A stretch of 43,325 nucleotides of DNA, the filler included, from Jimgerdemannia flammicorona (lineage: Eukaryota), in the NCBI GenBank assembly GCA_003990765.1. It is 2 parts of 2 records of this genome, joined end to end, with 100 filler letters (N's around TTAATTAATTAA, not from the genome) between each part and the next. Parts side by side here need not be neighbours in the genome. Positions count along the whole stretch, not along the records: positions 21,715 to 43,325 come from RBNJ01001423.1; 1 more part is not named here. One strand, 5' to 3'. The notes below the pieces were generated by a model. The model was not told where the DNA came from. It searched no databases and saw nothing but the letters and a program-made list of their open reading frames with translations. This document shows positions 1 to 43,325 of this stretch, one piece after another. How positions within the stretch are numbered: the stretch's first letter is position 1; each line of letters begins with the position of its first letter. The position numbers and the translations under genes are program-made.

Positions 1-127
1 AGATACACTTCGAACTCACCCACCCTTCCCCTGCCACTTCAAGAGACTCTGCGAGAGTCAGAACAGTCAAGTTTTCAAGATACAGAAATCTGACGTACTT
101 TCAAGAGTAAGCGTCCGCTACGTTACA
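1..127 (+). mobile_element. 3' end of an LTR related to the dUTPase-Gypsy LTRs (young, CpG-retaining copy, cut by window edge)
   Basis: Reverse complement aligns with 1418-1530, 8914-9030 and 38100-38220. It ends ...GCTACGTTACA (canonical CA end) and keeps CpGs where the other copies have TG/CA/TA. Confidence 0.8.
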
Positions 128-445
128 CTGTATAAAGAAACCACTTATGTTATATAAGATTACATATTATACAGAAATTGCATTTTTTGGAAAATCATCT
201 ATTATGTGAGAAGGAAACCCACTCACTAAGACTATTATATAAAATTGCTACTATAATCAAGAACTGTTCCAATAAGGAAGTTGACTTAAAAATTAACTGC
301 TATATCTAGATTTGACTATTATACTGCTAAATACCAATATTAGAAATTATAAGAAAATTTTGTTACTTTTTGATAAAGTAACTAAGAGCTCAAGCCAAAC
401 TATATTAATCCTCCAATCTTGTAATTTGCCTCCATTGAGCTAGTA

Positions 446-770
446 TGTTACAGTTCTGATCTCTCATCTATATGGATTTCACAAATACACTGATCTCTCA
501 ACTATACAAAATACCTTATAGAAAAAGAAGTCTTAACTTAGCTACTATATTACTAAAAAAACTTATATAAATATCTTTAATATTTAGAATAAATAAACCT
601 CAGATCAAAATAGTTCAAGTAAAGAGATAAGAAACTATTAAGTCTGTAGACAGATATACTTCAAACTTACCCACTCTTATATATGAGAATGCTGAGGAGT
701 TAAAGAAAATTAAGTATTTAAGATAAAGAAATCTGCTGCATTTCTGCTAGTATATATCTTCTATATTATA
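446..770 (+). mobile_element. Degenerate LTR related to the dUTPase-Gypsy LTR family
   Basis: Starts TGTTACAGTTCTGATCT (compare TGTGAYRGTTGATCT). 560-770 aligns with the reverse complement of 1418-1640 and with 1-127. No matching TSD found. Confidence 0.6.
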
Positions 771-1129
771 CTATATTAATAAAATACTATTTTATCTTAT
801 TAATACTAATAAATATTTTTGATCCAAATTTAGTTTATAATTAATTGTATTATTATTAATCTCTATTAATGATAAATTATATTTAATTTAGTTTAGCTTT
901 TGATAGTATTACTTATTAAATATTATAATCTAACTGTAATAGTTTAGTCTAATTTATAAATGATTCAATCTTATACTTATTTAGCTGGCTTATATTTTTA
1001 ATATAATTACTTAATAAAAATAATATTCTTATCTTATTTATACTAGTCTTATTATAGTTAAACTTATTGATTTATTTTTATTCTTATAACTAGTCTTACT
1101 TAGTAAGAATTATTATACTATAGCTTAGC

Positions 1130-1325
1130 TCAACTATATAATATATTATAAATATAGAGTAAATACTAGAGAAGAGTAGGATAAAAGAAGAATATTGTTT
1201 ATTATTTCAGATAGTATATATTTATATAGAAATTAATATTGTAATTTAAGATAATATAGTTATATATATATAAGCTATATAAGTTAAATTATTGAGATAT
1301 AATAATAATAGAAATTTCAATACCC
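1130..1325. repeat. Dispersed AT-rich repeat, second copy at about 17720-17912; probably an eroded LTR of another family
   Basis: TATTATAAATATAGAGTA...TTATTATTTCAGATAGTATATATTTATA...GATATAATAATAATAGAAATTT is present at both loci. Confidence 0.65.
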
Positions 1326-1417
1326 TCACTTAATAAGATAATATATAAAAATATAATATACTGAGCATAATTACAAAATGACTATAAATATACTAAAAGA
1401 ATGCTATCTATCTATAC

Positions 1418-1900
1418 TATAATATAGTGGATATATAACTATATAAATATATCAGATTTCTATATTTTGAAAACTTAATCATCTTTGACCTTAGGATGTA
1501 GGGGTAGATGAGTTTGAAATATATCTGCCTGTAGGCTTACTAGTTTCTTTACTTTCTCTTTACTTTGAACTATTTCAATCTGAGATTTATTTACTCTAGA
1601 TACTGAAGATATTTATACAAGTTTTGCTAGCTATAAGAAGTTAAGTTATGACTATATTTTCTATGAGTCACTTTTTATAAGTATTAATCCTTGATATCTA
1701 TTAAATCATTAATGATTATTAAAACTTTAACATCTGTGAAATCTTGACATTTGTAAAGAGTTTAACATTTATAAAAACTTTAATATTTGTAAAATAACTG
1801 CTATTTATAAGACTATGCTATATTTGGGAATCAGATTTAGGTATTGTGATTAAATATCTATTCCTCTGATTCATATTCCTGATTTAGATCAACTGTTATA
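1418..1900 (-). repeat. 3' LTR of dUTPase-Gypsy copy 1
   Basis: Direct repeat of 8914-9408. Termini eroded from TG..CA to TA..TA. Internal ~20-bp ACATTTGTAAA repeats. Confidence 0.9.
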
Positions 1901-2402
1901 ACTTCTTTCTGAATAGGTGATTTGTCTCTGAAACATCCTATTTACTTGAACTCTCAAGCTTCTATAATTTGTATCTTCTTATACTGTACAATTTGTATCA
2001 TTACATTCTCTCAGTAGTATCTCTTAATGTATCTAAAGTCTCCTAGAACTACTTCTCAGAAATGGGCTAGAGCTGGCTTATCATCTTTAAATAACTTATT
2101 AACTTATTTGGCAATTGTGATCTGAGTATGAGAGAGCTAGCACTCTCTAATTCAGTCTCTTTTCCCATCTCCAGTCATGAGTTTAGTTGCTGTCCCAACT
2201 TGAAGTATTCTTGAAACTCAGTCTAATTCTGGTAGGTCTTGAAATGTGAGATTTGTGACAAGTATGTCTGAATAATGCTCTGAATACTATCAAAGATTTC
2301 TTCTATAATTGGCAGCTTAGTAGTATATTATTGTCTTTCTATAGCTCATTGTGTAGCACTAATGATCTTGAGGGCTGTGGCAGTACTCTGTTAATTAGCA
2401 AT
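1901..2402 (-). pseudogene. Accessory ORF downstream of integrase (unknown function), dUTPase-Gypsy copy 1
   Basis: The frame overlapping the pol stop reads ...LPIIEEIFDSIQSIIQTYLSQISHFKTYQN*TEFQEYFKLGQQL...HTQITIAK*VNKLFKDDKPALAHF*EVVLGDFRYI. It has one frameshift that is absent in copy 2. Aligns without gaps to the core of the 31958-32788 ORF. Confidence 0.7.
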
Positions 2403-5059
2403 GATACTTCTTGAGTTGATTTTGGTAAATAGTAGTAGAGATAATTGTGCATGAGAGTTTTAATAGCCAAAAGGTAGTTCTTTTATATTTTACACAAGGT
2501 AAGATCCTTCTCACTTAGGCTCTAGTTTTTGTGATCATAAAGCTTCTACTATATTTCAATATACTAGGACTTTGTCTCTTATCTTGATAATCTCAAGGAG
2601 CTTGTGAATCTTTTTTACATTATTCTATTATAGTATCTGTACCTTGGTTATGTAATCCTCAGCCTTCTTCCTAATTTGGTATAGTCTCTATATTTCTATA
2701 TTTACATGTTTCTATATAGTATCTCCATTAGATAATAAGGTTTTCTGAGAACTTTTTTCTCTAAACAGTATCTCTTGAGGAGTGAAATGGGTACTTTGTG
2801 ATTAAATATCCTGAAGAGTAGATAATGCTATTGGCAGATAGTGATTCCAGTTTTTGTATTTATCACAGATCTTAGCAATAACATTCTTGAAAGTCTTATT
2901 TGTTCTTTCTACTTGTTTATTTCTCTGAGAGTAATAGGCTGTAGTCTGAATATACTAGATCTTGTACTTCTTATAGAGAACCTCAAAGAACTAGTTCACA
3001 AATTCTGTTTCTCTATCTGTAGTTACTTGCACTGGAGTCTTAAATTAGCAGATGATTTCTTTATAAAAGAAATCAGCAATTGACTGTACATTGACTTCCT
3101 TGAGGGGTTCTGCCTCTATTTATTGTAAAAAGGTCCATGATGATAATGATGTATCAGTTACCAGTCAAAGTCAAGAGTAGAGGACCAATTATGTCTATTA
3201 TAATGTGTGTAAAGGGTACTGGTTCTATTATGCTAATCCTGGAGTCTGATTTTATTACTCTTATTTCTGTTTCTAGTATTTATCACAGATTATGACAAAT
3301 TGTCTGATATCTTCCTCCATTTCTGACTATCACATTGTTCTTCTTATTTTACATATGTGTTTATTTCTCCTAGATGGCCAAGTTCATGTACTGATTTCAT
3401 TAATTGCTCCTTCATGTGTTTGGATATAACTAGTAGCTTTCCTTTCTTCAGTATTTCACCATTGGTCTCAAATTGTTTCTATGTTCTATTGATAATTATT
3501 TGTGTCCATTCTTCCAGATGTTGGGGCATCTTTCACTATCTCAGATAGGTGATAATTCTATAGTAGAGTTCTTTATTCATGATTGATTTATTGGTTGGAA
3601 GTTCTTTGGGATATCAAAGAGAGGGTATCTGCATTGGCATTGATTCTTCTAGTGTAGTGCAAAATGGTTACTTTATAGGCTTGCAACTTCATAATCTATC
3701 CAGCATAGATTTTTTTGAGTTGTCTAGTGGTCAGCAGCTAAGTAAGAGTGGAGTGGTCTGTCTGGATAGTAAAGTATCTTTCTGCAAGATAGTAGTGAAA
3801 CTTCTCTATAGCCCAGATGACTGCAAGACATTCCAACTTATAGGATTTATACTCTTTTTCAGCTTCTTGGGTTTCAGCTGAGATATGTAATGATATATTC
3901 TACTTTGTCTTTCTTTTGAGTCAGGACAGCTCTTAGTCCTTGGGCACTTATATCTGTCTGCAGAATGAATTCTTGAGTCCAATCAGGTCTTCTAAGGATG
4001 GATGCTTGGGTCAGCCTGATCTTGAGCTCATCAAATGCTTTCTATTATCTGCTAGTCTATTGGAACTTGATACATATTCTTTTTGTTGAGTTTGTAGATT
4101 GGGTCTGTAATATTAGAGAATTCTCTAATTAGTATAAGGTGAGTCCCATAAAGGCTTGGACTTCAGTATCTATAGTGGGCCTTGGGTATGAATCTTGAGA
4201 GAGTCTGTATATATTCCATCTTAATTATTGATGTGACCAAAATAGAAGATCTCAATTTCCACAAATTTGTACTTCTTAGACTTAATATAAAGATTATGCT
4301 ATCTTAGCTTCTCTATTATCTGCTGGATGTACTGTAGATATTCTTCAGCTATCTTACTGTAGATAATAATATCTTCCATATAAACTATTATCTATCTTCT
4401 CATATTATAGTAGAAGATTTTATTCATCATTTACTGAAGCTTGCTAGTATATTGCAAATTCCAAATAGCATTCACAGATAGACATATGTAGGTTCTATCT
4501 GGGGTAATGAAGGCTGATTTTTCACTTGCTACTTTGGTGAGACCACTCTGATAGAATTCTGAGTATAAATCCAAGATACTATAGTACTGTACTTTATCTC
4601 CCAAAGTTGCAAAGATATTGCTGATGAGGGGCAGTTGTTGGCAATTCTTCTTTATAGCCAGGTTGAGCTTCCTGTAATTAGTGCAGAGTCTTGGGACAGA
4701 TTCTTCTAGTTTGCTTCCTTTTATATGACTGGTGAAGCCCAAGGGCTACTGGCTTCTTTGATGATACTAGCTTCTTTCATCTGCTTGATTTCTTCTCTGA
4801 GTCATTTACAATAGACTGGTAGAATTGGTCTTGCTTTTTGATAGATTGGTTCAGTATCTCCTATGTCTACATCATGATAGTAGTGTAGAGTCTTTCCCTT
4901 AATATTCTTGAAATCTGTGGCCAGAATATCCTCAAATTCATAAAGTATCTTCTTGAGTTCCTTCTTAAGTGGGAATTTGTTTTCAATGGTATAGCTATGC
5001 TTGTTTGTAGTTTTCTCCTTCTTGTGATCTAGTTCTGTGATCTTAGTACTGATGAATAC

Positions 5060-5490
5060 TCCTCTTTCAATGGATCTAAATTCTTTCCTTCTTCTTTCTA
5101 TTTTCTCCAACTTCTTGACTTCTATGATCTTTAGCTGAAGAACTGAGAAGATTAACATCTGTACCAATCAGTTCTTCTTCTTGATTGAAAATGGAATTGT
5201 GGGGTTGTGGTTTCTAGCAATGAGTAGTATTTCTCTAATATAGTCTAAATCAATGACTCCTCCTTCAATAGTAATCTCACTCTTGACCAGACTGCTTCTT
5301 GTCTTGAGGATCCTGACATGGTTCTTTGGAATGGCCATTTTCAGACTAGTTGTAAGCAGGGTGGTTGTCTGGGGCACTAGTATAGTTTCTTCTACTGTAG
5401 TAATATATATTTCAGCTGCATTCTCTGACTTGTATTCTGGTAGAACTGCATCAGGATAGATTTTCTAAATCTTGACCTTGATTTCTTCTT
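5060..5490 (-). pseudogene. dut: Trimeric dUTPase domain between protease and RT
   Basis: Motif 2 KTRSSL, motif 3 EGGVIDLDYIREI (GVIDxDYxGEI), motif 4 LVQML, motif 5 ERRRKEFRSIE (ERGKKGFRSTE in copy 2; RGxxGFGSTG). Confidence 0.88.
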
Positions 5491-6279
5491 TGCTATCACT
5501 GTTCTCTAGGAGTTCTGGTGATTTGTCATTCTCTTTCTCCTTCTTTTCTTATCTTGCCTGTTTCTTGAGAGCCTTCTGTCTTCTTTTATGGTAGATTTTC
5601 TTGATTCTGCTAATATACTAATAGCAATCATCAATATATTTTATACAGTATATCTTAATTCCATGAGGGAAGACTCCTTATAGTGTATATCCTTTAATGA
5701 TCCTCTTGCACCATTCTTTCTCACTAATCCATCTGACTTTCTTTTTCTTATTCTGAGTAGTCACCATGTAGACTTCTTCTTGCTTGCTTTCTTTCTTATT
5801 CCTCTATCTCAGGCAGTACTTCTTTATTGACATTGATGGGAATTCACATCTTCTGACCTTAGTAGATAATCTGTATCTTCTGGACATTGAGGTCAATTAT
5901 TGCTCTAACTTTATGAATCCACTGGTTGCCAATGAAGATATTATAGTTGGTAGTATTGGTTATAATCACATTTACTAGGATGGTTGCTCCTCCAAACTTG
6001 ATAAGAACATCTCAGATCTTTCCTAGAGATGTGGCTCTTGTGCCATCTGCTGTGATGAACATCAATTTGATTACTTCTTCAATCTCCCAATCTAGGTGGT
6101 CTACTGCTTTATTGCTAAGAAGATATTCTTCTGCTCTAGTATCAATAATGGCCTCAAAGATTCTATCTTAGATTTGATAGGTTGTATAGGCAGATGTCTT
6201 GCAATTATCTTCACTCTCTTCTTGAGTCTTCTTGAATATTGTTGGTCTTGGTTATCTTCCATCCTTGTTCCTTAGTTAT

Positions 6280-6282
<3 letters not shown>

Positions 6283-6345
<63 letters not shown>

Positions 6346-7514
6346 GACTCAATGTCCTGTAGATTTTTATTGTAAGGGAACCTAGACTATATAGGCTAAA
6401 ACCCTCTCCCACCACCCATCAAGCACTGCCCCCTCATTAACCTAGGCTAGCTATTGTTCAGCAGCTTAACCATGCCAGGTACAGTAGGGCCTATATTGGT
6501 CAGCACCTCATTCTGTGCACTATACTCTCCCTATCACCAGGGAGAACCCAGCCATATACCAATGACCAAAAGTGTATGCCCGAGACTCCAACATATGTAC
6601 AAGGCCACACTTAAGCTGAATAGAATAGCCCCTGTCACCCCAAAGAGAATGACAGGCAAAGAAAAAACCCTCATCAAAGTACATCACAGTGGGTAGGGCC
6701 TGGTTCTCCCAGTTGAGATGAGTAAAGGACTTATACATGAGGCAGGAGGAGACCCCCAATACCCCACTACTCAAGCCTGTAGGCCTTTATCATATTGCCA
6801 TATCAGCTCTCAGTTTTAGTTGAGTGTAGCCAAGATGCCTAAAATAGGTAGCCTTGGGCCCCCTGCCCCCTCCAATAATTAGGGCTCAATCTGCTGAATT
6901 ACCAAAAGAAGCTAAGAGTAATACCTACCACCTAACCACTCTGTACCAATCAAAAGGCCCCCCAAAGCAGCACCCACCCCAGCCCCAACAACCACCCCCA
7001 GCCTGGCACCCTACTGGTTTACTATAATCACTCTTCCTCCTATCTGTGATAGCTATCTCTCCTCCCATTCTGACAATACCTGAAAAGCAGTCACCTATAC
7101 CAGAACTATACTCGCTGGGAAGCTCACCAAAGCCAGAGAGCTCTACCACAGGTACTGAGGACCTGCAGATAACCTATACTGAGCACTTGATGCCCAAGGT
7201 TGACTGACTCCCTATGCAGTCTGTGATATACTGAGACAGCACCCTATTGGCGATGGCAAAAGAAAGAAGGGACTACACCAAAACAGATGCACTCCAGATA
7301 TAGCCAAAGGCACCAGAAATCACAAAAAAGTGGAGAAGACACTGATCTGATACTGATAAAGGGACAACTCATCACCATTGCCTTCCCCCCACTGCCCTGC
7401 AATAGGTACTGCAAATCAACCCAAGGTAGAGGGGGTAATAGTTGTGGAAAGTGGACTTGGAAGGTTGTCTACCAACCCATTGCGACCAGTAAGATAGCAG
7501 AGAAAGGGGCATTA
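6283..7514 (-). mobile_element. 5'-truncated LINE insertion (essentially the 3' UTR) with poly(A) tail
   Basis: T59 at 6283-6341. Perfect 16-bp TSD GTTCCTTAGTTATCTC at 6267-6282 and 7515-7530. The body aligns with 21715-22208, 23778-23975 and 24067-24530 of the full-length LINE. Confidence 0.93.
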
Positions 7515-8913
7515 GTTCCTTAGTTATCTCAGTAAGTCTACATCTCATTTGCTATCTGAATGTGGATATTTCTGCTAGCTGGTCAAAGGTTGTATTGACC
7601 TTTTGTTGACTGAGGTCCTTGAAGATATTATACTTAAAAGTCTTGATCTTGCAAAGCTTCTTCTTCTTTTCTTCTTCACTGGCTAGAGTAGTTCCTCAAA
7701 TAATATCTTGAACAGCCTGTTCCAGCTCTATATCTTGATCTATTTCTTCATCTTGGCTTTCTGTAGCAGTTTCTATCTATTTTTCTATAGGGTTCTTCTT
7801 GGGTCTTCCTGGTAGTCTCTTATAGAGTTGCTTGTAAACATTCTTCTTGACAGTCTCAGTAAGGTAAGCTTCCTATTTTTCTTTATCTGATTCTCCAATC
7901 TCCTCAAAGATAATAGTGTTGATCTGTTCCTTATTTTGAGTAGCATTGCTTGGCTGGGCTTTACATTTGATTTTGTTCATATATTCATATAAGTAGTGGC
8001 CTTCTTCTACACAGATGTAGCAGATATCTCACTTTTTGTCTACAGTGACAGCAAACTTCTGAACTAGGCAGCAGTCTCTTTCTCTAATTTTTTTTACCAT
8101 ATCTTCTAGGTAGGCTGTCATTTTGGCAAACTTCTTAATAAGTTCCTCTATTATGTGACTGTTTCTCTACTACTTAGTAGCTCTTGGCTGAGGTATATTT
8201 TAATTGATCACTGTGATAGAGATCATACTAGTTGCCTTGGGTGCTTCAATTCTAACTTCAGTAACTCTTTCTATTATATAATCTTATAGATATCTGGCTA
8301 TCCAATATTGCTGAGCATAGGTAACCTTTTGTACTAGGTCCAGGACAACTAGTGATGAGCAGATAGTTAGGGCTATCTCTGAGTAGACTTCTTTTATAAA
8401 GGTTATCTCAGCTACTTGATCTCAGATAGCAGCAGTATAATCTGCAAAGATTATCTGATATCAGATTCTATTGTAGAATATGTTTAGATCCTCATTCATT
8501 CCTTGATATATTATATTGAGCTGATTCTTCAGGGCTTCTCAATCTTGTTTATATAGTAGGTGGTTCAGAGCCAGGCCTTCTATACTGCTAGCATAGTATC
8601 ATCATCATTTTCTATATAGATTATAGCTATAAATACTGCTCTTACTGGTCCTCAGAAACTGAAGAACATGAGGCTACTTACTGTCTTGCTGTCAGAGTCC
8701 TTATAGCAATATACTGCTCAAAGTTATTAATGAATATAATAATCAATTCATCTGAGATATGTATGTATATCTGTGGAATACTGGTGGTCTTATATCCATA
8801 TTGTCTGGATGTCTTGGTTTGATTTATATGGTTATTTAGGTGATAACAGTTATTTATTATTCAGCTTGAAAGTGAGGAATTCATCTTGAATTATTAGCCA
8901 ATAGGCACTAAGT

Positions 8914-9408
8914 TATAATGTGGCAGACACATAACTGTATAAATATATCAGATTTCTATATTTCTAAAACTTAATCTTCTTTGACTCTGCAGAGTCCTTA
9001 GAATATAGGGATAGGTGGCTTTAAAGTATATCTACTCATAGGCTTACTAGTTTCTTTGTTTTCTCTTTGCTTTAAACTATTTTGATCTGAGGTTTATTCA
9101 CTCTAGATACTGGGAATATTTATACAAGTTTTGCTAGCTATAAGATAGCTAAGTTATGACTATGTTTTCTGTGAGTCACTTTTCATAAGTATTAATTCTT
9201 GACATCTGTTAAATCTTGGATAATTATTAAAACTTTAATATCTATGAAATCTTGACATTTGTAAAGAGTTAAAAATTTATGAAAACTTTAATATTTGTAA
9301 AATGACTACTATTTGTAAAGCTATATTATATTTGGAAATCAGATTCAGATACTGTGATCAAATATCTATTCCTCTAATTTATGTTCCTGATTCAGATCAA
9401 CTATCACA
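8914..9408 (-). repeat. 5' LTR of dUTPase-Gypsy copy 1
   Basis: Begins TGTGATAG on the minus strand, is a direct repeat of 1418-1900 and is flanked by the TSD ATAC. Confidence 0.9.
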
Positions 9409-9970
9409 ATACTTAAAGAATTAGAACCTATAGTAAAAATAAAGAATATAAATATATAGATTTTAGAAGTAGAAAATCTCAAATATAGAAGAAGAAAAAC
9501 TAGTGAATAATAATGAAATATTTGAGAGATATAGGAAGATGTATTGTTTTCTGCTTTCTTTTTATTATAAAATATTCTATAATTATCTATTATTGGTATA
9601 TAGTTTTATTGCTGATATATAGTTTATTATTCTATTATTAGTTACTATAGAGTTATCTGTAAGACTTATTTTTTCTGCACATATATTGAACTTTGTTTTT
9701 GAAAGAGCTTTTATAAGTAGATTCACAATCATTTATTCTATAAGGAGGTATTCTAGATATATAGTCTCATTTTCTATATATTTTTTTATATAATGATACT
9801 ATATATTAACATGTTTTGTTCTAGTATAATTAATAGGATTCTTTGTCATTACTATGGTTGATTAATTGTCCTGATGGATAAATATAGAGTACTCCTGATC
9901 AAAGCCAAAATTCTTTAATAAATAGCTTTCTTTATTGCTATAGATAATACTTGATACTCTACTTATATAG

Positions 9971-11544
9971 TGTCATATAGTAGTTGCTGAGTCCTTCAAA
10001 TATGTCAGATTCTCTTCAAGGTGTATCTTTTAGATTAACTCAAGTTTATTATAAGTAAGTTCTTATTGGAGTGCCTTCCCAAGATCTTATAGTCCTCAAA
10101 CTTCTTATCTTTAAACTGCCTTGTTATTTCTTTAGATTACTTGCAAGGAAGTGTGTGTAAGTGAACTTGACTGACTTTATTTCAGAAGAAATAAGAAGGG
10201 TATTTATACAAAATATAATTCAATAGTTGCTAAGATATAAAGCTAAATATAAATTCTAATAACCAAATAAAATGCTGGAATATAGAAAACTGCCAAGTTT
10301 CAGGGTTGGCACAGATGGTTGCACAGGTTCAGGATGCTGGTATAATTTTGGTGATATAGGAAAATAGTGCTAGAATAATCCTGAGTCATAAGATCAGAAT
10401 GCTGGTGGAGGAACAGCTGTTATACAGGAAAAGGATGCTGGCATAATTCAGTGTAACTAAGGGACTTAGAGCAGAATGTTCAGGACCATGGTGGCTTCAT
10501 CCTCATCATTACTGTCCTCAAAGGAGATGAGATCTGTGAACATTTCAGTCTTATTGCATAGGTCATATTTCACATGCTTTGCACATATTGCATAGAATGA
10601 CATCATTGCCAATGACATCATTATGTTCAGTGGAAGCAAGAACAGAGAGGTCTGGGGCTCTCCAGTCTATGAGGTTCTCTTCTACAAAATAGGGAACAAA
10701 TGTGGGGTCTTGGGGAGGTCTAACCTGGATGCTTGGGCCTTGGAATACTGAGATCAATCCTTACAGAAATTGATCTGGGTTGTCCTGGAGGATGGGATGC
10801 CAGAAGTCTTCTACTTTATCACTATTGAGGGTGATGGTGGACTGGGCTTCTGTAGCCACTATGACTTCTAATACATTGATATGGTAGGCTGACAGATCTC
10901 TGAAATCTGAGACTCTAACATACTCCAAGTTGGGGATCAGCCATGGTGCATGCCTGAAGATCTGATGAATCTTCTTAGCTGTCCTTACTTCTCGTATATC
11001 CATGAGAGTGGTATCTTGTAACTCTTGGAGGCTGGTCTGTGGGAACTCCTGGCAGAGAAGGTTTTCTATTTCATACTTCTGAAATATTTAGAGGTATTTG
11101 GTAGCAATGGTGATTCTTGTTTCCATCTTACAGTAGTAGAGAATAAAGTGATAAGAATCTGCAGTACCCAGGTTGAGGCTAGAAGTCCTTATATGAGTCC
11201 TCATAGCTCTTCTGATGTCTTGGAATATCTTTTCTTTGACTGAGATACCTTAGTGGTTTCTTGACTTTGAGGTTTAGTGAGCAGCAGGCATTTTGTTTGT
11301 GATAAGTCTTTGAGCTATTTTGGGATTAGTGGGTCTTGTTGAGTTACTGCTACTGTGGTTCCTTGATCCTTCTTTTATATTCCTCAAAATGCCTGAACTG
11401 TGGTCACAATGACTCACAGTTGGTCATCATTACTCATCTCATAGTCTGAGTCATACTGTATGATCTTCTTGTATTCTGATCTGGTGGCTTGCAAGAAAAG
11501 GCTGTCTTTTGTGCTAATGTCATCATTCTGAGGACACTGTTATA
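9971..11544 (-). mobile_element. 1.57-kb solo LTR containing an internal ORF (copy A)
   Basis: Minus strand T(G>A)TAACAGTG...TATGACA, 4-bp TSD ATAG (9967-9970 and 11545-11548). Colinear over its whole length with 22209-23773. Contains a TATAAATA...AATAAA core. Confidence 0.88.
10466..11291 (-). pseudogene. LTR-encoded accessory ORF, about 275 codons (copy A)
   Basis: ATG at 11291 (MPAAH*...) is in frame with the track ORFs 10761-11003 and 10563-10757. Several TAA stops are CAA in copy B. It ends ...MFTDLISFEDSNDEDEATMVLNILL*. Homologous to 31958-32788. Confidence 0.85.
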
Positions 11545-11757
11545 ATAGATGCCATTACTACTGAGTGCTGCTTATATATTTATATTAAAATAGAGACTTC
11601 TTATTATCAATTTAAAAGAGATATCTAATTACAAATTGACAGTTATCTAAGTCTCCAGCCCAATCAGTATTATATACACCAGATAGTTATATTTTATTAT
11701 CCTTATCTTTACTACTTTTGCTCAATTTACTGAAAGTGAACATATAGTATATATACT

Positions 11758-12617
11758 AGTAGTAGGAGGGGGCACAACAGGAGTCAGGAGAGGCCAGAAG
11801 GACTAGTAAGAGGGACAAAGTCTAAGCTAAGGTCAAAAGAGATAGAGGAGAAGCAAGAAGATAACATGTGGAAGGTGGGAGATAAGAACAGATAAAGAAC
11901 TAAGTGGAAATTGCATCAACCATTTATTGCCATACAAAGGTACAGTTCTTATATATAAAATACAATGTTCCAAAAGGGAAGACATGTCACAATACAGAGT
12001 TAACTGAATTAGGAACTATATGACAGTAAGAGATAAGGAGAGAGCTAACAAATAAATACAAACAAAATAAAACAAATCCAAATTGAGATTAAAAAACAAC
12101 CTGGCCCCCTCCAGGGTCTTGTACTCACTCTGAGGTCTTGGTCTTCACTCTACTCCCCTCTGTTGCCTTCAGCTCCTCAGCTTCACCTCAGGCTTACTAC
12201 AGCTCACTCTACTTGACCTTACTCCTCACTTATGCTCATCTCTCCAGAGTCTATAGATATTTTTTAATCTTAATTTGGATTTGTTTTTTTTGTATTTATT
12301 TGTGATTTTTATCCTACAACTGAGATTGGCTCTCTCTTTATCTCTAACTGTTATGTGGTTTTTAATTCAGTTAACTTCACATTGTAGCATATCTTTCCTT
12401 TTGGAATATTGTATTTTGTATATAAGGACTGTGCTTTTATATAGCAATAAACTGTTGAGACAATTTCTATTTAGTTCTTTATCTGTTCTTATCTCTCATC
12501 TTCTATATATCATCTTCTTGCTTCTCCTCCATCTCTTTTGACCTTGGCTCAGACTTTGCCCCTCTTGCCAGTCCTTCCATCCCTCCTCTGGCTCCTGTTA
12601 TACTCCCTCTTACTACT
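11758..12617. mobile_element. Foldback element with ~345-360-bp terminal inverted repeats and ~155-bp spacer
   Basis: 11758-12100 is the approximate reverse complement of 12256-12617 (e.g. GGTCAAAAGAGATAGAGGAGAAGCAAGAAGAT vs ATCTTCTTGCTTCTCCTCCATCTCTTTTGACC). It sits inside the copia relic. No clear TSD. Confidence 0.8.
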
Positions 12618-13371
12618 CCTCCTAATGGTGTTCTAATGTGAATTTTCATAGCAGAATAAGTACTGTATCATCTTATTTATAGTGTATGAGATATCAGATC
12701 CTGTTCTTAGCATAAGATATATAAGAGACACAACTACTTACTAATAGGGAATATTATTATTTTATTTATATCTAGCATAGTATCAAGCTTTCTTAACCTT
12801 ACTAAAGTCTCTATAAGAGTACTGATAGATTTTTATTTCACTTATATTGAAGTATTCTAGAATGGCTTAAATATAAGGCAACTGTAAGAGATATATAGTA
12901 TATATACTCCTATTATATATAATGGATATCCTTAAAAGAAAGAATATATTACCTATGTCTATTATCTTGAATTTCTTATGCAGAGCTTTTTTAACTCTAT
13001 TAAGTCTACTTTTTATTATAATGATAATTATATTATCTATTCATATACTTATAAAAGCCACTCTATCAGTATAGTGGTAAATATATATGTATTTATCTGC
13101 TTTGTAGCATATGAAGCTATTGTTAAGGAGATATTTATCAATTTTTACTTAATGCTATATAATTATTTATATAGTTTATATATGAAATTGTTCTGATCAT
13201 TATTCTGCTCATATCCTTATAGCTGGTGAATATATAACTCTTTATCTATATCACTATTGTAATATACCTAACTCAATGGAGACAAATTACACCTTTCTCT
13301 ACTACAATTCACATTATACTCACTTTTACAACACACTTTCAAGTCATTTATTAGAGAAAGTTATTAAGGCA

Positions 13372-15380
13372 ATGTCAACCAGCAAGCAAGCTGATGTGCA
13401 TACTAGGTCAGACAGACCTAGGGCCTTCAACTGGCAATATGTCAGGCAAGGATATGGACTTGGGATGGGGTCTCTTGGTGGCTCAAGTGGGCAGAGTAGC
13501 TTGGGCAGTAGAGGCAGCACTGGTGGGGGGGCTGGAGGGTAGCAGGGAAGGAGCTTTGCAGATATACTGAGGACTGGAGGTTGGCTGATGGGAGCTCACA
13601 GTGGCAGACAGGAGGAAAGGGGAAGCAGAAGGTTTTGGATGCTGGAGGAGCTGGGCCTTCGCTGGTGGGAGGTAGTGGCAGGACTGCTGATGGTGGTATG
13701 ACTGGGAATCTGGAAAAAAATCCAGATGTGACTATTGATATGGGGGCTGGGCAGATGGGCCCGAAGAGGAAGGGGGACCTGGCTAATAGTGTGATGGGGC
13801 TGGTGGTAGCTCCGTTACTCAAGAAATCAATCTTGGAGTTTGTGGCCACCTTGTGCTTCTGGGGCTTGGCAGTGATGGTGAGGATGGTCCTGGAGCTTAT
13901 CTCAAAGCAGGTGGCTGAAGCCACCTCAGTGAAGTTTCTGAAGGGGCTGGAGGGGGTTGAGGTGGGTTTTGAGGAGGCAGGCATACTGGATGAGACTCTG
14001 AAGGCTGGAGTGATAGTTGGGGTAGTAGTGGTCCCTATGGTGCATTGTCTGAGATAGGACCCCAGGGTGATGCAGCTGCTGGTGAAGGGAGTACCTACAG
14101 TGATAGTGGTCAAGATGAGGAGGAGGGTTGAGGAGGTGATGGCTGAGTATAGCGATGTAGTGGATATTGGTTTCCAGATTTGGGAGGGGACCACCATCAG
14201 GACTGGGGATATTGACATCAGGATTTGACTGGCAGAGAAGGAAGCTATGGGGAAGATAAGTGACTGGCTGGTGGTAATGCTTTGGGGGGCTTTCAGCTTT
14301 CAAGTATCGAGGGTAAAAGAGAGTGAGGAGGAGGAGGAGGATCTACTGGAGGCTCTGGAAGAGATGAGTGGGGCTGTCGAGAGGAGGGCAAAGACTTGGA
14401 AGAAATATATAGACTCGACATACTTGGAGATTGTGGAGGGGAAGCATATCTACACTGACAAGAGACAGTGGGAGCGGGTCCAGGAGTGCAAGAGGCAGAG
14501 GGAGCTTTTGGCAAGTATGAAAGGAGGGGCAAAGAAGAAGTTGGATGGGGCTGAGGAGTCTGGAGGCATCAAAGCCAGTGTCTGGGCTAGTAAAGGAGGA
14601 GAGGAGGTGGAGGTGAACAAGGAAGGAACTGGGAAGGTGCTGGGCAAGGATCCCTATACTGATGGTACATTTGAAGTTTGGGAGCAGGATTTGGATGGCA
14701 CCCCCCTCCACTTATGTATCAGGAGGGACCCAGTTGCGAAGAGAGAGGCAGCAGAGGATGTGCTGATGCAGGGGGCCAAGTGAGTTCACTTTGGGGTTCC
14801 AGATGTGGTGAAAGGGGACCAGGTGGTGGTAGTTGGTGAGGATGAGCTGGTGGATGTCCCAGAGGAGGAGTGGGATGAGGCTGCCAGTGTAGGAGCAGAT
14901 ACCATGATGCTGGATGCAGGGTGGCCAGAGACTCCTGGAGGGAAGGAGGTGGGGAATCTGCTGTAGATGAGTAAGGTGATAGATAACCTTGCAGCTGAGG
15001 AGTTGGGAGAAGTTGACCTACATGTGATGCCAGAGGAGCATTGGGCATGGATTCTGCATGAAGATGGTGTGGTGGAGGTATTGAAGGTGGAGATTCTTGC
15101 AATTTTCCTAGAGGAGGAGGGATACAAGGTTGATAAGATGAGAGAGGCAGAGCTGGTGGTGGTTGCTGGTGAGCAAGCTGCCTACTGCTGGGCAGAGCAT
15201 CATGGTTTGCAGCTCTGGCAGGAGGCCTGTCTGGAGTATCATGAGGACTTTGAGGAGAAAGAGGATGGGGCAATGGTTAAACTTCTGGGGGATTGGAGGC
15301 ACAGGAAGCTGAAGAGAAGAGACTAGCTGCAGAATATGACTTGGACTTGGTGCAGGAGGACCTAAATGTGGATTTGTAGT
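13372..15380 (+). pseudogene. LINE ORF1 (RRM-like middle region, acidic C-terminus)
   Basis: MSTSKQADVHTRSDRPRAFNWQYV... Track ORFs 13581, 14247 and 14967 are fragments of one frame broken by TAG/TGA stops. The second copy has the homologous start at 36114 (minus). Confidence 0.7.
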
Positions 15381-15410
15381 GGATGAGATCGATAAATAAC
15401 AGTATTTCTT

Positions 15411-17635
15411 ATGAATAGTACAACAAATATTTTCTCTCTAAATGTGAATGGGTTATAAAGATCTGGGCAGCATAAGAACATTTTTACTTGGCTCAAGAGA
15501 TTGGAGGCTGATCTCTTTTTACGGCAGGATATATAGTGTGAGGATGAGGATGATCAGGTAGAGTGGACTAGGAAATGGGGTGGGGCTACTGCTTGGTTGG
15601 CAAAGTGGTAATTCTGGTGAAGAAGGGTAGAGGAGATTTGGAGGGAATCAGGAGCTGGGGTGATCACTTGGTCTAGGGAGAATGGCATCAGCCAGGATGG
15701 GAATCAGTGAGGGTGGGCTCCTGCTACTGCCCTGCAGTTAGGGACGAGAGGATTATATGAATAAAGGAGCTGCTGGAGGAGGGTATTCTCTTGGAGGAAG
15801 GAGTCAATGTTCTTGGTGGTGATTTTAATATGGTTTGAGATCTTCAACTAGATAGAACTGATGGAGGGAGGAATACAGGTGGGAGAAGTGGTGGTCTGGA
15901 TGCATGAGAGGAGGTGGAGAATCTTAGCTCCTTAGAAGATATGAGCAGAACACAGTGAGGCAATGCCAGGGTCTACATACATTGGGTGAATAGCTTAGGC
16001 ATGAGGATTGACTGGATTCTGATTGCTGAATGTTGGGGTATTGATGTCTGGAAGACTTTGGAGATGGTGTGGTGCCCATGGTCTGATCACTGGGGACTAT
16101 TAGGGCAGGGGCAGTTTGGGGGGAGTGGAGATGGACCTGGACATTGGCACCTTAACTCCTCTCTGCTGGCTGAGAAGGGGTTGTGGGACTCATGGATGGA
16201 GGATATCCAGACAAAGGTTCCTATCTAAAGGAATGAGGGTCTGTCTGTAGGTATCCATTGGATAAGGTTAAAAGAGGCTACAAGGGCCTATTGGGGAGAA
16301 TCTGGTAGAGAGACTGGGAGACAGAAGAGGAAGTGCATATGGTATGCTTCCAATAGGCTGATGAGATTGCAGATGGAATGGGCTGATTTACTTATTTCTG
16401 ATGAGGTGGAGGATTGGAGGTTAGAGTGGGTGAAATTGGAGGTAGTGGATCTGCAACAGGTATTGAGAGAGGAGGAGGAGACTTATATGCAAGGAATGGC
16501 TACCAGGCTATGGTAGCAGGGGCTTGAGGAGGGAGAGTGGCCTACTAGGTACTTGTCTAGGCTCCTCAAAACTAGGAGAGTGTAACATTGGTGAGATGGG
16601 GTCTTTGATGCTGAGGGAGATATGGTGCATGGCACACAACAGATCTTGGGGGTCTTGAAGGAGCGATGGTGGGGCCTATAGAGTGAGGAAGAAGGGGGTG
16701 CTGATGAAGAGGCAATTGGAGATATACTGGAGAAGTGGAAGCCACTGCAGGTAGAGGGCCTGGGGGACTTGATCTTACTAGTCCAAGAAGAGGAGATCCA
16801 GAGGATCCTTGTGGCAACTAATCTTGGGACAGTGCCAGGGGAGGATGGGTTATCTTGGGACTTCTGGAAGAAGCTGGCAAAGGTTCCTGGAGTATTAGGA
16901 GAGATGGCTGCCCTTTGTGACCATGTTCTTCTGAATGGTAAGTGGGTTGGAGAGCAGAACTTGGGGTTGGTGGCCTTATTGTACAAAGACAAGGGCAGAT
17001 GAGAGAACTAGAAGAATTGGAGGCCAATCATGCTTTTGGATATAGACTGAAAGTTGGTGACTAAAGTGATTGTTTCAAGACTACAGAAGGTTGCTCAACA
17101 GATGCTAGGTGAGGAGCAGCAGAGTTTTGTGAGAGGTAGGCTTATCAGAGATGGGACTGCCTGAGTGTATGGTATCATTGAAGGGGCTTGGGCCTGTGGG
17201 CTGGATGGTAGACTGGTCTTTTTTGGACCAAGAGAAGACCTATGACCATGTTCAGTGGGTATGGCTAGGCAAGGTACTGGACAGAATTGGTGTCCCACCA
17301 CAGTTTCAGGCCTCTATGTTGAATTTGTTGGAGGGTAGTAGGGTGGCACTGATGTGTAATAGTCACAGAGGTTTGGCATTTCTATTGGAGAGAGGAGTTC
17401 CTCAAGAAGACCTGCTGTCCTATATACTTTATACTCTTTCACTGGAACCTTTGATAGATAGGATCTATCAGAAGGTGGCTGGGCTCTCTATGTATGGTGT
17501 AGTGTAGAAGGTGGGGGTCTTTGCAGATGATATGGTAGTTGGACTTGGATCAGTGACAGATGTAGGGATACTTATAGAAACAGTGGAATGGTATGAGATA
17601 TACTCTGGGGTGAAACTCAACTGGTATAAGTGTAT
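15411..17635 (+). pseudogene. LINE ORF2: apurinic endonuclease plus reverse transcriptase
   Basis: EN motifs SLNVNGL, GGDFN, RIDWIL, WSDH and GPGHWHLNSSLL. RT motifs PGEDGL, NWRPIMLL, QQSFVRGR, LDQEKTYDHV, RGVPQEDLLS and VFADD. Confidence 0.92.
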
Positions 17636-17914
17636 ATCTACTACAGCTATATTTGATATCTTAGTATAGTATATATATTTAAAGAATTATATTATAGTCA
17701 CTTAGTGCTAGTAGGGCTCATAATCTTTATTATAAATATAGAGTAGATACTAAAAAAGAGTAGGAAAAAAGAGAAGTGATATTTATTATTTCAGATAGTA
17801 TATATTTATATATTAGAATTAGTGATATAATTAAAAATAATATAGTTATACATATATAAGCTATATATAAGTTTCAAATCATCAAGATATAATAATAATA
17901 GAAATTTTAATATA

Positions 17915-18387
17915 TAATAGATATCTTTATCTTAAATACTTAATTTTTAAAGTTCTTAGTAGAGTATAGAGTAGATAAGTTTAAATTATATCTATCTGTA
18001 AGCTTACTAGTTTTTATATCTCTTATAATATAGTGAGTATATAACCAGAGAAATGTAGCAGATTTTTATAACTCTTCTTGACTTCTCAGAGTCACAAGTG
18101 GTATCTGTCTGATCTCATCAGACTACTAGGATGAGGCTCAAACTCTTTTGATCTAAAATTTATTCATTCTAGATACTGGGATATTTATATAAGTTTGCTA
18201 GCTATAAGGTGGCTAAGTTATGACTATATTTCCTATAAGTCACTTTTTACAAGTATAGATCCTTTATATCTGTAAAATCTCTACATTTGTAAAGTTTCTA
18301 CATTTGTAAAATAACTACTATTTATAAATATTTAGACACCATGATCAAATGTCTATTTTCTATTTCTATTTCATACTATATATCACA
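17915..18387 (-). mobile_element. Degenerate LTR related to the dUTPase-Gypsy LTR family
   Basis: 17930-18020 and 18145-18360 align with 1455-1860 and 8950-9370. Begins TGTGATA on the minus strand at 18387. Confidence 0.7.
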
Positions 18388-18678
18388 TTTTCTCTCTGAA
18401 TAGATTATTTTTAATATAAAAATACCTATTCAAATTCCTATATCTTAATGTTTATATATTTATTTCCTCTATATAGACATATTTGTGATAAATATATGCA
18501 ATTGTCTGAATGTTTTTCAAGGTCTCAAAAAAAGTCTTTAAATAATTAATTCAGATGGTAGTATATATATTGTCAAAAGTTAGATAATGATATCTTCAAA
18601 AAGTCAGCAGTAAATCATATATCACAGGACAGCTTCTAGGCTCATCAAGTGTGGGTATCTTCAAAAATTGGGTGGTGG

Positions 18679-18920
18679 AAAATTGTATATCATAAGATAG
18701 CAAATTATATATCATGAGATAGCAATTGTATATTACAGGATAGCAAATCATATATTGTAAGATAGCTAATCATATATTGTGGGATGGCAAATTATATATT
18801 ACAGGATAGTAAACTATATGTCATGAGATGGCAAATCATATATCATAGAACAGTAAATCATATGTCATAGGATGGCAAATTATATATTATAGGATAGTAA
18901 ATTATATATATTGAGATAGC
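18679..18920. repeat. Tandem array of about 11 x 22-bp units (CAAATYATATRTYAYRRGATRG)
   Basis: Head-to-tail units without spacers. One additional isolated unit at about 18610-18632. Confidence 0.9.
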
Positions 18921-18927
18921 AACTCAA

Positions 18928-20428
18928 TATATAGGTACATAACTTCTATTCCATCAGTTTTATGTCATTTCATCAGTAATATATGAAATATATGACTTAG
19001 GCTTTTTGAATAAATCACTTTGGTTAGCAGCTAGAACTTCTCTAGTTTATATACTATACTGATGAACATGGGTGTGAGCCAGAGCACCAAAATGAGTATC
19101 TCTACAATGGCTCCTCAGTAATGGAAAATGCAGTCTCATTATAAGAGATGCTTGCTAATAGTGATATTGAAGTTCTTTCTAGTGACAGAAGGTAATTACA
19201 AAAATGGCATCTGCCTAGATATTCAAGACAATTATGAAGTCCTCCATGATGATAGAAGACAATTATAACAAAGGTGCCCACACAGATATTCAAGGTAATT
19301 ACAAGTTCTCTTAGGCAGCAGGCAAAGTTATCTCTAGTATTAAGACAATTATAAAGCCCTTCCAAGTGGTCAAGGTACAAAGTCCTCTCTGATGGCAGAG
19401 ATTCTCTACTAGGTATTAGAGATAGCAATTATGATAATAAGGATACCTGTCAATAAGGCTGATGAAACTAGTATATATGAGACAAGTAATAAGATCAATA
19501 GAAATAAACCTAAACCTAAAGTATGGATATAGTAAATAAAGCCAGTATAGACAACAAGGTCAAAAGTATGGACAAAAGTACAGATGAGGTAAATGCCAAT
19601 AAGGTCCAAAGTATAGATAATAATGACAACTATATCAACCAGGAATAACACCTATATCTAGAGTGAGTACTACTAACAACATCAGTAGCATGGATACTAC
19701 CAATATCAGCAATATAGATATCACCAACAATATCAGCAGCATAGATACTAACAATAATATCAGTAGCATGAGTACTGCTAACAATATCTAGTGAATATAT
19801 CAATATAGCTAATAATAATAAAGATAACATCTGATTAATAGATTTTGGCACAATATAGTATATGATACCATACTATATATACTAGGAACAATAACAGTCA
19901 GCACTAACAATAACATACATTTCAAAAGACATGAGAATAGCAATAGCTATAGTAATAGTATTAGATTAAGTAGGAGTATATAGTCATCTGGTAAAGTCTA
20001 ATAGCTAATCAGACACTTTTTAGGCTATAAAAAGCCTATATATTTGCATATATATTGACATCCCTCATTTATGAGCAGATTACATATGTTATATTTTGTA
20101 GATATTTTAGATATTTTGGAATACTTTTTGACTCATGAAAATTCCTTTGATATAGGATTTTATAATTGTAATTCTGGGTTATATATAGTTCTAGTTTTTT
20201 ATATATATTGTATTGCTCTTTTATTCTAGTTTGTATTCTTCTTTTTTTTAGATATAGTTGATAGTTTTTTGTTTTGTTTTAGTATACATATCCCTTTGAG
20301 TAGAAGTGTTGAAAGTAACTTGATATATAGGTACATGACTTTACATCATATACCATTCTATCAGTTTTATGTCATTCCATCAGTAATATGTAAAATACAC
20401 AACTTAGGCTTTTTTGAATAAATCACTT
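18928..20428 (+). other. ~100-bp direct repeats (18928-19020, 20324-20428) flanking a degenerate low-complexity coding-like segment
   Basis: TATATAGGTACAT...ATCAGTTTTATGTCATT...ACTTAGGCTTTTTGAATAAATCACTT occurs twice. The internal 24-27-bp repeats translate as N/S/T-rich NISSMDTTN-like units (~19670-19800). Confidence 0.55.
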
Positions 20429-20445
20429 CTTTTGTTTATTATAAC

Positions 20446-21614
20446 TAGTGCTCTGAACAAGTCAATTCAAATCAAATCCAGATTTGATTTGTCACATGAT
20501 GGTTCAATCCGAATCTCAAATCTGAAGCCATCCGAATCAACTCAGATTAATCTGAATCACCTCATCTGAATTGCCCCATCTGAATCACCCATCCAAACCA
20601 CCCCAATCCAAATCACTCAATCCGAATCACTCAATCCAAATCACTCAATCTGAATCACTCAATCTGAATCATCCAATTCGAATCCTCTAATTTGAATCCT
20701 CCAATTTGAATCCTCCAATTTGAATCCTCCAATCCGAATCCTCATCTGAATTCTTCAACCAAATTCTCCAATCCAAATCCTCCACATGACTCATATGCCA
20801 GACACATCCACAATATATTACACACACATGCATATACAATACACATACATGTATATACATGCACATACAAATACGCAAACACACATATCGACAGATCAGT
20901 CTTCAACAGTTCATAGTACCAATAATGCTTCAAGTCAAACATCTCTGATAGTTCCACACCTTCCATGCAATTCTTGCTCTGAAATCTGGCAACATTGTGC
21001 TAAGATAGGAGATGATGTTGTTTGTAATTATTGCAGGTAAAAAATTAAGATGCACCTATTGACTTGTTTGACACACACATGATATTGTTTCATCCACCCC
21101 CATAAACTGTACCAGCCAGAAGTTCAAAATGCTTGGTGGTACAACCTCGAACATGAATCAACACATAAAAGACAAGCACTCTGACAAAATCAAAAAGAAT
21201 ACAGAGACAAATAAAATCGACATCCAAGCTGTGGTGGGTACATTTATCCAATTGCCCAACTATTTCTGTACCAACAATGCCATTTAATCAAAAATATTTA
21301 GCCATACTCTTTGGTAGAATTTCGAAATCAGCTCATTTGCTGGATTGTGTATACAGACCAGCCATTCACAACCATTGAGAGTGATCAATTGCATAGCATC
21401 TTTGGTCTCCTCAAGCATGATTTATATTTGCCAAGTACCGATACTATTCGCAAAGATGTCCTGGAGGCCTATAGGAAGGAGCACAACAATCTCTGCCAGA
21501 TACTTCAGGTAAAATAAGGGCAGCACTGTGACCTTTGCAAGCTGAATTATATAAAAGAGCTCACCAATTTAACCTTACATTCAATAAGCAGAATTCGGCA
21601 GGCAAAATTTTGTT
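20446..21614 (+). mobile_element. 5' part of a hAT DNA transposon (TIR, subterminal repeats, transposase N-terminus), cut by contig end
   Basis: The TIR TAGTGCTCTGAACAAGTCAA is shared with three MITEs that have 8-bp TSDs. Clustered TCYGAATC repeats at 20505-20780. BED finger and hAT motifs follow. Confidence 0.88.
20950..21508 (+). CDS. hAT transposase N-terminal exons with BED zinc finger (partial, intron-containing)
   Basis: Removing a GT-AG intron at 21037-21115 gives SEIWQHC...VVCNYCSQKFKMLGGTTSNMNQHIKDKH (BED finger). A later exon reads WIVYTDQPFTTIES...LYLPSTDTIRKDV, a typical hAT segment. The start codon and intron 2 limits are not determined. Confidence 0.8.
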
Positions 21615-21714
21615 NNNNNNNNNNNNNNNNNNNNNNNNNNNNNNNNNNNNNNNNNNNNTTAATTAATTAANNNNNNNNNNNNNNNNNNNNNNNNNNNNNN
21701 NNNNNNNNNNNNNN
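21615..21714. other. Artificial 100-bp contig spacer (N44-TTAATTAATTAA-N44)
   Basis: Symmetric N runs surround a 12-mer that places stop codons in all six frames. Confidence 0.95.
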
Positions 21715-22208
21715 AACAAACTCTAAGTCCTACAGATTTTATTAGAAGAGAACCTAAACTATATAGGCCAAAACCACCCCTCACTCTCTCCTAAATATTG
21801 CATTCTCATTAACCTAGGTTTACTATTATCTAATAGCTAGATATAGCAGAGCTTATTATAGCCTATACCTTATTCTGTATACTATACTCTCCCTACTACT
21901 AGAGAAAACAACTATATGTCAATAACTAAAAGTATATATATATATATAATCTCAACATATATAAGACTATGCTAGAGTTAGATAACAAAGTCTCCACTAT
22001 CCCAAATAGAGTAATAGATAAAGAAAAAACTCTCCAAAAGATATAGAATAGTAGGTAGAATCTAGTTCTCTCTAATGGAGTGAGTGAAGAACTTATATAT
22101 AAGATAGAAGAAAACTTCTAATACTCTACTACTCAAGCCTGTAAGCTTTGATTATATTACTATATCAGCTCTTAATTCTAGTTAAGTATAGCCTAAATAT
22201 GTACCTAA

Positions 22209-23773
22209 TGTAACAGTGATCTCAGAATAATGATATCAGCATAGAAGACAGTCTTTTCTTACAAGCCACCAGATTGGAACACAAGAAGATCATATGGTAT
22301 ATAAGATGAGCAATGATGACCAACTGTGAGTCATTGTAACCACAGTATAAGCATCTTGAGGAATATAAAAGAAGGATCAAGGAACTACAGTAATAGCAAC
22401 CAATAAGACCCACTAATCTCAAAATAGCTCAAAGACTCACTACAAATAAAATATCTGCTGCTCACCAAACCTCAAGGTCAAGGAACTACCAAGGTATCTT
22501 AGTTGAAAAGAGGATGTTCCAAGACATCAGAAGAGCCATGAGGACCTGCTTAAGAAGGACTTCTAGTGTCAATCTGGGTACTAGTAATTCTTATCACTAT
22601 ATTCTCTATTACTGTAAAATGGAAACAAGGATCACTATTGCTACTGAATGTCTCCAAATATGGTAGAAGTATGAAATAGGAAACCTTCTCTGCTGAGAGT
22701 TTCTACAGGCCAGCACTTAAGAGCTACAAGATGCTACTCCCATAGATATATACAAAATAAGGATAGCTAAGAAGATCCATCAGATCTTCAGGCATACACC
22801 ATAGTCAATCTCCAACTTGGAGTATGTTAGAGTCTCAGATTTCAGAGACCTGTCATTCTGCCATATCAATATACTAGAAGCCAGGGTGGCTACAGAAGCC
22901 CAGTCCACTATCACCCTTAATAGTGATGAAGTAGAAGACTTCTGGTATCTCATCCTTTAGGACAACTCAGACCAATTCCTGCAAGAATTGATCTCAGTAT
23001 TCCAAGGCCCAAGCATCCAGGTTAGATCCCCCCAAGACCCTACATTTTTTCCTTATTTTGTGGAAGAGAATCTCATAGATTAGAGAGCCCCTGATTTCTC
23101 TACTATCAAATGTGATAATATTATCAGCAATGATGTCATCTTGCATGACATATGTGAGATATATGATGAAGCATGCAAAGTATACAAAATGTATGACCTA
23201 CATGATGATAATGATGAGACAGATAAGATGTTTGCAGACTTCATCTTCTTTAAAGACATCTTGATCTCTAATGATGAAACCTCTATAGTCTTGAACATTC
23301 TGCTCTAAGTCCTTTGGTTATACTGAATAATACCAGCACCAGTATTCTGATGTAATACTGAATAATGCCAGCACCAGTATTCTGATGTGATACTGAATTA
23401 TACCAGTATTCTGAACCTATATAACCATCAGTGCTGACCCTGAAACTTAGTAGTTTTTTCTGTTCTGGTATTTTATTTTAGTTATTGAAATTTATATTTA
23501 GCTTTATATCTTAGTAACCATTGAATTATATTTTGTATAAATACCCCTCTTATTTTTTCTGAAATAAAGTTAGTTCCAGTTCACTTATATATAATTTCTT
23601 GCAAGCAATCTAAAAGATAATAAGACAGTTTAAAGATAAGAAGTTTGAGGACTATAAGACCTTGAGAAGGCACTCTAATAAGAACTTACTTATAACAAAC
23701 TTAAGTTAGTCTAAGAGATATATCTTGAAGAGAATCTGGCATATTTGAAGGACTCAGTGACCACTACATAATA
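22209..23773 (+). mobile_element. 1.57-kb solo LTR containing an internal ORF (copy B)
   Basis: TGTAACAGTG...CATAATA with 4-bp TSD CTAA (22205-22208, 23774-23777). The LINE 3' region resumes on both sides. TATAAAA 22364, TATAAATA 23536, AATAAA 23563; 35-bp tandem repeats at 23322-23412. Confidence 0.88.
22451..23308 (+). pseudogene. LTR-encoded accessory ORF (copy B)
   Basis: ATA (from ATG) TCT GCT GCT CAC CAA..., ATECLQIW*KYEIG..., AKKIHQIFRH..., FLQELISVFQGPSIQV..., MFADFIFFKD...VLNILL*. Contains stops and frameshifts. Confidence 0.82.
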
Positions 23774-23974
23774 CTAACTAAGATAGTCTTGAGTTCTCCA
23801 ATAATCTCAAATAACTAGAGTCTAATCTTATATATCACCAAGAGCTATCAAAAGTGATATCTACTACTTAACTACTTTACATTAATTAGAAAGTCTCACT
23901 GATATAGTATTTGTATCAGTTCTAATAACTATCACTAGTCTGGTATCTGACTGATCTATTATAATTACTTTTCT

Positions 23975-23975
<1 letters not shown>

Positions 23976-24043
<68 letters not shown>

Positions 24044-24052
24044 GTTATATAC
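23976..24052 (-). mobile_element. Minimal retro-insertion: poly(A)65 plus 12 nt
   Basis: T65 followed by ATAGTTATATAC, flanked by a 14-bp TSD TAATTACT(T/C)TTCTG (23962-23975, 24053-24066). The empty site is visible in the paralogous LINE copy at about 7025-7040. Confidence 0.82.
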
Positions 24053-26995
24053 TAATTACTCTTCTGCTTATCTATGATAGCTATCTCTCTTTTTATTTCA
24101 ATACTACCTAAAAAACAGTTATCTATATCAAAACTATACTCACCAAAAAGCTTACTAAAGCTCAGAAGACTTTATCACAGATATCAAGGATCTGTAGGTA
24201 ACCTATACTAGTACTTAATATCTAAGATCAGCTAACTCTCTATATAACTTATAATATACTGAGATAATACCTTATTGATGATAGTAAAAGGAAGAAGATA
24301 CTATACTAAAAACAGATATTCTTCAAATATAGCTAAAGATATGTATTAGAAACTATAAAAGAATAGAGAAAGTACTAATCTGATACTAATAAAGGGCAAC
24401 TTATCATTATTGTCTCTCTTTTATAGATACAGCAAACAAACCTAAAATAGAGAGAGTAAAAGTTATAGAAAAGAGACTTAGAAGATTATTTATCAAAATT
24501 TTATAACTAATATAGTAGCAGAGAAAGAGGCTGAGCACTAGGTCTCTTTATTAACTAATTTATAACAAATATATAGTTTTCATATCATTATTAGTAGCTC
24601 CAACTCAGCTCTATTCTACTCTACTCTACCTTAATATACTCTCTCTCTCCCATCTCTACTTTCTTAAAAACTATTAAATTATTAACTATCTCAATCTATC
24701 TATTACTTCTCTCATATCTCTTCTATCAAATATCAATAATAATCTTCTTAAAAACTTCACTCCTTCTACTAGTCTGATAGAATATCTACTATCAATCTCT
24801 CCCATCTTATCATTCTTTCTTCCAAAATCATCTACCTTCTATTTTTGAATATATATAACTAGTATCTAGCTAGCTCCATCAATACTATTAATACTCACCC
24901 AATAGTAAACTATTTATTACCAATATACTCTATCAACTACTCTCTAAGTCATCTTATCTTCTCTTCTCTCCACTATCTCACTATCTTTTAAAGTTATTTT
25001 TCTTATAATATTTTGATTCAAAGTAGTAATTATAGATAATAATATTAAATCTATTGATGATTCTCATAGCTTCTTTAAGAGAGCTTAGTTCTTTTAGTCT
25101 GATCTTAACTTATATATTCTCTTTTAGACCTTAGATATAGTAGTCTATTTTTTTATCTTTTGTAATATTAGGTAGTTTTAAATAAATTATATATTATAGA
25201 TTTATATACTTGATGTTTTTTTTTTATAGTCTCATGAACTTTGCTATTTATTATCAGTCTATTAAATATAAATATAGTACTCTATTCTACTACTCAATCC
25301 CCCTAGAGAGACCCCCCCTCCACACTCTTATACTTGAAGGTTACCTTATTCTTTACTACTATAACTCTCTCCCTATTCTATCTACAAATTTTCTCTAATA
25401 AATAATACCAGTAACCTCTCTGCAGTAGACCCCATTCCAGTCATCAGTCTATCAAGACATCTACTATCAACTCTTCTCACCTTGTCAGTTACTCTCTTAA
25501 ACCTAATCACCTCTCTTTCTCAAAAACAAATAGCCAGTATCTAGCTAATTCCACTTATATAGCTAAAACTCAATCAATAGTGAGCTACTCATTTTCAATC
25601 CCCCTTATCAATCTATCTTACAAATTATCCCATTGACCCCTCTTATTATCCCCCCTTCTCACAATATCTAATCTATTCTCAACTACTAACCAAAAGTCTT
25701 CAAGTATCTCATACTCTCTCAGCCAATGTTCTGGTATCTACACAAACCCCCCTTTCTATTCTATATTATAATACTCTTCACAATCAAATTGTCTACCCTC
25801 TATAAGATGTTCTGACTGAAAGTTAAATATGACATTTCTCCTCAGCAAGCACTATCAGACTATCCAGAACTTAGATAGCAGCTATCTTTATATCTCAGTA
25901 CTTTAGACCCAAACTCTATTCTAGTTTCATCTCTTTTCAATATTAGCTATCTGCCAATTACTGAGTCATATATCTTATTCCAACCTTCTCTGATACTCTA
26001 CTTCATTACTAATATTAAAGTCAATTAGTGAAGTACCCCTCAATAATACTTGATCTCATCTTCATATTACTGAACCCCATGGTATCTCTCTCTCAGCCCT
26101 CTGCTAGTGAAGACCAATATGGTGCACCCCATCAACTACTCTCTACCAGAAGCCCTTGTACTGTATGTACCTACTATTATAAAGCCCAACCAAAGACAGT
26201 AGATCCCCAGTAGAGTCTCTCAGTGAGAACCTCATCTCTCAGATCTTTTTTATCAGAGGAACTCAGCTACTATCCCTAAATTCTACAGCTCTCTTCAGTC
26301 ACTAAGCTCTCAAACAATATAGCCTTTTTAGGAAGTCAACCAGTCCAAGGCCTCCTCTATCCACTGATAATGACAAAATTTCCCAGTTAATCTGACTCTG
26401 TCTCTTAGCCCAGATCTAACCTTTAGCTAGCTTTAATAGTCTCTTCACTACCCAGGCTAGAAAGTACTAAATATTATAGCTTTAGCAGCCAGTAGATATT
26501 CAAGATTGAAACACAACCTATCAAAGAGATGTGAAAGCCTCTCTAGCTCTGCAGGATCTCTCTCCAAATAGTCACCTGCTGTTCTTACTAAATTCTAGGT
26601 AGAACTGACCTATAGACTGAAAGATAGATGTCTAAGTATCATATAGTATCTCTAATAGGGACAATTGCTCTAATGACATCTCCTCCTACTAAACTATTGT
26701 CCAACACCATCATTTCATACTTATGTCAGTTGAGTTTAGCCTCAGAATATACCTCATATCACTCTACCATCTTCTAAAGTTCTTTGATATCTACAACTGA
26801 TCTCAGTTCAACTACTATATTATCTGCAAATACTTCAACCTTTCAGATAATTCCAAATACTGATAGTTTCTCTACTTTTTGCCAAATCCTATCCATCAAT
26901 AGCTTTAGGGACAGAGCATATAAAATAGGAGACAGCAGATCTCCCTGAGAAATACTTCTATCTAGAGGGAATACTACCCTCTGATGACTATTATA

Positions 26996-27578
26996 TAGTA
27001 CTCCTAATGAGTCAATTTAATTTGGATTGATTTTGGATTGAATCCCATCTGGATCAACTTGGATGGAATTTGAATTCCATCTAAATGGATTCAAATCAAC
27101 CATTGTTTTGATTTCCAAATTAGACAATTAAATATTTATATCAATAATTTGATAAATAATCATCTAAATTTGATAATCTTGGTATCATTTGAAAGCCCTT
27201 AATAAGACCTACCTAATGATACTAAGAATATTGAGATTAGATTATACATTGCTGAGTTATAAAGGAAAATGTCTGAATTACCAATTTTGGAAATTATTCA
27301 ATTTGCTGATTTTGGAAATTCTATCAAATAGAACATTTTCCTTAATATCTCAGCAACATATAATCTGATTTTAATATTTTTGGTATCATTAGGAAGGTCT
27401 GATTAAGGGCTTTCAAATAATACTAAGATTATTAAATTTGGATGATTATTTATCAAGTTATTGATATAAACATTTAATTGTCTAATTTAGAAATCAAAAT
27501 AATGGTTAATTTGAATCAATCCAGATGGAATCCAGATGGGATTCAAATTTCATCTAGATTGACTTATTTAGAGCACTA
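26996..27578. mobile_element. hAT-family palindromic MITE (583 bp) inserted in LINE RT
   Basis: TIRs TAGTACTCC.../...GAGCACTA, 8-bp TSD C(T/C)ATTATA (26988-26995, 27579-27586), ~270-bp inverted arms. Confidence 0.92.
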
Positions 27579-29063
27579 CCATTATATATAAGTGCTACTC
27601 TATGCTCTTTCAGTAGACTGATTATTACTACTCAGAACTGCTGAGGAACTCTGATCCTATCTAGTATCTTTACCAACCAGATCCACCTGACCCAGTTATA
27701 GGCCTTCTTTTAATCTAGGAAGACTAATCTCTCATCTAGCCTACAGGCTTAAGTTCTTTCAATAATACTATAAACCTAAGCTATACTATTCCTAATGAGC
27801 CAGCCCCCAACAAAATCTCATTGCTCCTTATCTAAGATTTGCTGAACTATCTTCTGTAGTCTCACAATAACTATTTTGGTAACTAACTTTCTATCCATAT
27901 CCAGGAATATAATAGATCTCCAGTTCTTCCATCCTCTCTTCTGTCCTTATTCTTATACAACAGTACTATCAGTCCTAGATCCTGCTCTCTCACCTACTTC
28001 TCTAACTATAACACTAAGTTATAAAGTACTATCATCTCTCCCATCACCTTAGAGATTCTCACCATCTTATTTCAGAAGTCTTAGAGCAGACCATTCTCTC
28101 TAGATATAGTATCTAGCATAGTCATAGTAAGAACCTAGTGAATCTCCTCTGAACTAATATTACCAAACTATCAAACCTATCTACTTATGGTAAGTGTTAA
28201 TCCTCTAAGATGTATTCAATAGAAGCAGCATTGGTTTTGTCCTTCTCTTTACTCTACAGATCACTCTACCTCTTCTTTAGTAAGTCTAATATGTCTTGTG
28301 ATCTATGTATCAGCAGACTATTAGAATTCAGTACTCTCTCCTATCTCTGCCTCACTCTTTTTATCTGCAGAATTCTTAAGAGATACTTAGAGGACCTCCT
28401 CCCCTCCTCCAGCCCCTACCAGTATAGCTATATAGTTATTCCTCACATCAATATCTCCTCCTCCTCTCTCAATATCTGCTATAATTTAGTGATCTCTAGC
28501 TTTACTCATATCAATCTCTAGTTCTCAACTCCCTCTAAGGCCAAAAGACCTGCCCAATTCTCCTGAAGTCAGGCCAATCTAGCAGAGGCCCAGATCACTC
28601 TTCTCCTCTTCTACTCTGTCAGTCTCACTCTAGTAAACCCTAGTAGCCTTCTTTAACCTCACCTATTAAATACTCACTAGAGTACTCTTATAGACCCAAC
28701 CCTCCACTCTCTATCTAATATTCCCAGCCCAAGTATCTCACAGTCTCTTCTCAGTTAATAAAGAGGAATTAAGGTACTAATATCTAGGCCATCCCCACTT
28801 TTCCCAAACTGACCATACCTCAATAAGCCTCAATAGTCTGACTATAGATACCACTCAACCTCCAGAGACTTCCAGACATCCAGACCCCAGCAATCAGCTA
28901 TCAGTATCTAGTCAATCCTAGTCCCCAGACCATCTGCCTAATAGATATAGATCATTCTATCTCTCCACATTACTCAACCAGTATCTATCAGAGAGCTAAT
29001 GTAATAGAATGGATGAACAATGAACAGATGGGATGCAATGAACGACAAGCAATCATGTGACCC

Positions 29064-31316
29064 TTCTGCGAGAACACCAGCTCTATGCCAAGATGAGCAA
29101 GTGTAAATTCTACCAAGACCAGATTGAGTACTTAGGATACATTATCTCTGCTGAAGGTATCAACGTGGACCCCTGAAAGGTATCAGTCCTCAAGAATATT
29201 CCTATTCCTACTACCCTCAAGCTACTCCAGTGCTTTCTGGGTATTACTAGTTATTACTGAAGGTTTATCCAAGGATACTCTGCTATTGTAGCCCCATTGA
29301 TCAGCCTGGTCCATAAAGGAGTAAACATCAAAGCTGAATGGACCCCCAAATGCACCCTGGCTATGGACCATCTCAAGAGACTCCTTATCGAGGCTCCAGT
29401 GCTAATTGCACCTGATCCTACCAGACCATTCACTCTGACCACAGATGCCTCTGACATTGCTATTGGAGCAGTGCTCAGCCAAGAAGACCGCCCAGTGGCC
29501 TACTTTTCACAGAAGCTCAAGCCAGCTGAGATCTGATATACCACCCATGAGAAGGAACTCCTGGCTATTATCACTGCACTCCAGGAATGGTGCCATTTCC
29601 TCTTTGGACAGCCATTTGTGGCCTATACTGATCACCATGCACTGCGGTATATTTACACAGCCTATGCTAACCCATAGACAAGCCCGCTAGATGGAAATCA
29701 TTGCCAACTTTGATATAGAAATCAAGTATATCCCAGGCAAAACCAACCGTGTGGCTGATGGTTTCTCCAGATACATGGAAGACAAGCTTGTCTTCATGGT
29801 TGAAGTAATTAGAGACCTTACCCAAATGATCAAGGAGGGCTACCAGCAAGACAGCCCCCTGATGAATTTCCTTCAATTCTGCCAAGACCCAGAGGCCAAG
29901 ATTCCAGAACCCATGAGACAAATGGCCAAGAGATTCACCTACCATGATGGACTTATCTACAGGGACCATGATAGAGTGGTTGTACCTAACAATGACACTC
30001 TGCGACTCAAAATCATGCAGGAACTCCATGATACTCTTGCAGCAGGACACTTTGGTTTTGAAAAGACCTACAACCTCCTCTTAAGAGAGTTCTACTGGCC
30101 AAAGATGACCAAGAATATCAAAGACTTTGTGGCCTCATGCGAGATGTGCCAAAGGTTCAAAAGTAGTAACAAGCTACCAGCAGGACTCCTGCAACCCTTG
30201 CCTATCCTGAGCCACAATTGGGACCAGATTGCAATGGACTTCATTGTCCAACTTCCCAAGACCAAGGCAGAATGAGATGCCATCATGGTATTCATGGACC
30301 GCCTAAGTAAACAAGCCCATTTTGCACCCACCAAGACCACTACTACAGCACCAGAGATTGCCAAGATCTTTCTCAACCAAGTATTCAGACTATATGGCAT
30401 GCCTAGCACTATTGTATCTGACTGAGATGCTAAGTTCACAAGTAATTTCTGGAAGGCATTTTTCTCCCTCCATGGAACCAAGCTGAAGTTCTCTACTGCT
30501 TACCACCCTCAGACTGATGGTCAAACCAAGCAAACCAACAGGACTCTCAAACAGATGCTTAGTATCTTCTGCTGTTATAAGAAAAATAATTAGAACAAGT
30601 ACCTAGCCCATGCTGAGTTTGCCTACAACAATAGTCAGCAAACCTCCACAAAGAAGACTCCATTCTTCCTGAACCATGGTCAACACCCAAGGACCCCTAG
30701 TACTACCGTGAAATCAGCAGTCCCAGCAGCCCAAGATCTGGCTGAGACCATTTCTGACCTTACGCAAATGACAAGAGATGCTCTCATAGAAGCACAAGAC
30801 TATCAGACCAAGTACGCAAACTTGAAGCAAAGAGAAGCCTCCTACAATATTGGTGACAAAGTCATGCTTAGAACAGACTACCTCCACCCAGACACTCTGG
30901 CACAACAACCAGCCAAGAAACTCCATGCTAGAAGAATTGGACCATATAAGATCATGGAAAAAATCAGTGAAGTCAACTACAAGTTGCAACTTCCCCACAA
31001 TATTTGAGTATACCCAGTGTTCCATATCAGCCAATTGGTGGACTACTATGAGAACCCATTCTCCGAGTATACAGTTCCACCACCACCCCCAATTAGGATC
31101 AATGATCACAAGGAATTCAAAATTGAGGAAGTACTTGACCACAAGGTCCACAAATATCCCAAAACAGTCAAGCGCTTTTTCCTGATCAAGTGGAAGGGTT
31201 ACCCCACCCATGATACTACCTGGGAAAAAGAAGAAGCCCTGAAGAATACACGTGAAGCCCTCCAGGACTACATGGAAATACTCACCCCCCAGCAAAGGAA
31301 GGAACTACAGCTCTAA
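29064..31316 (+). pseudogene. pol: pol remnant: RT C-terminus, RNase H, integrase, chromodomain
   Basis: [53 protein letters not shown]...GHFG...CEMCQ, MDFI, SD*DAKFTS, RIGPYKI and EEVLDHK...FLIKWKGYPTHDTTWE. Confidence 0.95.
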
Positions 31317-31885
31317 GTATAGGAGCACACAGCAAATGGAAAGATACCATATATTTTTATCTGGAAACATATAATACCAAATATTGCGAAAAAAGAAACA
31401 CTATGGATAACCAATAAGAAGATACCCGAGCAAAAGAACAATCTAATACAATACAGCAAAACATATTTAAACAACTCTATTTCATGCCATCTGTGTCATC
31501 TCTGCTGGATGATGACGGACACTTCATGTGAAACTTAGGAAAGCCGACAATGTCAAAACCAGTCTAAGTCCATCCACGTGACAGATATTGTTACTAAGAA
31601 TTGCCTCAGATTACAAGAAAGTCTATTTCTAAGAGGTTTGAACCCCCAGCTGCGACAATGGGAGCCCTTGCCCTAGACAAGGATGGCCAGTCCTCGCAAA
31701 TGCGCCAACCAGACAAAAAAAAAGTGGACCAAGACCTGTTAACCCTGTGTAACCACAAATAGGTGATGAGATCTTTGAAATCAAGATTTTCTCATGTGAC
31801 CAGCACATGCTCCACTTACAGCACAGGTCATACATTTTGCCAGAAAGCATGACCAAAGGAAGGTCACATCAGACAGGTGAATAAG

Positions 31886-31893
31886 TATAAATA
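31886..31893 (+). promoter_or_regulatory. Putative TATA box of the accessory ORF
   Basis: GTATAAATACCC, the same context as the LTR TATA at 33143, located 72 nt upstream of the ATG at 31958. Confidence 0.55.
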
Positions 31894-31957
31894 CCCAAGG
31901 CAAGAATACCCCGCAACTCTCATCCCCCTTTCCTCACAAAGAAAAGACAAGACAAGA

Positions 31958-32788
31958 ATGCCTGCCACCCACCACTAAACTGCCTGTCATAGCCAGCCCC
32001 TCCCAAGCCAGGTTGACTGCCTCTTTGGACACATCCAGGTTGCTATCCAAGGAAGGAACTGCCACTCAGAGGCCCTTAACCTCTTCAGCCCAGACCTAGG
32101 ACAGTATGTCCTTGACTGCTATGAAATTATTGAAAGGGCCTACCTCGCTACCAGCTGCCTGAAAATCTGGCACGAATATGAAATCGGTCACCAGCTTCTC
32201 TAACATACAAGTGGCCTACCCACGGACCAGGTCTCTGACTGGACTCACCTAGACAGGTATGAGCAAAGACTTGCCAAGAAGGTCCATCAAATCATGCGCC
32301 ATGCATCCTTCGTGATTCCCAACCTCAACTATATACAACTGAAGGACTTCCAGAACCTCTCTTTCCCTGAGGTCAATGCCCTAGAAGTCAAGGTTGCCCA
32401 AGAGGCCAACTCCTGGATTGCCCTCAAGTCTACTGACTATGAACCCTACTGGAGCCCCCTCCTGAATGACAACTCTGACCAATGGCTCCAAGGTCTCTCT
32501 GACCTCTTTGAAGGACCACCTATCCAAATGGATATTCCCAGGCATGAAGATCAAGAGCCCTACTTGGATGGTCCCAACTGCATCAGATGGAGAATCCCTA
32601 CACCAGCACCTATTCCAATGCAAGGACCATTTGCAGACCTCATTGACTTCTCCATTCTGGACAGCAAGCTATCTGCAATCACCACCCCCCCTGCCCTTGA
32701 AGAAGATGGTAATGACCCTGAGGAGGATTCCCCACCTTTTTCTCCTCTGGTTCTCAATTTCTCAATCAATGAAGACATTGATTTCTAA
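31958..32788 (+). pseudogene. Accessory ORF of unknown function (276 codons, two in-frame TAA) between pol and PPT
   Basis: Single frame from ATG 31958 (MPATHH*) to TAA 32786-32788, which overlaps the PPT. Internal TAA at 31976 and 32201 only. It includes track ORF 32294-32788. End-to-end homology to the solo-LTR ORFs. Confidence 0.88.
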
Positions 32789-32799
32789 GGGGGGAAGAA

Positions 32800-33592
32800 T
32801 GTAATAGAATGGACAAATGATGAACAGATGGGACACAATGAATGACAAGTGATCACATGACCCAGCGAGCGATGATGTTATCATACGATTGAGCGCAACA
32901 TATAAATAACGATATAAACGAATGATGCAAATGAATGATGCAGAAAACAATATTTAGCTTATCCCTGACAACCGGTGCTGCAGCAACAGTTGCCACAGCT
33001 GCTGATCATTGCCTAGTAATTGAGGTCCTGATCACAAAGATATTCTTTACCAAAAACTACCTGACAAAGGTCGTGATCATAAACCTTATTATAGTTACCA
33101 AATTAGTCACTCATACTTAGTCAGAAATCATGGACCAACTTGTATAAATACCCCCCAGTTTCCATCCGAAATAAAGCAGTTTTAGTTCAGTCCTTGATAT
33201 AAGAATCAAGTCCCCCCCACACACACACATTCCCCTGAGTCTTAGTAATGACATCTAAGTGACTCTAGTGTTTCTGACTAAACTCCAGAAGTCTAGCTAA
33301 CTTCTGCCAGAACTGAGACCGGTATATAAATCCCCAAAGACTTAAGTAAACCCATTGAACCTGAATTCCAAGGTGAATTCAGTCTGTGTACAGCAAAGAA
33401 CAAGACTCTCAAAATAGGGCACAAGAGAAAGACCTTTGAAAGATAAGGCACTGCCACTACAACTACTTATAAGTGAGTGCTTCCTCAAACTGAAGGCTTC
33501 TTGATACACATTGTATACTAAGTCCCTAAGTAATAGTCCACTTCTCTAATTATCCAAAGAATAAGAGAGGGGTAGAAGTGAGAGTTATTACA
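32800..33592 (+). repeat. 3' LTR of the chromovirus (793 bp)
   Basis: Follows the PPT, has TG...CA termini with a 7-bp inverted repeat, TATAAATA 33143 and AATAAA 33170. Confidence 0.9.
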
Positions 33593-36500
33593 GCTAAGTT
33601 GCTCTACCTTCTTCCAACTCTCTAGACTGCCACACCTACCTCCTGCATTCCTCTCTCTATCTGTTCTGTCCAATTGTACCATATGAATTATATTGAAGTC
33701 TCTCTCAAGTATCTCCACTCTTACCTCCACAAATACTCCACTATCTAAAAGACTATCAATCTACTCTACATGCTTGCCCCTAACTACAGAGCAGTAGCAA
33801 GATCTAACTACAATTGACTCTTATCTAGACTGATGCCACTCTCTCCAAACCATATGATTTCTCTAGTTTCTGTTATCATATATTTTTCTATACTCTTTTT
33901 ACACCAGCAGCCCAATCTTGCTATTCTAGACTATAGCTCTACTCTATTCTCTTATCTACTCCTGTTGCTCAAGATCTCCCTCACATTATATATCTTATAG
34001 AAGAAAAAGATCAGTCTCTAATTCCTTCAACTAAGTAAAAATATTATATTACCTCCCAGAACCCCTCAGGCCATTTACATTTAATGAAAAAAATATTAGT
34101 TGTACTGTTCATAGAAAATAATATTGAAGTAGATATATTCTCTTCACAACTCTATATTCACTTTCTCTCTAGTTAAGTTTAATCTATACTTAGTAGTAGT
34201 CTCTACTCCCTCAACCTACTTAGCTTTCAGTTCAATCAAAAGCTCATCTATTACTATATCATCCTTCAATTTCATCTCCTCTTAGTACTTCAAGTATACC
34301 TCTTATCAAATTTCCAATCCATGTCTCCATTTCTACCAGAAGACTGTATGCTCTCTAGCTATTACTACCATCTCTGTCTCTCTCACAATATCTACCTTAT
34401 AACTCTCCTCATCCAAATATACTACTAGTACCTCCTTCACCAGGGCCTCTACAACATCTTCTCTCTACAGAATTCTTATTCAGTACTCCTTACTGATAAC
34501 TCACAAGTCTACATCCTCTAGCTCCTCAGCTACTAAGTTGTTCATCATCTGATATATCTACTGCAAGTCTCCAATTTTCTTACTCTCAGGGGTCACTAGT
34601 TAGCCAGTCTCAAGCATTACAGTATCTGCTCTAGTACTTGCAAACCCATCTCACTCCTCCTCAGGGATATCTACCAGTTCCTCCTCTCCAATCTTAACTA
34701 TCTGCTCTCTACTTGTTATCTCAGATACTCTAAATTAAACATAGCGAGCCCCCAATATCTTCACATTCTCACCAGCTATTGGCTGGACATCCTGAGTCTT
34801 TCTTTCTATATCCTCACTCTCCTTCCATATCTCTAGTATGCTATTATTATAGAAAGTCTAATCTCTTATCTCCTGGCTCCAACTCTCAGCCTTAGCACTC
34901 CTCTTCTCCTTCTCACTAGCTCAGATACTCTCCTGAGCACTCCCAGTAGTCTTGTCCAAACTCAGCAATACCTTCTCTGTCTTCTTCAAACTAGCTAGCA
35001 GCTCTCTCTGTCTTACCCAAATATGCTTTCCATTTACTACCTCTAAGTGATTTAAGTCTATATAAGTCTTCTATATCTTAGCCTACTATTTCACTGCCCC
35101 ACTGAGCTCTTTCAGCACCTCTACCAAATCCTCCTCCTTCTATAAACTCCTCTTCACTCTCATTACCTTGCAGATAAATGCCCCCCATATCAGCACTAAG
35201 GACTAGTCTCTCAACTTCTCTATAACCTTCTTTTCAGCCAGCTAGAGCCTGATATCCACATCTCTCATCCTGAAAGAAGTCCCCTCCCAGACCTAGAAAC
35301 CAATATTAACTACCTTGCCATACTCAGCCATGGTCTTCTCTACTCTCTTCCTCATCTTAGTTATTATTATAGACACTCTCTTCACTAGTAGCTAGACTAT
35401 TCTGGGGTCCCATCTCAGACAACAAGTCATCAGAACCACTACTGCATCTACTGTTAGCCCTATCTTCAATGTCTCCTCCAAGAGAGTAGCCTCCTCAAAG
35501 CCCACCTCTACTCTCTTAAGCTTCTTTAGGAACTTCACTGAGGCAGCTCCAGTCATCTGCTCAAAATTAGCCTCAAAATTATCTTTACTATCACTGCTAA
35601 GCCTCAGAAGTACAGTATAATTATAAACTCCAAGATCAACTTTTTGAGTAATAGAGTCACTGCCAGATCCATTATACCATCAGCCAGGTTCTCTAGCCCC
35701 TACTGGTCTCTCTGTATAGTACCACTATCAGCTATTATATTTCTTCTTATTTGCCATTACACCTCTATCAGCAGTTATACTACTACTCTTAGCCACAGCT
35801 CCTCCTGTCCTTATACTTGCTTCCTAAGACAAATAGCCTCCCATCCTCCCTAGAGTAGCCTTGTCTTTTCTCTCAGCTATATCAGTCCAAGTATCTGTCA
35901 GCTATCTACTATTCTTTATCTTGTCAGCAAAGCTTAATGGTCCAGTCCTGTCTCTATTCTCACCAGATATCAATTGCTCTTCAGACCCTTCTCTGCCATT
36001 CACATCTCCAAAAACCCCCATTCTCAAACTATAACTCCTCTCTACATATTGCTAGCCAAATGCCCTAGATCTATCTAACTCAGCATATCTATTAGAACTC
36101 TTGCTTGAAGATATGTTGATAGTATCTTTTCTCTAAATTGTTATAAAAAGTATTATATAATATAAATTATATCAGAGAAAATAGCTATTGATCTGTATAT
36201 ACTTGGTGTTTACTAGTTTATTTCTAACTAATTTAATAGTATTAGTAGACTTAAACTACTTATAGAGAGCTTTCTTAAATATTATAATTCTTATTTCTCA
36301 GAGATATAATAGTTATAATATAATTATACTACTAAATAATTATATTTTCTTAGAAAAGTATAGTAATAAATTAAATTTATATATATATTTATTTTTATTT
36401 TTATAAGTTTAAAGTACTAAACTAATTAAAAGATTTAAATATTAGTAGACAGTCTTTTTTAATAATTATTAAAAGTATCTGACTTAAGTAGCTTAAAGCT

Positions 36501-36789
36501 GATATATATAATTATAGAATAAGTTATTATATGTAGCTATTCTTCTTACTTTTAGTTATTTCAATTATATTTATAGATTTTAGATCTTATATATATATTA
36601 TAGTAGTAATTATCTTTTCTAAATTAATCTATATCTCTGTATCTATATCTTCTACTATAGAAAGATCTGAATAATTGACTAGTTCTTCAGTATTCATTTT
36701 GAAGTTATGACTAGTTATAACTGTTTTCTAAATTTATATAAGATTTCTTAATAAGATAAGATATTTTTACTATTATTACTAAGTATAAT

Positions 36790-37746
36790 TAGTACTCCAA
36801 ATAAGTTAATTCAATCTAGATTGAATTCAGATTGATTTGGATTGAATCTTATCTAGATCAACTTAGATAGAAAATAAGCTGATTCAGATTAATTCAAATT
36901 GAATATTGTTTTAATTTTCAAATTAGATAATTAAATATTTACATCAATAACTTGATATATAATTATTTAATTTTGATAATTATAGTGTTATTTTAAAGCT
37001 CTTAATAAGGTCTTTCTAATAATATCAAGAATATTGAAATTAGATCATATATTGCTGAGTCATCAAGAAAAATATCCAACTTACTAATTTTGGAAATTAT
37101 TCAACTTTGCTGATTTTGGAAATTTCTTCAAAAGAATATTTTCCTTAATAGTTTAGCAATATATTATCTGATTTTAATATTCTTGATATTATTAGAAAGG
37201 TCTTATTAAGGGCTTTTGAATAGTGCTCCTAACAAATAAAATCAAGGTCTAATTCAATTTAAATTTTGATTTGAACCTAAATTTTTAAAATTCAATAACT
37301 TGACAGAAAAATATCCAAATTTAATGATCTTTATTATACTGGATTTGCCTTATCAGGGCAAATCCAATAAGCTAAAATTCATCAAATTTGGATATATTTT
37401 CACCAAGTTATTGTATTTTAAAGTTTGACTTTCAATTTCAAATTAAATTAGACCTCAATTCAATTTAAATGATTCAAATTAGATCTCTATTCAAATTGAA
37501 AAATCTCCAATTTAATTTGATTTGAATTGATTTGATTTATTTGAGAGCACTACTTTTAAATAATACTATGATTATTAAAATTAGATAATTATATATATAT
37601 CAAGTTATTAATATAAATATTTAATTATCTAATTTTGAAAATTAAAACAATGTTTGATTTAAATTGATCTGGTTTCTATCTGAGTTGATCCAGATCAACT
37701 TAAATCTGATTCAAATTTAATCTGGATCAACTTGTTCAGAGTACTA
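36790..37746. mobile_element. hAT-family palindromic MITE (same family as 26996-27578) containing a nested MITE
   Basis: TAGTACTCC...GAGTACTA termini and a perfect 8-bp TSD AGTATAAT (36782-36789, 37747-37754). Confidence 0.92.
37221..37552. mobile_element. Nested 332-bp hAT MITE of a second subfamily
   Basis: TAGTGCTCC...GAGCACTA termini, 8-bp TSD CTTTT(G/A)AA (37213-37220, 37553-37560), internally palindromic. Confidence 0.9.
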
Positions 37747-38099
37747 AGTATAATAGTTATATAAGATAAAGTAATTAAATCTGAAAGATTTTTAGTAGAT
37801 CTAAAGTAGCTTAAAGTGATACTTATAGATTTAAGTAGTTTTAAGGATTTCTAGAGAAAATAAGCTAAGTTTTAAGTAGAGAAAGAGGATATTTATATAA
37901 AATCTGAAAAAAAAAACTGAAAAAATCTTAGAAATAAAAAGAAAAGCTAAGAAAATAGTTCTTAGTAAAGATAACTAATAAAATTTTATAATATTCTAAA
38001 GTATTCTATAATTAGCTAAAATAAGATACTTAGTATTGAAAAAATAATAATAAGAATGTTCTAGTAAAGTCTTAGTACTAAGAGAGGATTTTTAAGTAT

Positions 38100-41000
38100 T
38101 ATAATATAGCAGATACATAACTATATAAGTATGTTGGATTTCTGTATTTTGAAAACTTAATCTTCTTTGACTCTGCAGAGTCTTCAGAATATAGAGATGA
38201 GTGAGTTCAAAGTATATCTGTCTGTATACTTACTAGTTCTTTTACTTTTTCTTTACTTTAAACTATTTTAATCTAAAGTTTATTTATTTATTTACTTTAG
38301 ATACTGGAGATATTTATATAAATTTACTAGCTATAAGGTGGTTAAGTTATGACTATATTTTCTATAATCTTTAATATCTGTTAAATCTTTAATAATTATC
38401 AAAACTTTAACATTTGTAAATATTTTAACATTTGCAAATACTTTAATATTTGTTAAAGTTTCTATATTTATAAAATATAACTACTATTTGTAAGGCTACA
38501 CTATATTTGGGAATTGGATTTAGATATTTTTTTTTTATTATTATTCAGGTACTATAATCAAATATCTATTTCTCAGATTTAAATTACTAATTTAGATCAA
38601 CCATCACAACTTTCTCCTGAATAGGTAATTCATTTCTGAAATATCTCATTTATTCAAACTCTCAAGTTTTCATAATTTATATCTCTTTATACTATATAAT
38701 TTGTATCATTAAGTTCTCCTAATAGTATCTCTTGATATATTCAAAGTCTTCTGAGACTATTCCTCAGAAATGGGTTAGAGCTGACTCATTATCTTTAAAT
38801 AACTTATTAACTTATTTGGCAATTGTAATCTGAGTATGAGAGAACTGGTACTCTCTAATCCAGTCTTCTTTTCTTATCTCTGGCTATGAGTTTAGTAGCT
38901 GTCCCAACTTGAAGTATTTTTGAAACTTGATCTAGTTCTGATAGACCTTGAAATATGAGATTTATATCAAGTATATCTGGACTATACTCTGGATGCTATT
39001 AAAGGATTCTTCTATAATTAATAGTTCAGTAGTATACTATTGTCTTTTTATAACTTATTATATAGCACTAGTGATCTTGAGGATTATAACAGTACTTTGT
39101 TAATTAGTTATGATACTTCTTGAGTTGGTTTCAGTAAATGGTAGTGAGGATAATTGTACTTAAGAGTTTTCATAACCAAAAGATAGTTTCTTTTATATCT
39201 TATATCAAGTAAGATTCTTCTCACTTAGGCTCTAGCTTTCATAACTATAAAGCTTCTACTATATTCTAATATATCAGAACTTTGTCTCCTATCTTGATAA
39301 TCTCTAGAGACTTGTAAATCTTTTCTATATTATTCTATTATAGTGTCTGTACCTTGATTATATAATCCTCAGCCTTTTTTCTGATTTGGTATAGTCTCTA
39401 TATCTCTGTATCCACACATTTCTATATAGTATCTCTATTGAATTATAAGATTCCTTAAGAACTTTCTTTTCTGAATAGCATTTCTCAAAGGGTGAAATGG
39501 GTGCTTTGTAATCAGATATCTTAGAGAGTAGATAATACTATTAGCAGATAGTGATCTCAGTTTTCATAATTATTATAGATCTTGGCAATGATGTTCTTGA
39601 GAGTCTTATTGATCCTTTCTGCTTATCTATTTTTCTGAAAGTGATAGGCTGTAGTCTGAATGTGCTGGATATTATACTTCTTGTAGAAAATCTCAAAGAA
39701 CTAGTTTACAAATTTTGTTTCTTTATCTGTAGTTACTTATGATGAGGTCTTGAATCAGCAGATTATTTCTTTATAAAAGAAATCAGCAATTGACTGTACA
39801 TTAACTTCTTTGAGAGATTCTATCTCTATCCATTTCATAAAAAGGTCTATGATAATAATAATATATCAGTTGCCAGTCAAAGTCAAGAGTAGAGGGTCAA
39901 TTATATCTATTGTAATATATATAAAGAGTACTAGTTCTATATATACTAATTCTGAGGTCTGATTTATTGATCTTGTTTCTATTTTTGATATTTATCACAG
40001 ATCTTAACAAATTGTCTAATATCTTCCTCCATTCTTAACTACTACATTGTTCTTCTTACTTTATTATATATATTTGTTCCTTCTAGATAGCTAAATTTAT
40101 ATACTGATTTCATTACTTATTCCTTCTTATGTTCAGATATAACTAATAGTTTCCTTTTTTTAATATTTCTCCATTAGTCTCAAATTACTTCTGATAATCA
40201 TTTGTGTCCATTTTTCCAGATATTCACTGTTCCAGATAGTTAGTAATTCTATAGTAGAATTCCTTATTTATAGTTGATTTGCTGGTTGGGAGTCCTTTAG
40301 AATGTCTATGAGAGAGTGTCTGTATTGGTATTAGTTCTTCTGGAGCAGTGTATGATAGTTATATTATAAGCTTACAACTTTATAATCTATCTAGAATAGA
40401 TTTCTTTGGGTGCCCAGTAGTCAGTAGCCAAGTGAGGGCTGAGTGGTCTGTCTGAATAGTGAAGTATCTTTCTACAAGATAGTAGTAGAACTTCTCTATA
40501 GTCCAGATAACTATAAGATATTTCAACTTATAGGATTTATACTCTTTTTCAACTTCTCAGATTTCTTAGCTGAGATATACATATGATTATATATTCTACT
40601 TTATCTTTCTTCTAGACCAGAACTACTCCTAGTTTTTGTATACTTACATCTATCTATAGGATAAATTCCTAAGTCCAATCTGGTCTTCTAAGAATAGGTA
40701 CTTGGGTCAGCCTGATCTTAAGCTTATCAAATGCTTTCTGTTGTCTACTGGTCTATTAGAACTTGACATTATTCTTATTGAGTTTATAGATTGGGTCTAT
40801 AATATTTGATAAATCTATAGTAGTAAGAGATGAGTCTCATAAAGACTTAGGCTTCAGTAACTGTGGTAGGTCTTGAGTATACTACTACTGCTTGAATCTT
40901 GAGGAGATCTGTATGTATTCTATCTCAGTTAATGATATGACTAAGGTAAAAGATTTCAATTTCTACAAATTTATACTTCTTTAGCTTGATATATAAGCTA

Positions 41001-42666
41001 TACTATCTTAGCTTCTTTATTATCTACTGAATATACTATAGATATTCTTTAGCTATCTTACTAAAATGATAATATTATCTATATAGACTATTATCTATCT
41101 TCTTATATTATAGTAGAAGATTTTATTTATTATTTTCTGAAAGCTTACTGGTATATATATATTCTGAATATCATTTTAGATATAGGTTTTATCTGAAGTG
41201 ATAAAGACTGACTTCTCACTTACTACTTCTGTTAGGATAATTTGATAGAATCCTGAATATAAGTCCAAGGTACTATAGTACTGTACTTTATCTTCTAAGG
41301 TTACAAGGATATTACTGATGAGAGGCAGTAGCTGGCAATCCTTCTTGGTAATCAGGTTGAGCTTTTTATAATCAGTATAGAGTCTTGAGATAAATTCTTC
41401 TGACTTGCTTTTTTTTTTTGAAGCTAGTATAACTGGTAAAGCCCAAGGGCTACTGGCTTCTTTGATGATACTGACTTCTTCCATCTGCTTGATTTTTTCT
41501 CTGAGCCATTCACAGTAAACTAGTGGTATTGGCCTTACTTTTTGGTAGATTGGTTTGGTGTCTCTTATATCTATATCATAATAGTAGTGTGGGGTCTTTC
41601 TCTTGATATCCTTAAAGTCTATAGCTAGGATATCCTCAAATTTATAGAGTATCTTCTTGAGTTTCTTCTTGAGTAGAAATTTATCTCCAATAGTATAGCT
41701 ATACTTGTTTGTAATTTTCTCCTTCTTGTAATCTAGTTTGGTAATCTTAATATTAGTGAATACTTCTCTTTCTGTAGATCTGAATCCTTTCTTTCCTCTT
41801 TCTGTTTCTTCTAACTTCTTGACTTTTATAATCTTTGGCTGAAGAACTGAAAAGATCAATGTCTATATCAATTGATTCTTCTCCTTAATTGAAAATAGAA
41901 TCATAGAATTGTAGTTTCTAACAATAAGTAATATCTCTCTAATATAATCTGAATTAATAACTCCTCCTTTAATTGTAATCTCACTTTTAGTCAGGCTACT
42001 TTTTGTCTTAAAAATTCCAATATAGTCTTTTGAAATAGTTATCTCTAGACTGGTTACTAGTAGGGTAGTTATCTGAGGCTTAAGTATAGTTTTTTTTACT
42101 GTAGTGATATCTATTTTAGCTGTATTTTCTGACTTATATTCTGATAGAACTACATCAGGGTAGATCCTCCAAATCTTGACCTTGATTTCTTCTTCATTAT
42201 CACTGTCTTTCAGAAGAGCTAGTAGTTCATTATCCTCTTTCTCCTCCTTCTTTTCTTTTGCCTGCTTTTTGAGAGTCTTTTATCTTTTTTTATAGTAGAT
42301 CTTCTTGATACTATTAGTATACTGATAGTAATTATTGATATGCTCTATATAGTATATCTTGATTCTATAAGAACAGACTCCTTGTAGTACATATCTTTCT
42401 ATAATCTTCTTATACTAGTCTTCTTCACTAATTTATCTAACCTTCTTCTTCTTTTTTTGAATAGTTACTATATAGGCTTCCTCTTGCTCACTTTCTTCTT
42501 TCTCTATCTCAGATAGTACTTCTTTATTAATATTGATGGGAATTCACATCTTCTGATCTCAGTAGATGATCTGTATCTTCTGGACATTCAGATTAATTAT
42601 TGCTCTAGCTTTATGAAGCTACTGATTACCAATAAGGATATTATAATTAATAGTATTAGTTATAAT
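38100..42666 (-). mobile_element. Second dUTPase-Gypsy copy, 5'-truncated within protease
   Basis: Colinear with 1418-5966. 3' LTR at 38100-38608 (TGTGATGG start), dUTPase at about 41765-42190, RT/RH/IN relics. Homology stops at about 42666. Confidence 0.92.
38609..39111 (-). pseudogene. Accessory ORF downstream of integrase, dUTPase-Gypsy copy 2
   Basis: ATA (possibly from ATG) overlaps the pol stop. In-frame KFQKYFKLGQLLNS*PEIRKEDWIREYQFSHTQITIAK*VNKLFKDNESALTHF*GIVSEDFEYI. Confidence 0.68.
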
Positions 42667-43325
42667 AGAATATTCCTTATGATCAGTATACTATATAATC
42701 TAGAAATCTATTAAATAGATATTAAGACAGTAATCCTAAATAGTAATATAGATACCAAACTATATATCTGTTAACTATAAGGATATAAACTCTATAATAA
42801 TGATAAGAATGAGTTAATATATAAACTATATAAGGAATTATATAATATCAAATAAGTAGAGCAACTATAGAATAAAATAATTAATAAATATCTTCTTAAT
42901 AATAGATTTATCTACTGTAAAGTAAACAATTACATATATATTCAGTACTATAATAATAATAGTATAGTCTTCATCAGCATCTAGATTGATGATATAATTA
43001 TTATTACTAGTAAGAATAGGTTTAATAAAGTTAAAAAAGCCTTATGCTAAAAATTCAGAATGATAGATATAAGTGATATATATATATATATCTCTTTGAC
43101 TGTTTTGCACCTATATTTAGAGGCAATATTTTAAAAGTTTATAACTTTTAAAATTATAATAGCTTTTAAAAAAAATTTTATCAATAATTTTTTATATAAT
43201 AATTCTACCTTTGGTAAAAATTTTATAAAAAAAAAAAAATTGTTTTTAAACAAATTGAGATATATTTTTAACAGAAAAACAATGTTTCAAAAAATCATTT
43301 TTTTCAAACTTTAATTTGTCTGCTA

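What the first reader, a model, noticed from the sequence alone, without database searches (positions are those of the whole stretch)
22209..23773. LTR that encodes a complete ~275-codon gene: solo LTR as self-contained expression cassette
Seen: two independent 1.57-kb insertions (9971-11544 minus, 22209-23773 plus), each with TG..CA-type ends and a 4-bp TSD. Each contains an upstream TATAAAA (22364), the ORF (22451-23308), 35-bp repeats and then the normal LTR TATAAATA...AATAAA core (23536/23563). That core has the same 27-nt spacing as in the chromovirus LTR (33143/33170). Knowledge: LTR-encoded ORFs are known in retroviruses (MMTV sag, nef overlapping U3) but are unusual for fungal retrotransposons. 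Inference: an upstream shift of the PPT/U3 boundary swallowed the accessory gene. Every provirus would then have two copies, and the gene would survive LTR-LTR recombination.
Basis: partly seen in the sequence, partly recalled or inferred. Interest (0 to 1): 0.8.

Follow-up and report, generated by a model that had tools for sequence, protein, structure and literature searches.

The report
Solo LTRs carrying a decayed accessory gene
Two old 1.57-kb insertions are most likely lone terminal repeats of a gypsy-type retrotransposon that carry, inside the repeat, a now-broken copy of a previously undescribed accessory gene; a related element in the same window carries that gene outside its repeat.

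Summary
The observation largely holds. Units 22209-23773 (+) and 9971-11544 (-) are real, independent insertions. Each has a 4-bp target duplication and TG..CA-type ends (one end decayed per copy), and copy B has a paralogous empty site in the window.

They behave as LTRs. The TATAAATA-27nt-AATAAA core and the last 60 nt resemble LTRs of two other elements in the window. In soil-metagenome contigs the 3' end runs into a TGG... primer-binding-like sequence. The complete element E1 in the window has a decayed form of that same sequence. No internal terminal repeats were found, so the ORF lies inside the LTR.

The "complete gene" claim fails for these copies. Copy B has six in-frame stops and no ATG. 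Copy A has four stops and a frameshift.

Intact relatives exist: 13 metagenomic proteins with no Pfam or PDB match. A third homologue lies at 31958-32788, downstream of a chromovirus pol. It is followed directly by a polypurine tract plus TGTAATAG, so it lies outside that LTR.

Not shown: a full-length element bounded by two such units, any expression, or the protein's function. The host is an unidentified soil eukaryote and was not shown to be fungal.

The parts
22209..23773 (+). Unit B: putative solo LTR (1565 bp)
   Evidence: Aligns end to end with unit A. Flanked by CTAA/CTAA. Empty-site paralogue at 6839-6842. Metagenome contig depth rises from about 27 to 734-2130 inside it and falls to 49, then 0.4, after it.
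22205..22208 (.). Left target-site duplication CTAA of unit B (right copy at 23774-23777)
   Evidence: Read. The paralogous site has one CTAA.
22209..22222 (+). LTR 5' terminus TGTAACAGTGATCT
   Evidence: A transition-tolerant motif matches only 5 places in the window: the 2 unit starts and the 3 E-family LTR starts (the motif was built post hoc). First-60-nt similarity to E LTRs is mixed, z from -0.9 to 3.3.
22364..22370 (+). Upstream TATA box (TATAAAA), about 85 nt before the ORF start
   Evidence: Invariant between copies A and B. The chromovirus homologue has GTATAAATACCC about 70 nt before its ATG. Function is inferred.
22451..23308 (+). Decayed accessory ORF, copy B (start codon ATA, 6 in-frame stops, no frameshift)
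   Evidence: 70% identical to P0001, tblastn E 1.6e-111. hmmsearch i-E 2.2e-97.
23317..23421 (+). 35-bp tandem repeats between the ORF stop and the LTR promoter
   Evidence: Copy number varies among metagenomic copies (joints). The repeats start TGTAATACTGAAT, compared with the chromovirus LTR start TGTAATAGAAT. That resemblance is short and was not tested statistically.
23536..23568 (+). LTR core: TATAAATA, then AATAAA 27 nt from its start
   Evidence: Homologous to the chromovirus LTR core (z 8.3, 0/300). The core alignment with the E1 LTR is shown.
23569..23773 (+). R/U5-like 3' part of the LTR
   Evidence: The last 60 nt are similar to the last 60 nt of the E1 LTRs (z 3.6-4.2, 0-2 of 300). 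In metagenome contigs it is followed by ACT + TGGTGCCCATTGGCTGG.
9971..11544 (-). Unit A: second putative solo LTR (1574 bp). TSD is ATAG on the + strand at 9967-9970 and 11545-11548.
10464..11291 (-). Decayed accessory ORF, copy A (ATG kept, 4 stops, then a frameshift)
   Evidence: 71% identical to P0002, E 2.6e-107.
31958..32788 (+). Third homologue of the accessory ORF, in the chromovirus 3' region (277 codons including the terminal stop, 2 internal stops)
   Evidence: 62% identical to P0007, E 2.6e-82. hmmsearch i-E 1.7e-82.
29261..31316 (+). 3' half of the chromovirus pol: RNase H, integrase, chromodomain
   Evidence: Pfam RT_RNaseH_2 2.2e-22, Integrase_H2C2 1.5e-23, SH3_Tf2-1 7.3e-13, Chromo 2.7e-12.
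32786..32799 (+). ORF stop overlapping a polypurine tract, TAAGGGGGGAAGAA
   Evidence: Read. Its role as PPT is inferred from the signature.
32800..33770 (+). Inferred chromovirus 3' LTR: starts TGTAATAG, core at 33143/33170, ends ...CTCTACA
   Evidence: The 3' limit comes from where homology to the interrupted element resumes at 33778. The 5' LTR is absent, so the start is inferred.
8914..9408 (-). 5' LTR of the complete relative E1, followed by ACT + TAGTGCCTATTGGCTAAT at 8913-8893
   Evidence: Over the 24 nt after the LTR end, that sequence differs from the metagenomic loose end only by 5 C-to-T or G-to-A transitions.
1415..1900 (-). 3' LTR of E1, preceded by the PPT CAGAAAGAAGT. E1 has a 4-bp TSD, GTAT.
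6839..6842 (+). Paralogous empty site (single CTAA) for the insertion of unit B

Best explanation
Units A and B are old solo LTRs of a Ty3/gypsy, chromovirus-like retrotransposon lineage. In that lineage the U3 region contains a small accessory gene of about 270-285 codons with its own TATA box.

Proposed layout of the intact LTR:
- att end TGTAACAG
- TATA box 1
- accessory ORF
- 35-bp repeats
- TATAAATA, then AATAAA 27 nt from its start
- U5, ending in CA

Inferred mode of action: transcripts from TATA box 1 include the AATAAA signal and would be polyadenylated within the same LTR, giving an mRNA of about 1.2 kb. Transcripts from the LTR promoter start at or beyond AATAAA and would read on as genomic RNA.

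Inferred history: in the ancestral arrangement, kept by the chromovirus at 29261-33770, the gene sits between pol and the polypurine tract. In the unit lineage the U3 boundary moved upstream of the gene.

Both window copies were inserted separately (4-bp duplications), lost their partner LTR and internal region by LTR-LTR recombination (inferred), and then decayed by CpG deamination. Neither now encodes the protein.

The protein has a basic N-terminus, a helical core and a strongly acidic C-terminal tail. It is most likely a nuclear regulator of the element itself, either a transactivator or an anti-silencing factor. That assignment is a guess based on composition only.
For: Insertion as a unit:
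- Perfect 4-bp TSDs at both copies.
- An uninterrupted paralogous site for B.
- One metagenome contig joining 22200 to 23783 (weak, side 22).

LTR nature:
- TG..CA ends.
- The unit has no internal terminal direct repeats; the longest repeats other than the 35-bp array are 12-24 nt.
- The core is homologous to the chromovirus LTR (z 8.3, 0/300). The E1 LTR carries a similar TATAAATA...AATAAA core (alignment; whole-LTR z 3.0 against the chromovirus LTR, 3/300).
- The last 60 nt are similar to the E1 LTR ends (z 3.6-4.2).
- E1 is a complete element with two LTRs, a PPT, a PBS-like site and also a 4-bp TSD.
- In contigs from two soil studies the unit's 3' end continues as ACT TGGTGCCCATTGGCTGGTGAT: 2 records in X1 and 1 in X2. 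E1 has the transition-decayed form of the same sequence right after its 5' LTR.
- Two X3 records break at 22205 and 22209 with different flanks.
- Contig depth is high only inside the unit.

Gene nature:
- 13 related proteins with open frames.
- Each stop in B lies where intact relatives have a sense codon.
- Three loci in the window match the family profile at i-E 1e-82 to 1e-103; everything else is at 4.4 or worse, apart from A's shifted C-terminus.
- Codon-position differences between the unit ORF and the chromovirus ORF are 0.52/0.37/0.64 over 196 core codons.
- DNA upstream of the two ORFs is not detectably similar (z 0.2-0.5).

Boundary shift:
- PPT + TGTAATAG lies directly after the chromovirus ORF. 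The units have no PPT there.
Against: - No full-length element with two 1.57-kb LTRs was seen. No genome is held, and four pattern or protein scans of contig collections found no relative.
- No PPT-to-unit junction appears among the 21 loose ends shown; 154 more were not shown.
- Depth in the first 36 nt of the unit is as low as in the flank (bin 22176-22244: 27 in X1). The 5' boundary in metagenomic copies therefore rests on two X3 records and on the window's own TSDs.
- The PBS junction proves only that the 3' end is an LTR end. It does not prove that the 5' LTR of those copies contains the ORF.
- 5'-terminal similarity to E LTRs is short (about 14 nt) and nominally significant against only one of three E copies.
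- The chromovirus LTR start is inferred from the PPT/TG signature alone, because its 5' LTR is missing.
- Expression, the promoters, the poly(A) site and the protein's function are untested.
- Both structure models are poor (pLDDT 46.7 and 42.8).
Confidence: 0.68

Rival explanations
1. The unit is not a recombination remnant. It is a short linear reverse-transcription product (ORF + LTR) made when plus-strand synthesis starts at a second, upstream polypurine tract, and integrase then inserts that product directly. Full-length elements would keep short LTRs with the ORF outside them.
For: The chromovirus relative has the ORF outside its LTR. The 35-bp repeats after the unit's ORF resemble an LTR start. 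The ORF region and the 3' LTR part have summed depths of about 650-1900 and about 2000, which does not exclude a 1:2 ratio.
Against: Regular use of an upstream PPT would, after the second strand transfer, itself produce long LTRs at both ends (established reverse-transcription scheme), so this rival tends to collapse into the main explanation. Two independent insertions and two further metagenomic flanks share the same 5' end. No precedent was found in my literature searches.
Confidence: 0.12
2. The units are internally deleted elements: the start of a short 5' LTR fused to the pol-distal region, the ORF and a short 3' LTR.
For: The unit's first about 35 nt share TGTAA..GAATAATG..CAGCA with the 35-bp repeat after the ORF. 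The best local alignment of the E1 LTR lies collinear with the unit's last about 430 nt, but is not significant (z 2.1, 15/300).
Against: No terminal direct repeat longer than 24 nt at 75% identity is present in the unit. Such a derivative lacks the 5' R-U5 and PBS and could not transpose, yet A and B have different TSDs and different flanks, so they are separate integrations with the same structure. The metagenome family has the same boundaries at high depth.
Confidence: 0.07
3. The ORF is not a retrotransposon gene. It is a host or foreign gene fragment captured once, with no role for the element, and the open frames in metagenomes are chance survivors.
For: There is no Pfam, PDB or Atlas relative. 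The family is tiny: 13 proteins among 5.8 and 1.84 billion searched.
Against: Homologues sit at the same place (3' of pol, 5' of the LTR core) in two element lineages that share only 32-39% protein identity. Codon-position differences follow the coding pattern 3>1>2. Three subfamilies keep the same N-terminal MPxxR start and the same motif order. The flanking DNA has diverged beyond recognition.
Confidence: 0.08

Closest known systems
MMTV sag (superantigen ORF inside the U3 of the LTR); recalled, not tested here
   Same: A complete accessory ORF lies within U3. It is therefore present in both LTRs and kept in solo LTRs.
   Different: MMTV is a mammalian betaretrovirus. No sequence relation was found to any Pfam or PDB entry. 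The element here is of the gypsy/chromovirus type, and expression was not shown.
Foamy-virus tas/bet region with internal promoter, and HIV/SIV nef overlapping U3; recalled
   Same: An accessory gene lies 3' of pol/env, is driven by an internal promoter, and reaches into or abuts U3. The protein here has an acidic C-terminal tail, as a transactivator might.
   Different: No homology was found. The promoter is only a TATA motif here, and the function is unknown.
The chromovirus in this window (29261-33770)
   Same: It has a homologous ORF with its own upstream TATA box and the same TATAAATA-27-AATAAA LTR core.
   Different: Its ORF is followed by PPT + TG, so it lies outside the LTR (inferred). 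The LTR is about 970 bp rather than 1565 bp. Protein identity is only about 32-39%.
Element E1 in this window (1415-9408, minus strand, carries dUTPase)
   Same: It shares the 4-bp TSD, the LTR start TGTRAYRGT(T)GATCT, a similar LTR end, the same PBS-like sequence and the same core.
   Different: Its LTR is about 490 bp, and no homologue of the ORF was detected in it (best i-E 8 or worse).
Additional ORFs of plant LTR retrotransposons (Ogre/Tat/Retand-type aORFs); recalled, with search listings only
   Same: They are extra ORFs of unknown function next to gag-pol in gypsy-type elements.
   Different: As far as I recall they lie in the internal region, not in the LTR. They are unrelated in sequence as far as tested (no Pfam hit).

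Membership tests
LTR of a Ty3/gypsy (chromovirus-like) retrotransposon | 5'-TG...CA-3' termini | tested here: met
   B reads TG..TA and A reads TA..CA, so each copy has one transition-decayed end. Metagenomic copies end in GTGACA.
LTR of a Ty3/gypsy (chromovirus-like) retrotransposon | Short target-site duplication (4-6 bp) flanking the insertion | tested here: met
   CTAA/CTAA for B and ATAG/ATAG for A. Empty site at 6839-6842. The complete relative E1 also has 4 bp, GTAT.
LTR of a Ty3/gypsy (chromovirus-like) retrotransposon | Primer-binding site (TGG...) just after the 3' end in full-length copies | tested here: met
   Loose ends in 3 contig records from 2 studies read ACT TGGTGCCCATTGGCTGG. 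E1 has the same sequence, decayed, after its 5' LTR. The priming tRNA was not identified, and the window has no tRNA gene.
LTR of a Ty3/gypsy (chromovirus-like) retrotransposon | Polypurine tract just before the 5' end in full-length copies | tested here: inconclusive
   None of the 21 loose ends shown has it, and 154 were not shown. Both window copies are solo.
LTR of a Ty3/gypsy (chromovirus-like) retrotransposon | Occurs as a direct pair around gag-pol | not testable with these tools
   No genome is held. Contig scans found no relative.
LTR of a Ty3/gypsy (chromovirus-like) retrotransposon | Sequence homology to LTRs of elements with pol | tested here: met
   Core against the chromovirus LTR: z 8.3, 0/300. 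Last 60 nt against E1 LTRs: z 3.6-4.2. The 5' terminus shows only a 14-nt match.
Functional protein-coding gene (in these two copies) | Open frame with a start codon | tested here: not met
   B has ATA in place of ATG and 6 stops. A has 4 stops and a frameshift.
Retrotransposon accessory-gene family (new, unnamed) | Conserved protein with intact members and a coding-type substitution pattern | tested here: met
   13 proteins. Motif blocks are shared by three subfamilies. Codon-position differences are 0.52/0.37/0.64.
MMTV sag / retroviral U3-encoded proteins | Sequence or fold relation to Sag, Nef or Tas | tested here: not met
   No Pfam family at E up to 1. No PDB sequence at E up to 1. The models were too poor for a fold search. 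The resemblance is one of gene position only.

The most novel reading that the evidence does not exclude
The accessory protein is a retrotransposon-encoded regulator that acts on the element's own LTR, for example on the 35-bp repeats next to its gene. It would work as a transactivator or as an anti-silencing factor in a host that methylates CpG very heavily. By moving the gene into the LTR, one lineage made every LTR, solo LTRs included, a dispersed self-contained source of that factor. This would be a retrovirus-like regulatory layer in a non-animal gypsy element.
Probability: 0.15. Interest if true: 0.8.

Novelty: new variant of a known kind. Interest (0 to 1): 0.55.

Why it matters
Genes inside LTRs are textbook for a few retroviruses but are hardly described for LTR retrotransposons outside animals. 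My five text searches found no such report, although they were narrow.

The same window holds both arrangements of one accessory gene: outside the LTR in one lineage and inside it in another. That gives a concrete case of how a U3 boundary can move and how an accessory gene can become duplicated in every provirus and survive LTR-LTR recombination.

The gene family itself is new: no Pfam or PDB relative, and 13 proteins in billions searched. It appears to be under coding constraint, so it is a candidate for a new kind of transposon-host interaction factor. The two window copies themselves are dead.

Tried and rejected
Tools that gave no access:
- Whole-genome search: no genome is held.
- Cluster look-up: switched off.

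DNA context of relatives:
- The search for related loci in metagenome contigs: 536 pattern matches, none related.
- My own degenerate pattern for a conserved peptide: 0 matches in each of metagenome contigs, genome contigs and viral contigs.
- P0008 in viral contigs: none.
- The PBS-like 20-mer: 0 in viral contigs. One hit in a bacterial MAG (L001), which I take as chance for a 20-mer in 596 Gb and did not pursue.
- The same motif in the window: one 3-mismatch hit at 16070, and 4 of 100 shuffles do as well. Rejected as chance.

Sequencing runs:
- Only 4 soil-metagenome DNA runs were listed, 2 of them holding 0.13 and 0.06 of the words. No RNA holder was listed.

Protein identity:
- No Pfam family and no PDB sequence.
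- Atlas hits all scored 0.83 or lower with unrelated names.
- No fused forms of 600-2000 aa among the 8000 candidates scored (weak evidence).
- Two AlphaFold models had pLDDT 46.7 and 42.8. They were too poor to use, so no fold search was run.

Other checks:
- Rfam found nothing in the window, and there are no tRNA genes.
- The Atlas search on the integrase gave no usable host taxon.
- DNA similarity between the regions upstream of the unit ORF and the chromovirus ORF: none (z 0.2-0.5).
- Chromovirus PPT/LTR-start segment against the whole unit: not above shuffles.

Ideas rejected:
- TRIM/LARD-type mini-element, because there are no terminal direct repeats.
- DNA transposon, because there are no terminal inverted repeats beyond TGT.
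- RIP as the mutational process. CpG o/e is 0.06, and the many TG-versus-CA doublets between the copies point to CpG deamination.
Full report
THE OBSERVATION

The window holds exactly two copies of the unit (blastn).
- Copy B is 22209-23773 on the + strand. Copy A is 9971-11544 on the - strand.
- They align from end to end. Over the unit columns there are 1248 identical positions, 230 transitions, 44 transversions and 95 gap columns, giving 82% identity.
- Similarity stops at the same bases in both copies.
- Copy B is flanked by CTAA at 22205-22208 and 23774-23777.
- Copy A is flanked by ATAG on the + strand at 9967-9970 and 11545-11548.
- B begins TG and ends TA. A begins TA and ends CA. Each copy has therefore lost one canonical end by a transition. 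Metagenomic relatives end in GTGACA.

Copy B lies inside another repeat. Its two flanks (21715-22193 and 24053-24531) are 68-70% identical to 6342-6831 and 7025-7510. The paralogue is uninterrupted across the insertion point and has a single CTAA at 6839-6842. So the whole 1565 bp went in as one piece with a 4-bp duplication.

- TATAAAA at 22364.
- 35-bp repeats at 23317-23421.
- TATAAATA at 23536 and AATAAA at 23563.

The 27-nt spacing recurs at 33143/33170.

THE ORF IN THE TWO COPIES

It is not complete.
- In B the frame from 22451 starts with ATA, has six in-frame stops and has no frameshift.
- In A the ATG at 11291 survives. There are four in-frame stops, and the C-terminal block is in another frame.
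- The window as a whole has a CpG observed/expected ratio of 0.06.
- The two copies differ at many TG-versus-CA doublets. This is the signature of independent deamination of methylated CpG in each copy, not of RIP.
- Each stop in B lies where intact relatives have a sense codon.

THE ORF IS A REAL GENE FAMILY

I read B through with X at the stops and searched 5.8 billion proteins.
- That search gave five proteins at E 1e-30 to 1e-101 with open frames, including one of 271 aa that starts MPAAR.
- A profile search of 1.84 billion representatives gave six hits at E 0.001 or better. Three of these (P0007-P0009) are more distant members, and one (P0010) is a low-complexity protein at E 6e-4 that I discount.
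- A second word-indexed search with the profile gave 12 hits at E 0.001 or better among 8000 candidates scored.
- In total there are 13 family members. All come from JGI or ENA records on contigs of 567-4848 nt. None carries a Pfam domain.
- Three subfamilies share the N-terminal MPxxR start and the same order of motif blocks: WxEYEI, AKKIHQxFRHxPW, NPxLQDNPDQxLQ and FxGPxI.
- No member of 600-2000 aa was found among 8000 candidates (weak evidence).
- There is no Pfam family at E up to 1 and no PDB sequence at E up to 1. The Atlas gave nothing above 0.83.
- Two AlphaFold models were poor (pLDDT 46.7 and 42.8). They agree only on a helical N-terminal half and a disordered tail. I ran no fold search on them.
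- The protein has a basic start (net +8 over the first 60 residues of P0002) and a strongly acidic last third (net -14 over residues 211-270).

A THIRD COPY IN THE WINDOW, IN A DIFFERENT CONTEXT

A tblastn search and a profile search of the six-frame translation found one more homologue at 31958-32788 (+).
- It is 62% identical to P0007 (E 2.6e-82) and 39% identical to P0001 (E 1.6e-46). No other place in the window scores better than i-E 4.4, apart from A's shifted C-terminus.
- This copy has an ATG and only two internal stops.
- It lies about 640 nt downstream of the stop of a chromovirus pol. That pol is identified by RT_RNaseH_2 at 29261-29533, Integrase_H2C2 and SH3_Tf2-1 at 29691-31004, and Chromo at 31008-31313.
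- It has GTATAAATACCC about 70 nt before its ATG.
- Its stop codon runs directly into AAGGGGGGAAGAA followed by TGTAATAG. This is the classical polypurine-tract/LTR-start junction. The LTR core at 33143/33170 follows 343 nt later.
- In this relative the gene is therefore internal, between pol and the PPT.
- Caveat: the element is 5'-truncated, so its LTR start is inferred from the signature alone.

Comparing the unit ORF with this ORF codon by codon, over 196 core codons, gives differences of 0.52, 0.37 and 0.64 at positions 1, 2 and 3. The DNA upstream of the two ORFs is not detectably similar (z 0.2-0.5). The protein was therefore conserved while its surroundings diverged.

IS THE UNIT AN LTR?

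Several independent lines say yes.

1. Shared core. The roughly 120 nt around the TATAAATA-AATAAA core are significantly similar to the chromovirus LTR (z 8.3, 0 of 300 shuffles). The E1 LTR carries the same TATAAATA...AATAAA arrangement (alignment).

2. Resemblance to a complete relative. The window holds element E1 on the minus strand.
- Its LTRs are at 1415-1900 and 8914-9408, and it carries dUTPase at 5171-5464.
- A PPT, CAGAAAGAAGT, precedes its 3' LTR. Its TSD is 4 bp, GTAT.
- Its LTRs start TGTGATAGTTGATCT and TATAACAGTTGATCT. The units start TGTAACAGTGATCT and TATAACAGTGTCCT.
- A transition-tolerant motif built from these starts hits only those five places in the window, counting the LTR start of a second E copy at 38608 (the motif is post hoc).
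- Formal support for the 5' similarity is mixed. First-60-nt z scores range from -0.9 to 3.3, with the best at 2 of 300 shuffles.
- The last 60 nt are clearly similar to both E1 LTR ends (z 3.6-4.2, 0-2 of 300), but not to the second E copy (z 0.5-1.4).

3. Behaviour in soil metagenomes. I laid contigs of four soil-metagenome runs on 21900-23950.
- 1513 contigs laid in X1, 377 in X2, 22 in X3 and 5 in X4.
- Summed depth is about 23-27 in the left flank and the first bin of the unit. It is 734-2130 through most of the unit, then 49 and 0.4 beyond 23763.
- Two X1 records and one X2 record, from two studies, run off the 3' end with the same letters: (GTGACA) ACT TGGTGCCCATTGGCTGGTGAT. That is a TGG-initiated, PBS-like sequence three bases after the CA end.
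- E1 has ACT TAGTGCCTATTGGCTAATAAT in exactly that place after its 5' LTR. Over these 24 nt it differs only by 5 C-to-T or G-to-A transitions.
- Two X3 records break at 22205 and 22209 with two different flanks.
- One X1 contig joins 22200 to 23783, as an empty site would (depth 2, side 22; weak).

4. No internal terminal repeats. Nothing in the unit beyond the 35-bp array exceeds 12-24-nt chance-level matches. The unit is therefore not a small element with short LTRs of its own, nor a 5'LTR-deletion-3'LTR remnant.

Taken together, the boundaries of the integrated DNA are LTR boundaries and the ORF lies between them.

WHAT IS NOT SHOWN

- No copy with two such units around gag-pol was seen.
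- No PPT was seen in front of a unit. Only 21 of 175 loose ends were displayed.
- The first 36 nt of the unit have flank-level depth in X1 and X2. This could be clipping of CpG-dense, much-decayed sequence, but it is not explained.
- The PBS junction shows that the unit's 3' end is an LTR end. It does not by itself show that the upstream LTR of those copies contains the ORF.
- The argument that it does rests on the TSDs, the empty site, the identical 5' boundary in two separate insertions and the lack of internal repeats.

HOW IT MOST LIKELY WORKS (inferred)

- In intact LTRs the upstream TATA box would start an mRNA that contains the ORF and the AATAAA. That mRNA would be polyadenylated within the same LTR, so any LTR, paired or solo, could express the protein.
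- The LTR promoter lies 27 nt before AATAAA in all three LTR families of the window. Genomic transcripts would probably start at or beyond the signal and so ignore it at the 5' end. This is the solution used, as I recall, by retroviruses whose poly(A) signal lies in U3.
- The 35-bp repeats sit where U3 enhancers usually sit. They begin TGTAATACTGAAT, close to the chromovirus LTR start TGTAATAGAAT, and they occupy the same position just after the ORF stop. They may therefore be the remains of the former LTR start, left behind when the U3 boundary moved upstream. This resemblance is short and untested.
- The protein's function is unknown. From its basic head and acidic, hydrophobic-studded tail I guess a nuclear regulator of the element, either a transactivator or an anti-silencing factor, with low confidence.

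HOST

- No cellular gene was found in the window: Pfam hits are all retroelement domains.
- The unit's near-identical words occur only in soil metagenomes. 165 X1 contigs are 99% or more alike.
- The Atlas search on the integrase gave no usable taxon.
It is plausible but not shown.

COMPARISON AND NOVELTY

- In position the gene resembles MMTV sag (inside U3), and foamy-virus tas/bet or lentiviral nef (3' accessory genes reaching U3, with an internal promoter). These are recalled analogies, and no sequence relation exists.
- Extra ORFs are known in plant gypsy elements, but as far as I recall they lie in the internal region.
- Five text searches (listings and abstracts only, plus passages of PMC3248453) turned up no LTR-embedded gene in a fungal or other non-animal LTR retrotransposon. 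These searches were narrow and are not proof of absence.
- I rate this a new variant of a known kind: an ordinary class of element with an unusual gene placement and a new accessory-gene family.
- The two copies in hand are dead.

Noticed in passing
window 1-43325: CpG is almost absent across the whole window (observed/expected 0.06; 0.0-0.21 in 3-kb blocks), while TG and CA are slightly over-represented. No cellular gene was found, so the window is a stack of decayed retroelements.
   Followed up: partly
window 1415-9408 (-) and 38097-42666 (-): There are two copies (about 79% alike) of a gypsy-type element with a dUTPase domain (5171-5464 and 41866-42279). The first copy is complete, with about 490-bp LTRs, a PPT, a PBS-like site and a 4-bp TSD (GTAT). 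Solo-LTR-like fragments of the same family lie near 18015-18312 and 503-775.
   Followed up: partly
window 13777-17631 (+) versus 26719-28919 and 33778-35689 (-): Another RT-bearing element is present twice in opposite orientations, with strong G-over-C skew on its coding strand. The minus copy is split by the 3' half of the chromovirus (about 28920-33777), which lies in the opposite orientation and lacks its 5' half.
   Followed up: partly
window 23536-23568, 33143-33175 and the E1 LTRs (for example near 9100): Three otherwise dissimilar LTR families share TTGTATAAATA..(27-nt spacing)..AATAAA. This suggests a conserved promoter/poly(A) module with a very short R region.
   Followed up: partly
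window 6283-6341 and 23976-24040: There are very long uninterrupted T runs of about 59 and 65 nt. Each lies inside copies of the repeat family that hosts unit B.
   Followed up: no
window 18680-18932 and 20549-20784: There are two tandem arrays: a 22-bp unit in 11 copies (also read as an 88-bp unit in 2.8 copies) and a 14-bp unit in about 14 copies.
   Followed up: no
window 27068-27537, 36989-37222, 37234-37466, 11758-12617 and 21609-21720: There are several large palindromes or inverted repeats: self-complementary stretches of 230-470 nt at 72-83% identity, and a perfect palindrome with 62-nt arms at 21609-21720.
   Followed up: no
proteins P0011 and P0012: P0012 looks like a CpG-decayed version of P0011, with Arg replaced by Cys, His or Trp at many positions. 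The same decay process therefore acts on other subfamilies of the accessory gene in metagenomic sources.
   Followed up: no

Follow-up and report, generated by a model that had tools for sequence, protein, structure and literature searches.

Some retroviral accessory genes, such as MMTV sag and HIV nef, are located in U3 or at the 3′ end, and the foamy-virus gene tas has an internal promoter. To our knowledge, the extra genes of LTR retrotransposons are known mostly from plants and insects, where they are env-like or antisense, and almost none of them has a demonstrated function. Additional ORFs in sense orientation that follow pol and precede the 3′ LTR (aORF-3S) are described in a plant review as conserved across copies and lineages, and the same review reports a spliced mRNA for the env-like additional ORF of barley Bagy2 (PMC7264820). 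For fungi, the Figure 3 legend of Novikova et al. 2010 (PMC2864245) gives some chromoviruses an 'add. ORF', with the function not given. A passage of PMC8365987 names brtn as an extra gene in the Boty-like retrotransposons of Botrytis cinerea, a fungal Gypsy element, and the title of Zhao et al. 2011, cited there, calls it antisense. Apart from brtn and the 'add. ORF' legend, we found neither a family of sense accessory ORFs in fungal chromoviruses nor an ORF inside a fungal LTR described in literature outside subscription journals, Repbase and GyDB.

Here, we analyze ORF3, a reading frame in Jimgerdemannia flammicorona DNA. The whole stretch analyzed, 43,325 nucleotides with filler included, is called the window. 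The family of ORF3 previously had no name; it lies between pol and the 3′ LTR and is missed by current annotation pipelines.

The chromovirus element carrying ORF3

The features of the element and of its flanks are as follows.

28995..28999, no strand: 5′ target-site duplication GCTAA, read directly; the identical pentamer lies beyond the 3′ LTR
29000-33592, + strand: 5′-truncated chromovirus, in which ORF3 follows the integrase-chromodomain and precedes the polypurine tract/3′ LTR
29000..29063, + strand: 5′ LTR stub of about 64 nt, matching the 3′ LTR start at 32800 (TGTAATAGAATGG...)
29064..31315, + strand: pol remnant with the RT C-terminus, RNase H, integrase zinc and core domains, a Tf2-1-type SH3 domain and a chromodomain
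31886..31893, + strand: TATAAATA box, 72 nt 5′ of the ORF3 ATG; candidate internal promoter
31920-31937, + strand: pyrimidine-rich stretch downstream of the TATAAATA box
31958..32788, + strand: ORF3, 276 codons, reading as in the original prediction
32788..32799, + strand: polypurine tract AGGGGGGAAGAA, immediately 5′ of the LTR; read directly
32800..33592, + strand: 3′ LTR of 793 bp, TG...CA, with TATAAATACCCC at 33143 and AATAAA at 33170
33593..33597, no strand: 3′ target-site duplication GCTAA, read directly

Pfam scans, done by region, place RT_RNaseH_2 (1.3e-33), Integrase_H2C2 (3.1e-22), rve (2.5e-5, under its Pfam cut-off), SH3_Tf2-1 (1.3e-17) and Chromo (1.6e-10) in that order at 29339-31277 on the + strand, and the pol stop codon is read directly at 31313-31315. 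With its C-terminal integrase chromodomain and its RT/RNase H/IN order, the element is a chromovirus, a chromodomain-bearing member of Ty3/Gypsy. The 5′ LTR, just a 64-nt stub, is fused straight to the C-terminal part of RT via an internal deletion; the LTR termini TGTAATAG...TTATTACA, the polypurine tract and the GCTAA on both sides are those of an LTR retrotransposon flanked by a target-site duplication. The 3′ LTR end at 33592 is supported by four contigs of run X1 and three of run X5, which diverge exactly past this position into a sequence that begins ACT TGGTAGCAG and resembles a primer-binding site.

ORF3 is the last internal gene and ends at the polypurine tract, both in the window chromovirus and in a metagenome contig, L001. 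As in an aORF-3S, it is a conserved sense ORF after the pol stop and before the 3′ LTR (31958-32788 in the window, 376-1251 in L001). The window copy holds two in-frame TAA codons, codon 7 (31976-31978) and codon 82 (32201-32203), and both are Gln in the intact relatives; position 31976 is C in all aligned contigs of three runs, which gives CAA. The observed/expected CpG ratio of the window is 0.06, and the RIP indices are 1.02 for TpA/ApT and 1.27 for (CpA+TpG)/(ApC+GpT), a classical RIP signature being unclear. Classical CpA-type RIP does not by itself account for the decay.

Homologues inside LTR-like units

When ORF3 is compared with the window by tblastn, exactly two other places match, each inside a 1.57-kb LTR-like unit (soloA and soloB).

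22209..23773, + strand: soloB LTR-like unit, 1565 bp, TG...TA, with CTAA/CTAA flanks
22364, + strand: soloB TATA upstream of the ORF3 homologue
22451-23308, + strand: soloB ORF3 homologue, a single frame with start ATA and several stops
23536 and 23563, + strand: soloB second TATAAATACCCC and AATAAA, respectively
9971..11544, - strand: soloA LTR-like unit, 1574 bp, TA...CA, with CTAT/CTAT flanks
11379, - strand: soloA TATA upstream of the ORF3 homologue
11291-10466, - strand: soloA ORF3 homologue, with stops and one frameshift in the tail
10208, - strand: soloA second TATA

The soloA match (11291-10653, - strand) has an E value of 1.3e-38 and 38% identity over 214 aa with one gap, and the soloB match (22514-23110, + strand) has an E value of 5e-38 and 39% identity over 199 aa without a gap. 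The C-terminal motifs FADLIDF/FTDLISF, an acidic run and VLN are found in both element types, as the original prediction had read them. It had also called the similarity clear in protein and weak in DNA, and this holds: against protein E values of 1e-38 and 5e-38, DNA similarity is almost nil. Between soloB and the chromovirus 3′ end, matches are confined to 51 nt at the LTR TATA/poly(A) box (E = 7e-5) and to a pair of short stretches in the ORF (E = 0.01 and 0.13).

The two units are 79% identical to each other. Their termini and direct duplications are those of solo LTRs; the terminal letters that deviate from TG...CA are transitions, and the duplication is 4 bp compared with 5 bp in the chromovirus. 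The second TATA/AATAAA box is common to the units and the chromovirus LTR. From the termini, the 4-bp flanks and this common box, we infer that the units may be called LTRs and that the term U3 can be applied to them. In the second lineage, the ORF3 gene would then lie within the 1.57-kb LTR, upstream of the TATA and poly(A) box that belong to this LTR and therefore in U3, so that every LTR of this family, solo LTRs included, would carry a copy. The window represents the second family by LTR-like units only, without a full-length element, and does not show that the gene was exchanged between diverse Gypsy lineages, as had been suggested.

Intact relatives and coding constraint

A profile of groups 1 and 2, searched against 1.84 billion representatives, returned six proteins at E ≤ 1e-3, of which five are real clusters: P0001 (8.8e-112), P0002 (6.9e-102), P0003 (9.5e-73), P0004 (1.5e-33) and P0005 (1.9e-15). 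The sixth, P0006, a 698-aa ankyrin-repeat protein with an E value of 1.3e-7 in nine stretches, was dropped as a repeat-driven false match. An additional search contributed P0007 and P0008. The relatives include intact ORFs of 247, 291, 325 and 342 aa, with identities of 29-62%. A related-locus search with a four-row alignment gave one locus in metagenome contigs, none from 80 candidate stretches in viral contigs and none from 74 in genome contigs. The 291-aa ORF is intact in L001 (1535 nt, ORF at 376-1251), in which a TATA, the ORF, a polypurine tract AAGGAGGGAGGAT and an LTR start TGTAATAAG follow each other as in the window. The layout common to both is TATA, about 80 nt, ATG ... stop, polypurine tract, TGTAAT.

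Between the window copy and L001, the dN/dS value is 0.20 over 266 codons, to be read with dS saturated (1.46) and both window lineages being decayed copies; this is about 0.2 and not about 1. The two differ at 81, 58 and 122 first, second and third codon positions, respectively. Together with the intact ORFs of 247-342 aa, the value upholds the selection on coding that had been proposed. The frame might instead be no gene at all, with conserved non-coding LTR or regulatory DNA translating alike by chance, and the stops and the frameshift of the window copies would fit this. However, it is scarcely credible: protein similarity reaches 1e-38 where DNA similarity is almost absent, third positions vary most, several ORFs are intact, and an 875-nt relative in run X12 differs by 95 substitutions and no indel. 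These sequence comparisons lead us to conclude that ORF3 is a bona fide protein-coding gene, an accessory gene belonging to a chromovirus-type Ty3/Gypsy lineage.

The resemblance in a dUTPase-Gypsy element

The original prediction had assigned the family to three LTR-retrotransposon families, the third on the basis of one further stretch.

1996..2115, - strand: part of the dUTPase-Gypsy element that the original prediction matched to the ORF3 core; homology unsupported

The element itself is confirmed by Pfam (dUTPase 1.8e-12, RVP_2, RVT_1 and RNase H), and Novikova et al. report Gypsy elements with a dUTPase from Postia, Phanerochaete and Tuber (PMC2864245). If it carried a very decayed third member of the ORF3 family, the position would be right, since the ungapped 30-mer lies past integrase and before the 3′ LTR, and its score is high, ranking sixth among the 86,466 30-mers of the window and third among the 86,463 non-homologous ones. 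An EY..G.QL motif also stands about 32 codons upstream, as in ORF3, but in a different frame. The 30-mers above it are three true copies and two unrelated ones, two stop codons in that frame are common to both Gypsy copies, and the match was chosen after a scan of the whole window. Searches by tblastn with ORF3 and with P0001 give nothing at this stretch at E ≤ 10. The family HMM gives -0.5 to -0.9 bits, with domain E values of 16-22 among 432 six-frame segments. In a frameshift-tolerant profile, on which the true copies score 470-524, the two Gypsy copies score 24.1 and 19.5, values reached by 12% and 57%, respectively, of 99 null 800-nt bins.

A third member is thus very improbable, and the resemblance is chance, as far as these sequence scores tell. 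Profile similarity is significant for the chromovirus and solo-unit ORFs and not for the Gypsy stretch. Since the Gypsy match fails every test, ORF3 has two element contexts (E = 1e-38 and 5e-38), not three.

Protein properties and fold searches

For the intact 291-aa relative, 19-residue Kyte-Doolittle means peak at 0.66, and its N-terminus, MPALRTNHH, lacks hydrophobic character. Neither the signal peptide nor the transmembrane segment of an env protein is present, in line with the expectation that ORF3 is not env-like. The pI is 4.91 for the whole protein and 4.05 for the tail. Structure models, of low confidence with mean pLDDT values of 46.7 and 57.9, show an all-helical body and a disordered acidic tail (pLDDT < 35 in the tail); the predicted helical body with an acidic tail agrees with these models and with the tail pI. 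The tail conserves the short motifs F-x-[DN]-L-I-x-F and [LV]-L-N-[FI]. The ORF3 protein showed neither an identifiable DNA-binding domain nor a nuclear localisation signal.

Pfam names no family for any of ten members at E ≤ 0.1, and at E ≤ 1 it gives merely two single-member matches among the ten (E = 0.13 and 0.18). There are no matches to PDB sequences at E ≤ 10. The best Foldseek E values are 0.47 against the PDB and 0.29 against a viral fold library, and the best Z in a wide VIA search is 5.0, on one long helix comprising residues 51-102 only. In the ESM Atlas, the whole protein reaches at most 0.88. Residues 18-215 reach 0.92 with a closterovirus coat protein and 0.91 with RegA-like phage translational repressors; these matches are probably wrong because 140 features are shared, where at least 170 are typical, and one of the ten best matches shares the family. 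None of these searches gives an identifying match. The homologues and the intact relatives establish a real, unnamed family located between pol and the 3′ LTR.

These properties bear on a reading in which ORF3 is a replication or particle helper, i.e. a helical nucleic-acid-binding or chaperone protein aiding packaging or reverse transcription, and not a regulator. The all-helical body of the models would suit it, the coat protein and the repressors are the nearest named Atlas clusters, and a chaperone role is among the proposals for sense additional ORFs in the plant review (PMC7264820). However, by the Atlas criteria those matches are probably wrong, neither family is found by Pfam in any of the ten members at E ≤ 1, and an acidic protein (pI 4.91) would be an unusual nucleic-acid chaperone. 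We consider a helper unlikely.

A candidate internal promoter

All four copies have TATAAA before the ATG, at -72 in the window chromovirus, -80 in L001 and -88 in both solo units, although the upstream DNA bearing it is otherwise barely alignable among them. In L001 it is the single TATAAA in 1535 nt; in the AT-rich window the motif is frequent, with 58 occurrences on one strand in 43 kb. Run X12, which is RNA by guess only, contains a gap-free 946-nt contig that starts at 31935, 23 nt 5′ of the ATG and 42-49 nt past the TATA, a contig end not being equivalent to a transcript start; the run has no aligned contig over 31762-31915. No run recorded as RNA was found to contain 31300-33600, and no reads of run X23 (raw DNA reads) aligned. 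By a narrow margin, we favor the view that each version, with its own TATA 72-88 nt upstream, has an internal promoter, from which a subgenomic mRNA ending at the LTR poly(A) site would be made.

Proposed role of ORF3

The best overall explanation, which we hold to have a little under an even chance, is an accessory gene with its own TATA promoter, placed just upstream of or inside U3 and probably regulatory. The original prediction had named a transactivator, an anti-silencing factor or a selfish effector as candidate roles. More tentatively, and from composition only, the product may be soluble, with some 200 residues forming a helical body that is followed by a disordered, acidic-hydrophobic tail, and it would act in trans for the element by activating LTR transcription or by antagonizing host silencing. 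The acidic tail with its short motifs could serve as a protein-binding or activation module. A more speculative extension, which we regard as doubtful, is that of 'complex retrotransposons', in which ORF3 would be a trans-acting regulator, either an LTR transactivator or a suppressor of host silencing, made from the internal promoter, much like the regulators of complex retroviruses. Each solo LTR of the U3 lineage would then stay a self-contained expression unit, and even decayed insertions would go on providing active relatives with a helpful factor.

ORF3 could also be a captured (transduced) host gene or gene fragment, its conservation reflecting the past of the host gene and no role in the element. 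According to the plant review, additional ORFs can arise via transduction (PMC7264820), and the function proposed for ORF3 is putative. However, the review also states that transduced genes are usually limited to one or a few copies (PMC7264820), whereas ORF3 is kept in at least two lineages with otherwise unalignable DNA, where its location and TATA spacing are unchanged and its frames intact. The relatives found are all short stand-alone ORFs on short contigs, none of them named or bearing a Pfam domain, and among 7,256 candidates there are no longer or fused forms of 600-2000 aa, which is weak evidence. A captured gene is accordingly quite improbable.

If the regulatory reading is true, with ORF3 opposing silencing or activating the LTR, this would be a rare case of retrovirus-like gene regulation in a fungal transposon. 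ORF3 is compact, soluble and selectively conserved, likely has its own promoter and occurs in two positions relative to the LTR boundary. It therefore offers a tractable case for asking how regulatory accessory genes come to be part of a retrotransposon and how a gene enters U3, a step seen in some retroviruses. If it is not regulatory, ORF3 is still an unnamed family that annotation pipelines miss.

Comparison with known systems

ORF3 shares with the 'env-like' aORF-3S of plants and insects its place and orientation, directly 5′ of the polypurine tract and the 3′ LTR. It differs from them in having no membrane segment, signal peptide, or sequence or fold match, in a host that is probably fungal, and in a second lineage with the gene inside the LTR. 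Compared with the spliced mRNA of Bagy2, ORF3 seems to have its own TATA box. Like the 'add. ORF' of Novikova et al., so far as the figure legend describes it, ORF3 is an extra ORF in a fungal chromodomain-bearing Gypsy element. Unlike brtn, antisense by the title cited, it lies on the pol strand, and no named protein is among the protein-database matches of ORF3.

In layout, ORF3 resembles MMTV sag, HIV nef and foamy-virus tas, as a small non-structural gene beside or inside U3. It differs from these retroviral genes in having no sequence or fold relation to them (Pfam 0/10 at E ≤ 0.1; best E of 0.29 against viral folds) and in its carrier, a retrotransposon and not a virus. Like tas, ORF3 may have its own upstream promoter, with the candidate TATA at -72 to -88, and its acidic C-terminal tail resembles an activation domain.

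Organization of the window

Self-comparison and regional Pfam scans show that the window consists of decayed retroelements nested in one another.

Features of the window mapped by self-comparison and regional Pfam scans
~1415-9409 (-): Gypsy element (protease, dUTPase, RT, RNase H)
1418-1894 and 8914-9402: LTRs of the Gypsy element
38097-42666: second copy of the Gypsy element
9962-11548 and 22205-23782: 1.57-kb repeats, inverted to each other, 79% identical
13700-17700 (+): non-LTR retrotransposon with RT domain (RVT_1, E 7e-9)
26719-35689 (-): second, inverted copy of the non-LTR retrotransposon, split by the 4.6-kb chromovirus insertion
28995-28999 and 33593-33597: target duplication GCTAA
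29000-33592 (+): chromovirus remnant, inserted in the second non-LTR copy with a 5-bp duplication
from 29000: 64-nt stub of the 5' LTR, directly abutting the C-terminal part of RT
after RT, in order: RNase H, integrase, Tf2-1-type SH3 and chromodomain (Pfam; Chromo, E 1.6e-10)
31313-31315: pol stop codon, followed by a 642-nt spacer up to ORF3
31958-32788 (+): ORF3, the accessory gene, whose stop overlaps the polypurine tract
32788-32799: polypurine tract, abutting the 3' LTR
32800-33592: 3' LTR, 793 bp

The 3' LTR end of the chromovirus is independently backed, because four contigs of the soil-metagenome run X1 and three of run X5 part from the window immediately after 33592 and continue with ACT TGGTAGCAG, a sequence resembling a primer-binding site; thus, full-length relatives with a 5' LTR exist in those samples. 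Close relatives are common in some soil samples, since 781 contigs of X1 match 31300-33600 and 132 of them are at least 99% alike. Differences in this interval from runs X1, X5 and X12 are mostly T or A in the window against C or G in the contigs, so decay has gone further in the window copy.

The observed/expected ratio of CpG is 0.06 in the window; for the Gypsy element and the chromovirus it is 0.02 and 0.19, respectively, and the (CpA+TpG)/(ApC+GpT) index of the window is 1.27. The decay therefore looks like a largely CpG-directed C-to-T change rather than classical CpA-type RIP, which is not clear here. TpG and CpA are elevated in the younger elements, and of the 19 listed T/C differences from related contigs, nine are followed by G. 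The non-LTR retrotransposon is very strongly asymmetric between strands (GC skew reaching +0.49) and carries, upstream of RVT_1, a GGDFNMV motif, typical of AP-endonuclease. Poly-T runs of 60-85 nt at 6272-6349 and 23965-24050 adjoin copies of an unclassified repeat (6342-6831/7025-7510 and 21715-22193/24053-24531, 68-70% identical), one lying within the Gypsy element and the other broken by one of the 1.57-kb units (soloB); the poly-T run and the repeat halves follow one another in a different order at the two sites. A tandem array of a 22-nt unit occupies 18702-18943 (eight registers in the repeat finder, with an 88-nt reference and 22-nt spacing). Foldback-like inverted repeats at 27056-27549, 36887-37222, 37234-37466 and 11758-12617, with arms of 200-350 nt that are 72-86% complementary, may be foldback or MITE-like elements, and those of 27.0-27.5 kb and 36.8-37.7 kb are mutually related.

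ORF3 homologues in two LTR-like units

The ORF3 frame reads as originally predicted and is interrupted by TAA at codons 7 and 82. In a tblastn comparison with the window, ORF3 matches two places and no other, 11291-10653 (-; 214 residues with a single gap, 38% identical, E 1.3e-38) and 22514-23110 (+; 199 residues, 39% identical, E 5e-38), which lie in the two 1.57-kb units soloA (9971-11544, -) and soloB (22209-23773, +). The homology claimed for the ORFs within both units is confirmed, far beyond chance. The C-terminal motifs are also kept, in soloB in a single frame to the stop at 23308 and in soloA after one frameshift. The DNA likeness is weak compared with this clear protein likeness, again as claimed: apart from two marginal matches within the ORF, the only DNA that soloB has in common with the chromovirus 3' end is a 51-nt stretch at the TATA/poly(A) box of the LTR (E 7e-5).

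Both units share the first base (TGTAACAG; in soloA TATAACAG) and the end point (...CATGACA in soloA and ...CATAATA in soloB, the difference being transitions). They are flanked by 4-bp direct repeats, CTAA/CTAA for soloB and CTAT/CTAT for soloA, compared with the 5-bp target duplication of the chromovirus, and the flanks beyond are unrelated. Within each unit, a TATA box is followed after 88 nt by the ORF and then, about 235 nt from the end, by TATAAATACCCC...AAATAAAG, a box common to the chromovirus LTR. The simplest reading of this arrangement is that the units are probably solo LTRs of a second family, with the gene in U3. A forced alignment upstream of the ATG, which has no statistical support, sets the 5' end of the solo units against a T[GA]TAAC hexamer that occurs in the chromovirus (31748) and in the metagenome contig L001, hinting that the LTR boundary may have shifted relative to the gene.

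Relatives elsewhere and coding constraint

A word-index search gave the relative P0001 (214 aa, 61% identical). When a HMMER profile built from P0001 and the copies in the window was run against 1.84 billion representatives, six proteins were found at E <= 1e-3, five of them real (P0001-P0005); P0007 and P0008 came from another profile search. The sixth match, an ankyrin-repeat protein with nine matching stretches, was dropped as repeat-driven. These relatives bear only the name 'hypothetical protein' and lack Pfam domains. The family comprises group 1 (window ORF3, P0001, L001 and P0003), group 2 (the two solo units, P0002 and P0004) and group 3 (P0007, P0005 and P0008), with identities to P0001 from 95% down to 29%; P0005 is matched at E 1.9e-15 by a profile containing no group-3 sequence. 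In L001 (1535 nt), an intact ORF of 291 aa stands in the same layout as in the window. The sole TATAAA of this contig sits 80 nt before the ATG, and the ...DIDF C-terminus, as in the window, is followed by the stop, a polypurine tract and the LTR start TGTAATAAG.

Over 266 codons, window ORF3 and L001 show 60% amino-acid identity (pN 0.24, pS 0.64), with 81, 58 and 122 differences at codon positions 1, 2 and 3, respectively. The dN/dS value of 0.20, at saturated dS, bears out the predicted selection on coding; the value between soloA and soloB, both decayed, is 0.33. Both window stops are Gln in intact relatives, and at 31976 a C in every aligned contig of three runs restores CAA. From 31935 to 32809, a 946-nt contig of run X12 differs from the window by 95 substitutions but is free of indels, and the intact frames of the family measure 247-342 aa (29-62% identity). 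Thus, selection has conserved the accessory gene, which in one lineage is the last gene ahead of the polypurine tract and in another lies within an LTR-like unit; that the frame is no gene at all is extremely improbable.

The dUTPase-Gypsy element

A third member had been placed in the dUTPase-Gypsy, where 2115-1996 (-) was aligned with the ORF3 core. Since this stretch has an analogous location and two motifs spaced as in ORF3, we keep a very small probability for a true homologue decayed past recognition. However, neither ORF3 nor the intact relative P0001 has a tblastn match in the Gypsy 3' region at E <= 10, and the family HMM gives the stretch -0.5 to -0.9 bits (domain E 16-22, 432 segments), less than dozens of random matches. 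The proposed ungapped 30-mer ranks sixth among 86,466, below three true copies and two unrelated 30-mers. Because decayed copies may be frameshifted, a frameshift-tolerant profile-to-DNA alignment was run on both strands, with 99 bins of 800 nt as the null. True copies score 470-524 against 24.1 and 19.5 for the Gypsy 3' regions, values reached by 12 and 57% of the null bins, respectively. The Gypsy match therefore fails, and two retrotransposon contexts remain of the three in the original prediction; its core observation is right, in that the family is real and unnamed.

Both Gypsy copies (2115-1996 and 38823-38734, -) have two stop codons at the same positions in the proposed frame. Either the frame was closed already in the source they share, or mutation hit these sites twice.

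Protein features and possible role

The protein has no hydrophobic segment (top 19-residue mean 0.66), in keeping with the view that it is not env-like. Its pI is 4.91 overall and 4.05 in the tail past residue 215. The AlphaFold2 models are weak (mean pLDDT 46.7 with 8 rows for P0003 and 57.9 with 11 rows for P0001) and concur in predicting an all-helical body followed by an unstructured tail, consistent with the helical, acidic-tailed protein first proposed. The modelled helices span about 22-35, 51-87, 93-99, 104-117, 121-126, 132-136, 140-153 and 167-188, and near-invariant residues include Y78-E79-I80, A110, H114-Q115, H119, E147, A151, S156, D175 and G190. In groups 1 and 2 the tail keeps F-x-[DN]-L-I-x-F and [LV]-L-N-[FI] amid acidic residues; such acidic-hydrophobic stretches may resemble activation domains, SUMO-interaction motifs or Atg8-interaction motifs. 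Family and fold searches, run with stretches longer than the sub-domain 90-160, recognized no known family or fold.

Regarding expression, we lean slightly towards a putative promoter of its own that would drive ORF3. Four copies have a TATA box (at -72, -80 and -88) in surroundings that can barely be aligned at DNA level, and a pyrimidine-rich stretch precedes the ORF3 ATG. The X12 contig, RNA only by guess, starts 42-49 nt past the TATA box (contig ends prove no transcript start), and no X12 contig lies over the promoter region. As a speculative possibility, the product may act in trans for the element, activating the LTR or antagonizing silencing by means of its acidic tail. A helper in replication or packaging is an unlikely role, and a host gene carried passively is somewhat less likely again.

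Comparison with known systems

In plants and insects, additional sense-strand ORFs located after pol and ahead of the 3' LTR are established and mostly env-like, according to PMC7264820; unlike these, ORF3 fails env features. In fungi, Novikova et al. 2010 (PMC2864245) mention an 'add. ORF ... with unknown function' in a figure legend, and PMC8365987 describes brtn of Boty-like elements, which is an antisense gene, and predicted additional ORFs in other B. cinerea Gypsy families. The accessible parts of PMC3248453, PMC10787394 and PMC9603552 hold nothing relevant. In searches of the literature outside subscription journals, Repbase and GyDB, we found no named family matching ORF3 and no report of an ORF within a fungal LTR.

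Retroviral genes exist beside or within U3, and foamy virus has an internal promoter. Although ORF3 has no sequence or fold relation to those genes and is not a member of their family, its layout may be likened, by analogy, to such genes at U3 and to the internal promoter of foamy virus.
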